The notes beneath the pieces were generated by a model that saw only the letters and a list, made by a program, of their open reading frames with translations, was not told the origin of the DNA and did no database searches. The translations under genes were made by a program, and so were the position numbers. This document shows, piece by piece, positions 1 through 64,000 of a stretch of DNA of 64,000 nt; positions within the stretch are counted from its first letter, which is position 1, and every line of letters begins with the position of its first letter. This DNA is from Hyalangium minutum (GTDB lineage: Bacteria > Myxococcota > Myxococcia > Myxococcales > Myxococcaceae): positions 62,001-126,000 of the forward strand of contig NZ_JMCB01000002.1 in assembly GCF_000737315.1 (NCBI RefSeq). Direction: 5' to 3'.

Positions 1-1
1 C

Positions 2-163
2 GACATGAGCATCGCCCGGGTGAAGGGCGCCCGCCGCGAGGTGCGCCGCGAGCTGGCCGAGGTGTCTCGTGCCCTGCTCGACGTGCACCGCCGGGATGCG
101 CCTCACCCCGCCGCGAGCTGCCCCCTGTGCACCGCCATCGAGAACCCTCGCAAGCCGGAGTAG
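2..163 (+). CDS. C-terminal fragment of a gene truncated by the window edge; possibly the transcriptional regulator of the downstream RND operon
   Basis: Open frame with high GC3 from position 2 to TAG at 161-163 (DMSIARVKGARREVRRELAEVSRALLDVHRRDAPHPAASCPLCTAIENPRKPE). It ends in H-x4-CPLC. The regulator role is inferred from position only. Confidence 0.4.
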   Translation, partial: DMSIARVKGARREVRRELAEVSRALLDVHRRDAPHPAASCPLCTAIENPRKPE

Positions 164-353
164 CAGCTTCAGCGGAAAGGTGTGTCTGACTGGAAACGGG
201 TTCCTCCGTTGCGGGCGGGCGTGCGTCCAGGGGCCCGCGTGGCCGAGTGCCCTGGCCCGTGGCGAAGGGCGGTGAGATCCGGGACCCCCCACCTTGGCGA
301 TGCCCTACCTACCAGGGTACGAAGGGGCCGCACTCGCACGCTTTGAGGAAACC

Positions 354-1463
354 ATGACGCCCTTCAGGACTCCGTCCGTTGCCCGCGTTCTTGCCGCTGC
401 CGTGGCCCTGGGCTCGGCCCTCTCGCTGTCCGCATGTGGCAAGGCGGAGGCCGCGGAGCAGGCACCCGCCACGGGCGCCGCGGCGGCTGTCCCGGTGGTG
501 AAGCTCACCGAGTCCCGCACCGCGCAGGCCACTCCGAGCGAGGAGGTGACGGGCACCCTCTATCCCTCCCAGGCGCTGCAGGTGGGCTTCGAGGTGGGCG
601 GCCGGCTGGAGACGGTGCTGGTGAAGAAGGGGCAGGCGGTGAAGAAGGGCCAGGTGCTGGCCACGCTCAATGGGGAGATCGCCGACGCCCAGGTGGCGCA
701 GGCCGAGGCCGCCGTGGCCGCCGCCGAGGCCGGTGCCGCCATCGCCGAGGACGTGGCCACCCGCACCTCGAAGCTTCAGGAGGCGGGCGGCGTGAGCGAG
801 CTGCAGAACCGCACCTCCACCACCACCGCGCAGCAGGCCAAGGCGCAGGTGCTGGCCGCCAAGGCGCAGCTGTCGCAGGCCCGCGCGGCCCGCCGCCGCC
901 ACGAGCTCAAGGCTCCCTTCGCCGGTACCCTCATCGACGCGCCCGAGCAGGTGGGCGCCACGGTGGCCCCGGGCGTGCCGCTGTTCACCCTGGAGTCGCT
1001 GGAGACGCTGGTGCTCAAGACGACGGTGGCCCAGCCGGTGCGCGGCGTGCTCAAGCCGGGCAGCAAGGTCCGCGTGGAGGCCGTGGGCGCGGGCACCTCC
1101 ACGGATGCCGCCGCGGTGAGCCTCATCCTCCCCTCCGCGGATCCGGCCACCCGCCGCATCCCCGTGGAGATCACCGTGCCCAACGCGGACGGCCGCTTCG
1201 TGGCCCACACGCTGGCCAAGGCCGTGCTCACCGTGGGCGAGCTGCAGGACGTGCACGTGCTCCCTGTCTCCGCGGTCTCCGCGGCCAACGGGGGGGATCA
1301 TGTCTACGTGGTGTCCTCCGCGGGCGAGGTGCGCCGCGTGGACGTGCAGATCATCGAGCGCCGGGCCCGCGAGGTGGTGGTGAAGGCCGCCTCGCCGCTG
1401 TCCAAGGTGATCGACTACCCCACCGCGGGCCTCCAGGACGGGGCCCGTGTCTCCGTGAAGTAG
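354..1463 (+). CDS. RND efflux periplasmic adaptor (membrane fusion protein), lipoprotein
   Basis: Lipobox LSAC, lipoyl/biotinyl-like GQAVKKGQVLATL, alpha-hairpin, LKAPFAGTL and DPATRRIPV motifs. ATG 354 has a GAGGA RBS; the ORF track starts earlier at 294. Confidence 0.92.
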   Translation: MTPFRTPSVARVLAAAVALGSALSLSACGKAEAAEQAPATGAAAAVPVVKLTESRTAQATPSEEVTGTLYPSQALQVGFEVGGRLETVLVKKGQAVKKGQVLATLNGEIADAQVAQAEAAVAAAEAGAAIAEDVATRTSKLQEAGGVSELQNRTSTTTAQQAKAQVLAAKAQLSQARAARRRHELKAPFAGTLIDAPEQVGATVAPGVPLFTLESLETLVLKTTVAQPVRGVLKPGSKVRVEAVGAGTSTDAAAVSLILPSADPATRRIPVEITVPNADGRFVAHTLAKAVLTVGELQDVHVLPVSAVSAANGGDHVYVVSSAGEVRRVDVQIIERRAREVVVKAASPLSKVIDYPTAGLQDGARVSVK

Positions 1464-1505
1464 GCCGCTGCTCTTCCGTTCCCTCGCAGCCTTCGCGAGC
1501 CTCCC

Positions 1506-4500
1506 ATGCTCCTGAGTGATGTCTCCATCCGCCGGCCCGTCTTCACGGGCATGATGTGCCTGTGCCTCACTGTCCTAGGGTTGATGGGGTTCAACCGCCT
1601 GGGGACGGATCTCTACCCGGAGATGGCGTTCCCCTTCGTGGTGGTCAACACCGTCTACCCAGGCGCGGGGCCAGGCGAAATCGAGACTCAGGTCATCAAG
1701 CCCATCGAGGACGCGGTGGCCGGCATCAGCGGCGTGGAGACCATCCACTCCTGGAGCCGCGAGAACTTGGGCACGGTGGCGGTGCAGTTCTCGCTGAACG
1801 TGGAGCTGGACGCCTCGGTGCAGGAGGTGCGCGACAAAGTGGCCAACGTGGCCAACGAGCTACCCCTGGACGCGGAGGCGCCCGTGGTCAGCGCCGTGGA
1901 CATCGGGGCCATCCCGATCCTCACGTACACCGTGTCCGCCGAGCTGCCCTCCCAGGAGCTGCGCAAGCTCGTCGAAGATCGCATCAAGCCGGCGCTGGCT
2001 CAGTTGGAGGGTGCCGCCGAGGTGCGCATCACCGGCGGTGACGTGCGGGAGATCCAGGTGGACATCGACCTGGAGAAGGCCAAGGCCCTGGGCGTGACGC
2101 CCATCGAGATTGCCCAGCGCATTGGCATGGAGAACCTGAACTTGCCGGCGGGCCGGCTGCAGCTGGCAGCCACCGAGCTGACGGTGCGCGCGCTCGGGCA
2201 GTTCCGCAACGTGGAGGAGCTGCGCGCCCTGCCCGTGGCCAAGAGCCGCAACGGCGCGCAGGTGCGCCTGGACGAGGTGGCCACGGTGACCGACGGGGTG
2301 GCCGAGCGCCGCACCACGGCGCGCCTCAACAGCCGTGACGCCATCATCGTCGAGCTGGTGAAGCAGCCGGGCGCCAACACGGTGAAGGTGAGCGACCAGG
2401 TGAAGAAGAAGCTGGAGGAAATCTCTCCCTTCATCGGCCATGGCTTCAAGGCCACGCTGCTCATCGACCAGTCGGGGCTCATCCGCGAGAACGCCAAGGA
2501 GGTGTGGATCGCCCTCGTCTTCGGTGGCGCCATGGCGGTGCTCATCATCCTGTGCTTCCTGCTGGACCTGCGCGGCACCCTCATCTCGTCGCTGGCGCTG
2601 CCCACCTCCGTGGTGGGCACCTTCTTCGTGATGTACCTGCTGGGCTACACGCTCAACCAGATGACGCTGCTGGCGCTGTCGCTGGCCATCGGCCTGCTCA
2701 TCGACGACGCGGTGGTGGTGCGCGAGGCCATCACCCACCGGCTGGAGAAGGGCGAGGAGCCGATGTCCGCCGCCTCGAACGGCACCAAGGACGTGGGCCT
2801 GGCGGTGCTGGCGACCACCTTCTCGCTCATCGCGGTGTTCGTCCCCGTGGGCTTCATGCCGGGCCTGGTGGGCCAGTTCTTCAAGCAGTTCGGCCTCACC
2901 ATCTCCGTAGCGGTGCTCGTCTCCCTGTTCATCTCCTTCACGCTGGACCCGGCGCTGTCGGCCCGGTTCGCCAAGGCGCGCAAGCCCGGCGAGGTGCACC
3001 GTCACGGCGCGGTGGCGTCCGCCATCCGCAACGTGCTGGATGGCTCCGAGCGCCTCTACGCGCGCATCCTGGGCTGGGTGCTGTCCAACAAGTGGAAGAC
3101 GATAGGCATCACCCTGCTGGTGGTGGTGGGCTCGTTCGCCGCTGCCAGCCGCCTGGGCATGGAGAACCTGCCGGCGGAGGACCGCTCGCAGTTCCTCGTG
3201 GACCTGCAGCTGCCGGACTCGGCCAGCCTGGCGGAGACGGAGGCGCGCACCGCCCAGGCCGAGGCGCTCATCCAGCGCGTCTCCGACGTGAACGACCTCT
3301 ACAGCATCGTCGGTCTCAACGGCGACGTGTACAAGGCGCGCATCCGCGTGCTCACCCAGCCCAAGGCGGCGCGCAAGCGGAGCCTCCAGGACATCAAGGA
3401 GGAGGTGCGCGGGCTGCTGACGTCCGGGCTCATCGCCACGCAGGTGAACATGTCGGATCCGCCCATGATCGAGGGGCTCGGAGACTGGTACCCCATCATG
3501 CTGCGCGTCACCGGCCCGGATCTGGCCGTGGTGAACGCGGAGGCCCAGCGCGTGGCGCAGACCCTGCGGGAGATTCCGGGCACCTCGGACATCCGCGTGG
3601 AGGCCAACCCCTCCAAGCCCGAGCTGCAGATCCAGATTGACCGGGCGCGCTCCTCGGACGCGGACCTGAGCGCCGCGAACCTGGCCACGCAGCTCCGGCT
3701 GGCCATTGGCGGAGAAGTGGCGGCCAAGCTGCGCGAGGGCACGGACGAGACGGACATCCGCGTGCGGTTGGAGGAGCAGGACCGGGCCACGCCCGAGAAG
3801 GTGCGGCAAATCGAGGTGTACACCCCGCGCGGCCCGCGGCCGGTGACGGACGTGGCAGAGGTGAGCCTGAAGGACGGGCCGAGCGTCATCGAGCATGAGA
3901 ACCGCCAGCGGACGATCGCCGTCATCTCTCAGGTGGCCCCGGGCGCGGCGCTGGGAGACATCGCCACGAAGCTCCGGGCGGCCATGGCGGCCAAGCCTCT
4001 GTCGGCGGGCTACACCCTCATCTACGACGGCCAGATCAAGAGCCTGGACGAGCAGACTGCGGCCTTCGGCTCGGCCCTGGGGCTCTCGTTCATCTTCATC
4101 TTCATGGTGCTGGCCAGCCAGTTCGAGTCCCTCAAGCACCCCTTCACCATCATGGTGGCGCTGCCGCTGGCGCTGGTGGGCGCGCTGCTGGCGCTGGTGG
4201 TGACGGGCAACCACATGTCCATGGGCGCGACCATTGGCATCATCCTGCTGATGGGCCTGGTGACGAAGAACGCCATCCTCCTGGTGGACGCGGCACTGCA
4301 GAACCTGCGCGCCGGGGACAGCGTGGACGAGGCGCTGCTGAAGGCGGGCCCGCGGCGCCTGCGGCCCATCCTCATGACGAGCGCGGCCATGGTCATCGCC
4401 ATGGTGCCCACGGCGGTGGGCACGGGCCTGGGCTCGGAGTTCCGCTCGGCCATGGCCATCGCGGTCATCGGTGGCGTCATCACCTCCACCTTCCTCACGC

Positions 4501-4640
4501 TGCTGGTGGTGCCGGTGGTGTTCGCGGGCCTGGAGCGCGTGGGCTTCCGCCGCAAGCCACGCAGCGGGTCCGGGGGAGGGGTGACACAGGCCGCGCAGGT
4601 GACGCACGTCTCGCCCCAGTCGGACGACAAGGCCGCCTGA
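1506..4640 (+). CDS. RND efflux permease (AcrB/HAE1-like)
   Basis: 1044 aa with the RND architecture. Proton-relay motifs [18 protein letters not shown] and RLRPILMT are intact. Confidence 0.95.
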
Positions 4641-4682
4641 GCCGGCCGGTCCGCCTCGGGCGCTGTGAGACGCCGCTCTGCC

Positions 4683-5432
4683 TCAGCCCGGGTAGAGCGG
4701 CGTCATCTTGTCGAGGATGGAGTTGAACAGGCGCTGGCCCTCCGGCGTGTCCGGGCACAGCCCGCCCCAGACGAGCGTGGTGCGATCGGCCATCGGCCGG
4801 AAGTACATCTTCCCGCGCATCCGCACGGGCTCGTAGCTCTCGCGCTGCTCGGAGAGGAAGCTCTCCTCGGGCACTCCGAAGACGGCGTAGTAGGTGAGGT
4901 CCGGCGTCACCGCGTCCTTCAGCCGGTGCAGGCCGCTGGGGATGATGCAGGCCACCTCGGCGGTGTGCCAGGGGCCCTCCTTGCCGCTGGTGGCCTCCTC
5001 CACGCGGAAGCACATCCGCGAGGGCGGGCAGCCCAGGTTGCCCGCGGTGAGGAAGTTGTAGTCCAGCCACGGCACCTCGAGCATCTCGTCCAGGTTGGGG
5101 CGCCCATCCCGGCGGAACCCCCACGGGCTCCCGTCCGGCTTGTACGCGCGCACCCCGTAGGCGCCGTAGAAGACGTTGTACCAGGGGCTTGCGGGGTCAA
5201 AGTAGCTGGAGCAGCCCCGGCCGTCGGTGAAGTCTCCGATGGAGAAGACCACTATCAAGTCAAACAGCCGCCGCAAGTCCTCGGCCATGAAGGGCTCATG
5301 GCCCACCGCGCCAATGGAACCTGTCAGGTGGGGAACAGGCGTGAGCACTCCTGAGTCGGCCAGGAAGTTCTTCTGGCCCGGCAGCGGCGTGGCGCGCAAG
5401 GCCATGGCGGCCAGCTCTCTTTGAAGACCCAT
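4683..5432 (-). CDS. Hypothetical protein (about 249 aa, aromatic-rich)
   Basis: ATG 5432 is preceded by GGAGG and codon usage is high-GC3. The longer N-terminus in the ORF track is antisense to the DUF2378 gene. Confidence 0.75.
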   Translation of the reverse strand: MGLQRELAAMALRATPLPGQKNFLADSGVLTPVPHLTGSIGAVGHEPFMAEDLRRLFDLIVVFSIGDFTDGRGCSSYFDPASPWYNVFYGAYGVRAYKPDGSPWGFRRDGRPNLDEMLEVPWLDYNFLTAGNLGCPPSRMCFRVEEATSGKEGPWHTAEVACIIPSGLHRLKDAVTPDLTYYAVFGVPEESFLSEQRESYEPVRMRGKMYFRPMADRTTLVWGGLCPDTPEGQRLFNSILDKMTPLYPG

Positions 5433-5474
5433 GAGACCCTCCAGGAAGCGAGCGGACGAGGGTAAACTACTCGC

Positions 5475-6026
5475 ATGCAGGAGAAGCTGGTCTTCGATCA
5501 GACCCTCGAAGGTCTGTTCGTCCGAGGACTGGACGGCCGGGTGACCCCAACACTCAAGCTGCACTTGAGGGAGGTGGGAGTGGACCTCGACCGCAAGCTT
5601 CTGCCTGCCTACCCCTTCGAGACGTGGTGCTCCTGTGTGCGTGTAGCTGCGCAAACGCTGTATGCGGAGACGCCCCAGGAAGAGGCCTACCGCGAGCTGG
5701 GGGAGCGGATGGTGGACGGCTACCGGGGGACGATGATGGGGCGGGCGCTGTTCAGCGTGCTCCAGCTGCTGGGCCCCCGGCGGGTGCTGAGCCGGGTGCA
5801 GCAGAGCTTCCGCTCGGGAAACAACTACACGGAGGTTCGCACCGAGGACTTGGGCCCGACTCACCTGCGGCTGTGGGTGAACGAGGCCGGGCCCACCCGC
5901 TATTTGATGCAGGGCGCCATCCTGGCGGGCATGCGAGGGTGTGGCGTCCAGGAAGCCCAGGTGCGGGTGCGCGGCTTCACCGCCGAGGACGTCACCTTCG
6001 AGGTGGAGTGGCGGGAGAAGGGCTGA
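5475..6026 (+). CDS. DUF2378 family (myxobacterial TIGR02265-like) protein
   Basis: EGLFVRGL...GVDLDRKLLPAYP...W...GRAL...FRSGNNYTE signature. Confidence 0.85.
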   Translation: MQEKLVFDQTLEGLFVRGLDGRVTPTLKLHLREVGVDLDRKLLPAYPFETWCSCVRVAAQTLYAETPQEEAYRELGERMVDGYRGTMMGRALFSVLQLLGPRRVLSRVQQSFRSGNNYTEVRTEDLGPTHLRLWVNEAGPTRYLMQGAILAGMRGCGVQEAQVRVRGFTAEDVTFEVEWREKG

Positions 6027-6133
6027 GCCTGGCCCCTCGTGCAGCAGGCGACGTGGCGTGAACTCTTCAGGGGCCGTTGAGAGGGCGCGGTGATAAGGAC
6101 CTTCTGACTGTTCTCTGGAGTCAGGCCTATCCC

Positions 6134-9100
6134 ATGTCCAGGATGATGTCCGTGCGGGGTTACCCCGCCCTCTCCCAGTTCCGCAGGGACAAGCTGCTCG
6201 CCCTGTGCCGCGAGCACGTGCCCGAGGCGGCCTCCGTCTACGCGGAGTACATGCACTTCATCGACACCTCGTCCGAGATGTCCGAGGACGAGAAGTCCGT
6301 GCTGTACCGCCTGCTCGAGTATGGCCCGCGCATTCCGCAGGGCGTGTGGACAGGCAGCCGGCTCATCGTCATTCCGCGGCCCGGGACGATGACGCCCTGG
6401 TCCTCGAAGGCGACGGACATCGCGCGGAGCTGTGGCCTGGAGCGGGTGAAGCGCATCGAGCGAGGGCTGTGTTTCTTCGTCCATGACAGCGAGGAAGGCC
6501 CGCTGACGCGCGAGCAGATGGAGCGCCTGAAGCACGTGCTGTACGACCGGATGACGCAGACGGTGATCTGGCGGATGGAGGATGCCGCGCAGCTCTTCGC
6601 TGATCACCCGCAGCGGCCGCTCTCCACGGTGGACGTGCTGGGAGGAGGCCGGCCCGCGCTGGTGGCGGCCAACCAGGAGCTGGGGCTGGCGCTGGCGGAC
6701 GACGAGGTGGACTACCTGGTGGCGCGCTTCGGCGAGCTGAAGCGGAACCCCACGGACGTCGAGCTGATGATGTTCGCGCAGGCGAACAGCGAGCACTGCC
6801 GGCACAAGATCTTCAACGCGAGCTGGACCATCGATGGCAAGCCGCAGGAGCGCTCGCTGTTCCAGGCCATCAAGAACACGTACGCGGCGCACAGCGAAGG
6901 CGTGCTGTCGGCGTACAAGGACAACGCGGCGGTGATCCAGGGTGTGGAGGCGGAGCGCTTCTTCCCGGATCCGGAGACGGGCGAGTGGCGTTCACGGCGT
7001 GAGCCCACGCACGTGCTGATGAAGGTGGAGACGCACAACCACCCGACGGCCATCTCTCCGTATCCGGGGGCGGCGACGGGAGCGGGCGGGGAGATCCGCG
7101 ACGAGGGCGCCACGGGGCGGGGCGCGAAGCCGAAGGCGGGGCTCACGGGCTTCTCGGTGTCGCACCTGCGCATTCCGGGCTACGAGCGGCCCTGGGAGAA
7201 GGCCTACGGCAAGCCGGTGCGGATTGTCTCCGCGCTGGACATCATGCTGGAGGGGCCGATTGGCGGGGCGGCGTACAACAACGAGTTCGGTCGGCCGAAC
7301 TTGTGCGGCTACTTCCGCAGCTTCGAGGCGCAGGTGTCCACGCCGGAGGGTATGGAGGTGCGCGGGTACCACAAGCCCATCATGATTGCGGGCGGCCTGG
7401 GCAACATCCGGCCGCAGCACGTGCAGAAGGGGAAGCTGCGGGCGGGGGACAAGATCGTCGTGCTCGGCGGGCCGGCGATGCTGATTGGCCTGGGCGGAGG
7501 GGCGGCCTCGTCCATGGCGCAGGGCTCGAGCGCGGCGGACCTGGACTTCGCCTCGGTGCAGCGGGACAACGCGGAGATGGAGCGGCGGTGCCAGGAGGTG
7601 ATCGACCGCTGCTGGGCGCTGGGGGAGCTGAACCCCATCCGGTCCATCCACGACGTGGGGGCAGGCGGTCTGTCGAACGCGGTGCCCGAGCTGGTGCACG
7701 ACAACGCGCTGGGCGGGCACTTCGAGCTGCGGGCAATTCCGAACGCGGAGCCGGGGATGTCCCCGGTGGAGATTTGGTGCAACGAGGCGCAGGAGCGCTA
7801 CGTGCTGGCGGTGGCGCCGGAGGACCTGGAGCGCTTCGCGGCGCTGTGTGAGCGGGAGCGCGCGCCGTACGCGGTGCTGGGAGAGGCCACGGCGGAGCAG
7901 GCGCTGAAGCTGGGGGACTGGCACTTCGGCAATACGCCGATCAACCTGCCGATGGACGTGCTGTTCGGCAAGCCGCCGAAGATGCACCGGGACGTGAAGT
8001 CTCGGCCGCTGACGCACGTGCCGGTGAGGCTGGACGGAGCGGAGCTGGGGGACATGGTAGCGCGGGTGCTGGAGCACCCGACGGTGGCGGACAAGTCGTT
8101 CCTCGTCACGATTGGGGATCGGACGGTGTCGGGGCAGACGGCGCGGGATCAGATGGTGGGCCCGTGGCAGGTGCCGGTGGCGGACTGCGCGGTGACGGCG
8201 ACGACCATCACCAGCCACACGGGCGAGGCCATGGCAATGGGAGAGCGGACGCCGCTGGCGCTCATCAGCGCGGCGGCCTCGGCGCGGATGGCGGTGGGCG
8301 AGGCGGTGACGAACATCGCGGCGGCGCGCATCGAGAAGCTGTCGGACGTGAAGCTGTCGGCGAACTGGATGGCGGCGGCGGGGAGCCCGGGCGAGGACGC
8401 GAACCTCTACGCTGCGGTGCACGCGGTGGGGATGGAGCTGTGTCCGTCGCTGGGGCTGACCATTCCGGTAGGCAAGGACTCGATGTCCATGCGCACGGCG
8501 TGGGAGGAGAAGGGTGGACGCAAGGCGGTGGTGGCGCCGGTGTCGCTCATCGTCTCGGCGTTCGCGCCGGTGGTGGACGTGCGGCAGTCGTTGACGCCGC
8601 AGCTGCGCGAGCCGGCTGGAGACACGCGGCTGCTCTTCATCGACTTGGCGAAGGGGCGGCAGCGGCTGGGTGGCTCGGTGCTGGCGCAGGTCTACGAGCA
8701 GGTGGGGGCGGAGTGCCCGGACGTGGAGGATCCGGCGCTGCTGCGAGGGTTCTTCGCGGCGCTGCAGGAGCTGAACGCGGCGGGGCGGGTGCTGGCGTAC
8801 CACGACCGCTCGGATGGAGGTCTGCTGGCGACGCTGGCGGAGATGGCGTTCGCGGGCCACTGCGGGCTGGACGTGGACGTGGCGGCGCTCGGAGGGGAGG
8901 CTCCTGCGGCTCTCTTCAACGAGGAACTGGGAGCGGTGCTGCAGGTGCGCGCGGCGGACGTGGGGAGCGTGCGCGAGGTGCTGGTGCGGCACGGGGCGCT
9001 GGTGCACGAGCTGGGGCGGCCTCGGGCGGAGCTGGAGGTGCGGCTGCGGCAGGGCGGGAAGACGCTGCTCGAGGTGCCGACGATGGCGCTGCGGCATTAC

Positions 9101-10036
9101 TGGTCGCGCGTCAGCTACGAGATGCAGAAGCTGCGGGACAACCCGCGCTGCGCGGAGGAGGAGTACGCGGCGAAGTGCGACCCGGACGATCCGGGCCTGT
9201 CGCCGAAGCTCACGTTCGATCCGAAGGAGGACGTCGCGGCGCCGTACATTGCCAAGGGGGCGAAGCCTCGGGTGGCAGTGCTGCGTGAGCAGGGTGTGAA
9301 CAGCCAGATGGAGATGGCGGCGGCGTTCACGCGTGCGGGCTTTGCGGCGGTGGACGTGCACATGAGCGACGTGCTGGCCGGGCGCGTGTCGCTGAAGGAC
9401 TTCAAGGGCGTGCTGGCGTGCGGAGGGTTCTCCTTCGGCGACGTGCTGGGAGCCGGTGGAGGGTGGGCGAAGTCCATCCTCTTCAACCCCAGGGCGCGGG
9501 ACGAGTTCTCGGCGTTCTTCGCGCGGCCGGACAGCTTCGGGCTGGGCATCTGCAACGGTTGCCAGATGATGGCGCAGCTGAAGGAGATCATCCCGGGAGC
9601 GGATCACTTCCCGCGCTTCGTGAGGAACGCGTCAGAGCAATTCGAAGCGCGGCTGTCCCTGGTGGAGGTAGCGGAGAGCCCCTCGCTGTTCTTCAAGGGG
9701 ATGGCAGGGAGCCGGATGCTGATCGCCGTGTCGCACGGTGAGGGGTTCGCGGAGTTCCCCAACCGGGAGGAGGCGGCACGGGTGAACGGGCTCGGCCTGG
9801 TGACGGCGCGCTTCGTGGACAACCACGGTCAGGTGACGGAGAAGTACCCGGCGAACCCGAACGGCTCACCGTTTGGCCTGTGCGGACTGACGACGGTGGA
9901 CGGGCGTTTCACGCTGATGATGCCGCATCCGGAGCGGGTGCACCGGACGGTGCAGCACTCGTGGCATCCGGACAGCTGGGGCGAGGACGGCCCGTGGATG
10001 CGCCTGTTCCGCAACGCCCGGGCGTGGCTGGGCTAA
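6134..10036 (+). CDS. purL: Phosphoribosylformylglycinamidine synthase, large single-chain type
   Basis: [25 protein letters not shown] and [11 protein letters not shown] motifs, plus a fused glutaminase domain with CNGCQ and HPE. Start taken at ATG 6134. Confidence 0.97.
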
Positions 10037-10053
10037 AGGACGGCTTCACGGGC

Positions 10054-10620
10054 TCAGGCCCGGTGGCTGCTCTCGCCCGTCACGACGGCTGAGCCGATCA
10101 GGTGCGCCAGCCGGAGCGGCTCCGGCACGTGCCCCCGATCCGTGACTCGCGCGAGCGCCTCGGCCACCTCGGAGGGCTCCGCTCCCTGCACCTGGAAGGT
10201 GAAGCCGCCTACCTGATGGATGGGGCCCGCCCGCCTCAACAATGCCAGACGTTGCTCTGCGCGGGGCAGTCGCCGCAGGGCTTGCTCCACGGCCGCCAGA
10301 TCCGGCATGCGCCGCATCACCGACACGCACGGACGCTTCAGGCGCGCCGCCAGCGCTGGCAGGTCCACCACGTTGAAGCCACCGAAGGCAATTCCATCCA
10401 GCAACACCAGGTGGAGCTGCGGGAGGAACTTGCCGCCCTCCAGCAGCCGGCACACCTCCTGTGTCGCCGTCCACCCGTCCTTGCGCACCCGTCCCCAGAC
10501 GAGCCCCTCGAAGCGCGTGCCGCTGCACACCACCCCCACCACGGGCACCACGGCACCCGGGCGGCGCTGGAAGGGCGCGTCGTCGAAGCCGATGACACGA
10601 GGCAAGCGGGGCAGTCGCAT
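10054..10620 (-). CDS. DUF99/UPF0215 family protein (endonuclease V-like fold)
   Basis: VIGFDDAPF, DGIAFGGFNVVD and C-terminal PEPLRLAHLI motifs. Confidence 0.85.
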   Translation of the reverse strand: MRLPRLPRVIGFDDAPFQRRPGAVVPVVGVVCSGTRFEGLVWGRVRKDGWTATQEVCRLLEGGKFLPQLHLVLLDGIAFGGFNVVDLPALAARLKRPCVSVMRRMPDLAAVEQALRRLPRAEQRLALLRRAGPIHQVGGFTFQVQGAEPSEVAEALARVTDRGHVPEPLRLAHLIGSAVVTGESSHRA

Positions 10621-10641
10621 GGAAGGAGTCTGCGCTCTCTC

Positions 10642-10684
10642 AAAAAAACGGAAGCCCGACCACCGAGAAGGGGGCCGGGCTCCG
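10642..10684 (-). terminator. Rho-independent terminator after the cold-shock gene
   Basis: GC-rich imperfect stem (ggaagcccgacc / ggccgggctcc) followed on the minus strand by a T7 run. Confidence 0.7.
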
Positions 10685-10706
10685 GAACATCACCTGGGAG
10701 TGCGTC

Positions 10707-10910
10707 TCAGGCGGCGCGGACGTTCTGCGCCTGCAGGCCCTTGGGGCCCTTGGTGACCTCGAACTGCACCTTCTGGCCCTCGGCCAGCGTGCGGAAGCCA
10801 TCCATGTTGATCGCGGTGTGGTGGACGAACACGTCCTCACCTCCGCCATCCTGGGTGATGAAACCGAAGCCCTTCGCGTCGTTGAACCACTTCACAGTAC
10901 CAGTTGCCAT
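10707..10910 (-). CDS. Cold-shock protein (CspA family)
   Basis: 67 aa: [18 protein letters not shown] (RNP1) and VFVH (RNP2). Confidence 0.97.
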
Positions 10911-11158
10911 GAACCTTCTTCTTTCGTTGCAAGGCGGCTTTCACCGCCCTTCATTCATACCCAGCACGCTGGGTGAGCGCTCACGTAGCCCGACTCTCCC
11001 AGAAAGTCGAGAGGGCGGCAGTGGAAGCGTCGAAAAAGAGGAGAGGCTGAACAGCTCTCCGTGAATATTCCAACACCAGAAGCAGGCAGGCACGCGTGGG
11101 TACGCGCGCGGGCGCCGAGTGCATAGCTTGAAGGGCTAAAACCTCTCAGGAGTCTCGG

Positions 11159-11707
11159 ATGGCCGAGCTGAACCCTCTCCAAGACACGCACCCCTCGCGG
11201 GAAAGCCTTTCACGCGCGGTCTCCCAGGCCCTGCGCCACGTTTGGGATCGCAGCGCCGCGGCAGGCATTGTCTCCCAGCCGCTCGCGGGAGGACGGCTGC
11301 CGCTGCGCCGCTGGCTGCCCCAGGGCGCACACTCGCTGCTCGATATCGCGGCGGGGGTGGCGGTGGCGCTCGCGGGACAGCTCTCCGGGGACCGCACAGC
11401 TCAGCGCGTCAGCCGGCTGTTGGGACTGAAGCTCGTGGGCACCACCCTGCTCACGGACAGCCAGGTGACGCTCTCTCGCCTGGTGCCCATCGAGCTGCAC
11501 GAGCTGGTGGACTACGGCTGGGGGCTCGCCACCCTGGCCGCGCCCTTCGTGGGGGGCTACGCGCGCAGGGCTCCTGGGGCCACGGCGGTGCACGTGCTGG
11601 CGGGAACGGCCGTCATCGTCGGCTCGCTCGTCACGGACTATCGCTGCCGCAGCGGCATGCACTTGGGCCACGAGCGCATCACGGATCCGGGGCCTCTCAG
11701 CGCATGA
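11159..11707 (+). CDS. Membrane protein, SPW-repeat-like
   Basis: Two internal repeats of H-x3-D followed by TM helices and ending in LxTD(Y). Confidence 0.65.
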   Translation: MAELNPLQDTHPSRESLSRAVSQALRHVWDRSAAAGIVSQPLAGGRLPLRRWLPQGAHSLLDIAAGVAVALAGQLSGDRTAQRVSRLLGLKLVGTTLLTDSQVTLSRLVPIELHELVDYGWGLATLAAPFVGGYARRAPGATAVHVLAGTAVIVGSLVTDYRCRSGMHLGHERITDPGPLSA

Positions 11708-11737
11708 GCGACCGAGGCGTGAGGCCCTGAAAAGCGA

Positions 11738-11769
11738 AGCGGCAGGGCACCCGGAGGCACCCTGCCGCT
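11738..11769. terminator. Hairpin between convergent genes, probable terminator
   Basis: Perfect 10-bp arms agcggcaggg / ccctgccgct. Confidence 0.6.
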
Positions 11770-11814
11770 CGTGAAGCTCAGGGAAGCGGGAGCCTCAGGC
11801 CCCCGCTCTCGGGA

Positions 11815-14313
11815 CTACTTGTGGGCGCCCTCGCCCTTCATCGGCGTCTCGATGCGCATGCCGTAGAACGACCGGTACACGAAGACGAGCGACAGGACGA
11901 AGAACACCACGGACAGCACGTGGGTGAGCATGGTGTTGCCGGACTTGTTCAGCTCCACCGCCAGCTCCACCGCGAGCAGGCCGAACAGGGTGGTGAACTT
12001 GATGACCGGGTTGAGCGCCACGGACGAGGTGTCCTTGAACGGATCGCCCACCGTGTCGCCGACCACCGTGGCCGCGTGCAGGTCCGTGCCCTTGGCGCGC
12101 AGCTCCGTCTCCACCAGCTTCTTCGCGTTGTCCCACGCGCCACCCGCGTTCGCCATGAACACGGCCTGGTACAGACCGAAGATGGCGATGGAGATCAGGT
12201 AGCCAATGAAGAAGTACGGCTCGGCGCAGGCGAACGCCAGGGTGCTGAAGAACACGCCCAGGAAGATGTTGAGCATGCCCTTCTGCGCGTACTGGGTGCA
12301 GATCTCCACCACGCGCTTGGAGTCCGTCACGCTCGCCTTCTCCACGCCCTCCAGCTTGATGTTGGCCTTGATGAACTCCACCGCGCGGTAGGCGCCCGTG
12401 GACACCGCCTGCATCGAGGCGCCCGAGAACCAGTAGATGACCGCGCCGCCCGTCACCAGGCCCAGCAGGAAGGGCGCGTGCAGCAGGGACAGGTTGCCCA
12501 GGCCCGCGGCCTTCAGCGACATGATGCCGTTGGTCGTCTCCGTGCCCACCAGCAGCACGATGATGGAGAAGATCATCGTCGTGGCGCCCACCACCGCGGT
12601 GCCGATGAGCACCGGCTTGGCCGTCGCCTTGAACGTGTTGCCCGCGCCGTCGTTCTCCTCCAGGTACTCCTTGCCCTTCTCGAAGTTGGGCGTGAAGCCG
12701 AAGTCCTTGGCCACTTCCTCCTTCACGTTGGGCACGTTCTCGATCAGCGACAGCTCGTACACGCTCTGCGCGTTGTCCGTCACAGGACCGTAGCTGTCCA
12801 CCGCGATGGTGACCGGGCCCATGCCCAGGAAGCCGAACGCCACCAGGCCGAACGCGAACACCGCCGGGGCCAGCATCAGCTCCACCGGCACGGTCGTGCT
12901 CACCCAGAAGGCGGCGCCCATCAGCCCCGCGATGATGATGCCCATCCAGTAGGCGGAGAAGTTACCGGCCACCAGGCCGGAGATGACGTTGAGGCTGGGG
13001 CCACCCTCCTGGCTGGCCTTCACCACCTCGCGCACGTGGCGGCTCTCGGTGGAGGTGAAGGCCTTGACGACCTCCGGGATGATCGCGCCGGCCAGCGTGC
13101 CGCAGGTGATGATCAGCGACAGCTTCCACCACAGCGTGGTGTCATCCGCCAGGTTCGGGATGAGCAGGTAGCTGACCACGAAGGTGAGCGCCACGGACAC
13201 GATCGACGTGAGCCACACCAGGAACGTCAGCGGGTGCTCGAAGTTCATCTTGTCGGCGGTCTTGTACTTGCCGCCCTGGATGATGCCGTTCACGCCGTAG
13301 GACAGCAGGCTGGCCACCACCATCACGATGCGCATCACGAAGATCCACACCAGCAGCTGCACCTGGAACGAAGGGGGCACCGCCAGCAGGATGAAGGTGA
13401 TGAGCGCCACGCCCGTCACGCCGTAGGTCTCGAAGCCGTCCGCCGAGGGGCCCACGCTGTCGCCCGCGTTGTCGCCCGTGCAGTCGGCGATCACGCCGGG
13501 GTTGCGCGCGTCGTCTTCCTTGATCTTGAAGACGATCTTCATCAGGTCCGAGCCGATGTCCGCGATCTTCGTGAAGATACCGCCCGCGATGCGCAGCACC
13601 GAGGCGCCCAGCGACTCGCCGATGGCGAAGCCGATGAAGCACGGGCCCGCGTAGGTGGGCGGGACGAAGATCAGGATGATGAGCATCAGCAACAGCTCGG
13701 TGCTGATGAGCACCATGCCGATGGACATACCGGCCTGCAGCGGGATGGCGTAGGTGGGGTAGGGCTTGCCGCGCAGGGACGCGAACGCCGTGCGGCTGTT
13801 GGCGAACGTGTTCACCCGGATGCCGAACCAGGCCACGCCGTAGCTGCCCGCGATGCCGATGAGGCTGAAGAGGATGATGGCCAGCAGCTTGGCCGGCGCC
13901 TCGCTCAGCATGTGCTGCAGGAAGCCGAAGTAGCCGACCATCACCACCAGCAGCAGCGCCCACAGGCCGAGGATGAACTTGCCCTGGGTGATGAGGTACG
14001 TCTTGCACGTCTCGTAGATGAGCTCGGAGATCTCCAGCATCGACCGGTGCACGGGCAGGTTCTTCAGCTGGCCGTACTGGATGAAGCCGAAGACCAGGCC
14101 GAGCACGCTCACCAGGATGCCGCCCAGCAACAGCTGCTGGCCATTGAGCGCGCCGCCGAGGAAGGACTGAGAGGTAAAGTCAGGGAGGACGAGGTCCGCC
14201 TCGCTGGCGCGGGCGGTGCTACCGGCGAGGACGGCCAGGAGTCCAAGGACTCGGGCAGCCACGCCGGTGACGCCCTGCAGGGGAGCGTCATTCCGTGAAA
14301 CGGTGGGTGTCAT
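11815..14313 (-). CDS. hppA: Membrane-bound cation-translocating pyrophosphatase, K+-independent type
   Basis: EDDARNPGVIADCTGDNAGD, DSYGPVTDNA, GGAWDNAKK and GDTVGDPFKDT motifs. GNTFKAT has Lys at the K+-dependence determinant position. Confidence 0.93.
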   Translation of the reverse strand: MTPTVSRNDAPLQGVTGVAARVLGLLAVLAGSTARASEADLVLPDFTSQSFLGGALNGQQLLLGGILVSVLGLVFGFIQYGQLKNLPVHRSMLEISELIYETCKTYLITQGKFILGLWALLLVVMVGYFGFLQHMLSEAPAKLLAIILFSLIGIAGSYGVAWFGIRVNTFANSRTAFASLRGKPYPTYAIPLQAGMSIGMVLISTELLLMLIILIFVPPTYAGPCFIGFAIGESLGASVLRIAGGIFTKIADIGSDLMKIVFKIKEDDARNPGVIADCTGDNAGDSVGPSADGFETYGVTGVALITFILLAVPPSFQVQLLVWIFVMRIVMVVASLLSYGVNGIIQGGKYKTADKMNFEHPLTFLVWLTSIVSVALTFVVSYLLIPNLADDTTLWWKLSLIITCGTLAGAIIPEVVKAFTSTESRHVREVVKASQEGGPSLNVISGLVAGNFSAYWMGIIIAGLMGAAFWVSTTVPVELMLAPAVFAFGLVAFGFLGMGPVTIAVDSYGPVTDNAQSVYELSLIENVPNVKEEVAKDFGFTPNFEKGKEYLEENDGAGNTFKATAKPVLIGTAVVGATTMIFSIIVLLVGTETTNGIMSLKAAGLGNLSLLHAPFLLGLVTGGAVIYWFSGASMQAVSTGAYRAVEFIKANIKLEGVEKASVTDSKRVVEICTQYAQKGMLNIFLGVFFSTLAFACAEPYFFIGYLISIAIFGLYQAVFMANAGGAWDNAKKLVETELRAKGTDLHAATVVGDTVGDPFKDTSSVALNPVIKFTTLFGLLAVELAVELNKSGNTMLTHVLSVVFFVLSLVFVYRSFYGMRIETPMKGEGAHK

Positions 14314-14486
14314 GTGGGGTGCAACTCCTCAAGAGAGAAATTCGAGGGGTTGGCCGCCTGCGGGCGGTTACACCGCACGCCGACGCTTCAGCACAGCCTC
14401 GCCCTTCTAGAGCCAGAAGAGCCCAGAAGGCGGCGGCCCCTTAGCACGGGGCGAGTGCGAAAGTCGACTCTTACGGTACGACACGG

Positions 14487-14717
14487 TCGAAGGGCAGGGG
14501 CCCTCCCCCGAGGTTGATCGGTCTCCCATGGGCTGCCGCGAGGAGAACGTCCCCGTTGGGAACCTCTGCTGCACGTAACGCCTGGCTGTCCCCCAGCACC
14601 AGCGCCCGCGACCCTCTCAAGGCTCCCACGCCCTCACCCGCTCCCAACCCGCCCAACCTTCCCCATCCCCCTGCCCGCCACTCCCCTACACCCCCCCGAC
14701 CGACCCCTGCCCTTCGA
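14487..14717. repeat. 14-bp perfect inverted repeat bracketing a 231-bp C-rich segment
   Basis: tcgaagggcagggg (14487-14500) and cccctgcccttcga (14704-14717). Confidence 0.6.
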
Positions 14718-14871
14718 ACCGCACCTCACCCTTCTGCAAGCACATTGCCAACGCCACGTTGGGGCCGATCCCTCGGGAAGACGCGGGCATGGAGCCTCTC
14801 AACGGCTGGAGAGGGCCCCCGGCTGCCGTAAAAACTCCTGGCTCTGGAGGGCAAGAGAGGGTGAGGAGGTA

Positions 14872-14918
14872 AAAAGAACGCGCCCGCCTGGGATGCGAGC
14901 ATCCCAGCGGCGGGCGCG
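14872..14918 (-). terminator. Rho-independent terminator of the DUF2914-like gene
   Basis: Long stem cgcgcccgcc-tgggatgc / gcatccca-ggcgggcgcg followed on the minus strand by TTCTTTTT. Confidence 0.8.
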
Positions 14919-14963
14919 GGGGTGGCACAGGGCACACCCGGGACCTACAAGTTGCAGTGCGAA

Positions 14964-15479
14964 CTAGTTCACCTTGACCTGGAGCTCCTTGAGGACCTCA
15001 TCGCCGCGCATGACGCTCACGGTCCAGTTGCCCGCCTTGTTCAGGCGCACACCGGTCCACTGGCGGGCGCGCCAGCCGTCGCCCTTGACCTTGACGTCCT
15101 TCGTCTCGCGCACGGTGGCGCCCTGCTTGGTCTGGACCATGATGTCCTCGATGGAGTCACCCTGGGGCACCAGGTAGGCCTGCCACAGCATCACGGTGGT
15201 GTTGGCCTTCACGCCAGCGGCGGGATCCACCTCGGCGGTGCACTCGAACTTGTTGGGGCCGTCCTTGGCCACCTCGGTGCACAGCTTGGCCTCGACGAGC
15301 ACCGGGCCCTGGCCCTGGCCCTTGTAGAAGTAGTCCCACGTGTTCTTCACCGCTTCGGCGCCCGGCTTGGTCACGGGCGTGGCCGTCGGAGCCGCGGTGG
15401 GGGCCGCCTCCTGGGCCAGCGCCACAGGCGACAGAGTCAGGGCCGCAACCACCACAGTCCGAGTCAGCATCTTCTTCAT
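14964..15479 (-). CDS. Secreted protein with a DUF2914-like Ig-fold C-terminus
   Basis: Signal peptide (MKKMLTRTVVVAALTLSPVALA-Q), GGAGG RBS, and C-terminal RQW...GNWTVSV...VL pattern. Confidence 0.7.
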   Translation of the reverse strand: MKKMLTRTVVVAALTLSPVALAQEAAPTAAPTATPVTKPGAEAVKNTWDYFYKGQGQGPVLVEAKLCTEVAKDGPNKFECTAEVDPAAGVKANTTVMLWQAYLVPQGDSIEDIMVQTKQGATVRETKDVKVKGDGWRARQWTGVRLNKAGNWTVSVMRGDEVLKELQVKVN

Positions 15480-15641
15480 TGAAAGAGTCCCCTCCGTTGA
15501 GAGCCAGACACATGCCAGCTCGGAGGCCGCCTCTAGCATGAATCTCGCCGCGCACCCATGTGCGGTTCTGGCGGGGCGAGTGCTTCAAAGTGCGCCCAGC
15601 GCGGGCGTGAATAGGCCCGGGGCCCGGGCGTTCCACGGATC

Positions 15642-16385
15642 ATGCTTCGACTGCTCGCCGTGCTCGCCGTGTGGGGGCCTCTGGTGTGGAGCGCCCCGCA
15701 AGCCCACGCTGCTGGGAAGAAGCCGTCCCCCGTGGCCCAGAAGCCCGGGACGACGCCGGGTGCCGCCTCGACGAAGATGCGGAGTGCGCCTCCTTCCCGG
15801 CCACGCAGTGCGTCACGCGCCTCGCGGGAGCTGGGCGCGCGCATCGCCACCCGGGCCTCGAGGCTGGTGGGCGTCACCTCGCTGCGCAAAGTGGACACGT
15901 CGGTGCCGGACGACTGCACGGGGGTCGTGCGGCTGGCCTACGAGAGCGTGGGCATCGAATTGATGACAGGAATAGGGCGGGCCGGTGACAACGGTGTCAC
16001 GCACATCTACCAGCGCGCGCGGAGCGTGGGAGCCCTGCACAAAAGCCGGCCCCAGCCGGGAGACCTCGTCTTCTTCCGGGAGACGTATGACCGCGACCGG
16101 GATGGGCGGCGCGATGATGGCCTCACGCACGTGGCTGTCGTCGAGCGCGTGGAAGCGGATGGGACTGTCACCTTCGTCCACCGTGGCAGCAAGGGCGTGG
16201 CGCGGTCTCGGATGAACTTGAGCGCTCCCAAAGTCCACCGTGCGCGAGGCAGCAACGCGGTGGTGAATGACTACCTGCGTCAAGCCTCGCAGGGCCGCCG
16301 CGCGTATCTGACGGGGGAGCTGTTCGCGGGCTTTGCCTCTCCGGGCCCGCTGGCCCAGGCAAACACCGCCTCGGCGCGCCGCTGA
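15642..16385 (+). CDS. Exported CHAP/NlpC-P60 family cell-wall amidase/peptidase
   Basis: Signal peptide, DCTG catalytic Cys, PGDLVFF, THV catalytic His, and a DRDRDG loop. Confidence 0.85.
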   Translation: MLRLLAVLAVWGPLVWSAPQAHAAGKKPSPVAQKPGTTPGAASTKMRSAPPSRPRSASRASRELGARIATRASRLVGVTSLRKVDTSVPDDCTGVVRLAYESVGIELMTGIGRAGDNGVTHIYQRARSVGALHKSRPQPGDLVFFRETYDRDRDGRRDDGLTHVAVVERVEADGTVTFVHRGSKGVARSRMNLSAPKVHRARGSNAVVNDYLRQASQGRRAYLTGELFAGFASPGPLAQANTASARR

Positions 16386-16517
16386 TCCACACGCCAGAAG
16401 ATGTGGGAGGAATTCGGGTTTACCTCAAGTGCATCGGCGCTCATTTATGGCTCAAGTGCACTGCCCGCGCGTGGGATGTCAGCCGCGGATGGCATATCCC
16501 CCATGAAAGAGGTGCCC

Positions 16518-16802
16518 ATGAGCTGTGCCGCCGTCACCGTGAATCGCTCGTTGATCCTGCTGGCCATCGCCTGGGGTGTCATTCCCGTAGCGGTCTTCCA
16601 AGCGGTGACGATGACGGGCCAGGATGACGCGGTGGCGGTCCACAGCGGATGGGAGCCCGAGCCTGGGAGCGACACCCTCTCGTCCCCGCTGAGCGAGCCG
16701 CCCCCGTGCAAGCTCGACCATACGGCGGGGCTGCTCCCCGCGCTCAGCATGGCCATCACTCAGCCGAACAGGAAGAACGCCAGCGTCACGAACGGCAGGT
16801 AG
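16518..16802 (+). CDS. Possible small single-TM protein (94 aa)
   Basis: GAGGTG RBS and one hydrophobic segment. It overlaps the 3' end of the convergent transporter by 43 nt. Confidence 0.35.
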   Translation: MSCAAVTVNRSLILLAIAWGVIPVAVFQAVTMTGQDDAVAVHSGWEPEPGSDTLSSPLSEPPPCKLDHTAGLLPALSMAITQPNRKNASVTNGR

Positions 16803-18103
16803 AGCAGGAAAGCCAGCAGCAAGAAGCCGAGGATGTCTTTGAACTCGAGCCGCGCCACGGTGAGCAACGGCAGGGCCCAGAAGGGCTGGATGAGATCCGT
16901 GGCCATGTCTCCCCACGCGTACGCCAGCACCACCTTCTCCGGCGCCACGCCCAGCGAGGACGCCGCGTTCAGCAGGTAGGGCGCCTCGATGGCCCACTTG
17001 GAGCCGCCCGAGGGTACGAAGTAGTTCACCACCCCGCTGTAGAGGTAGACGATGGCGGGGAACGTCTCGCGCGTGGAGAGCGACACGAACAGCTCGCCGA
17101 TTCGGTCGGTGAGTCCGGTGGCCTTGAAGATGCCGTAGATGCCCGCGTACAGCGGGAACTGCAGGACGATGCCATGCAGCACGGAGCCGGCCTCCTCGCT
17201 GGCCTTGAGCAGCCGGGCCGGGGTGAGGTGCAGCAACACCGCCAGCGTGAGGAACAGGAAGTTCACCACGTTGAGATTGAGGGCCCTCCAGCCCCCGTTG
17301 AGCGCCAGGTGTCGCGCGAACCACGCCAGCCCGAGCACGCCGAAGATGACATTGAGCAGCCACGCGTGATCCAGCCATACCGCGACGCTGCGCTCGGTGG
17401 GGCGCTCGGGGGGAACGAAGTCGCCCAGCTTCTCCAGCACTGCGGGCTCCACCTTCACCGTGGCCTCGGGCTTGGGGTGCAGCGCCCAGGCCAGCACCGC
17501 GAGCCCCGCCACCACCGCCACCGTGAGCCCCAGGTTGAACGCGGAGAACAGGGTGAGATTGATGGGAATGATGCCCAGCTGCTTCTCCAGGAAGTGCCCC
17601 GGCGTGGCCACCAGCAGCGGGGCGGAGGCCGACAGGCCCGCATGCCAGGTGGCGCCCAGGCCGAAGTAGGCGCAGGCCACCAGCAGGCGATAGTCCACGT
17701 CCGGCTGCCGCCTCGCCACGAAGCGCACCAGCATGGCGCTGGCCACCAGCGAGAGGCCCCAGTTGATGTAGGCCAGGCCCATGGAGACGCCGGCCATCAG
17801 CGCCACCGCGCCCCGAGGGCTCTTCGCCAGGCCCGCCAGCCGCTCCAGCAGCGTGCGCACCGGGGAGGTGAGGGCCAGCAGGTAGCCGGTGAACATCACC
17901 AGCGCCATCTGCATGGAGAAGGGGAGCAGCTCCCAGAAGCCACCGCCCCAGGCGCCCAGCACCTGCTCGGGCGAGGCGCCCGCCCACCCGAGGGCGAGCC
18001 CCATCGTGAGCAGGCTGAGCAGGACGGCAATGGCAAACGCGCTCGGGACGAAGCGCGAGGAGAAGCGGCCGAGTCCTTCCGCGATCCGGACGAGGGTCTC
18101 CAC
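16760..18103 (-). CDS. Short-chain fatty acid transporter (AtoE/TIGR00366 family)
   Basis: Polytopic membrane protein with SMQMALV, INWGLSLV, GIVLQFPLYAGI, NYFVPSGG and AWGD motifs. Confidence 0.88.
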   Translation of the reverse strand: METLVRIAEGLGRFSSRFVPSAFAIAVLLSLLTMGLALGWAGASPEQVLGAWGGGFWELLPFSMQMALVMFTGYLLALTSPVRTLLERLAGLAKSPRGAVALMAGVSMGLAYINWGLSLVASAMLVRFVARRQPDVDYRLLVACAYFGLGATWHAGLSASAPLLVATPGHFLEKQLGIIPINLTLFSAFNLGLTVAVVAGLAVLAWALHPKPEATVKVEPAVLEKLGDFVPPERPTERSVAVWLDHAWLLNVIFGVLGLAWFARHLALNGGWRALNLNVVNFLFLTLAVLLHLTPARLLKASEEAGSVLHGIVLQFPLYAGIYGIFKATGLTDRIGELFVSLSTRETFPAIVYLYSGVVNYFVPSGGSKWAIEAPYLLNAASSLGVAPEKVVLAYAWGDMATDLIQPFWALPLLTVARLEFKDILGFLLLAFLLYLPFVTLAFFLFG

Positions 18104-18249
18104 GAGCGGGCTCCAGTCAATCGCAAGGTGGGCCTTGCGGGCGGCGTCGAAGAGAGCGTTTTACGGTAAGCGCTGGAGGAAGTCGCCTTTCCACGCGCCG
18201 TGGAAGGAGGCTCGACACGCGAACCGAGCCGCGATAGCCCGGAGCCATC

Positions 18250-19068
18250 ATGTACCACCTGCTCAAGCTCGGCCCCGTGCAGCTCTCCCAGGACACCACG
18301 AACGTGTACCTACGGGTGACAAGCGCGGGGGACTTCGCGCCGCCCGTCTTCGAGCACGATGACGAGGCCGGTGTGCAGGCCCTGCTCGAGGGCGTGGAGC
18401 CTTCGGGCGTGAGCTGCGAGCCCGGCCTGGCGGAGGTCGCGGAGCGCCTGGGGCTCCGCGTGGAGTCTCCGCCACTGGAGGTGCTCTCGGCGCGCGCGGC
18501 CATTGGCACCTTCATGGCGTGGGAGCAGCGAGGCGTTGCGGGGCTCGGGGCGGACAAGGCGCTGCTCTTCGTCCAGGCCGCCACCGAATTCTATGAGGCC
18601 CGGCCGTGGAAGCACTGGGATGACAGCCAGCCGTTCCACATCAGCGTCTCCGGCGCGCTCACGCGCACGTACGAGGGCAGCGTCTTCGGCGGAGAGGACG
18701 GTGGCGAGGGGCTCGCGCTCTACGAGCAGGCTGGGGCCCTCAAGGTGCTGATGGACCTGCAGGGGAGCGGCAAGGACGCCGCCGCCAGCCAGCTGCCCGC
18801 CATTGGCGTCACGCTGGACACGCGGCCTGAGTACGCCATTCAGGCGCTGGCCGCCGCGGGCCGCGCGCCCCGGTTACCCCTGCCGCTCAAGACGGGCCCT
18901 TCGGGGGTCTCCATGCCGTCCCTGGTGGAGGCGCTGGTGCTGGTGGCCACGCTGCGGGCAGTGGCTCGGCTGGATTTGACGCGGCGTGAAGCCCTGAGCA
19001 CCGTGGTTGCGGGCCAGGAGCAGATGTCCGTCCGAGTGCTTGCCCCTCAGCCGCGCGTGCGGAACTAA
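18250..19068 (+). CDS. Hypothetical protein (DUF6930/DUF7309-like core)
   Basis: AATEFYEARPW...SVFGG...GLALY pattern. Confidence 0.6.
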   Translation: MYHLLKLGPVQLSQDTTNVYLRVTSAGDFAPPVFEHDDEAGVQALLEGVEPSGVSCEPGLAEVAERLGLRVESPPLEVLSARAAIGTFMAWEQRGVAGLGADKALLFVQAATEFYEARPWKHWDDSQPFHISVSGALTRTYEGSVFGGEDGGEGLALYEQAGALKVLMDLQGSGKDAAASQLPAIGVTLDTRPEYAIQALAAAGRAPRLPLPLKTGPSGVSMPSLVEALVLVATLRAVARLDLTRREALSTVVAGQEQMSVRVLAPQPRVRN

Positions 19069-19239
19069 AGCGTTCGGTAGCAGACGTTGCAGGGGCAGGA
19101 CTGTCTCCTACCCACCAAGCGGACACGGGGCCGGGGCTGGCGTGTCCAGCAGGAATCAAAGAGAACTTCGCTCCGCTCAGTATTCCCGTGTCCACGGCGA
19201 GGGACCGCTTTGACCGCCGTGGACCAGCCAGGGGCTCGA

Positions 19240-25742
<6,503 letters not shown>

Positions 25743-25746
<4 letters not shown>

Positions 25747-26576
25747 GCAGCGTCACCCACAGCGCGGAGCTGGAGTCCCTCGAGGTGGAGCTGCTCCTCG
25801 AGGGCGTCCGGCGCCAGTATGGCTTTGACCTGCGCAACCACTCGCGGCCGCTGCTGTTGCGGCGGCTGCGGCGGCACCTGCGCGAGGAACGGCTGGAGAC
25901 CTTCTCCGGGCTGCAGGGCCGCGTGCTGCACGACCCGGAGGCGATGGAGGGCCTGCTGCGCGCCCTGGCCTGTCCTCCCGACACGCTCTTCTCCGACCCG
26001 TCCTTCTTCCAGGACTTCCGTGCGCGCGTGGTGCCCATGCTGCGCACCTACCCGTCCATCCGCGTGTGGCATGCGGGCTGCTACTCGGGCGAGGACACCT
26101 ACGCGCTGGCCATCCTGCTGATGGAGGAGGGGCTCTGGGGGCGCTGCCGCTTGTATGCCTCGGATGCCAGCGGTGGGCTGCTGTCGGACGCGCGCAACGG
26201 CGTGCTGCGGCTGCCTGGCGAGGAGGACGCGCGCAACTACCGCGAGGCTGGTGGCAAGCGCGCGCTGACGGACTACTACACCCGCGACGGGGACTGGGCG
26301 GTGCTGCACCCCAGCCTGCGCGAGGGCATCTTCTTCACCCAGCACAACCTGGCCACGGACGCCTCCTTCAACGAGTTCCAGGTCATCTTGTGCCGGGATA
26401 CGCTGCTGGCCTACAACCGGGCCCTGGCCAGCCGCGCCCATGAGCGCCTCTACGAGAGCCTCGTGCGGTTCGGCTTCCTGTGCCTGGGCCGCAAGGAGAC
26501 CTTGGCTCGCACGCCTTACGCGGCGGCGTACGAGGAGCTGGAAGGCACGGGCCGCGTGTACCGGAGGACCGCATGA
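25743..26576 (+). CDS. CheR-type methyltransferase homologue with degenerate active-site motifs
   Basis: [26 protein letters not shown] and VILCRD motifs. GTGA overlap with the kinase stop. Confidence 0.88.
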
Positions 26577-27115
26577 GCCCCCTGGGGCTGTTGGTGGTCG
26601 GCGCACCGCATGAGGCCTCGGCCGAGGTGGAGGCCCTGCTCGCCTCGCTTCCGTCGAGTCTGCCCGTCCCCGTGGTGCTGGTGGTCCACCGCCGCGCCCA
26701 GGAGCTGCTGGCCGGCTCGCTGGCCCGCCGCTGCCCCCTGCCCGTGCTCGAGCCGGACGACAAGGACGAGCTCGTCGCTGGCCGCGTGTACCTGGCGCCC
26801 TCGGGCTATCACCTGCTGGTGGACCGTGGCTGCGTCTGCCTCTCGCGCGAGCCCGCCGAGCATGGCCAGCGGCCCGCCGTGGATCCGCTCTTCGAGTCCG
26901 CCGCGGATGCCTATGGCCCCGCCGCCGCCGCGCTGCTCTTCAGCGGTCACGACGACGGCTGGGCCGGGCTGGCCACGCTGGGGGCTCGCGGAGGACACGT
27001 GGCCGTCATCGGCGAGGGCGAGCCCGTGGAGGGCGTGGAGCGCGTCCCGCTGAAGGATGTGAAGGTCTGGCTGGCCCGGTTGTCCTACGTGCCTCGAATG
27101 AAGGTGCAACCGTGA
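26573..27115 (+). CDS. CheB-type methylesterase domain protein lacking the catalytic Ser
   Basis: VVGAP, LVVH, VYLAPSGYHLLV, RPAVDPLFESAA and FSGHDDG motifs. ATGA overlap with cheR-like gene. Confidence 0.88.
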   Translation: MSPLGLLVVGAPHEASAEVEALLASLPSSLPVPVVLVVHRRAQELLAGSLARRCPLPVLEPDDKDELVAGRVYLAPSGYHLLVDRGCVCLSREPAEHGQRPAVDPLFESAADAYGPAAAALLFSGHDDGWAGLATLGARGGHVAVIGEGEPVEGVERVPLKDVKVWLARLSYVPRMKVQP

Positions 27116-28788
27116 GTGTTCCGTTGAAGGACAAGGTCCCCATCCTCATGGTGGACGATCAGCCCGAGGGGTTGATGGCGCTGGAAGCGACGCTCGCTCC
27201 GCTGGGGCAGCAGCTCGTCATCGCCCAGAGCGGCCGCGAGGCGCTGCGCCACCTGCTGCACCAGGACTTCGCCGTGGTGCTGCTGGACGTGGTGATGCCG
27301 GACATGGATGGGTTCGAGACGGCCCAGCTCATCCGCGAGCGCGAGCGCAGCCGCAACACTCCCATCCTCTTCCTCACCGCCTTGTCCCGGGGCGAGGTGC
27401 CCGAGTTCCGCGCCTACGCGGTGGGCGCGGTGGACTACCTGCTCAAGCCCTTCGAGCCGGACATCCTCCGCTCCAAGGTGAACATCTTCGTGGACCTGTT
27501 CCGCAAGACGGAGATGGTGCGCCGCCAGGCGGAGGCTCTGCGCGAGGCCGAGCGGCGCGAGCACGAGCGCGAGCTGGCCGCTGCCCACCAGCGGCTGGAG
27601 GTGGAGCGCTCCCGCTGGCGCGAGGAGCTGCTGCGCAAGGAGATGGAGACGGGCCGCAACCAGCAGCGCTGGCTGGAGGCGGTGCTGGCCGCGCTGCCCA
27701 CGCCTCTGGCGCTCCTGGAGCCAAGCACCGGGCACACCCTCTTCGCCAACCGCGCTGCCCAGGAGCTGGCGGACGGCTGCCTCATCTACCGCGAGGCCCG
27801 GCAGCTTCACCCGGAGGTGTCCTTCATGGACGCCGAGGGCAAGGCGCTGCCCCACGAGGCCCTGCCCACCTCGCGCGCCGCTCGGGGCGAGCGGCTCAAT
27901 GGCGTGCCCGTGGAGTGGCGCCAGGGCGAGCAGCACGGCGCGGCGCTGGCCTTCTCCTCGCGGCTGCCGCAGATGCACGGCCGCCCGGAGACCGTACTGC
28001 TGGCCCTGCTGGACGTGACGGCGCTGCATGTCACCGAGAAGAACCTCCAGCGCGCGGTGCACGTGCGTGATGACTTCCTCTCCCTGGCCAGCCATGAGCT
28101 GCGCACCCCGCTCACCTCGCTCAAGGTCCACATCCAGGGCGCCCTGCGTGCCGCGGCCCGCCGCAACGAGGAGGCGCTCCCCATGGCCCAGTACGTCGCC
28201 AAGCTGGAGACGCTGGACCACAACGTCAGCCGGCTCACGGAGCTGGTGGACAAGCTGCTGGACATCTCCCGCATCAACGCGGGCCGCCTCGACTTCGAGC
28301 TGACGGAAGTGGACCTGGCGGCAGTGGTGCGCGAGGTGGTCTCACGCTTCTCCGAGGAGGTGTCTCGGGCAGGTTGCACGCTCGCGGTGCAGGCCGAGCA
28401 CCGCGTGGTCGGCAAGTGGGACCGGAACCGGGTGGAGCAGGTGGTGACGAACCTGCTCACCAACGCCCTCAAGTATGGCGCCGGCGCGCCCGTGGAGGTC
28501 TCGGTGCGCGAGGAGGCCACCCACGCCGTCCTGGAGATTCGCGATCAGGGGATCGGCATCCAGGAGGAGGATCGCCGCCGCATCTTCGAGCGCTTCGAGC
28601 GGGCCGTTCCCCATGACAACTACAGCGGCTTCGGGCTGGGGTTGTGGATCGTCCAGGAGATCGTCACCGGTCTGGGTGGCTCGGTGGCGGTCGAGAGCTC
28701 TCCGGGCAAGGGTGCCCTCTTCCGAGTACAGCTGCCCTGGACGCGTGAGCCGCAAGCGGGTGAGTGGCGGCGGGCTGCCCAGGCATGA
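27112..28788 (+). CDS. Hybrid histidine kinase (REC-coiled coil-PAS-HisKA-HATPase)
   Basis: VDDQ...LLDVVMP...LLKP receiver; ASHELRTPL; NLLTNALKY; GFGLGL. Confidence 0.93.
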   Translation: MSVPLKDKVPILMVDDQPEGLMALEATLAPLGQQLVIAQSGREALRHLLHQDFAVVLLDVVMPDMDGFETAQLIRERERSRNTPILFLTALSRGEVPEFRAYAVGAVDYLLKPFEPDILRSKVNIFVDLFRKTEMVRRQAEALREAERREHERELAAAHQRLEVERSRWREELLRKEMETGRNQQRWLEAVLAALPTPLALLEPSTGHTLFANRAAQELADGCLIYREARQLHPEVSFMDAEGKALPHEALPTSRAARGERLNGVPVEWRQGEQHGAALAFSSRLPQMHGRPETVLLALLDVTALHVTEKNLQRAVHVRDDFLSLASHELRTPLTSLKVHIQGALRAAARRNEEALPMAQYVAKLETLDHNVSRLTELVDKLLDISRINAGRLDFELTEVDLAAVVREVVSRFSEEVSRAGCTLAVQAEHRVVGKWDRNRVEQVVTNLLTNALKYGAGAPVEVSVREEATHAVLEIRDQGIGIQEEDRRRIFERFERAVPHDNYSGFGLGLWIVQEIVTGLGGSVAVESSPGKGALFRVQLPWTREPQAGEWRRAAQA

Positions 28789-28854
28789 ACACGAGCCCTC
28801 CATAAACTCCAAAGAAAAGGTTGATTTACAAAACATCGTAGGCAAGGTGGGGGG

Positions 28855-29259
28855 GTGAGTGACGCGGTCATCCCCCCGCGGGTTCAGCGGTTCATCTCGA
28901 CGCACATCGACTCCATCGAGAAGCTGGAAGTCTTGTTGTTGTTGCGGGCGCGTGCAGAGCGGGAGTGGACTGCCCGCGACGTGAGCCTGGAGCTGCGCAT
29001 CACCGATGCCTCGGCGGCGGCGCGCCTGCAGGACCTCACCGCGCGCCGGCTCCTGGTGGAGAAGGCGGGCTCTCCCTCCAGCTATCGCTTCCAGCCGGCC
29101 AGCTCCGAGGACGAGCAGGCCGTGGCGGAACTGCAGGAGACCTACAACACGCGGCGGGTGAGCGTCATCTCATTCATCTTCTCAAAGCCCTTGGACAAGG
29201 TGCGGGGCTTCGCGGATGCGTTCCGCCTGAAGCGAGACAAGGACGACGGCCATGGCTGA
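28855..29259 (+). CDS. Small winged-helix-like hypothetical protein
   Basis: LEVLLLL...WTARDVSLELR...RLQDL...LL...YRF pattern typical of a wHTH fold. Confidence 0.7.
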   Translation: MSDAVIPPRVQRFISTHIDSIEKLEVLLLLRARAEREWTARDVSLELRITDASAAARLQDLTARRLLVEKAGSPSSYRFQPASSEDEQAVAELQETYNTRRVSVISFIFSKPLDKVRGFADAFRLKRDKDDGHG

Positions 29260-29512
29260 GGCGGTCTACATCCTCTGTGCTCTCACGAGCGTGGCGTGCG
29301 CGGTGCTGCTGCTGCGAGGCTACTCCCGCTCGGGCCAGCGCCTGTTGCTGTGGAGCGGGCTGTGCTTCGTGGCGCTGGCCCTCAGCAATGTGCTGCTCTT
29401 CGTAGACCTGGTGCTCATAGGGCCGGAAACGGACTTGAGCCTCTTGCGCATCTCGCTGGCACTGCTGGGGGTGGCCACGCTGCTCTACGGCTTGATCTGG
29501 GACTCGCAATGA
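29252..29512 (+). CDS. DUF5985 family small membrane protein
   Basis: LCALTS..CAVLLLRGY...RLLLWSGLCF; three TM segments. Confidence 0.8.
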   Translation: MAEAVYILCALTSVACAVLLLRGYSRSGQRLLLWSGLCFVALALSNVLLFVDLVLIGPETDLSLLRISLALLGVATLLYGLIWDSQ

Positions 29513-29796
29513 ACACGTTCCTCACGGTCAAGACGATGATGAGTGGCGGGCTGGTGATGGCCTGTGTGGCGTGTGCCGTCTTCTTCCTGCGCTTCTGGAA
29601 GTCGTCCCGGGACCGGCTCTTCGCCTTCTTCGCCCTCGCCTTCGGGGTCATGGCGCTCAATTGGCTGTCACTGGCGCTGCTCCAGGTAGACGATGAGCGG
29701 CGCCACTACCTCTATGTGGTCCGCCTGGTGTCCTTTCTGCTGATCCTCTACGCCATCTGGGACAAGAACCGGGCCGGCCGCGGCAGCCGCTCCTGA
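29509..29796 (+). CDS. DUF5985 family small membrane protein (second copy)
   Basis: MNTFL...FFLRFWKSSRDRLFAFFALAF...RLVSFLLILYAIWDKN. ATGA overlap with the previous gene. Confidence 0.8.
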   Translation: MNTFLTVKTMMSGGLVMACVACAVFFLRFWKSSRDRLFAFFALAFGVMALNWLSLALLQVDDERRHYLYVVRLVSFLLILYAIWDKNRAGRGSRS

Positions 29797-29987
29797 GCCA
29801 GCCCGCAGTGACACGGAGTCAACACTCCGTGCGCCCTGTTCCCCAGACGGGCGTACCTGTCCGCCTGTGAGCGCCGAGGGAAAAGGCGCGGTCGAGCCGA
29901 TTTGTCGGCCTGTACCCCTTGCCGAACTGTGGATCCATCCGCATGTCGTCAGGACACTGTCCACTTGGCGGTGGGGGAAGATCCGAC

Positions 29988-32192
29988 ATGCGGGAAGAAC
30001 TGCCAGTCGCGAGCATCCTCCTGGTGGACGATCACCCGCCCAACCTCGTCGCGTTGGAGGCGGCGCTAGAGCCACTGGGGCAGCGGCTGGTGAAGGTGCG
30101 CTCCGGGACGGAGGCGCTCCAGCGGCTCGCCAGCGAGGACTTCGCCGCGGTGCTGCTGGATGTGCAGATGCCCGAGCTGGACGGGTACCAGACGGCGCGG
30201 CTCATCAAATCCCAGGAGCGCAGCCGCCACGTGCCGCTGCTCTTCCTCACCGCGAGCCAGAGGGACGAGCGGCAGGTGCTGCGGGGCTACGCGCAGGGCG
30301 CGGTGGACTACCTGCTCAAGCCGCTGGATCCGGACGTGCTGCGCGCCAAGGTGGCCGTCTTCGTGAACCTGTACCAGCGCCAGGAGGAGCTGCGCCAGCG
30401 CGAGGCCCGGCTGCGTGAGCACGAGCGGCAGTTGCTGGTGCGCCAGACGGAGGCGCACTCGCGCGCCCTGCTGGAGTCCATGCCCCAAGCGGTGTGGGCC
30501 GCGTGGACGGATGACACCCAGGCCTGGTGCAACCCCGCGTGGATGAAGCTGACGGGGACGCAGCATCCGGTGGCCTCGAGGCAGGACTTTCTGGCGGCCA
30601 TCCACCCGGACGAGCGCGCGGCAGTGGAGGCGGGCTGGCGCGAGGCCCTGCGGACGGGGCTCTCGTGGGAGGCGCAGCACCGGCTGGGAGGCCCGGAGGC
30701 CTGGCGCTGGCACCGGCTGCGCGTGACGCCGCTGCCTTGCGAGGGGCAGCAGCTGCGCGGCTTCCTCTGCACGGCGGCGGACCTCGACGACGAGCGCCGC
30801 AGCCAGGAGGTGGCCCAGCTGCTCTCCCATGCCAGCGTGATGCTCTCCTCCGCGCTGGACTTTCACGCCACGCTGGCTCGCCTGGCGCAGCTCGTGGTGC
30901 CGCGCTTCGCGGACTGGTGCGCGGTGGACGTGGTGGACACCGAGCGGCCCCAGGGCGGGCTCAGCCGCGTGGCGGTGGCCCACATGGAGTCCCACAAGGC
31001 CGAGCGCGTGCTCGAGCTCCACCAGCGCTATCCTCCCGGGGCGGTGAACCTGCCAGGCGTGGCGGCGGTGTTCACCTCCGGGAAGTCCGAGCTGCTGGCG
31101 GAGGTGCCGGACACGCTGCTGCGGCGGCTCTCCGAGGACTCCGAGCACCTGGCGCTGCTGCGCGAGGTGGGCTTCCAATCCTGCATCCACGTGCCCATCC
31201 GCGCCCGGGAGCGGACCTTCGGCGTGCTGACCTTCGCCATCTCCAGCAAGCGCCACCGGTATGACGCAAGAGACCTGGCGCTGGCCGAGGAGCTGGGCCG
31301 GCGCGCGGGTGTGGCCATGGACAACGCGCTGCTGTACCGGGAGGCCCAGCGGGCCCAGCGCGCGGCCCAGGAGGCCAACCGCCTCAAGGACGAGTTCCTT
31401 GCCACGCTCTCGCACGAGCTGCGCACGCCGCTGACGTCCATCCTCGGGTGGACGCAGATCCTCCTCAAGCGCGACGACCTGGACGAGGTGGGCCGCCGCC
31501 GGGGGCTGGCCACCATCGAGCGCAACGCGCGCGTGCAGCGCCAATTGGTGGAGGACTTGCTGGATGTCTCGCGCATCACCAGCGGCAAGCTGCTGCTCAA
31601 CCTGAAGGAAGTGTCGCTGCGCGAGGTAGCGGAGGCCGCCCTGGAGAGCGTGCGTCCGACGGCCGAGGCGCGCGGGGTGGGGCTTCAGGCGGAGCTGGGG
31701 GACATCCACGACACCGTGCTGGCGGATGCCACGCGGCTGCAGCAGGTGCTGTGGAACCTGCTCACCAACGCGTTGAAGTTCACGGATCGCGGCGGGTGTG
31801 TGTGGCTCACGGGCAGCCGTGATGGGGACACGGTGAGGCTCACGGTGCGAGACACGGGCAAGGGCATCTCGCCCGAGCTGCTGCCCCACGTCTTCGAGCG
31901 CTTCCGCCAGGGCGACATCGGCCGGGAGCAGGGAGGTCTGGGCTTGGGGCTCGCCATCGTGCGGCACCTGGTGGAGCTGCACGGGGGCTTCGTGGCCGTG
32001 CAGAGCGAAGGGCCCGGCGCGGGCTCCGTGTTCACCGTCCAGCTGCCCCTGCGCGCCAGCCGCTCCGAACGCCTGCCTGAGCGTGTGGCCGCCGCGGAGC
32101 TTTCGGGACACTCGGAGCCAGAGCGCTCGCACGCCATGTCCGACGAGTTGGTCGCGGCAGTGGCCTCGCTGATGAGCCAGGCCACCCACTGA
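29988..32192 (+). CDS. Hybrid histidine kinase (REC-PAS-GAF-HisKA-HATPase)
   Basis: VDDH...LLDVQMP...LLKP; VPRFADWC GAF; SHELRTPL; NLLTNALKF; GLGLGL. Confidence 0.93.
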   Translation: MREELPVASILLVDDHPPNLVALEAALEPLGQRLVKVRSGTEALQRLASEDFAAVLLDVQMPELDGYQTARLIKSQERSRHVPLLFLTASQRDERQVLRGYAQGAVDYLLKPLDPDVLRAKVAVFVNLYQRQEELRQREARLREHERQLLVRQTEAHSRALLESMPQAVWAAWTDDTQAWCNPAWMKLTGTQHPVASRQDFLAAIHPDERAAVEAGWREALRTGLSWEAQHRLGGPEAWRWHRLRVTPLPCEGQQLRGFLCTAADLDDERRSQEVAQLLSHASVMLSSALDFHATLARLAQLVVPRFADWCAVDVVDTERPQGGLSRVAVAHMESHKAERVLELHQRYPPGAVNLPGVAAVFTSGKSELLAEVPDTLLRRLSEDSEHLALLREVGFQSCIHVPIRARERTFGVLTFAISSKRHRYDARDLALAEELGRRAGVAMDNALLYREAQRAQRAAQEANRLKDEFLATLSHELRTPLTSILGWTQILLKRDDLDEVGRRRGLATIERNARVQRQLVEDLLDVSRITSGKLLLNLKEVSLREVAEAALESVRPTAEARGVGLQAELGDIHDTVLADATRLQQVLWNLLTNALKFTDRGGCVWLTGSRDGDTVRLTVRDTGKGISPELLPHVFERFRQGDIGREQGGLGLGLAIVRHLVELHGGFVAVQSEGPGAGSVFTVQLPLRASRSERLPERVAAAELSGHSEPERSHAMSDELVAAVASLMSQATH

Positions 32193-32449
32193 GGCTGCCC
32201 TTTCATCGGGTCTGAAAGTTCTTCCGCAGGGCCTGCTGAAGTTCTTACCGAGTGCCACCCTACATATGGATCCGCTGGTGGCAGATCGGCTCCTCGCACT
32301 GTCCGAAATCCGAATGCGATCAACCGCTTGAGAGGGGACTGGCAGCCGTACGGGCCTGGGGCAGGGCAGGCACGGATATCGCATCGCAGTGAATGGTCCG
32401 GCCGGGGGTGGGTGGCCGGGAGTTGTCCCTCTCAAGGTGATCCGAGCCC

Positions 32450-34309
32450 GTGCAAGCGCCTCCGTCTGCCTGCCATTGCGAGAGTCAGCACCGTGAGGCG
32501 GACCACTGCCCCACGCTCGTTCGCTCGGGTGAGGGGCCGGTAGCGCGGCCGCTGCTGGAGCGGGAGGAGAACTTCCTGGGGCAGAAGTTCGGCAGCTTCG
32601 AGGTGGTGCGCGAGCTGGGGCGGGGAGGGATGGGCTCGGTGTGGCTCGCCGAGCACACGCTCATCCGCAAGCGTGTCGCGGTGAAGGTGCTGCATGCGCA
32701 CCTGGCGAAGGATCGGCGGCTGGTGGCGCGGTTCCTCTCCGAGGCACGCACGCTGACGGTGATCCAGCACGAGAACGTGGTGGCGCTGCAGGACCTGGAC
32801 ATGCGGGAAGGGCGCCCCTACCTGGTGATGGAGTACCTGGAGGGGCAGAATCTGGCCGCGTTCGCGGAAGGTCCGCTGGAGCCGGCGCTGGTGGTGGAGC
32901 TGCTCTCCCAGGTGTGCGATGCGCTGGCGGCCGCGCACGCGCACGGCGTGGTGCACCGGGATCTCAAGCCCGCCAATGTCTTCCTCGTGCCCATGGGCAA
33001 CGGGCGCCACCGGGTGAAGCTGCTGGACTTCGGCATTGCCAAGCTCCTGAGCTACCCCGGGGGGATGACGCCCACGCAGGAGGGGATGCTGCTGGGGACG
33101 CCGGAGTTCATGTCGCCGGAGCAGTGCAACGGCGAGACGGTGGATGGGCGCACGGACCTGTACGCGGTGGGGGTGATGGGCTACCTGCTGGGGACGGGAC
33201 GCTTGCCGTTCTCGGGGAGCCCGGCGGAGGTGCTGGTGGGGCACCTGATGAAGGCACCGCGCCTGCCTCACGAGGTGCGGCCGGAGGTTCCGCCGGCGCT
33301 CTCCCAGGTGTTGATGAAGGCGATGGCGAAGCGGCCGGAGGATCGGTTCTCCTCGGCCGCGGAGCTGCGGCAGGCGCTGCAGGCGGTGCTGAAGCCAGAG
33401 CCTGCGAAGGCCTCGATGCTGATGGCGCGGGTGCGGGCCAATGGACGGCCGGCCTTCGAGGAGCTGCGCTGCGAGCGGGTGGGACGGGCGGGGCTCTTCC
33501 TTCAGACGGAGTCGGTGCCGCCTCCGTTGCTGGAGGAGGTGGGGCTGCTGCTGCGGCTGCCAGGGGGGGAGCTGTCCTGCACGGCGCAGGTGGTGCGGCA
33601 CGTGTCCGCGGAGCAGGCGCGTCAGTGGAACATGGCGCCCGGCTTCGGGGTGCAGCTGCGCGACACGGCACCGGGCTTCCTGGAGGCGTTCGAGCGGCTG
33701 CTGGCGGGGGAGCGGCTGTCTCCGCAGACGCCGCCCTTGAGCAGCGCGCGGGAGGATGCGCGGGCGGAGGCGGTGCTTCAGCGCTACCGGGAGCGGCTGC
33801 AGGGAGACCACTACCTGGCGCTGGGCACGACGTGGGAGGCGGACTTCGACACGGTGCGCGGCTGCGCGCGCGCGGCCCGGCAGGCGCTGGAGCCGCTGCT
33901 GAAGCTGCCCTTGTCGCTGGGGCAGCGAGCACAGGTGGAGCGGGTGCTGGAGCGGGTGGCGCAGGCGGCGCACGTGCTGGGCCATCCGGAGCGGCGCACG
34001 GAGTACGACGCGGGGCTGCGCAACCTGGAGGGGCTGCTGCGGTGCCTGAGCGCGGGGCTCACGGTGACGGAGCTGGAGCGGTGCCGCCGCCAGTTCCTGG
34101 CGAAGAACCGGGTGCCCGAGGGACACGCGACGATCCACCTGAAGACGGGGGATGCGTTCGCCGCGCAGGGCAAGCTCACGGAGGCCCTGGTGGCCTACGG
34201 AGCGGCGCTGCGGGCGGATCCGCTGCACCTGGAGGCGCTCAAGCGCTGGCGCTCCCTGCGAGCCCGGCTGCTGACCGCCTCAGGCCCTTCTTCAGCGCTG
34301 GGGCGCTGA
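32450..34309 (+). CDS. Ser/Thr protein kinase with PilZ-like, J-like and TPR C-terminal domains
   Basis: GRGGMG, VAVK, HRDLKPAN, DFG and GTPEFMSPEQ motifs. Start uncertain. Confidence 0.9.
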   Translation: MQAPPSACHCESQHREADHCPTLVRSGEGPVARPLLEREENFLGQKFGSFEVVRELGRGGMGSVWLAEHTLIRKRVAVKVLHAHLAKDRRLVARFLSEARTLTVIQHENVVALQDLDMREGRPYLVMEYLEGQNLAAFAEGPLEPALVVELLSQVCDALAAAHAHGVVHRDLKPANVFLVPMGNGRHRVKLLDFGIAKLLSYPGGMTPTQEGMLLGTPEFMSPEQCNGETVDGRTDLYAVGVMGYLLGTGRLPFSGSPAEVLVGHLMKAPRLPHEVRPEVPPALSQVLMKAMAKRPEDRFSSAAELRQALQAVLKPEPAKASMLMARVRANGRPAFEELRCERVGRAGLFLQTESVPPPLLEEVGLLLRLPGGELSCTAQVVRHVSAEQARQWNMAPGFGVQLRDTAPGFLEAFERLLAGERLSPQTPPLSSAREDARAEAVLQRYRERLQGDHYLALGTTWEADFDTVRGCARAARQALEPLLKLPLSLGQRAQVERVLERVAQAAHVLGHPERRTEYDAGLRNLEGLLRCLSAGLTVTELERCRRQFLAKNRVPEGHATIHLKTGDAFAAQGKLTEALVAYGAALRADPLHLEALKRWRSLRARLLTASGPSSALGR

Positions 34310-34404
34310 GCAGCCAGCCAAGTCGTGTGTACGCCAGATTCTACCTCTCCACACCTGCGGGACTTGCGTCCAAGGACAGGGTCCTCGTTAATCATCAGAG
34401 ACCC

Positions 34405-35709
34405 ATGTCCTCCAACCCCGACGACAAGCTCCCCCCTCAGGGGCGCCTCACCCGGCTGCGCAAGCTGGCGGGGCTGTCCGCCCAGCTCGGCACCGAGGTC
34501 CTCAAGAGTGGCGCACGCCGCCTCGCCGGCCAGGAGTCGGAGCTGCTCAGCAAGGGAATGGCCGAGAAGCTCGTCGCCACCCTCGGAGACTTGAAGGGCG
34601 CCGCCATGAAGTTCGGCCAGGCCGTCTCCATGGATCCGGACCTCCTCACCCCCGAAGTCCGCAAGGTCCTCGCCCGCCTCCAGAACCAGGCCCCCGCCAT
34701 GGGCTACGACACCGTGGCCCGTGTCATCCGTGAAGAGCTCGGCGCTCCCCCCGAGGCCCTCTTCCGCGAGTTCGATCGCCAGCCCCTCGCTGCGGCCTCC
34801 CTCGGTCAGGTGCACCGCGCCGTCCTCGAAGACGGCCGCCCCGTCGCCGTCAAGGTGCAGTACCCCGGCGTCGGTGACTCGCTCCAGGGCGACCTCGACA
34901 ACCTGGGCATGGTCGTGAAGACCGTCTCCAAGACGTCCAAGATCATGGACGGCACCTCCTACTTCCAGGAGCTGCGCGAGGAGTTCCTCCTCGAGCTGGA
35001 CTACCTCCGCGAGGCCCGCCTCTGCCAAGGCTTTGCCCGCAGCATCTCCCGCCTGCCCGATCTCAAGGTGCCCGACGTCATCCCCGAGCGCACCGCTCAG
35101 CGCGTCCTCACCCTCGAGCTCCTTGAGGGGCAGACGCTCAAGGACTGGGTCGTCACCGCGCCGCCTCCCGAGGAGCGCTTCCGCGTCTCGCGCCAGCTCA
35201 TCCGCGCCATCTACGGGCCCTTCTTCTGCGCTGGTGAGATCCACGCCGATCCCCACCCCGGCAACTTCATGGTCCTGAAGGATGGCCGCCTGGGGCTGAT
35301 GGACTTCGGCTCCATCAAGAGCTTCTCTCCAGGCTTCGTCTCCGCCAACCGGCGCCTGTTCCTCCAGGCTGTGCAGCTGCAGCCCATGGACATCCTCGGA
35401 CTGAGCCGCGAGGTGGGCTTCACCATCGAGCTGCCGGAAGCCGAGGCCGAGGAGCTCATCCATGAGATCCTCCGCATCGCCGGCCGGTCCATGCGCTCCA
35501 GCGCCTACGACTTCACCACCTGCGAGGTCAGCCGCGATCTCAAGCGCCACTTCGCCAAGAACGCCGCGCGCTTCCTGAAGATCCGCCCCCCGCCCGAGGC
35601 CGTCATGTTCTTCCGCTCCACTGGCGGGCTCGCGCAGAACCTGCGGCTCATCGGCGCCCAGGGTGATTTCCGCCGTGTGTACCAGGAAGTAGCCGACCTG
35701 CTGGCCTGA
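34405..35709 (+). CDS. ABC1/UbiB/AarF family atypical kinase
   Basis: KGAAMKFGQ, AAASLGQVH, VAVKVQYPG, HADPHPGN and DFG motifs. The ORF-track 1022-aa call is an upstream shadow extension. Confidence 0.92.
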   Translation: MSSNPDDKLPPQGRLTRLRKLAGLSAQLGTEVLKSGARRLAGQESELLSKGMAEKLVATLGDLKGAAMKFGQAVSMDPDLLTPEVRKVLARLQNQAPAMGYDTVARVIREELGAPPEALFREFDRQPLAAASLGQVHRAVLEDGRPVAVKVQYPGVGDSLQGDLDNLGMVVKTVSKTSKIMDGTSYFQELREEFLLELDYLREARLCQGFARSISRLPDLKVPDVIPERTAQRVLTLELLEGQTLKDWVVTAPPPEERFRVSRQLIRAIYGPFFCAGEIHADPHPGNFMVLKDGRLGLMDFGSIKSFSPGFVSANRRLFLQAVQLQPMDILGLSREVGFTIELPEAEAEELIHEILRIAGRSMRSSAYDFTTCEVSRDLKRHFAKNAARFLKIRPPPEAVMFFRSTGGLAQNLRLIGAQGDFRRVYQEVADLLA

Positions 35710-35749
35710 GCCTTGCGTTCCTGCTCAGGACTCGTGCAGCACGGGCCTC

Positions 35750-36088
35750 GTGCCTAGCTTGGGAAGGGTGACGGTCTTGGACACACGGCAGGAGCGGCTT
35801 CTCTATACGCGCTCGGCGAGAGCGCGCCTCCAGGCCCTCCCCGCCGAGGTGCGCCTCCATGTGGAGACGCATATGGCCAACCTCACCCTCCTGATCGAAG
35901 GCCTGGCGCCCGAGCATCTCCCCCAGATGCTGGCGCATGAAGACGAGGGCTTCGTCACGGCCGTGCCGGGAGCCCGGGTGCGCTTCGTCGTCGCTCCCGC
36001 GGCGCGCGCCCTGCTCGTCTACCGCATCGAGACCTTGCCCGAAAGGGAAGTGGCTCCTGCCGTGCACCCCCAGCTCGGCCCCGAGTGA
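35750..36088 (+). CDS. Small hypothetical protein with a RelE/ParE-like secondary-structure pattern
   Basis: YTRSARARLQALPAEVR...RVRFVV...LLVYRI. Start may be GTG at about 35768. Confidence 0.5.
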   Translation: MPSLGRVTVLDTRQERLLYTRSARARLQALPAEVRLHVETHMANLTLLIEGLAPEHLPQMLAHEDEGFVTAVPGARVRFVVAPAARALLVYRIETLPEREVAPAVHPQLGPE

Positions 36089-36185
36089 CTCTGGCGGAGC
36101 CACCACCGGCAGCCAAGGCGGAGAGCCTTCGCGTGACGGCGCCTCTCCGCTCGTGGCGAAAGAGGCGCACGCCCGCGGCGCTGCA

Positions 36186-36614
36186 CTACTTGTTGATGGC
36201 CTGATTGGAGGGGCTGGACGCCGGGCCCGTCGCCGAGCGGCCCCGCTTGTAGAGGTCCGTCAGCTTCTTGGCCAGGTCCGCGCCCTGCACGCTCTTGGAG
36301 ATGTAGCCGTCCGCGCCGGACGACAGCGCCAGCGAGCGCAGCTTCGACTCGTCCGAGGCCGAGTACAGGATGAACTTGGTGCCCAGCGGCGCCTGCGCGC
36401 GCGCCAGAGACAGCACCTTGTCGCCGCTCAGCGCGGGAATGTTCACGTCCAGCAGCACCAGGTCCGGTGCCACCGAACGCACCAGGTTGGACACGCCCAG
36501 CGAGGAGCGGTGCGTGCGCACATCAAATCCGTAGGACGAGAGCGAGCGCTCCGCCAGTACAAGCTGATCCTGGTCGTCGTCCACAACGAGGACTCGGATC
36601 TTGGTTTCCGACAT
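36186..36614 (-). CDS. Single-domain response regulator
   Basis: [17 protein letters not shown] and ISK receiver residues. Confidence 0.92.
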   Translation of the reverse strand: MSETKIRVLVVDDDQDQLVLAERSLSSYGFDVRTHRSSLGVSNLVRSVAPDLVLLDVNIPALSGDKVLSLARAQAPLGTKFILYSASDESKLRSLALSSGADGYISKSVQGADLAKKLTDLYKRGRSATGPASSPSNQAINK

Positions 36615-36930
36615 TGTTTCCCCCAGGGGGCAGGGTTGTCGCTAGAGAGACTCTAATTATGACCTCGCTCCGCGTCAGGAAAGAAGGGGGGGGCGTGTAG
36701 GACCCTGCCGAAAGTGACAAGCGAGCAGGCAGTTTCCCGGGAAGTCGTGAGGCGCTCAACACCGGATATTGAGAACATCGTGAATTCCGAAGGGCCGCCT
36801 CGTGGATAAGCAGGCGCTCCCCACCTGCCCCGTCGTGTCGCCGAGAGGAATCGTGGCCACCGTGGCGGTGCTTTTCTCTCACCCGGTGGAGACGCATGGC
36901 ACGGCGCAAGACCCACCGGGGCAGGGCAGC

Positions 36931-38268
36931 TCAGCGGCGCTTCTGCGCGGCCCGCGGAGGACGCCGTCCCTTCGACACGCCCGGGTCGCTGGGAGCATCC
37001 GGGGCACTCGGAGTGCCCTGCAGCGGGAAGGTGAGGGTGAACACCGCGCCCCGCTCCGGGCGGTTGGCCGCGGTGATGGAGCCCCCCGCGCGCGCCATGA
37101 CGCCATAGGCCATGGACAGCCCCAGTCCCGTGCCCTGGCTGCCTTTGGTGGTGAAGAAGGGCCGGAAGATGCTGTGCAGGTTCTCCGGAGGAATGCCCGT
37201 GCCCTCGTCCTCCACGGTGACGACGACCTTGCCGCCCACCTCGGTGCCACGCACGCGGATGACGCCACTGTCCGGCATCGCGTCCCGGGCGTTGAGCAGC
37301 AGGTTGATGAAGACGTAGCGCAGGTCCGCCGCCACGCCGCTCACCGGCGGCAGCAGCGGGACATCCACCTCGATGCGCAGCGACAGGCCATGCCGCTTCG
37401 CCTGGTGCTCGAGGTCGCTGCGGGCGATCTCCACCGCCTCGCGGATGACGTCGGCCAGCTGCACCTGCTCGCCCGCGTGCTCGGGCCGCTGGCGCGCGAA
37501 GTCCTGGAGGTGGCGCAGGCGCGTGTGGGCGTCGCTGACGATGCGCACCATCGCGTCCATGTGGCCGCGGTGCCGCGTGGCGAACTCCGCGTCCCTCTCG
37601 ATGAGCTCCAGCCGGAGCTTCATGGCGTTCAGGGTGTTGTTGAGATCATGCGCCACGCCCGAGGCCAGCTCGCCCAGGGCGCGCAGGTGCTCCTGCTGGG
37701 ACAGGGTGGCACGCGCCTTCTCCAGCTCCTGCTCGGCCTGGACCTGGGCGGTGATGTCGTGGGCGAGCAGCAGCACGGCCTCCCTGGGACGCTCCCGGGG
37801 GTTGAGGCCCACCCGCTCTGTGCGCACCTCCAGCGTCCTCACGCCGGACTGCTCCTGGTAGCGCTCCACCACGGGGCCTCGCTCCCCCGAGGCCCTCAGC
37901 GCATGGGTGGCCTCCTCGGCCACCAGCCGCAGCGTGTTCCGGGCGGGGCCCTGCTGCTGGCCCTGGTGCAGGCGGAGCCACGGGCCGCTCCGGGTCAACG
38001 CGTGCCAGCGCGGATTGGCCAGCAGCACCACGCCATCACTCAGGAGCGCCACCGCGCTGGCGCTCGTCTCCAGCGCCCAGTTGGAGAGCCGGTAGGTGGT
38101 GATGTGCTCCTGGGAGCGCAGCTCCAGCTTGTGGACGAGCGTCTCGTGCTTGGAGAGGAGTTCCTGGTACTTGCGCAACAGCTCCGCTCGCATGCGCGTC
38201 GGAGGCTCGGCGGGGTGCTTGGCCCCGGGGGAGGTGGCAGGAGGGGGCGGACGGCGGCGCGGGCTCAT
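36931..38268 (-). CDS. Cytoplasmic PAS-HisKA-HATPase sensor kinase
   Basis: GVAHDLNN H-box, NLLLNARDAM, DEGTGI and GTGLGL. ATG 38268 is chosen because it overlaps an upstream stop (ATGA). Confidence 0.9.
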   Translation of the reverse strand: MSPRRRPPPPATSPGAKHPAEPPTRMRAELLRKYQELLSKHETLVHKLELRSQEHITTYRLSNWALETSASAVALLSDGVVLLANPRWHALTRSGPWLRLHQGQQQGPARNTLRLVAEEATHALRASGERGPVVERYQEQSGVRTLEVRTERVGLNPRERPREAVLLLAHDITAQVQAEQELEKARATLSQQEHLRALGELASGVAHDLNNTLNAMKLRLELIERDAEFATRHRGHMDAMVRIVSDAHTRLRHLQDFARQRPEHAGEQVQLADVIREAVEIARSDLEHQAKRHGLSLRIEVDVPLLPPVSGVAADLRYVFINLLLNARDAMPDSGVIRVRGTEVGGKVVVTVEDEGTGIPPENLHSIFRPFFTTKGSQGTGLGLSMAYGVMARAGGSITAANRPERGAVFTLTFPLQGTPSAPDAPSDPGVSKGRRPPRAAQKRR

Positions 38269-38405
38269 GCTCTCGAATGCTCCATGCGCGCGCGGTTCTC
38301 CTCCGGCAGCGCGGCCAGCTGGATGACGTCGTGGGCCACATAGAGCAGGCCCTGCATGTCCCTGCCATTGCCCCGAGGGGGCACCGCCTGAGCGCGCAGC
38401 GTCAC
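38265..38405 (-). other. Short ORF (30-46 aa) resembling a PAS C-terminal (PAC) strand pair, coupled to the kinase start
   Basis: VTLRAQAVPPRGNGRDMQGLLYVAHDVIQLAALPEENRARMEHSRA with high GC3. Its TGA overlaps the kinase ATG. Confidence 0.35.
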
Positions 38406-38502
38406 AGGTTCGTCCCCGGGGGCTCCAGGTGGCCATGGCCGGGCTGTTAACCCACGGCGTGGCGGGTCAGCAAGGCTGGAGACACCCTGCTAGGTAGGAT
38501 TC

Positions 38503-38520
38503 GACAAAACATGTTTTGTC
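38503..38520. promoter_or_regulatory. Perfect 18-bp AT-rich palindrome, candidate operator in a divergent promoter region
   Basis: GACAAAACATGTTTTGTC is its own reverse complement and is immediately followed by TATAAC. Confidence 0.65.
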
Positions 38521-38751
38521 TATAACCCGGAGCAGGCCGATGGGATGGGCTTCCATTCCGAACGCGGCTGGCCATCTACGGGATGCTCGATCGGATGGCT
38601 CGGACGGGGGGGGCGTATGCACAGGACGTCCTGGGTTCTCATCCTGAACACTGAGGGGCGGAGGTCCGGGGCGGTCCTTCCTTTGCTCGTCTCGGGTGCC
38701 GTTAGATGGAAGCCGTACTCAGGTCACGCCGCCGAATCACGGAGACACATC

Positions 38752-39429
38752 ATGGAGCCGAACTCCCGTATCCGGGTGGGCATTCTCGAAGACCAGCAGA
38801 TCTTCCTCGAGAGCCTGGTATCGATTCTGGAGAGCGCCGGCATAGAGGTGGTGGCTCAGTGCTCGAGCGTGGAGCAATTCCTGGCGCAGACGCGGCAGCA
38901 GCCACCGGACGTGGCGCTGGTGGACCTGCGGCTGGAGCACAAGGACGGGCAGCAGCTGGCGGATGGCTGCCGGGCGGTCGAGCTCCTGCATGACTTCTAC
39001 CCGAATGTGCGGCCGCTCGTGCTGTCGGCCAACCGGAACGCGGAGGAGGTGGAGCGCTGCTTCCGGGCTGGAGCGGCGGGCTACCTGTGCAAGCAGAACA
39101 TCGGCTGCGCGGAGCTGCTCGAGGCCGTGGGGCGGGTGGCCCGGGGCGAGCGACTGGTACCCTCGGAGCTGTTCCCTCACTCCATCGTGGAGGAAGAGAG
39201 CAACGCCTCGCGCAGCGTGCTCCACCAGCTCACGGCCCGGGAGCGCGAGGTGCTGGGCTTCATCGCCTCGGGCGCGGACAACCTGAAGATCGCCGTGTGC
39301 CTGGGCATCACCGAGCGCACGGTGAAGGCGCACATCACCAGCATCTACCGCAAGCTGGACGTAGAGAACCGCACGCAGATGGCGATGCTGGCCTGCCAGC
39401 TGGGCGTGGAGCGTCCGGCAACCGTCTGA
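38752..39429 (+). CDS. NarL/LuxR family response regulator
   Basis: LEDQ...ALVDLRL receiver and LTAREREVL...NLKIA...ITERTVKAHITSIYRKL HTH. ATG 38752 has a GGAGA RBS. Confidence 0.93.
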   Translation: MEPNSRIRVGILEDQQIFLESLVSILESAGIEVVAQCSSVEQFLAQTRQQPPDVALVDLRLEHKDGQQLADGCRAVELLHDFYPNVRPLVLSANRNAEEVERCFRAGAAGYLCKQNIGCAELLEAVGRVARGERLVPSELFPHSIVEEESNASRSVLHQLTAREREVLGFIASGADNLKIAVCLGITERTVKAHITSIYRKLDVENRTQMAMLACQLGVERPATV

Positions 39430-39609
39430 GGGTCATCTCTTCCTGGGACTTGAGGCCAATAGGTTCTTTCGCTGGGGAGCAGCACCTTGGAAGCAGCACG
39501 TTGGCGGGCCCCTCCTTCCCTGCCTTCTCCCGCCGCGTGCGCTGGGTCGTTTCCAGCGGGCCGGGGCGGGGATGCTTCCTCCTCCTGCCCCGGTCCGCTG
39601 CCAGCCTGC

Positions 39610-40632
39610 TCAAGGCTTCGTCGCGACGACGAGCTCGAAGGGGCCCGGCAGCACCTCGGGCGCTTTGAAGCCCAAGTCCTTCAGGGCCAGCAGGTAGTAC
39701 TCCACCTCGCGCAGGCGGCTCACGCAGCTGTCCACGCCCATGAGGAAGTAGGACCAGAAGAACTGCGCCGTCAGCCGCTCGGGCGTGCGGAACTCCTCGC
39801 AGATGAGGATGCGGCCACCGGAGGGCAGCGCCTCGTACGTGGCCTTCATCAGCGCGCGCGCCGTCTCCGCTGGCCAGTCGTGCAGCACACGCACGAAGGA
39901 GATCGCGTCATAGCCGCGCGGCAGCGGCTCCTTCAGGAAGTCTCCGCCCACGAAGCCCAGCCGCGCGCCCAGCTGGTGCTTCTCCCGCGTGCGCGCCACC
40001 AACGCCTCGGTGGCCGGCAAGTTGTACACGTCCACCTGGAGCTCCGGGTGCTGCTCCAGCAGGTGCGCCGCCAGCGAGCCGTCTCCGCCGCCCACCTCCA
40101 GCAGCTTCTGCCCCGGGCGCCACAGCGTGCCGCCGTGGGTGCGGAACACCTCGAGGATGGGGCCCAGCCCCGCGGCCATGCTGGCCTCGAAGCCCGCCAC
40201 CTGCTCGGTCGTCTGTGGCGGCCATTCGAAGTCCTTGGCCGGCATGCTCCGCTCCCCGCGCAGCACCTCCGGCAGGTGGCCGTGCAGCTCGCGCCAGCCG
40301 TACTTCTCCCGGTCCCGCTCCAGCGACTGCGGCCCCACCACCTTCTCCGCCGCCGCGCGCAGCCCCGGCACCGCCGTGTAGCGGGCCTCGAGCAGCGCGT
40401 CCGTCTTCTGCTCGCGCCGCACCAGCCCCAGGCTCTCCAGGCAGTCGAGGAACTTGTAGAGACGCCCCGGCACCATGCCGTACTTCTGGCTCAGCACCTC
40501 CAGCGTCACCGGGCCTGCCTCCAGCGCTTCCAGCAGGCCCAGCTTGTACGCCGTCTCCACCACGTCGATGGCGCGCGCTCCGTTGAAGAGCAGGTGCAGC
40601 AGCGCGCGGGGAGTGAGTTCCACGGTGCTCAT
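39610..40632 (-). CDS. SAM-dependent small-molecule methyltransferase (class II O/N/C-MT with dimerisation domain)
   Basis: N-terminal wHTH dimerisation domain, EVGGGDG, GGDFL and catalytic RVLHDW. ATGA overlap with the PLP enzyme. Confidence 0.9.
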   Translation of the reverse strand: MSTVELTPRALLHLLFNGARAIDVVETAYKLGLLEALEAGPVTLEVLSQKYGMVPGRLYKFLDCLESLGLVRREQKTDALLEARYTAVPGLRAAAEKVVGPQSLERDREKYGWRELHGHLPEVLRGERSMPAKDFEWPPQTTEQVAGFEASMAAGLGPILEVFRTHGGTLWRPGQKLLEVGGGDGSLAAHLLEQHPELQVDVYNLPATEALVARTREKHQLGARLGFVGGDFLKEPLPRGYDAISFVRVLHDWPAETARALMKATYEALPSGGRILICEEFRTPERLTAQFFWSYFLMGVDSCVSRLREVEYYLLALKDLGFKAPEVLPGPFELVVATKP

Positions 40633-41771
40633 GCCTTCTCCTTCCGCGCCTCGGCCACCAGCGCGTCCATGAAGCGGTCCACTTCTTCCAGCGTGTTGTA
40701 GAGGTGCGGCGCCACGCGCAGCATGCCCCGGTAGCTGCAGATGAAGCCGCTGGCCACCAGCCGCTGGGCCACCGCCGCGTCTCCGGGGAAGCGCAGTGCC
40801 ACCACGCCCGCGCGCCGCTCCTCCTGCCGCGGCGTCACCACCGTGAAGCCCGCCTCGTCTGCCCGCTCCATCACCCGCGCGGTGCACCGCAGGGAGTGTG
40901 CGCGAATCGTCGGCATCCCCACCGACGCCAGGATGTCCAACCCCACCCGGGACAGCTGCGAGGGCAGCACCGCCGGGGTGCCGCTGGCCATCCTTCGCGC
41001 CGTGGGGGCCCAGTCGCGCACCGGCCCGAAGGTGAGCGGGTTCTCTCCGGCGATCCACCCCGTGGCCGCGGGCCTCAGCGTGGGCAGCAGGGCCGGGCGC
41101 ACGTACAGGAAGGCGCTCTCGATGGAGCCACACATCCACTTGTGCGCGCCGCCAAGCAAGAAGTCCACGCCCAGCGCGCTCACGTCGATGGGGACGGCGC
41201 CCACCGACTGGTAGGCGTCCACGGCCACGAGCGCGCCCACCGCGTGCGCGCGCCGCACGACGGACGCCAGGTCCAGCATGGCGCCGGTGGAGGAGCTGGC
41301 GTGGGTGACGCTCACGAGCAGCGTGCGCTCATCGATGGCGGCGCACAGGCGCTCCTCGTCCATCCTCCCGTTCTCGGAGGGCACCACCACGGTCTCCGCG
41401 CCGTAGCGCTCGAAGCCCTTCCAGAGGAAGGGCACGGTGGGGAACTCCAGGTCCGTGGTCACCACGCGGCGGCGCTCGCCCTGGTAGTCGAAGCAAGTGC
41501 CCAGGCGCCCCAGCAGCGTGGTGAGGTTGGTGTCCGTCACCACGGAGCCGTCCGGCGCGCCGATGAAGCGCGCCACCGCGTCCATGTACCCGAGCCAGTC
41601 CGCCCACCAGCCCTCCCACGCCTCGTCACGCCAGTGCTGCAGCGTCTGCCCGTAGCGCTGGAGCACCGCCTCCATGCCCCGGGGGAACGCCCCCGTGGAG
41701 TTGCTGTTGAGGTACGTCACTTTCTCCAGCAGGGGGAACTCCGCCCGTACCGCCGAGAGCGTTGCGTCCAT
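40629..41771 (-). CDS. PLP-dependent class V enzyme, kynureninase-like
   Basis: YLNSNSTG, DAYQS, PLP lysine in AHKW, TGW and SGTP motifs; adjacent to a TDO-like gene. Confidence 0.75.
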   Translation of the reverse strand: MDATLSAVRAEFPLLEKVTYLNSNSTGAFPRGMEAVLQRYGQTLQHWRDEAWEGWWADWLGYMDAVARFIGAPDGSVVTDTNLTTLLGRLGTCFDYQGERRRVVTTDLEFPTVPFLWKGFERYGAETVVVPSENGRMDEERLCAAIDERTLLVSVTHASSSTGAMLDLASVVRRAHAVGALVAVDAYQSVGAVPIDVSALGVDFLLGGAHKWMCGSIESAFLYVRPALLPTLRPAATGWIAGENPLTFGPVRDWAPTARRMASGTPAVLPSQLSRVGLDILASVGMPTIRAHSLRCTARVMERADEAGFTVVTPRQEERRAGVVALRFPGDAAVAQRLVASGFICSYRGMLRVAPHLYNTLEEVDRFMDALVAEARKEKA

Positions 41772-41774
41772 ATG

Positions 41775-42995
41775 TCAGCGTCCTGAATCCTTGGAGGGGT
41801 GGTTCGCCGCGACGCCTTCCTGCAACTGCGCGGCGAAGCGCGAGGTGGGCGGCTCGGGCCGGGACCACGGATCATCCGACTCCGGCAGCGGCGGAGGCTC
41901 GGTGGGCCCCGGCGCCTGTCCGCGACGAGGCGGCTCGGGCTTGGACCAGGGGTCTTCGGCAGGCGCCTGTGGAGGCACGCTCGCGGCGGCCGTGGCGGAG
42001 GGATCCACCTGCGCCGCGGCCGCGGCCAGGGCCTGGGCGGTGCTCATCACCGGAGGAGCCGACTGCTGTGGCTCGGTGGGGGCCTTCGCCGCGCCCGGAG
42101 CCGGAAGGTCGGAGGCCGCCTCCAGCGCTGAGCTGATGGAGGCATGGCCCTCGGGAGCGGGGGGGCCCGCGGGGCTTGGGGAGACAGCGGGGTAGGAGCC
42201 CGAGGGCCGCTGGCTGCCGGGCGCGTAGCCACCGTCGCGCCGCCACGCGTTCGTCATCTCCGCGCGCACCTCCCACAGCTTGCGGAACAGCGGCAGCGTC
42301 ATGCGCCCCGCCAGCACCTGCGTGGGCAGGCCATCCAGCGCCTTGATGGAGCGGTCCACGCCGATGATGCGGCGGACCATCTGGTAGTGCGTGTAGAGCC
42401 ACGTCTGAAACAACTCGTCCAGGTCGACGAACTGCTCGCAGATGCGCTTCACGTCCTCCGAGTTGTACGCGCCGACCTTGTACACATCCAGCAGCCGCAG
42501 GTTGCGCCGCTGCAGCGTGCGATCCAACGCCGCCGCCAAGCCGTCCGCCGCCAGGCGCATGGCGTTGTAGCCCGGAGACTCCTGCCCGCTGCCGTTGCCC
42601 AGGCTGCGCCGGATGATTTGATACGTATCCGGCGTCATCGTCTCCAGGATGTTCATCTCCGCCACGAGACATTTCATGGCGCGCAGCATGCGCTCCAGCC
42701 GCCCGGTGGCTGGCCACAGCAGGTCTCCATCCATCTCCGCCACCACCTCGACCGCTTCCTGGGTGATGAGCTTGAGCCAGAGTTCCTGGGCCTGGTGAGT
42801 AATCTGAAACAAGAGCTCATCGTGATGGACGAGCTCCTCCGTGGAGGACTGGAGATGTAACAAAGTCCCTGTTTTCAAATAGACCTCGTAATCGAGGTCT
42901 CCCTTACCGACCCACTTCTTCAGCAAGGGATTGAACATGGGAGACGCCAGTTGATGGCGTAGCTTTTCAGCCTCACTGTAGTCAGGAGTTCGCAA
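41775..42995 (-). CDS. Tryptophan 2,3-dioxygenase family heme enzyme with a long Pro/Ala-rich C-terminal tail
   Basis: DYEVYL, HDELLFQITHQAQELWLK, MTP..Y..IR, GSGQESPGY and proximal His in THYQMVRRIIG. TTG start at 42995 is preceded by GGAGG; the ORF track uses 43010. Confidence 0.88.
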   Translation of the reverse strand: MRTPDYSEAEKLRHQLASPMFNPLLKKWVGKGDLDYEVYLKTGTLLHLQSSTEELVHHDELLFQITHQAQELWLKLITQEAVEVVAEMDGDLLWPATGRLERMLRAMKCLVAEMNILETMTPDTYQIIRRSLGNGSGQESPGYNAMRLAADGLAAALDRTLQRRNLRLLDVYKVGAYNSEDVKRICEQFVDLDELFQTWLYTHYQMVRRIIGVDRSIKALDGLPTQVLAGRMTLPLFRKLWEVRAEMTNAWRRDGGYAPGSQRPSGSYPAVSPSPAGPPAPEGHASISSALEAASDLPAPGAAKAPTEPQQSAPPVMSTAQALAAAAAQVDPSATAAASVPPQAPAEDPWSKPEPPRRGQAPGPTEPPPLPESDDPWSRPEPPTSRFAAQLQEGVAANHPSKDSGR

Positions 42996-43063
42996 GACAG
43001 GGCCCTCCAAAGGGCAGACATTTCAGAGAATTCAGACAGCCGAGTCAGTGAGACCGATTGAAC

Positions 43064-43465
43064 TCAGACAGGAGACACGGGAGTAGGGCGAGGCTTGTGA
43101 CGGAAGGACTCCAGCTTCCGCGCGAGCTCATCACCTTGAACACTCTTGGAGAGATATCCATCCGCGCCTGACGCCATGGCGAGCGAGCGCAGCTGGGTCT
43201 CATCCGAGGCTGAATACAGAATGAACTTGATGCCCGAGGGCGCTTGGGTGCGCGCCAGGGACACCACCTTGTCGCCCTTGAGGGCGGGGAAATTCACGTC
43301 AATCAGGACGACGTCCGGCACGCTGTCCCGGATGCGGGTGGAGACACCCAGGGCGGAGATGTGCGTCTCCACCTCGAACCCGTGAGCGCGCAGCGAGCGC
43401 GCCACCAAGTCCAAGAGGTCCGGGTCGTCATCCACCACGAGCACGCGGAGCTTGCCGTCAGCCAT
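43064..43465 (-). CDS. Single-domain response regulator (paralogue of 36186-36614)
   Basis: [17 protein letters not shown] and LSK. Overlaps the kinase stop by 8 nt. Confidence 0.92.
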   Translation of the reverse strand: MADGKLRVLVVDDDPDLLDLVARSLRAHGFEVETHISALGVSTRIRDSVPDVVLIDVNFPALKGDKVVSLARTQAPSGIKFILYSASDETQLRSLAMASGADGYLSKSVQGDELARKLESFRHKPRPTPVSPV

Positions 43466-46361
43466 GGCTCTTCCCCAGGTGCTTGCGGATGGTGTCCAGG
43501 AGCTGATCGCGGTCCAGCGGCTTGGTGAGGTACGCGTCGCAGCCGGCCTTGAGGGCCCGGTCCTGGTACTCGCGGCCCGCGTGGGCGGTGACGGCGATGA
43601 CGGGGACCTTGGAGATGGCGGCCGGCAGGGCGCGGATGCGACGGGTGGCCTCCCAGCCGTCCACGCGCGGCAGGGACAGGTCCATCAGCACCAGGTCCGG
43701 CGTCTCCTTCTGCGCGCGCTCCAGGCCCAGCTCACCGTCCTCGGCCTCGAGCAGCTCGTAGTTGTTGCCGAGGTAGCGGCGGACGATGTCGCGGTTCTGC
43801 GGGTTGTCCTCGACGTAGAGGATGCGGGGCATGCGCCCGCTGTTGGCCGCGCGCTTCTGCAGCAGCAGCGCCTTGGCTTGGCCAATCACGTCGTCGATGG
43901 CGTGGCCGCCCTTGCGCACGAAGGCGATGAGCCCGTTGCGCAGCGTGCTCTGCTCCTCGCTGGTCAGGTCCTTGCCGGTGAGCACCACCACCGGCATGTG
44001 GAGGTTCTCCGCGCGCAGCCGCCGCAGCACCTCGAAGCCGTCGAGGTTGGGCATCATGAGGTCCAGCACCACGAGGATGGGCGGGGAGACGCGGGCCTTG
44101 AGCAGGGCGTCCTCGCCGCTGTGGGCCTCGGAGGTGGAGAAGCCGGCGCGGCGCAGGCTGCGGCTGACGAGCTCGCGGGTGCCCGCGTCGTCATCCACCA
44201 CCAGCACCTCGCCGGTGCCCAGGGCCTGGGTGCCCAGGGTGCGCGTCACCACCTCCACCAGCCGGTCCGGCTCGATGGGCTTGACGAGGTACTCGCACGC
44301 GCCCAGCGAGTAGCCGCGCGCGCGCTGCTCCTCCACGGACACGAGGATGACGGGGATGGTGGACAGGTGCGGCTCGCTCTTGAGCTGGCTGAGCACGCTC
44401 CAGCCGTCCAGCCGGGGCAGGTGGATGTCCAGGATGATGGCCTGGGGCTTCACCTCGCGCGCCAGCCGCAGCGCGTTCACGCCGTCGCCGGCGGGCACCA
44501 CCTTGAAGCCCGCGGGCTCCAGCTGGCCCACCACCAGCTGCTGCATGAGCAAGTCGTCGTCCACCACCAGCACGGTGCTGCCGGCCGCCAGCGGGGCCAG
44601 CTTCGCCGCCACGTCCTCCACGGACACCGCCTGCTCCGGCTGCTCTCCATTGCTGGAGGCGGACGGCGCGGGGGCCGGGCTCTCCAGCACGCCCGCGAGC
44701 CGCACGGTGAAGGTGGAGCCGCGGCCCAGCACGCTGGTGACGTTGACGTTGCCGCCGAGCACCTTGCTCAGCTCGCGGACAATCGCCAGACCCAGGCCGG
44801 TGCCGCCCACCTTGCGCGTGTGCGAGCCGTCCACCTGGCGGAACTTCTCGAAGATGTGCTGCACCTGATCGGGCGGAATGCCGACGCCGGTGTCCTCCAC
44901 CGACATCACCGCCTCGTTGCCCTCGGCGCGCAGGGCCAGCGCCACCTCTCCGGACTCGGTGAACTTGGCGGCGTTGCTCAGCAGGTTGAGCATGATCTGC
45001 CGCAGCTTCAGCGCGTCCGTCTGCAGGAACCGCGCGCGCTCTTCGATGTTGAGCGTGAGCGCCACGTCCTTGCCCTTGAGGTACTCGCGCACCGTGGCCT
45101 GGCACTCCTCGGCCAGCTCCTGCACGTCCACGCGCTCGGTGACGACTTCCACGCGGCCCGCTTCGATCTTCGACAGGTCCAGAATGTCGTTGATGAGCGC
45201 CAGCAGCGTCTTGGCGTTCGTCTTCACGACGTTCAAGTCACGCCGGCCGTGGGCGGTGAGGCGGCTGCCCTCCTCGCGCATCAGCAGGTCGCAGTAGCCG
45301 ATGATGCCGTTGAGCGGGGTGCGAATCTCGTGGCTGAAGTTGGCGAGGAACTCGCTCTTGAGGCGGGCGGCGGCCTCGGCCTCGCGGGCGCGCTCCTCCT
45401 CGTTGCGCTTGGAGATGGCCAGGTCCGTGGCCAGCTTGTCCAGGTCCTCGTTCTGCTGGCGGATGATCTCCATCTGCAGCGCGCGCTGCTGGTAGCTGGC
45501 CAGCGAGCGGGCGGAGACGGACTTCGTGCGCTTGAGCTCATCGAGGTTCTCGGCCAGCTTCTTGTTGGCCGCCTGGAGCGCCGCCTCGTTGCGCTTGCGC
45601 TCGGTGATGTCCTCGGTGACGCCCATCACATAGAGGACCTCACCCTGCTCATTGGTGAGGGGGATCTTCCGGGTGCCGAACTGGCGATCCTCGCTGACGA
45701 CGCGCGCGACCTCCTCGAAGGATTTGATCTGCTTGGAGGCGGCCACCTCGCGATCAATGGCGACGAAGGCGTCGGCCTGCTCCTTGGGGAAGTAGTCGTG
45801 ATCCAGCTTCCCGAGCAGGCCCTCCTTGGTGGTCTGAAACGAGTCCGTGAACGTCTTGTTGACGACCTTGAGCCGCAGCTCCTTGGCATCCTTGACGAAG
45901 AGGATGAAGGGCAGGCTGTCGATGATCTTGTTGAGCAGCCAGACCGTGCGCTGGAGCTCCTCCCCCTGCTCGTGCTGGTGTCCGCGCGCGAGGATCAGCC
46001 CCAGCCGGCCCAGCTGCTCTTCGGTGAGGTAGTCGCTGGCCCCGGCTTGCATGGCGGCCGCCAGTGTCTCCTCGTTCCACTGGCGTGACAGCACCACGAA
46101 GGGCGTACCGTGGCCCTTTTGCTTCCAAGTGGCGTGAATCTGCTCCAGGGAGAGCGCCCCCGGCTCCGTGCCGAACACCACCAGAGACCAGGGCTTCGCC
46201 AACGCAGCAGCGAGCGCGTCGGCGCTGGAGACCCGCTCCACCTCGTGCCGCGGCGACACTCGGCGCAGTGCGTTTAGAACCTGCTCGGTCTCGCGTTCGC
46301 TGGTGTGGAGGAGGATGCGGTGGGTAGGGCTTTCGGTTTGCGCGAGGGGCGAGAGGCTCAT
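43458..46361 (-). CDS. Cytoplasmic hybrid histidine kinase (pseudo-REC-PAS-coiled coil-HisKA-HATPase-3xREC)
   Basis: FSHEIRTPLN, NLLSNAAKF and GTGLGL, plus three C-terminal receivers with DDD/ED...D...K. TGATG overlap with the FIST gene. Confidence 0.93.
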   Translation of the reverse strand: MSLSPLAQTESPTHRILLHTSERETEQVLNALRRVSPRHEVERVSSADALAAALAKPWSLVVFGTEPGALSLEQIHATWKQKGHGTPFVVLSRQWNEETLAAAMQAGASDYLTEEQLGRLGLILARGHQHEQGEELQRTVWLLNKIIDSLPFILFVKDAKELRLKVVNKTFTDSFQTTKEGLLGKLDHDYFPKEQADAFVAIDREVAASKQIKSFEEVARVVSEDRQFGTRKIPLTNEQGEVLYVMGVTEDITERKRNEAALQAANKKLAENLDELKRTKSVSARSLASYQQRALQMEIIRQQNEDLDKLATDLAISKRNEEERAREAEAAARLKSEFLANFSHEIRTPLNGIIGYCDLLMREEGSRLTAHGRRDLNVVKTNAKTLLALINDILDLSKIEAGRVEVVTERVDVQELAEECQATVREYLKGKDVALTLNIEERARFLQTDALKLRQIMLNLLSNAAKFTESGEVALALRAEGNEAVMSVEDTGVGIPPDQVQHIFEKFRQVDGSHTRKVGGTGLGLAIVRELSKVLGGNVNVTSVLGRGSTFTVRLAGVLESPAPAPSASSNGEQPEQAVSVEDVAAKLAPLAAGSTVLVVDDDLLMQQLVVGQLEPAGFKVVPAGDGVNALRLAREVKPQAIILDIHLPRLDGWSVLSQLKSEPHLSTIPVILVSVEEQRARGYSLGACEYLVKPIEPDRLVEVVTRTLGTQALGTGEVLVVDDDAGTRELVSRSLRRAGFSTSEAHSGEDALLKARVSPPILVVLDLMMPNLDGFEVLRRLRAENLHMPVVVLTGKDLTSEEQSTLRNGLIAFVRKGGHAIDDVIGQAKALLLQKRAANSGRMPRILYVEDNPQNRDIVRRYLGNNYELLEAEDGELGLERAQKETPDLVLMDLSLPRVDGWEATRRIRALPAAISKVPVIAVTAHAGREYQDRALKAGCDAYLTKPLDRDQLLDTIRKHLGKSHG

Positions 46362-47524
46362 CAGTTGGATCCGAACGCCAGCACGGTCAGCGTGGTGTTG
46401 ATGTGGAACCCCGAGTAGATCTCGAAGTGCACATTCATTCCAGCCGCCGTCGGCGCGGAGCGCAAGGTCTCCGCCAATTCGGGAACCTTACCTGTAGCGC
46501 TCGCGTACCACATACGCCCACCGCAATGAAACAGGAGGACAGCCTGGGGGTTGTGTACCCGCCTGGGCAGCTCCTCCGTGAAGAAGGACTTCGTCATTCC
46601 GGCCATGTCGCCAATCTTCATGAGCTCCAGCTCGGAGCCCTCCTCCAGCAAGTTGGCGAAAAGAATGGAGTTATCCTCGAGGATGGGCTTCCAGGGGGCG
46701 CGGATGAAGTACTCGCGTCCCACGCGGAGTGCGGTCGGGCGGACGGCGAAGCCCTTGGGGGTTCCGAACTCCAGCTCACTCGGCTGGCACCCGAGCAGGT
46801 CCGCGTAGCGCTGGGCCGCCGGCTTGCCATCAATCTCCAGGGCGCGGGTGTGCGTCTCGTCGACCTTGGTAATCGTCATCCGCTCGCCGGTGGGGATGTA
46901 CCAGTGCGAGCGGAGGGCGGCGAACGGGGCGTTGGTGCGGAACAGGGCCACGAGCACCGCGTCGGTGGCGACTTCACCGTCCACGTGGAGCTGCGAGGAC
47001 TGCTTGGAGATGTCGCGGTTGTCGTCGCTGGCGCCGCCGCCCACGAGCACCAGCGTCTGGTTCTTCTCGAGGATGCCCAGCAGCAGCTCTTCCTTCTTGT
47101 AGCGGAAGCCGTCGTCAATCACGAGGCCCACGTACTTGCGCGGATCCAGATCCGCCTGCCGCACGCCGAGCTCCTCGCAGGCCTTCTTGATGGCGTTGCC
47201 GCCCGCGGAGACGGCATCCAGGCTCAGGCCGGTGCCCAGGCCCACGCCCACGTCGAAGTCCCCGTAGAGGGCGCCGAGCACCACGGAGCCGGAGTGGATG
47301 CCGGTGTTGTCCAGCTCACCGGCGGTGGTGGCGCCCACCAGGCGGCAGCCCTTGGGGAGCCGCTCGCGCACGGCGCGGTTGAGCGCGCTCTGGTCGCGCT
47401 CACGCGAGGCGAACATCATCACCAGCTTGGGGGTGATGCTGCCCAGCTGCTTCATCAAGTCCTCCGCGGCCGCGACGGGCTCCTTCTCGGTGCTGCGAGC
47501 CGTCTGCATCTTCACTTGCGCCAT
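46361..47524 (-). CDS. FIST N/C domain signal-transduction protein (NosP-like)
   Basis: LVGATTAGE, VGGGASDD, LEIDGKPA, LFHCGGR and INTTL FIST motifs. ATG 47524 has a GGAGG RBS. Confidence 0.88.
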   Translation of the reverse strand: MAQVKMQTARSTEKEPVAAAEDLMKQLGSITPKLVMMFASRERDQSALNRAVRERLPKGCRLVGATTAGELDNTGIHSGSVVLGALYGDFDVGVGLGTGLSLDAVSAGGNAIKKACEELGVRQADLDPRKYVGLVIDDGFRYKKEELLLGILEKNQTLVLVGGGASDDNRDISKQSSQLHVDGEVATDAVLVALFRTNAPFAALRSHWYIPTGERMTITKVDETHTRALEIDGKPAAQRYADLLGCQPSELEFGTPKGFAVRPTALRVGREYFIRAPWKPILEDNSILFANLLEEGSELELMKIGDMAGMTKSFFTEELPRRVHNPQAVLLFHCGGRMWYASATGKVPELAETLRSAPTAAGMNVHFEIYSGFHINTTLTVLAFGSN

Positions 47525-47549
47525 GGAGGACCTCCGGGTGTGGGAGCGG

Positions 47550-49379
47550 CTAGAGGCCGCTCTGAGGGTGATTAGTGTGGCAGGTACTGGTGCACTGCTG
47601 GAAGGATTCGCTGCCGCCCCCCACATACATGCTCTTGAGGGGGCCGAATTGGGCCTGGTGCTGGGGGGACCACGTCTTGTGGCACGAGAAGCATGCAGCC
47701 TTGCTGGTGCGCTGGATGCTGGAGCGGTTCAGGTGGCAGCTGCTGCACTGAGCCAGGTTGGTATCAAACCGGTCCGAGCGCGAGTGGATGAAGTGCACGC
47801 GCACGAAGATGGGGCCCTCCAGCTCGAAGGAGAGGGGGGCGTGGCAGCCGTTGCAGGCGGCTCGGTTGTCGTTGCCGTGGAGCACGCTGGCCAGCTCGCC
47901 GCCCTTGCTGTGGCAGCTGTTGCACGGGCCGGTGGTGGGCACCGGGGTGGTCTGCTGCCGGGTGCCGACCTGGATTTCCAGGGTGCGGCTGTAGGGCATG
48001 TCCTCGCCCAGGTACACACGGCGGCCCTTCACCGTGACGAGGTAGGTGCCAGGCACGGCGTTGGCGGGCAGCTGGGTGGTCCACGTGTCGCTGACGGGCG
48101 CAGCCCAGCCGGCGTGGGTGGGATCGAACGCACCGCCGAACAGGTTCGGGCCCTTCGGGATGGTCTGCACCTGGGAGAAGAGGCCGTCACGCTCGAAGGT
48201 GGCCGGCGTCTGGACGGTAGGCCCCAGGAAGTCGTTGAGGTCGAGGATGGAGCGGATGGGCTGGATTCTCTGGGCCGGCCCGATGATCTGCGTCATCAGC
48301 ATGCGCTCGCGGTGCTTCCTGCGGTAATACGTGGCCGACGGATCGAAGAACGCCCGATAGTACTGGATGCCCGGCTCATTGTTGCCGAAGACAACCTCAT
48401 TATACGTCGGAAGCGAGCCCTGGGGGTGGAGCCTGCGGCCGGAGCCATCCTTCAGGGTGAGACGGAAGGTGATGGAGGTGCCCGGGGCGTAGGTACCGTC
48501 CGCGCGGGGCGGAGTGACGGGCACCATGTCGATGGAGAAGCCGTAGTCATACGCGGGGCGTGCCACCTGCTCCACGGGGATGGTGTACGGGGCGCTGGGG
48601 CGCAGGGACCAGCGCAGGCGGAGCGCCTTGGTGCGCGAGTCGAGCTTCAGCAGCTTCTCCTTGCACGGGGTGCGGGCGTTGCGCAGCTCCACCAGCGCCT
48701 CCTCCATGAAGTTGTTGGCGCCCGCGCAGCTCTCCAGCGAGCGGCAGTCATACGTCCACTGGATGGCGCGGAAGCGGCGGACGAAGAAGTCGTCGTCATC
48801 CCGGCGCTGGTCGTTGGCGCCCGCGTTGAGCTCCAGGGGGCGGCCGAGGGTGCGGCCCTGGGCGTCCACCTGCTCCACGATGAAGATGCTGGGCAGGTCC
48901 ATCCACAAGGCGTTCCGGTAGAAGCGGCGGCGCTTGTAGCCCTCGGGGCCCGGAGACAGCTCGAACTCCTCGTCCACCTGCCGCACGCCAAGCCACCCCA
49001 GGCCGGCGAACAACCCGTTGCGGCGCAGGCCGTCCACGCCTTCGTCCCGGGTGGCCGTCACCGAGCTGCGCAGGTCGATCTGGTTGATGAAGAAGGTCTG
49101 CCCCGCCTTCACGCGCAGCGGGATGCCCTCGCCGTCCTCCACCTCGAGCGCCAGGCTCACGGCCTTGTCGGTCGACGGGTCCGAGCGGCGCTCGTCGTCG
49201 GCGTCCTCCACGGCCTGGGACTGAGTGCTCAGCTCGGAGGGGGCGCTGGCGCCCGCCGGCTCTGCGCCGCACGCGGCCATCAGCGGGGTGAGTGAAGCAA
49301 GCAGGAGCACCACACCGAGCGACCCCACCTGTCGGGTGGTCTCGACCTTCATTGCCAGCGGCGCCGTCGACTTACGCAT
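47550..49379 (-). CDS. Multiheme (five-motif) c-type cytochrome lipoprotein
   Basis: Lipobox-like MAAC. C-terminal CNSCH, CNGCH, CSSCH, CFSCH and CTSTCH, preceded by a large beta-rich region. Confidence 0.85.
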   Translation of the reverse strand: MRKSTAPLAMKVETTRQVGSLGVVLLLASLTPLMAACGAEPAGASAPSELSTQSQAVEDADDERRSDPSTDKAVSLALEVEDGEGIPLRVKAGQTFFINQIDLRSSVTATRDEGVDGLRRNGLFAGLGWLGVRQVDEEFELSPGPEGYKRRRFYRNALWMDLPSIFIVEQVDAQGRTLGRPLELNAGANDQRRDDDDFFVRRFRAIQWTYDCRSLESCAGANNFMEEALVELRNARTPCKEKLLKLDSRTKALRLRWSLRPSAPYTIPVEQVARPAYDYGFSIDMVPVTPPRADGTYAPGTSITFRLTLKDGSGRRLHPQGSLPTYNEVVFGNNEPGIQYYRAFFDPSATYYRRKHRERMLMTQIIGPAQRIQPIRSILDLNDFLGPTVQTPATFERDGLFSQVQTIPKGPNLFGGAFDPTHAGWAAPVSDTWTTQLPANAVPGTYLVTVKGRRVYLGEDMPYSRTLEIQVGTRQQTTPVPTTGPCNSCHSKGGELASVLHGNDNRAACNGCHAPLSFELEGPIFVRVHFIHSRSDRFDTNLAQCSSCHLNRSSIQRTSKAACFSCHKTWSPQHQAQFGPLKSMYVGGGSESFQQCTSTCHTNHPQSGL

Positions 49380-49484
49380 GAGGGCCCCTCCTTGCTGCTG
49401 GCCGGGGAGAGGGAAGAGACCCCGGCCTTCTGATTATGTCCCCTGAACTCTCTTCTAAAACAGAGAGTACCAGAGAATCGTCAT

Positions 49485-49502
49485 TTCCGGCTTTAGCCGG
49501 AA
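49485..49502. promoter_or_regulatory. 8-2-8 dyad upstream of the cytochrome-FIST operon, candidate operator
   Basis: TTCCGGCT-TT-AGCCGGAA, about 105 nt upstream of the 49379 start. Confidence 0.45.
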
Positions 49503-49786
49503 GAGGCTGTTTCGAGCAGAAGAAAGAATATCCGTCTCAGGCAGAACAATTCAACTGTTAAGAAACTTGAACGGGCCTGAAAAGCGGTGAGATTGAAACA
49601 GAGCGTAATTTTCCCTTAAATCCTCAAAAACTGGGGTGTTTCAGGGGGGATTGAAAACAGGGTGTGGGGCGAAATCCGAGAGGGTGTGTGAACGAGGAAT
49701 CCTTGACTTCCCAACCCATTTCTTATTGAGCCGAGCGGGATTTTTTGGATCGCAACGAGCGCTCCAGAAATGGAGAAAACGGCGCT

Positions 49787-49826
49787 CCAGAGCGCTCTCC
49801 GCACGTAGCAGGTGAGAGCGCTCTGG
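49787..49826. repeat. 13-bp perfect inverted repeat in the divergent intergenic region
   Basis: ccagagcgctctc-N14-gagagcgctctgg. Confidence 0.5.
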
Positions 49827-50028
49827 GCCGACCCGGGCCTCGCGCGAGGGACGGCGCGGCGATTCAGGGGACACCACTCACCAGGTTGGGCCGCGGAGGC
49901 TGGCGTGAGGGGCGAGGGAGAGGAGGTGCGCCCCTGCTTCGTTGCTCGGGGTGCGTTGCGGAATGGCCTTCCTCGGCGCACGGCGTTAAGAGGCGAGCCC
50001 CGTTTTCTTTGGCCCCCAGCGATCTCCT

Positions 50029-53000
50029 ATGTCCCTCGTCGAAGGTCTCAAGGTTCGTTATCTCCCGCAGCCCGAGTGGGGCGTGGGTCACCTTGCCGCG
50101 CTCCAGGAAGGGGGCGCCAAGGCGGTCGTCTTCTTCCCGGCCCGCGAGGACTCCGCGGTGCTCGTCTCCACCAAAGGCGGGGCGCTCGTGTCGTACGCGC
50201 TGCCCAGCGGGGAGCCCGTCGTGACCGTCAAGGGACGGCAGGCCACCGTGGTGCGCGAGGAGCCCGGGGCTCGTGGGCTGCGCCGGTACGTCATCCGCTA
50301 CGCAGACACCGGTGAAGAGGACGAGATGCCCGAGTCCGAGCTGCGCGCGCTGCCTCCGCGCTCGGATCTGCTCTCCACCCTGCGCGAGGGCCGCGTCGGG
50401 GATTCCAAGGCCTTCATGCTCCGGAAGCAGGCGCTCGTGCTGGACGATGAGCGCCGGTGTGACGCCCTGGGCGCGCTGCTGGCCAGCCGGGTGATGGTGA
50501 AGCCTCACCAGGTGGGCGTGGTGCAGCGCGTGCTCTCCGCGCGCCGTCCGCGCTTCGTGCTCGCCGATGAGGTGGGCCTGGGGAAGACCATTGAAGCGGG
50601 CATGGTGTTCAGTGCGCTCCGGCTCTCGGGGCTCGCGCGCCGCGTGCTCGTGGTGGCCCCCAGCCACCTGACCGTGCAGTGGCTCGTGGAGCTGTTCCAC
50701 AAGTTCAACCAGCTCTTCACGTTGATGGACTCCGACCGCTACGCGCAGTCCCTCAAGGAGCAGCCCGAGGTGTCTCCCTGGGAGCGCTTCCCGCTCGTGG
50801 TGACCAGCCTGGAGATGCTCGCGCGCAACGAGGAGCACCGGCAGGCCGTCGCCGAGGAGGATGCGTTCTGGGATCTCGTCATTATTGATGAGGCCCACCA
50901 CCTCAAGGGCGAGAAGGCGTTCGAGGCCGCCGAGGCGCTCGCGGGCAATAGCTGGGGCCTGCTGCTGCTCACCGCCACGCCCATGCAGCTGGACCCGGCC
51001 GAGTACCACGGGCTGCTCACGCTGATCGACGCGGCCACCGCGCCCACGGTGAAGGGTTTCGAGTCGCGCTTGGCCCGGCAGGAGGAGCTGTCCACCGCTG
51101 TCCGCGCGCTGCTCGAGGGCAATGAGCCCGCCAAGGCCGTGAAGGCGCTGGCCAAACGCTTCCCCGAGGACGCCAAGCTCCAGGGGCTCAAGGACCGGGA
51201 CGCGCTGCTGGAGCACCTCGCGGAGACGTACAGCCTGTCCGACCGGCTCGTGCGCAACCGTCGCGCCATTGTCGGCGGCTTCTCCACCCGGCGCCTGCAC
51301 CGCCACCCGGTGAAGCTCTCCGCCGAGGAGCTGAAGACACGCGATAGCGCCTTGGCGGCCCTCGCGAAGTCGAGCCTGCGCGGCGCGCCGCTGGCCAACG
51401 TGCTGCGCCGGCTGGAGTCCAGCCCCTCGGCGTTCGCTGGTGCCGTCAGCTCCAACCCCGCGCTGAAGGGCGCGGATCTGAAGCTGCCGTCGCGGGATGC
51501 GAAGCTGGTGGCGTTCCTCGGCGTGCTGCGCGGCATCTGGGCCTCTGAGGCCGCCGCCAAGGTGCTCGTGTTCACCGAGAGCCGCGACACCCTGGAGGCC
51601 CTGCAGGCGGAGCTGGGCCGCGAGGGCATCGAGGCGCTCGGCTACCACGGCGACTTGCCGCTGGTGGAGAGAGACAGACAGGTGGCGCGCTTCCGCGATC
51701 CCGAGGGCCCCAAGGTCCTGCTGTGCACCGAAGTCGGTGGCGAGGGCCGCAACTTCCAGTTCGCCCACCACCTGGTGCACTACGACTTGCCGTGGAGCCC
51801 CGGCACCGTCGAGCAGCGCATCGGCCGCCTGGACCGCATCGGCCAGACGAAGCCGGTGGAGATCCACGTGTTTGACCCAGCGGGCACGCTCGCCTCGGAC
51901 GTGCTGATGCTGCTGGCGGACGCGGTGGGAGTGTTCGGCGAGACCGTGGGTGGCCTCGACGCGGTGCTGGAGGAGGTGGAGGACCGGATCGCCGAGCTGG
52001 CACTGCTGCCTCGCGAGGCCCGCGTCGCCTACGCGGCCGAGCTGAAGACCAAGGTGGAGGCGGCTCGGGCGCAGGTGAAGCGCGCGTATGACCCGCTGCT
52101 GGATCTGCGCTCCTTCGACAAGCCGGCGGTGGCGCGGCTGGTGGCGCGTGCGCAAGCGCGCATGGGCATGGAGGAGGAGGACGAAGAAGAGGGCGAGGAG
52201 CTGCCGCTGGAGGATGGCCTCTGGGGCGTGGCGAGAGACCTCGACGAGCGGCTGGAGGAGACCGTCACGGAGCTGGCCAAGCGGGTCGGCATCCGCGTGG
52301 ACACGGACGAGGAGGTGGACGCGTTCCAGTGCGCCTTCCACTTCGGCCATGCGCTCAACGTGGAGGGGCTGCCCGGACTCGACGTGATGGAGGACCGGAC
52401 GCTGCTGGGCACTTTCTGGCGCGACACGGCGGTGGAGGCCGAGGAACTGGAGTACTTCGCCACTGGGCACTCGCTGGTGGAGGCGCTGTTCGGCTTCCTG
52501 CGCGACGGGCCGTACGGGCGCAGCGGCTTCCGGTTCATCGAGAAGCGCGGGCCCCTCAAGGCGCGCGGGCTGGAGCTGCTCTACCACGTGCAGACGCCCG
52601 AGCCCGAGGACACCTCTGCCGGTGCCCGTGTGCCGAGCCGTCAGCTCGCGCGCTTCCTGGAGCGCACGCTGCTGCCGGTGGCCGTGGCCGAGGGGCCGGG
52701 TGGTGCCAAGGCGGATGCGACGCTGCTGCCCGCGCTGGAGGCAGAGGGCCGCGCGCTCAAGGGCGACGAGGTGTCGCGCGCGTTCCCGGGTGTCCGCGCG
52801 TTCGTGGACGCGGCGGTGACCGTGGGACAGAAGGCCGCCGAGGCGGAGCTGGGCAAGCTGGCCGCGAAGGCGCGCAAGGCCATCGAGGCCGAGCGGGACG
52901 CCACGCTGGAGCGGATGCGTCTGTCACTGGGACACCAGGGGCTGGATGCCAAGGCGCTGGAGGCCCAGCTCGACGCGGAGCGCACGCACTACGAGCGCCT

Positions 53001-53067
53001 GCTGAAAGCACTGGCGGGCGCGAAGGTGGTGCTCGACTCGGCCTGCGGGTTCGTCATCAACCGCTGA
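50029..53067 (+). CDS. rapA: RapA/HepA-like SNF2 family ATPase (RNA polymerase-associated)
   Basis: ADEVGLGKT, IIDEAH, LTATP, EGRNFQFA and EQRIGRLDRIGQ motifs, with a RapA-like C-terminal region. Confidence 0.8.
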   Translation: MSLVEGLKVRYLPQPEWGVGHLAALQEGGAKAVVFFPAREDSAVLVSTKGGALVSYALPSGEPVVTVKGRQATVVREEPGARGLRRYVIRYADTGEEDEMPESELRALPPRSDLLSTLREGRVGDSKAFMLRKQALVLDDERRCDALGALLASRVMVKPHQVGVVQRVLSARRPRFVLADEVGLGKTIEAGMVFSALRLSGLARRVLVVAPSHLTVQWLVELFHKFNQLFTLMDSDRYAQSLKEQPEVSPWERFPLVVTSLEMLARNEEHRQAVAEEDAFWDLVIIDEAHHLKGEKAFEAAEALAGNSWGLLLLTATPMQLDPAEYHGLLTLIDAATAPTVKGFESRLARQEELSTAVRALLEGNEPAKAVKALAKRFPEDAKLQGLKDRDALLEHLAETYSLSDRLVRNRRAIVGGFSTRRLHRHPVKLSAEELKTRDSALAALAKSSLRGAPLANVLRRLESSPSAFAGAVSSNPALKGADLKLPSRDAKLVAFLGVLRGIWASEAAAKVLVFTESRDTLEALQAELGREGIEALGYHGDLPLVERDRQVARFRDPEGPKVLLCTEVGGEGRNFQFAHHLVHYDLPWSPGTVEQRIGRLDRIGQTKPVEIHVFDPAGTLASDVLMLLADAVGVFGETVGGLDAVLEEVEDRIAELALLPREARVAYAAELKTKVEAARAQVKRAYDPLLDLRSFDKPAVARLVARAQARMGMEEEDEEEGEELPLEDGLWGVARDLDERLEETVTELAKRVGIRVDTDEEVDAFQCAFHFGHALNVEGLPGLDVMEDRTLLGTFWRDTAVEAEELEYFATGHSLVEALFGFLRDGPYGRSGFRFIEKRGPLKARGLELLYHVQTPEPEDTSAGARVPSRQLARFLERTLLPVAVAEGPGGAKADATLLPALEAEGRALKGDEVSRAFPGVRAFVDAAVTVGQKAAEAELGKLAAKARKAIEAERDATLERMRLSLGHQGLDAKALEAQLDAERTHYERLLKALAGAKVVLDSACGFVINR

Positions 53068-53073
53068 GCCTCT

Positions 53074-53958
53074 TCACTTCTCCGGGAGTGCCTGAGCCTC
53101 CTCGATGCTCGCTGCGCAGCGGAATCCGAAGTGGTGGAAGATGGGCCGGTTGGAAGGCACATGCGGCCTCCGGTACACCGTCGTCGCGTACGAGGCTGGC
53201 CAGAACCAGGAGCCTCCTCGCACCACCTTCTGTGTATATCCCGCGCAGGGCTCCTGGCCCGCGCAGGGCCCCTTCGGATTGATGCCCTGACAGGCGGCGC
53301 CACAGGCTCTCCACGAGGGCGTGAACCAGTCCGCGACCCACTCCCACGCATTCCCCGCCATGTCATACAGCCCATAGGGATTGGGAGGGCGTGAGCCCAC
53401 GGGCTCGGGACGGCCCACCTCGGCATGGGTCTTCGAGCGCTGCCGCTGGCCGCAGCTGCGTCCACGGCTGTCCATGATGACGGCTCGCTCGCACGTGGCG
53501 GGCTCGTCACCCCAAGGGTAGAGCCGTCCGTCCGTACCCCGCGCCGCCTTCTCCCACTCGGCCTCCGTGGGCAGGTGCTTGCCGTGCGCTTCGCAGAAGG
53601 CCTTCGCGTCGTACCAGCTCACCCCATTGATGGGTTGCTGCGGGTGGTCGAAGTCGCGGTAGTTCGGGCCCGCCTTCCGGCAGCGCCCCTGTGCCTCGCA
53701 AGCCTTGTAGGCGCTGTAGGTCACCTCGTGGGTATCCATATAGAAGGTCTGCACCCAGACCTCCTGCTGTGGCCGGGCGGGCGCGTGCGGCCCTCCGTTC
53801 ATGCCTCGGAGAAATGGGCCTCCCGGGATGCAGGCCATGCCCGGCTTGGGTGCTTCGAGGCAGGGCACCACCGCTGGAGCCTCCGAAGATGGAGCAGCCG
53901 CCCCCGCGCTCGTGCTGACGAGCCCCACGAGCAGCGCGAGCCACCGCACGGTGCTCAT
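53074..53958 (-). CDS. Secreted FGE-sulfatase (SUMF1/PvdO-like) domain protein
   Basis: Signal peptide, LPTEAEWEKAARG, NPYGLYDMAGNAWEW, RGGSW and GFRCA motifs. Confidence 0.9.
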   Translation of the reverse strand: MSTVRWLALLVGLVSTSAGAAAPSSEAPAVVPCLEAPKPGMACIPGGPFLRGMNGGPHAPARPQQEVWVQTFYMDTHEVTYSAYKACEAQGRCRKAGPNYRDFDHPQQPINGVSWYDAKAFCEAHGKHLPTEAEWEKAARGTDGRLYPWGDEPATCERAVIMDSRGRSCGQRQRSKTHAEVGRPEPVGSRPPNPYGLYDMAGNAWEWVADWFTPSWRACGAACQGINPKGPCAGQEPCAGYTQKVVRGGSWFWPASYATTVYRRPHVPSNRPIFHHFGFRCAASIEEAQALPEK

Positions 53959-55001
53959 GGGAGGTTCTCCGCCCGGGCTGGCAGCGTCCGAGCTGGAGCG
54001 CGCTTCACCCGCCGCTTCGCCAGGAGCTTCTGCTTCGCGGCCTCGCGCGCCTCGGCGGGCGGAGTGTCGAGCCGTGACAGCCCACGCACCTGTCCCTCGG
54101 CGGCTGCGAACCGCAGCATCGTCACCGACTTGCGAGTCTTCTTGTCGTCCAGCCAGGCCACGAAGTTCGGACCGGACTGCGTGTTGTAGTGGTAGTGGGT
54201 GCCCTTCACGTGAGGAATGCCCCGCTCACCGCTGGTGCGGAGCACCACGCTGTTCTCCGTCAGCGCAAGTCCTCGGATGTTGTTCCGGTACTGCGCGTCG
54301 TAGGCAAAGTATTGCTCGGCGTTGGACAGGTAGAGCACGCCCACCGTCTTCCCTGACGCGGAGAGTGCCTCCCCGAGCGCCTTCATGGTGCGCCGGGCCG
54401 TGAGGTCTCCTCTCACCATGAAGACCTTGTCCTCTTGGAAGAGGCGGCGCAGGTGCGCGTAATCGGCGGCGTTCGTGAGGAAGCAGGTCTGGTTCGCTTT
54501 CGCCATCTGCGCCATGAGGCGCCCGAACCGCCGCTCCACCGCCCCGCGGGCCGTGTTGAGGGCCAGCAGCGCACCGGCTCGCTGCCGCTTGTCGGAGTAG
54601 CCCTCCTGGATGAGCCGGCGCACCTCCGAGCGGCTCTGCTTCTGCCAGAGCTCGAGGAACGCCCCGGGAGTCTCCGCCGCGAGGAAGATGACGCGGTAGA
54701 CCCGGTGGAGATCGACCACGGACTGATCAAAATCCAGCAGGACGAGCCCCTCCGCTCGTGCCCAGGCTCCCAGCAGGTAGTTCTGGTCGGTGCCCACGCC
54801 CACGTAGACGCCGCCCTTGTCCTTCACCGCGTTGTGGAAGAGCTCGAGGGTGTCTTCGTTCGAGATCCAGTAGTGGAGTCCTCGCACCAGCCCCGGTGGA
54901 GCGGGATCGGCGGGCAGGTTCGTGAACGTGGGGTGCGAGGCCTCACTGGCGGAGACCGAAGCGGAGAGGAGCAGAGCCAACACGGCAGCAAGGCGCATCA
55001 C
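53955..55001 (-). CDS. Secreted hypothetical protein
   Basis: Signal peptide; SNE...GGVYVGVGTDQNY and LYLSNAEQY conserved-looking motifs. 4-nt overlap with the FGE-like gene. Confidence 0.75.
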   Translation of the reverse strand: MMRLAAVLALLLSASVSASEASHPTFTNLPADPAPPGLVRGLHYWISNEDTLELFHNAVKDKGGVYVGVGTDQNYLLGAWARAEGLVLLDFDQSVVDLHRVYRVIFLAAETPGAFLELWQKQSRSEVRRLIQEGYSDKRQRAGALLALNTARGAVERRFGRLMAQMAKANQTCFLTNAADYAHLRRLFQEDKVFMVRGDLTARRTMKALGEALSASGKTVGVLYLSNAEQYFAYDAQYRNNIRGLALTENSVVLRTSGERGIPHVKGTHYHYNTQSGPNFVAWLDDKKTRKSVTMLRFAAAEGQVRGLSRLDTPPAEAREAAKQKLLAKRRVKRAPARTLPARAENLP

Positions 55002-55082
55002 GCCGATGATACCGCCTCCGCTGGCAGCACCTACTCGGGGCCGGAGCCCCGATGGCCACCGTCTCCCGAGCGCGCCGCCCGC

Positions 55083-55643
55083 TCAGGCCTTCAGCTTCTC
55101 ACGCAGCGCCTTCGCCCGGCCCTGCATGTCCGGATCCAGGCTCGTGATCTGAATGCTCTTGAGGCGCTCGTCCAGGCTCTTGGGCACCTTCGTCTTCAGC
55201 TTGCCCTCGCCCTCCATCGCCTCCAGCTTCGCCAGCGCCTTGTCGGCAATCCGCTCGCGCGGGTGGTCCAGCAGGCTGTCCAGGAAGTACGCGTCCTCGG
55301 GCAGCTCCGGGTACTTCTCCAGGTACTCCACCACCCCCTGCACCCAGGCCTGCCGCGTCTCCGCCTGCTGCAGCTTCTGCATGGCGGCCTTCTGCGTCTT
55401 GCGCTTGCCCTCGGGGTCGAACTTCTCCGCCAACCCCTCGGGGAGTTCGCCGCCCGTGAAGAGCGCGTCCGCCGCCGCCTTGTACTTCTGGTAGGAGGCG
55501 CTGCGCTCGATGCGCTGCTGCGCCGGGTCATCCTGGCGGGAGTGGCTCTTGCTCTTGCCGCGCATCGCGTCGATCTCTCGCCACGACTTGTTGCGCTTGC
55601 CGGAGAACCCACCGCCTTCGTTGTCGTCCTTGTCTCGTGCCAT
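55083..55643 (-). CDS. Hypothetical charged helical protein
   Basis: 186-aa ORF with strong codon bias. Confidence 0.8.
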   Translation of the reverse strand: MARDKDDNEGGGFSGKRNKSWREIDAMRGKSKSHSRQDDPAQQRIERSASYQKYKAAADALFTGGELPEGLAEKFDPEGKRKTQKAAMQKLQQAETRQAWVQGVVEYLEKYPELPEDAYFLDSLLDHPRERIADKALAKLEAMEGEGKLKTKVPKSLDERLKSIQITSLDPDMQGRAKALREKLKA

Positions 55644-55646
55644 CCG

Positions 55647-56411
55647 TCAACTTCCCTTCCGGGCGTGCCATAAGGCCGCCAGCCCGCGCCGCACATACGT
55701 GCGCACCCGCGCGAGCTCCTCGGCAGAGAGGGGGTGCTCCTCATCCTGCTCCGCCTCGAACAGCGCTTCTTCCGCATATGCGGCGAGGGCCTCGGGCACC
55801 GGCGGAGCCTCCGTGTCCTCCCTCTCCAGCGCCGCCGGATCCACACTGGCAAGTCCCGGCGGCCAGCCCAGCTCCATCATGGCGTGCAGTTCGAAGAGCA
55901 GGTGGCGGGCTACCGCATATCCTTCGTCCGCGAGCCCCGCCACGTCAAGAGCACCCAGCAGCGCATCCTGCCGGTTGTCGAAGGCGTGCTGCCTCCGCGT
56001 GCGCTCCTTCGGGTCGTCTTCCAGGTAACGCCAGGCGGCCTCCACGAATTCGCTCCCTGGCTCTCCCGGGGCAAAAGGGGGCGGCCGCACGGGCTTCACC
56101 TTCTTGGGCCGAGGCGGCTGAGGCCCCTGCTCCAGCGGGATGGGCTGGCCCTCCTCCACCAGGTCCCAGAGCCCCAGCAGGTTCTGGAAGAGCCGCTGCG
56201 CCACCTCGGGCGAGGGGAAGTGGGGCTCTCCCTCGAAGAGGGTGGGGATGACGGCGTCATGCCGCTGCCCCTCGGCCTTGGCCGAGCGCATCCGTGTGAG
56301 CACCTCATAGGTGTCACACGTGCTGCCGGCCAGCTCCAGCAGCCCATCCAGCGTCTGTGCGTCCTCGAAGTGGTGGACGAAGTCGGTGCCTCTTCCCCGT
56401 GAGCGGCTCAT
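55647..56411 (-). CDS. Hypothetical protein
   Basis: 254-aa ORF; 3-nt gap to the downstream gene. Confidence 0.75.
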   Translation of the reverse strand: MSRSRGRGTDFVHHFEDAQTLDGLLELAGSTCDTYEVLTRMRSAKAEGQRHDAVIPTLFEGEPHFPSPEVAQRLFQNLLGLWDLVEEGQPIPLEQGPQPPRPKKVKPVRPPPFAPGEPGSEFVEAAWRYLEDDPKERTRRQHAFDNRQDALLGALDVAGLADEGYAVARHLLFELHAMMELGWPPGLASVDPAALEREDTEAPPVPEALAAYAEEALFEAEQDEEHPLSAEELARVRTYVRRGLAALWHARKGS

Positions 56412-56555
56412 GCGGCACGAACGCTAGCCCTGGGAGCGGGCGGACGCACGGGGCGCGTGAAGCGCTCCCCACCCGTTCAAGGCCAACCTCCCGGAGTGAA
56501 CATTAAGGATGCCAGCCGCCAATGTCGCTGGCGCCCTGCTAGGCTCCCGCCCGGG

Positions 56556-57176
56556 ATGACCCACCCGTCACCAGAGAAGCTGAAGGCCGCAGTGCAGGCG
56601 CTTTACCAGGTCCGGGCCGTGGAAGGGCCTCCCGGCGACCATGGCCATCGCTCTGTCTGGCACATGTCCCCCCAGGGAGCGGAGTTGCTCTCGCTCGTCG
56701 ATAGGGAGGGCCGTGTGCAGCGCCAGGAGCTGACGCTGCTCGAGGACCACTACGCGTGGAGCCAGGGCGAAGGTCTGCGCACGGGCCGGGTCGAGCTGGA
56801 GAGGGTCGGTGGCTCGAAGGTGAACCCCGCCGCGGCCATCGTGCACACGGACCCGGAGCTGGTTCCCGTCCGGCTGATACGCGCGGCGGCGGCGCTGGAG
56901 ACCTACGAGGGAGAGGACCGCTACCTCCTCCACATCAAGCGCGTGCTGGCACTCGCGCGCGAGGGGCTCGAGCTGCAGGAGTCCCCCCTCGTCACCGAAT
57001 TGGTTTCGGCGTCAACCGCGCCTTTGAGCCCCGCTGCCCTTCCTCAGAAGAGCGAGCCGGACGCAGGTGCGGCGCCCCACGCCCCCGCAGGGGGCAGGTT
57101 CGAGGGCATGGCGATGGTGCTCGTGTTCGCCGTGGGCCTCATGGTGGCCATCGCGCTGCTCGGCTGGCTTCTCTGA
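56556..57176 (+). CDS. Hypothetical protein with a C-terminal TM anchor
   Basis: High GC3; ends in MAMVLVFAVGLMVAIALLGWLL. Start ATG 56556 chosen. Confidence 0.7.
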   Translation: MTHPSPEKLKAAVQALYQVRAVEGPPGDHGHRSVWHMSPQGAELLSLVDREGRVQRQELTLLEDHYAWSQGEGLRTGRVELERVGGSKVNPAAAIVHTDPELVPVRLIRAAAALETYEGEDRYLLHIKRVLALAREGLELQESPLVTELVSASTAPLSPAALPQKSEPDAGAAPHAPAGGRFEGMAMVLVFAVGLMVAIALLGWLL

Positions 57177-58894
57177 GTGGCCGTGACGGGCTCGGGCGGA
57201 CGGGCAGGGGCCTGCTCCGGGAGCCGCGCCTCATTCGCCGTGCGCTGGAAGCGCTTGGGCGCCAGCGGGCCGGGGGAGCGAGGGAGCCACAGGGTGCTCG
57301 TGCCGCCATTCATGGGCTGGGCCGTGCGCGAGGCCGGATCGAGCACCACCACGGGTGACGCTCCGGCAAGCCCGAGCACCTCGGCCGCGGCGCCGAGCTC
57401 CTTCAAGGAGATGTCCTCCGGCAGCTCCAGCCCGACGAACGTTCCTGCGAGCACATGCGGCACCTCCGCCAGGGATGCGCTCAGAGAGAGGGAAAGCGTC
57501 TCGCCGCCCTGCACGGGAGAGAGCAGGAGTTGCTCCCCCTCTCCGAACCGGGCCTGCCAGGAGAGGGTGACGGGCTTGGACAGGGCTGCGGGCAGCAGCA
57601 ACTGAAGCGTGCCCTCCTGCGCCGCGAGCAGGGAGAGCAGGGGCACTTGAGTCTTGAGCTTCGCCAGCGTCGCGAGGTTGGCCGATTGCGGATGCTGGCC
57701 CACCAGCTCCACGGAGCGCGCACCGGCAAGGGCGCTCGCTTCGACGAGGCGGCGCAGGCTGGCGCCGGGAGTGCGGGCATCCGCCAGCACGGGCAACACG
57801 GGCTCGGGCACGACGCCGCTGGGACGCGTGGATTGCGGAAGCGTGGAGTGCAGCGAGCCCATGAGCGACTCCGCCAGCGCCTTGCCCGGGCTGCTCCAGC
57901 CGAGGCGGGCGCTGCCCACGGGCGTCAGGCCCTCCGCGGTGACGAGGGCCGCGAATGGGTGCGGCATGGCGGCCTCGGAGGTGCGGAGTGGCTCGAAGCC
58001 TCGGGGCAGGGAAGGAGCGCCGACGCCCGCCGCGCGCGCACCTTGCTCGGCGAGGCGCAGGGGGTGGGCATCCAGGAAGAGCAGCGCGGTGACCGCAGCC
58101 GCCAGGAAGACACTGCCCATCCACCCTCGGGCCATGCGCGAGTAGCGGCGCGTCTGCCACACGAGGAGCACCACGGCCAGGATGATCAGCAGCGCCAGGC
58201 AGGCCTGACGTAAGGGCCGCAGGCGCATCACATCGTCCGCAGCCTGGCTCAGCAGGCGGGTGCGATCAGCGATCGGCGTCTGGGGCAGCCCCGTGAGGAG
58301 CTCGAAGAGCCGGTGGGCCTCCAGTGCTCCCAGCAAGGCGATGGTGGCCAGCGTGAGGGCCACGACGACTCCGAGCACGAGGCTCGGGGTGGAGCCCTGC
58401 GGGCTGGAGCGGAACGGCAGCTCGGCGGAGGCTCCGGCCATTGCCAACCCCAGCCCCAACCCGAGCAGCAGCGCCGCGCTCATCCAGGCCCCCAGCATGC
58501 GCGCGGCCATGGCCTCTCCCACGCCCAGCGCCAGCGCATTGCGCGCATCCGGAATCTCCAGCCCGGCCAGCGCCGCCACCACCCGGCCGACGATGACTTC
58601 GGTGCCCAGCAGCCCCACGGTCCAGGGCAGCGTGGCCATGCCCAGCATGACGGCCAGCGGAACCACCCGCCCGATGCCGATATGGCAGACCATCAAGGTC
58701 AGGAACACCAGCTCCACCAGCCCCGACAGGAGGACCAGGGAGGAAAAGGACCCCGCGGCACCCGTGATTCGAGACAGCTCATCGGATCCTCCTGCCCAGC
58801 TCACCAGCAGCCAGGAGACAAAGAGAACAGACATGGGCGCGGTCGCAGCCGCGACTACACCCGGAGCCACATGGGGTCTGGCTGTAACAAGCAT
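57044..58894 (-). CDS. Membrane protein with MotA/TolQ/ExbB-like N-terminal helices and an ExbD-like periplasmic domain
   Basis: LPWTVGLLGT...GVGEAMAARMLG (ExbB TM2-TM3-like) and VLPVLADARTP...LVEASALAGARSVELV (ExbD C-terminal-like). Start ATG 58894. Confidence 0.6.
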   Translation of the reverse strand: MLVTARPHVAPGVVAAATAPMSVLFVSWLLVSWAGGSDELSRITGAAGSFSSLVLLSGLVELVFLTLMVCHIGIGRVVPLAVMLGMATLPWTVGLLGTEVIVGRVVAALAGLEIPDARNALALGVGEAMAARMLGAWMSAALLLGLGLGLAMAGASAELPFRSSPQGSTPSLVLGVVVALTLATIALLGALEAHRLFELLTGLPQTPIADRTRLLSQAADDVMRLRPLRQACLALLIILAVVLLVWQTRRYSRMARGWMGSVFLAAAVTALLFLDAHPLRLAEQGARAAGVGAPSLPRGFEPLRTSEAAMPHPFAALVTAEGLTPVGSARLGWSSPGKALAESLMGSLHSTLPQSTRPSGVVPEPVLPVLADARTPGASLRRLVEASALAGARSVELVGQHPQSANLATLAKLKTQVPLLSLLAAQEGTLQLLLPAALSKPVTLSWQARFGEGEQLLLSPVQGGETLSLSLSASLAEVPHVLAGTFVGLELPEDISLKELGAAAEVLGLAGASPVVVLDPASRTAQPMNGGTSTLWLPRSPGPLAPKRFQRTANEARLPEQAPARPPEPVTATQRSQPSSAMATMRPTANTSTIAMPSNLPPAGAWGAAPASGSLF

Positions 58895-58932
58895 TCCCCG
58901 CGAAACTAGGTACGCAGGGTATTCGTGGGAAC

Positions 58933-59313
58933 TCAGGCTGGCGGGCGACCCACCAGCCAATACACAACGGTGAACAGGAGCCCGACAATCGGGGCCACGA
59001 GCGCCCCGAGGATGATGAGTCCTGTGCAGTTGCCCGGCTCGCAGCCAATCTGGGTGCGCGCGCAGAATGCAAAGATGAACACTGGCACGTGGTAGCCGAG
59101 GATGAACAATCCGAGCCCACGCACCACGAGCCCTCGGTACCAGGTGCGGGTGAGCAGCCGGAAGACAATCGGGAGCAGGAAGAGGGTGGCCGTGGCGGCC
59201 CCGGCGATGGCCAGCTGACGCGCTGCGGCGGCCCAGCACCCCACCGCCGCCAATCCCAGGGCGGGCACCAGCAGCAGCGTGTTGAGGTTGAGCGGGGCCG
59301 GCTCGCGCGACAT
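58933..59313 (-). CDS. Small membrane protein (about 126 aa)
   Basis: Four hydrophobic segments and a C-x5-C-x4-C loop. Confidence 0.6.
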   Translation of the reverse strand: MSREPAPLNLNTLLLVPALGLAAVGCWAAAARQLAIAGAATATLFLLPIVFRLLTRTWYRGLVVRGLGLFILGYHVPVFIFAFCARTQIGCEPGNCTGLIILGALVAPIVGLLFTVVYWLVGRPPA

Positions 59314-59347
59314 CACCGGGGGACGCTCGCAAAGCGGGGAGAGGGGA

Positions 59348-61150
59348 TCAAGCGGCGACTGCCCCTTCTCCCAGGAGCTGTGCATAGCGGCCCTGGCGCG
59401 CCACCAGCTCCGCGTGTGTGCCGGACTCCACCACCCGGCCCGCGTCCAGCACGACGATGAGGTCCGCGTCCCGCACCGTGGAGAGCCGGTGCGCGATGAC
59501 GAGCACCGTGCGGCCCTTCATCAGCTCCGCCAGTCCCGCCCCTACCGCGGCCTCGCTGGCCGCGTCCAGGGCGCTCGTGGGCTCGTCCAGCAGCAGCAGC
59601 GACGGCCGGCGCAGGAACGCCCGGGCCAGGGCCAGCCGCTGCCGCTGTCCGCCCGAGAGCCGGGAGCCGCGCTCACCCACGGGCTCGTCCAGTCCTCCCG
59701 GCAGCGCCCGCACGAAGTCCTCCGCATGGGCCAGGGCCAGCGCCTCCCAGATGTCCGCGTCGGTGGCCTCGGGCCGCCCCAGCAACAGGTTGTGGCGCAC
59801 CGTGCCGGAGAAGAGGACGGGCTCCTGTGGCACCCAGGCCATCTGCGCCCGGACGCTCGAGGGCTTCAGCTCCGTCATGGGCACGCCATCCCAGCGCACC
59901 GTCCCGCCGCTTGTGGGCAGGAAGCCAAGCAGTACTGAAAACAGCGTCGTCTTTCCCGCGCCCGAGGCTCCCACCAGCGCCACCCGCGCGCCCGCGGGCA
60001 CCGTGAGGCTCACCCCGCGCATGCCCTCGCGGCCGTCCAGGTACGTGGCGCGCACGTCCTCCAACACCAGCGCCTGCTTCAGCGGCTCCGCCGTGCGGCC
60101 CTCGTCCGGAGGCGAGGGCTCGTCCGCGATGGCGAAGAGGCGCTCGGCCGCCACCAGGCCCGTGAGCACCTGCGAGAGCGTGCCGCTCAGGGACTTCACC
60201 GGCTGGTAGAGCAGCAGCGCCGCCGCGATGAACGAGAGCAGCCGCCCCGCCAGCGCGGGCTCCGCCGCCACCGCCCGAGCGCCCCACATCACCACCAGTG
60301 CCACGCCGAAGATGCCCAGCATCTCCACCGTGGGGCTGAAGGCCCCGCGCAGGAACAGCGAGCGGCGCATCTCTCCCAGGTAGCGCTCGGCCTCCGCATC
60401 GAACGTCACCAGCGCCCGAGGCACTCCACCGTACGCCTGCACCACCGGCAGGTTCTGCAACTGCTCGGAGGTGAGCGAGGTGAGCGCCCCGAGGCTCGTC
60501 TGCGAGCGCGTGGCCACCTTCTTCAACGAGCGCGCGAACCGCGTCACCGGCACCACGGTGGCGGGCATCACCACGAAGGTCAGCAAGGACAGCTTCGCGT
60601 CGATCATCGCGCAGGTGACGAGCAGCGCGAAAATCTGCATCCCATCCTTCACATAGGAGGACAGCGCCTGCGTCACCGCGAACTCCACCAGGGGGATGTC
60701 TGCGGTGAAGCGCGAGAGCAGCTCGCCCGAGTGCCGCCGCTCGAAGAAGGCGGGAGGCTGGTTCAGCAGCCGCGAGTAGAAGAAGCCGCGCAGGTCCGCC
60801 ATCACCCGCTGCCCCAGCCGCTGCATCCACCCGCCCTGGAGGAACTGGGCCGTGGCCTTCACCGCTGCCACCGCCACCACCAGCCAGGGCAGCCGGCGCA
60901 GCATCTCGTTCGGAGGCAGTTGCAGGCCGGCCAGCGCAATGGACTCGCCGGTGAGCACCGCGCGCAGCAGCGGGCCCACCAACCACGCGTACGCCGAGGT
61001 GGCGGCCGCGGCCAGCAGCGACGCCCCCAGGCCCGCCACGAGCAGGCGCCGGTACGGCCGCAAATAGCTCAACAGTCGACGGTAGATGAACGGCGAGGGA
61101 CGGGGCGCCAAAGCGGCGCGGACTCTCTCACCCCAAGTGCCCAGGTCCAA
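59348..61150 (-). CDS. ABC exporter, fused permease/ATPase (MsbA-like)
   Basis: TMD with GELLSRFTAD, Walker A GASGAGKT, LSGGQRQR and LLLDEPTSALD. Start uncertain. Confidence 0.88.
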   Translation of the reverse strand: MDLGTWGERVRAALAPRPSPFIYRRLLSYLRPYRRLLVAGLGASLLAAAATSAYAWLVGPLLRAVLTGESIALAGLQLPPNEMLRRLPWLVVAVAAVKATAQFLQGGWMQRLGQRVMADLRGFFYSRLLNQPPAFFERRHSGELLSRFTADIPLVEFAVTQALSSYVKDGMQIFALLVTCAMIDAKLSLLTFVVMPATVVPVTRFARSLKKVATRSQTSLGALTSLTSEQLQNLPVVQAYGGVPRALVTFDAEAERYLGEMRRSLFLRGAFSPTVEMLGIFGVALVVMWGARAVAAEPALAGRLLSFIAAALLLYQPVKSLSGTLSQVLTGLVAAERLFAIADEPSPPDEGRTAEPLKQALVLEDVRATYLDGREGMRGVSLTVPAGARVALVGASGAGKTTLFSVLLGFLPTSGGTVRWDGVPMTELKPSSVRAQMAWVPQEPVLFSGTVRHNLLLGRPEATDADIWEALALAHAEDFVRALPGGLDEPVGERGSRLSGGQRQRLALARAFLRRPSLLLLDEPTSALDAASEAAVGAGLAELMKGRTVLVIAHRLSTVRDADLIVVLDAGRVVESGTHAELVARQGRYAQLLGEGAVAA

Positions 61151-61262
61151 GGCGCTTCACAGCAGCGGGCTCGCTTCCCTGGCTACTGCTCAGCCCACCT
61201 GCCACCGCACGCTGGCCCGTTCGTTGCTGTGGGCGGGTGTGGCCAACAGCTTTCGGAAAGCC

Positions 61263-61709
61263 ATGGACATCAACGATACGAACCAAAAAGAGGCGCTGTT
61301 CAGTCCCGGCTGTGAGCCGGTTGTCGAGGACGAGGAGCGGCGGCGGCTCCTCTGGCTCATGGCCGAGTACTTCAGGACGATCGGCTATACGGACATCAAA
61401 GCGCGGCTCCCGGGCTTCATGCCGCCTCCCATTCTTTCGGGAACCATCGAGGACCACCGTCCCGATTTTACATGCCGGCAGACTGACTCGGCCCGCACGC
61501 CCATCATCCTCGAGGTCGTCACGCCAGAGATGGTGGAGGATCCAACCGCCGAGAACCGGTGGAGCCTGCTGGCCAGCGCCGCCAAGCTCTACAACGCCGA
61601 GCTCCACTTCGTGGTCCCCAAGTGGTCGCCTATAGGGCCCGTGGACGCCGCACTCAAGCGCCGGCTGGCTCGCATGGAGCTCCTCGTCAATCGCGTCTGG
61701 CTGGTCTGA
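61263..61709 (+). CDS. Small hypothetical protein with a PD-(D/E)xK-like fold, lacking the Lys
   Basis: HRPDF...IILEVVT pattern. ATG 61263 follows GGAAAG. Confidence 0.6.
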   Translation: MDINDTNQKEALFSPGCEPVVEDEERRRLLWLMAEYFRTIGYTDIKARLPGFMPPPILSGTIEDHRPDFTCRQTDSARTPIILEVVTPEMVEDPTAENRWSLLASAAKLYNAELHFVVPKWSPIGPVDAALKRRLARMELLVNRVWLV

Positions 61710-61730
61710 CGGCCTGGAACGTCGCGCATC

Positions 61731-61810
61731 CCCCTGGATTGCTGGCTCGAAACCCTGCGTTATAGTGGATCAGTTTCTACGCAGGCTTAAAAGGCCAGTA
61801 AATCCAGGGG
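61731..61810 (+). promoter_or_regulatory. 80-nt imperfect hairpin containing a sigma70-like promoter and covering the dnaJ RBS
   Basis: About 24 paired positions. TTGCTG(61739)-N16-TATAGT(61761) lies inside it; the AGGGG at 61806-61810 is in the stem. Confidence 0.5.
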
Positions 61811-61819
61811 TTTGACGCG

Positions 61820-62953
61820 ATGGCAGCGGCGGCGGGACAGAAGCGCGACTACTACGAGATTCTCGGCGTCCAGAAGAACGTCAATCCGCAGGAGCTGAAG
61901 AGCGCCTTCCGGAAGGTGGCCCTCCAGTACCACCCGGACCGCAACCCGGGGGACCAGGCGGCCGAGGAGAAGTTCAAGGAGGCGTCTGAAGCCTACGAAG
62001 TGCTGAGCGATCCGGAGCGCCGGGCCCGGTATGACCGGTTTGGCCACGCCGGAGCGGGCGGTGCCGGCTTCGAGGGCTTTGGCGGCTTCCAGGGCGTCAA
62101 CATCAACGACATCTTCGGGGACATCTTCGGCGAGATCTTCGGCGGCGGTGGTGGCCGAGGGCGGGGCCGGGGCGGTGTCGGCCGGGGTGCGGACCTCCGT
62201 TACAACCTGGAGATCTCCTTCGAGGAGGCGGCGTTCGGCTGCCGTCCCAAGGTTCCGATTCCGCGTCCCAAGAAGTGCGAGGTGTGCAGCGGCTCGGGGA
62301 GCAAGAGCGGCGCGCCGCCCAAGCAGTGCGCCACGTGCGGCGGCGTGGGCGAGGTGCGCTTCACGCAGGGCTTCTTCGCCGTGTCTCGCGCGTGCCACGA
62401 CTGCAACGGCACGGGCGCGGTGATTCCGGATCCGTGCTCGAAGTGCAAGGGCTCGGGCAAGGTGCCCTCGGAAGAGGTGCTCGAGGTGAACATCCCCGGT
62501 GGCGTGGACAACGGCACCCGGGTGCGCCTGACGGGCATGGGCGAGCCGGGCGAGCGCGGCGGTCCTCCGGGAGACCTCTACGTCACGGTGATCGTCCGCG
62601 AGCACCCGCTGTTCCAGCGCGAGGACAACGAGGTGTTCTGCGAGGTGCCCATCTCCTTCACGCAGGCGGCGCTGGGCGCGAAGATCGACGTGCCCACGCT
62701 GGACGGGAAGGTGAAGATGACCATCCCCGCGGGCACCCAGTCCGGCAAGGTGTTCCGGCTCAAGGGCAAGGGCATTCCGCACCTGCACAGCCAGCAGCGC
62801 GGTGATCAGCACGTGCGCGTCATGATCGAGACGCCCACGGACTTGTCCGCCAAGCAGCGCGAGCTGCTGGAGAAGTTCGCGGAGCTGTCGGGCGAGGAGT
62901 CCCACCCGCAGTCCAAGAGCTTCTTCGCCAAGGTGAAGGAGCTGTTCGGCTAG
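61820..62953 (+). CDS. dnaJ: Chaperone DnaJ
   Basis: J domain with HPD, G/F-rich region and four CxxCxGxG repeats. Confidence 0.97.
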
Positions 62954-62976
62954 GTCCGCTGCGCTAGGCTTCGGGC

Positions 62977-63657
62977 ATGATCCGCGTGTGCCTCGTGTCC
63001 GTGCTGCTGTTGAGTGCGCTGAGCCCGCTGCCGGGGCTCGCGCAGATCTCGCCGCCGCCTCTCGTGGCCGCGCCCCCCGGGCAGCTCCTCCCCTCCGAGG
63101 AGGGGAGCGACGAGAAGCCCCCAGGAGAGCTCATCCCGCGCTCCCCCGAGACGCTGAACGGCTCGGAGGGCAGAGCGGGGCGTGTCGTGCTCGAGTCCCT
63201 GGGAGGCGTTCTGCTCGGAGCCATAGGAGGAGTGCCTGCCTTCGGCCTGTCCCTGCTGTTCACCTTTGACTGTGACGGCTGCCACAACACCAACGGGGAG
63301 GCGACGATCCTGGCATTGGCCGGCGTCGCGGGCTTCCTCGGCGGAACGGCGCTCGGGGTGAAGCTGGGCGGGGCGCTCATGGGAGGCGAGGGCCGCTACC
63401 TGCCGACACTCGCTGGGGCGGGTCTGGGGACCCTGGCCGGCGTCCTCGTCGCGCTGCCCACGGGGTTGCTCGTTCATGAGCTGCTGGCCGTTGTTCCGTT
63501 GATCGCGGGCCCCTTCGTCGGAGCCATCATCGGCTACGAGCTGTCGCACTCGAACGAGCTCGAGCGCAAGGCGGCGGGCACCGGTGTGAAGGTGCTCCCG
63601 GCTGTGAGCCTGCGTCCCTCGGGCGGAGTGGTGGCAGGGCTGATGGGTTCGTTCTGA
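62977..63657 (+). CDS. Exported/membrane hypothetical protein with Gly-rich hydrophobic helices
   Basis: Signal peptide, glycine-zipper-like helices and a terminal ...GLMGSF. Confidence 0.7.
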   Translation: MIRVCLVSVLLLSALSPLPGLAQISPPPLVAAPPGQLLPSEEGSDEKPPGELIPRSPETLNGSEGRAGRVVLESLGGVLLGAIGGVPAFGLSLLFTFDCDGCHNTNGEATILALAGVAGFLGGTALGVKLGGALMGGEGRYLPTLAGAGLGTLAGVLVALPTGLLVHELLAVVPLIAGPFVGAIIGYELSHSNELERKAAGTGVKVLPAVSLRPSGGVVAGLMGSF

Positions 63658-63874
63658 GTCCTGGCTGACTGCGCGCCCGGTGATTACCTCGGTGTAGCCG
63701 TGCCTACCTCGGCGGTGGGCGTGTGCCTGCTCAGCCCTCGACGGTTCGGGAGAACGCGCCTCACGCGAGTGCTTGGGAGTCGACGTTCGCCCGTCCGGGG
63801 GCGGGCGGGCACTCACCATCCCGGAAAGTCATGCGCATCTGGGCGGCCACACCACCCGGTCGGGGGGAGTTCAC

Positions 63875-64000
63875 GTGGCCACGTACCGACTCGTCCGCAA
63901 GCTGGCCGCGGGCGGCATGGCGGAAGTCTTCTTCGCGAAGGTGCTCGGAGCCGAGGGCTTCGAGAAGCCCGTTGCGGTCAAGCGCGTCTTGCCGTCGCTG
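63875..64000 (+). CDS. N-terminus of a Ser/Thr protein kinase (truncated by the window edge)
   Basis: ATYRLVRKLAAGGMAEVFFAKVLGAEGFEKPVAVKRVLP after a GGGAG RBS. Confidence 0.9.
   Translation, partial: MATYRLVRKLAAGGMAEVFFAKVLGAEGFEKPVAVKRVLPSL

Follow-up and report, generated by a model that had tools for sequence, protein, structure and literature searches.

A run of seven minus-strand genes (49379 to 39610) in a 64,000-nucleotide stretch of the Hyalangium minutum genome (the window; contig NZ_JMCB01000002.1, positions 62,001 to 126,000) is identified from its synteny, consecutive UniProt accessions and locus tags in the literature as the counterpart of Myxococcus xanthus MXAN_0735–0730, which includes rodK, rokA and socE. 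The reading that best accounts for the locus as a whole, and which we hold with modest confidence, is that a sensory phosphorelay and a tryptophan-oxygenase-type enzyme cassette are joined here as two modules. This places SocE, whose restraint of the starvation response has long lacked an explanation, in a small-molecule cassette linked to a sensor kinase. The first-pass annotation of this DNA is partly supported; the signalling system that it took to be undescribed contains, in its kinase, REC and TDO-like genes, the orthologues of rodK, rokA and socE.

Table 1. Genes and intergenic element of the Hyalangium locus (positions in the window)
Feature	Position	Strand	Basis and relationship
Probable lipoprotein with C-terminal multihaem c-type cytochrome module, 609 aa	47550..49379	-	orthologue of MXAN_0735
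FIST_N + FIST_C protein, NosP-like, 387 aa	46361..47524	-	Pfam; orthologue of MXAN_0734
Soluble hybrid histidine kinase, 967 aa	43458..46361	-	Pfam; orthologue of RodK (MXAN_0733)
Single-domain response regulator, 133 aa	43064..43465	-	Pfam Response_reg; orthologue of RokA (MXAN_0732)
REC/TDO-like spacer, 68 nt	42996..43063	-	sequence and alignment of 12 loci
TDO/HDAO-superfamily haem protein	41775..42995	-	Pfam Trp_dioxygenase; orthologue of MXAN_0731 = socE
Kynureninase-like fold-type-I (class V) PLP enzyme, 380 aa	40629..41771	-	Pfam Aminotran_5 + KYNU_C
Class I small-molecule SAM methyltransferase, 340 aa	39610..40632	-	Pfam; orthologue of MXAN_0730
NarL/LuxR-type response regulator (REC + GerE)	38752..39429	+	Pfam; convergent with methyltransferase gene
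Histidine kinase (HisKA + HATPase)	36931..38268	-	Pfam, gene call
Second single-domain REC, paralogue of RokA orthologue	36186..36614	-	Pfam

All seven genes of the run are present at the positions in Table 1, with GC3 values of 0.83–0.95, the expected high-GC codon signature, and the domain calls and near-gapless junctions described earlier hold up against Pfam and the sequence. In order along the strand, the junctions read from the sequence are a gap of 25 nt (cytochrome/FIST), overlaps of 1 nt (FIST/hybrid kinase, TGATG) and 8 nt (hybrid kinase/REC, ATGGCTGA), a gap of 68 nt (REC/TDO-like, counted from the TTG start at 42995), a gap of 3 nt (TDO-like/kynureninase-like) and an overlap of 4 nt (kynureninase-like/methyltransferase, ATGA). 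A conserved GGAGGG lies 7 nt ahead of the TTG, and the aligned spacers share this ribosome-binding site, together with a CTGACTCGGCTGTCT element that is kept within Hyalangium. No terminator-like site was found inside the run by sequence scan, and the spacer yielded neither a sigma-70-like nor a terminator-like site. We infer co-transcription of the seven genes, and an internal promoter could lie within the spacer. Insertion mutants of rodK are reportedly viable, although socE depletion is said to stop growth, a difference that speaks for a separate promoter of socE.

The adjoining NarL/LuxR-type regulator and paralogous REC named by the first-pass annotation were both recovered. The regulator is a conserved neighbour in Myxococcaceae, found at 27 loci and split into two ORFs in DK1622. 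The second REC, MXAN_0726 by gene order, is a conserved neighbour at 38 loci and shares 64% identity with the operon REC and 77% with its M. xanthus counterpart. The histidine kinase between them, previously called a PAS kinase, carries only HisKA and HATPase domains, its PAS_8 match falling below threshold (14.9 versus 21.8 bits), and is present at only 14 loci.

The assignment to the M. xanthus locus rests on several concordant observations. In DK1622 (locus L086), the genes stand in the same order, their products carry the sequential accessions Q1DEC2, Q1DEC4, Q1DEC5, Q1DEC6 and Q1DEC7, and identities to the Hyalangium proteins range from 65 to 81%. Additionally, the anchors MXAN_0724 (Ser/Thr kinase) and MXAN_0736 (histidine kinase) agree with the DK1622 gene count, and the chromosomal position of rodK, 33 degrees, agrees with this locus. 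MXAN0733 is rodK and MXAN0732 is rokA (supplement of PMC2875238), and socE is MXAN_0731 (PMC4320627, PMC11980068), an equation that comes from two papers of one laboratory; the cluster of the MXAN_0731 protein holds no database entry named SocE. Since the locus is orthologous to MXAN_0735–0730 and MXAN_0731 is socE, the TDO-like protein is assigned as the SocE orthologue. We found no paper in the searchable literature that connects SocE with the cassette or with a dioxygenase fold. In published work, the timing of aggregation and sporulation, and the coupling between them, are under the control of RodK and RokA; rodK and socE fall into the same early down-regulated developmental groups. According to papers citing Crawford & Shimkets, SocE inhibits the stringent response, which in turn represses SocE.

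Within the sensory module, the cytochrome lipoprotein begins with a signal sequence ending in LMAAC and carries four CXXCH motifs and one CX3CH motif, all kept in 42 of 42 orthologues. Its Pfam matches lie just under cutoff (Cytochrom_c3_2, 24.5 versus 25 bits), no solved structure was found among its homologues, and it is 65% identical to "hypothetical protein MXAN_0735". The FIST protein matches Pfam FIST (E 1.6e-33) and FIST_C (E 4.9e-13), is 81% identical to its M. xanthus orthologue and aligns end to end with the NCBIfam NosP model, at 170.7 bits versus a cutoff of 450; residues His180, His207, His333, His374 and Cys334 are conserved across 41 orthologues. The hybrid kinase consists of a degenerate N-terminal receiver-like region followed by PAS, HisKA, HATPase and three REC domains, and scores 210 against the NahK-family model (cutoff 400). 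The operon REC is 71% identical to M. xanthus Q1DEC5 versus 61% to its downstream paralogue.

The SocE orthologue, 68% identical to M. xanthus Q1DEC6, comprises a catalytic domain of ~265 aa and, unlike the M. xanthus protein, a long Pro/Ala-rich tail (~140 aa). It matches Pfam Trp_dioxygenase (E 5e-25), reaches 120.7 bits against TIGR03036 (cutoff 390.7) and has a true TDO as its best PDB sequence match. Residues Y24, Y27, L28, F51, H55, Y113, R117, L120, S124, G125 and H240 of XcTDO are kept, and the haem ligand and the tryptophan-contact residues are invariant in the family; for the substrate contacts, namely the Tyr/Arg clamp, the distal His and the indole pocket, this holds across three phyla. 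Judged from these features, SocE is a member of the tryptophan-dioxygenase haem-enzyme superfamily. The GTGGS loop of TDO, which binds the amine group of the substrate and is believed to promote delivery of the second oxygen atom, is replaced by (K)ALDG. In the AlphaFold2 model (pLDDT 84), the best fold matches are MarE (TM 0.74–0.77) and then XcTDO (0.57–0.68). Because the GTGGS loop is replaced and the nearest fold is the monooxygenase MarE, ring opening by SocE is not assured.

The kynureninase-like enzyme finds P. fluorescens kynureninase (1qz9) as its best PDB sequence match (E 1.3e-37, versus 5e-23 for cysteine desulfurases) and scores 96 bits against TIGR01814 (cutoff 246). In this family, the equivalents of K227, D201, F129, W256, G281 and R375 are invariant and W64 and T282 have equivalents in 54 of 55 members, whereas D132V and Y226H/G are family-wide changes relative to kynureninase. 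The earlier view that the TDO-like and kynureninase-like enzymes act together gains from a natural fusion of the two (P0451), which occurs in FIST-kinase context on two contigs; at L087 and L088, there is a 17-nt overlap between the REC and fusion genes. Sixteen Myxococcota loci, in Myxococcus, Pyxidicoccus, Archangium and Cystobacter, show a clean absence of the PLP gene, with the TDO-like and methyltransferase genes still in place; among them is that of M. xanthus, where socE was studied.

The methyltransferase combines a Methyltransf_2 domain with an N-terminal dimerisation/winged-helix domain (Pfam), and 74 sequences show no variation in its VGGGDG motif, the catalytic histidine of LHDW or an EE pair. 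M. xanthus Q1DEC7, an "O-methyltransferase family protein", shares 73% identity with it. The fold neighbours of its AlphaFold2 model (pLDDT 92.7), RedM, DsyB, BchU, ASMT, MfnG and SibL, together cover N-, S-, C- and O-methylation, and the regiochemistry cannot be inferred from such modelled neighbours. We consider it unlikely that the cassette follows a MarE-type route, in which a PLP aminotransferase and a C-methyltransferase acting on indolepyruvate would give beta-methyl-tryptophan, which the haem protein would convert to a 2-oxindole with no ring opening. The fold ranking, the shortened helical region shared with MarE, the missing GTGGS and a weak match of the methyltransferase to 2-ketoarginine methyltransferase fit this route. 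However, the PLP enzyme keeps the kynureninase-specific KYNU_C domain and the W64 and G281-T282 equivalents, the haem-protein family has NGSG and ALDG in place of the MarE loops DATG and SLGGR, no conserved cupin epimerase lies nearby, and the nearest methyltransferase relatives are not keto-acid C-methyltransferases.

All three enzymes and the FIST protein fall below NCBIfam equivalog cutoffs, and none is a canonical TDO, kynureninase or NosP; the loop replacement and the MarE-like fold of the haem protein are in keeping with this. It is quite improbable that the enzymes serve tryptophan catabolism of the ordinary kind, or a kynurenine pathway of the anthranilate/NAD type, with the two-component genes as mere neighbours and an unrelated methyltransferase. 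The conserved TDO and kynureninase catalytic residues and the best PDB sequence matches would suit this reading, but the scores lie far under the KynA and KynU cutoffs, the GTGGS loop is replaced, and no conserved formamidase was found in the flanks of the cassette loci. Moreover, the methyltransferase gene is present at 71 of 71 evaluable loci, overlapping the preceding gene; the PLP gene is lost at 16 loci with its two partners kept; and the published socE phenotype in M. xanthus is regulatory and growth-essential (PMC4320627, PMC11980068). The window contains no NRPS or PKS, as noted before, and no kynurenine 3-monooxygenase, none of which is conserved in the flanks of 80 loci. The suggested analogy with 4-methyl-3-hydroxyanthranilate formation is incomplete, the 3-hydroxylase and formamidase being missing. 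A free methylated anthranilate, the product proposed earlier, would not be universal because the PLP gene is missing in four genera, unless a housekeeping kynureninase substitutes.

FIST-kinase genes lie directly upstream of the cassette in 40 of 45 evaluable Myxococcota loci, and the linkage reaches Kofleriaceae, Sandaracinus and unclassified lineages at ~50–60% protein identity. Recurrence of the arrangement at this frequency, down to ~50% identity, is far beyond chance. The conserved synteny anticipated by the first-pass annotation is thus found for the FIST, kinase, REC, TDO-like and methyltransferase genes, with the kynureninase-like gene missing at 16 loci. At all 27 actinomycete loci, and at one cyanobacterial locus, the TDO-like gene is likewise followed by PLP and methyltransferase genes; the flanks of these cassettes vary, and no FIST or kinase gene lies nearby. 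By this distribution, the three enzymes are best described as a separate, mobile cassette.

The same distribution bears on two further explanations. One, which we regard as distinctly improbable, is that a precursor made by the cassette, for instance a methylated (hydroxy)anthranilate, feeds a secondary-metabolite assembly line encoded elsewhere, as for actinomycin and sibiromycin. It draws on the resemblance to TDO, kynureninase and SibL/AcmL-type methyltransferase sets, with SibL among the fold neighbours, and on an AMP-binding enzyme, a thioesterase and a flavin amine oxidase beside the cassette in some Nocardia loci. Against it stand the missing NRPS, PKS and kynurenine 3-monooxygenase genes, the variability of actinomycete flanks, and the fixed partner in Myxococcota, which is a phosphorelay and not a biosynthetic cluster. 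The other, very unlikely, is that SocE is mainly a haem-based sensor or binding protein for O2, NO or redox state in a cytochrome-FIST-SocE chain of three haem proteins. Three predicted or candidate haem proteins in one run, the regulatory M. xanthus phenotype and a PLP partner dispensable in several genera speak for such a role, but the substrate-contact residues are invariant across three phyla, SocE is accompanied always by the methyltransferase and usually by the PLP enzyme, to which it is fused in one lineage, and the actinomycete cassettes have no sensor genes nearby.

Taken together, we propose that the locus joins two modules. The first would be a sensory phosphorelay made of the periplasmic multihaem cytochrome lipoprotein, the cytoplasmic NosP-like FIST protein, the soluble hybrid kinase RodK and its partner RokA; the second, an ancient, horizontally mobile cassette of the SocE haem oxygenase, a kynureninase-type PLP hydrolase and a Methyltransf_2 methyltransferase. 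As for the putative substrate, product, methylation site and signalling role, SocE would most likely bind L-tryptophan or a close indole amino acid via the Tyr/Arg carboxylate clamp and distal His and oxidise the pyrrole ring with O2; the kynureninase-like enzyme would then cleave the resulting aryl-ketone amino acid to alanine and an anthranilate-type acid, and the methyltransferase would add a methyl group to a heteroatom, either in the product or in an intermediate. Where the PLP gene is missing, the pathway would halt earlier or a housekeeping kynureninase would step in. Because the cassette is fixed immediately downstream of FIST-RodK-RokA in Myxococcota, the phosphorelay and the synthesis of a metabolite dependent on tryptophan, O2 and SAM probably belong to a single unit that controls growth versus development. 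The published genetics are consistent with this: SocE holds back the RelA stringent response, the timing of aggregation and sporulation depends on RodK, and both genes are switched off as starvation sets in.

Among known systems, the M. xanthus locus is the closest, sharing gene-for-gene orthology, gene order and the overlaps of 8 nt between kinase and REC genes and of 4 nt into the methyltransferase gene. In contrast to Hyalangium, it has no kynureninase-like gene and possesses a dienelactone-hydrolase gene after the methyltransferase and the upstream PAS-GAF kinase MXAN_0736, both missing from Hyalangium. In NosP-NahK-type NO sensing, a FIST haem protein controls a co-encoded hybrid kinase, and the Hyalangium run likewise has a FIST_N + FIST_C gene directly upstream of, and overlapping, a hybrid kinase gene, with a full-length NosP model match. 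However, both proteins score under the respective cutoffs, haem/NO binding is putative, and we know of no counterpart of the cytochrome lipoprotein or of the downstream cassette in described NosP systems. With KynA/KynU and the actinomycin/sibiromycin sets, the cassette has two folds in common, arranged in the same order and with conserved residues at the catalytic sites and in the substrate pockets, and its Methyltransf_2 partner is related in fold to SibL; it differs in its sub-cutoff scores, replaced GTGGS and changed D132 and Y226 equivalents, and in lacking formamidase, 3-hydroxylase and NRPS. MarE (PDB 8vyy, 9ca3), a haem monooxygenase that forms a 2-oxindole in maremycin biosynthesis, has the solved fold nearest to that of the TDO-like protein, with a helical region likewise shortened relative to TDO, and shares the distal His, the Arg clamp and an indole pocket formed with the neighbouring subunit. 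Yet the two are only 22–24% identical in sequence and differ in the DATG and SLGGR loops, and whereas MarE is partnered by an aminotransferase and a cupin, the Hyalangium protein is partnered by a kynureninase-like enzyme.

In the window, whose G+C is ~68%, seven consecutive minus-strand genes stand out by codon-position G+C; their products are listed in the table. In the direction of transcription, 25 nt separate the cytochrome-like and FIST genes, the FIST and kinase genes meet at TGATG, the kinase and receiver genes overlap by 8 nt (ATGGCTGA), gaps of 68 and 3 nt precede and follow the TDO-like gene, and the kynureninase-like gene overlaps the methyltransferase gene at ATGA; these junctions agree with those described in the first-pass annotation. 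The 68-nt gap, between the receiver (REC) and TDO-like genes, assumes a TTG start at 42995, which we adopt because a GGAGGG motif, conserved across twelve related loci, stands 7 nt before it. A consensus scan, uninformative at such high GC, found no terminator-like hairpin inside the run, and a consensus promoter scan of the window is likewise uninformative for a high-GC genome. The cytochrome-like protein carries four CXXCH and one CX3CH haem motifs, kept in 42/42 orthologues examined, and its N-terminus looks like a lipoprotein signal. The run is followed downstream by a NarL/LuxR regulator gene, which is convergent, and by genes for a kinase and a second receiver, the last sharing 64% identity with the receiver of the run; the kinase had been read as a PAS kinase, but its PAS match is sub-threshold. 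The other large ORFs of the window encode an RND pump, PurL, an H+-pyrophosphatase and several big two-component proteins. Additionally, a CheR-type methyltransferase gene follows the 2221-aa HAMP kinase gene with a 4-nt overlap.

Features of the seven-gene run and further features in the window (window coordinates)
Feature	Position	Strand	Basis
Cytochrome-like protein	47550-49379	minus	matches slightly below Pfam cutoffs
FIST_N + FIST_C	46361-47524	minus	Pfam
PAS, HisKA, HATPase + three receiver domains	43458-46361	minus	Pfam
Single receiver	43064-43465	minus	Pfam
Trp_dioxygenase (TDO-like)	41775-42995	minus	Pfam
Aminotran_5 + KYNU_C (kynureninase-like, PLP)	40629-41771	minus	Pfam
Methyltransf_2 + dimerisation domain	39610-40632	minus	Pfam
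Pro/Ala-rich C-terminal tail of the TDO-like protein	41775-42200		
2221-aa hybrid kinase: ~dozen HAMP repeats, GAF, three receivers	19081-26576		

The M. xanthus DK1622 region (L086, CP000113 822,589-843,437) has the same gene order as the window, and its proteins share 65-81% identity with their window counterparts. Exact-sequence look-up identifies the M. xanthus cytochrome as 'hypothetical protein MXAN_0735' (Q1DEC2), and the receiver, the TDO-like protein and the methyltransferase as Q1DEC5, Q1DEC6 and Q1DEC7, respectively. The two receivers pair as orthologues between the window and M. xanthus, the RokA orthologue of the window being 71% identical to M. xanthus RokA versus 61% to the paralogue. 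In a published table, the tags MXAN0733 and MXAN0732 stand for rodK and rokA, and MXAN0731 and MXAN0734 are entered as conserved hypotheticals (PMC2875238); two papers from one laboratory assign socE to MXAN_0731 (PMC4320627, PMC11980068). The reported position of MXAN_0733, at 33 degrees or ~838 kb, falls inside L086, and counting the called genes from MXAN_0724, a Ser/Thr kinase, up to MXAN_0736, a histidine kinase, gives an exact fit. No entry named SocE occurs in the database cluster of the protein, and the protein collection contains none of the ORFs in other frames of the M. xanthus socE region, which were looked up in case SocE had been called in one of them. Judged by best-match orthology, gene order and locus-tag anchors, the window locus is the rodK-rokA-socE orthologous locus. 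The first-pass annotation had proposed an undescribed signalling system; its observation of the gene run stands and its interpretation is borne out in part, while the term 'undescribed' has to be dropped, since the components overlap the known genes RodK, RokA and SocE.

The NarL/LuxR regulator is split in DK1622 (L086 13046-13708) into 66 aa of GerE and 150 aa of REC, whereas further M. xanthus genomes encode it as one intact protein of 220 aa; the split suggests that a frameshift arose in the laboratory strain or lies in its sequence. An additional histidine kinase of PAS-GAF type, MXAN_0736, is encoded in M. xanthus between the SNF2 helicase and cytochrome genes (1407-3252 in L082/L086), at which position Hyalangium has a 75-aa ORF only; MXAN_0736 is reported to be up-regulated in development and to matter for the germination of spores.

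SocE is a predicted member of the TDO haem-oxygenase superfamily. Specifically, the TDO-like protein reaches the Pfam family-level cutoff (89 vs 34.9) and misses the KynA equivalog cutoff TIGR03036 (120.7 vs 390.7 bits). In the alignment, equivalents of the XcTDO proximal haem ligand H240, distal histidine H55 and carboxylate clamp Y113/R117 are present, as are those of the indole pocket (Tyr24, Tyr27, Leu28, Phe51, Leu120, Ser124 and Gly125), and all of these residues, the distal histidine included, are invariant across 48 TDO-like family members. Such invariant substrate residues, together with a natural fusion to a PLP domain, argue against SocE acting as a purely sensory haem protein, a reading that we consider very improbable. 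In the searchable literature, we found no paper tying SocE to a dioxygenase fold, and one review takes SocE as a myxobacterial, lineage-specific novelty.

The TDO-like protein lacks ~50 residues of the TDO helical insert, and two loops are rearranged in its family: the GTGGS (JK) loop of TDO becomes S-I/V-K-A-L-D-G, of which ALDG is invariant, and the PSSG loop becomes NGSG. The mono- versus dioxygenase outcome has been partly ascribed to a pair of loops that read PASG and GTGGS in TDO and DATG and SLGGR in MarE, and the Thr of the GTGGS loop binds the substrate amine in TDO (PMC11904535). NGSG/ALDG represents a third loop type in the haem-dependent aromatic oxygenase superfamily, and with this third combination the reaction outcome is therefore not readable from homology. 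The AlphaFold model of the TDO-like protein (pLDDT 84) has as its top fold match MarE, a monooxygenase that forms 2-oxindoles, with TM-scores of 0.74-0.77 versus 0.57-0.68 for Xanthomonas TDO. This fold agrees with a MarE-like beta-methyl-Trp route; the loops of the same haem protein and the kynureninase-type PLP enzyme encoded beside it, however, clash with such a route and make it unlikely.

The tails of the SocE orthologues are variable. Those of Hyalangium and Stigmatella end in a Pro/Ala-rich stretch of ~140 aa with two copies of a DPWS(K/R)PEPP motif, and those of Myxococcus and Corallococcus are short with a GGGCPM(A/M)H motif, some Corallococcus tails being His-rich; MarE too has a C-terminal Cys, close to the neighbouring active site (PMC11904535). 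Three proteins of the representative library (P0468, P0477 and P0494) contain more distant short TDO-like domains with 31-42% identity, fused among them to a ferredoxin-reductase-type module, an ATP-grasp domain and another class V PLP domain; by their sequences, they point to a wide, largely uncharacterised TDO-superfamily branch.

The kynureninase-like PLP enzyme misses the KynU equivalog cutoff TIGR01814 (96.1 vs 246.4 bits) and contains a KYNU_C Pfam domain above cutoff (46.8 vs 27). Its PDB sequence matches give kynureninase 1qz9 an E value of 1.3e-37 versus 5e-23 for cysteine desulfurases, and by this comparison kynureninase is clearly the solved protein closest to it. Counted over 55 PLP family members in P. 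fluorescens kynureninase numbering, the equivalents of Lys227, Asp201, Phe129, Trp256, Gly281 and Arg375 are invariant and those of Trp64 and Thr282 are kept in 54, whereas the Asp132 equivalent is Val in 46 members and otherwise Ile, Ala or Thr, and the Tyr226 equivalent is His or Gly in 54. In kynureninase, such residues include the PLP lysine, the Asp to the pyridine N, the stacking Phe and the Arg for the carboxylate; Trp64 and Thr282 are kynurenine-specificity residues, with Gly281-Thr282 and Trp64 forming the kynurenine pocket.

For the methyltransferase, the best NCBIfam model is BchU (95 vs a cutoff of 276), the best PDB sequence match is 22ow, SibL is only a mid-ranking relative, and the database names of homologues are generic. 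Its SAM motif and the LHDW histidine are invariant. Among its fold neighbours, RedM is an N-methylating enzyme, DsyB acts on S, BchU and SibL act on C, and ASMT and MfnG act on O, so that the model and fold search do not tell O-, N-, S- and C-methylation apart. In several genomes (M. xanthus, Micromonospora), orthologues of this methyltransferase are mislabelled 'ArsR family transcriptional regulator', apparently because of the N-terminal winged-helix dimerisation domain.

The FIST protein scores below cutoff against the NosP model NF041558 (170.7 against the equivalog 450), and the NosP-like architecture of FIST_N plus FIST_C and an adjoining hybrid kinase are both present. Its conserved His and Cys are candidate haem-related residues, and a homologue search returned close Cystobacterineae orthologues only, among the matches listed. 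A search for FIST, NosP or kynureninase in Myxococcus found nothing relevant in the searchable literature.

The cassette of TDO-like, PLP and methyltransferase genes is linked to the phosphorelay well beyond the window. Among 45 Myxococcota loci with enough upstream sequence, cytochrome-FIST-kinase(-REC) genes stand directly upstream of the cassette on the same strand in 40; one Labilithrix locus has a divergent cytochrome-FIST-kinase, and four loci (a Sorangium, two Nannocystis and a Labilithrix MAG) are without it upstream. The synteny in relatives on which the first-pass annotation had staked its proposal is thus retained. The arrangement reaches Kofleriaceae, Sandaracinus and unclassified lineages, whose proteins are 50-66% identical to those of the window. 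In 16 loci, belonging to Myxococcus, Pyxidicoccus, Archangium and Cystobacter, the PLP gene is cleanly absent and the methyltransferase gene follows the TDO-like gene within ~75 nt or less. Plain Trp catabolism is at odds with this loss of the PLP gene in several genera, with a methyltransferase that is always present, with enzyme scores below the equivalog cutoffs and with a known phenotype that is regulatory, and we hold it to be quite unlikely. In Myxococcus, Pyxidicoccus, Corallococcus and Citreicoccus, a gene for a dienelactone-hydrolase-family alpha/beta hydrolase, absent from the Hyalangium window, stands after the methyltransferase gene (12078-12866 in L082/L086; L011-L034), and its product could be a pathway esterase or formamidase.

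A pattern scan with one genome per species yielded 80 loci, with which the window proteins were then compared by tblastn. The TDO-like gene is followed by PLP and methyltransferase genes in 27 of 27 evaluable actinomycete loci, from genera including Nocardia, Micromonospora, Streptosporangium, Jiangella, Kribbella, Microlunatus and Streptomyces, and in the same order in one cyanobacterial locus (Aulosira), with frequent gene overlaps. No FIST, kinase or cytochrome gene was found near these 27 actinomycete cassettes or that of Aulosira, and the actinomycete flanks are variable, with an AMP-binding enzyme and a thioesterase beside the cassette in a few Nocardia. We regard the cassette, from its gene arrangement, as an independent, mobile unit. 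In 13 actinomycete loci (L040 8310-9899 and 12 others), among them loci of Nocardia, Jiangella and Microlunatus, a flavin-containing amine oxidase gene adjoins the cassette and may encode, in these bacteria, a fourth enzyme of the pathway.

A scan of 1.8 billion representative proteins revealed a natural fusion of 650 aa, whose TDO-like and kynureninase-like domains are 50% and 58% identical to those of the window, respectively. The fusion protein is encoded on two independent metagenome contigs, which argues that the two enzymes act together. On these contigs, a RodK-like kinase gene (59% identical) is followed by REC, fusion and methyltransferase genes, the REC and fusion genes overlapping by 17 nt and the fusion and methyltransferase genes by 4 nt. 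A kynurenine 3-monooxygenase, a formamidase and an NRPS consumer are absent from the window and are not conserved in the flanks of the 80 loci; the earlier statement that the window has no NRPS/PKS holds among its ORFs. Precursor supply to an NRPS, which has no conserved consumer, hydroxylase or formamidase to point to, is accordingly quite improbable.

In myxobacteria, the decision between growth and development has SocE and RodK among its classic regulators. Beyond the observed modules, orthology, linkage, conserved active-site residues and fusion, we propose that SocE would use O2 to oxidise Trp or a closely related indole amino acid, that the PLP enzyme would hydrolyse the aryl-ketone product to alanine and an anthranilate-type acid, and that the methyltransferase would methylate a heteroatom. 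In loci without the PLP gene, the route may be shorter, or a housekeeping kynureninase may substitute. The relay would set production of the metabolite, or the metabolite would feed back on the relay; taken with the published phenotypes, the fixed place of the cassette after FIST-RodK-RokA suggests a single unit of growth/development control. Reportedly, rodK mutants are viable whereas SocE depletion arrests growth, so that socE probably also has its own promoter, for which the 68-nt spacer between the REC and TDO-like genes is the obvious candidate place. Because the start of MXAN_0730 overlaps the stop of socE, SocE depletion may also have lowered MXAN_0730. It is possible, though well short of probable, that SocE and its partners convert Trp, O2 and SAM into a small methylated Trp-derived metabolite that signals 'sufficiency', inside the cell or by diffusion, and restrains the RelA stringent response, with FIST-RodK-RokA, possibly informed by the cytochrome, controlling its production or sensing it.

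No explanation of how SocE restrains the stringent response, or of the stimulus of RodK, was found in the searchable literature. If the proposal is true, it would provide a molecular mechanism for SocE, a ligand or output for RodK, and a new reaction type of the haem-dependent aromatic oxygenase superfamily that actinomycetes share. Placing SocE in the TDO superfamily and joining the cassette to FIST-RodK-RokA makes the questions of SocE mechanism and RodK sensing testable, turning them into concrete biochemical ones of substrate, product, haem and methylation. Compared with known systems, the locus differs from the actinomycin/sibiromycin 4-methyl-3-hydroxyanthranilate cassette, whose hydroxylase, formamidase, SibL/AcmL-type C-methyltransferase and NRPS have no counterparts here. 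It differs likewise from MarE, whose DATG and SLGGR loops are not found in the TDO-like family and whose beta-methyl-Trp supply genes (cupin, aminotransferase) are not conserved near the TDO-like gene. The new element is the recognition of SocE as an enzyme of the TDO superfamily, encoded in a cassette that is both conserved and mobile and is coupled physically to a FIST-kinase relay.
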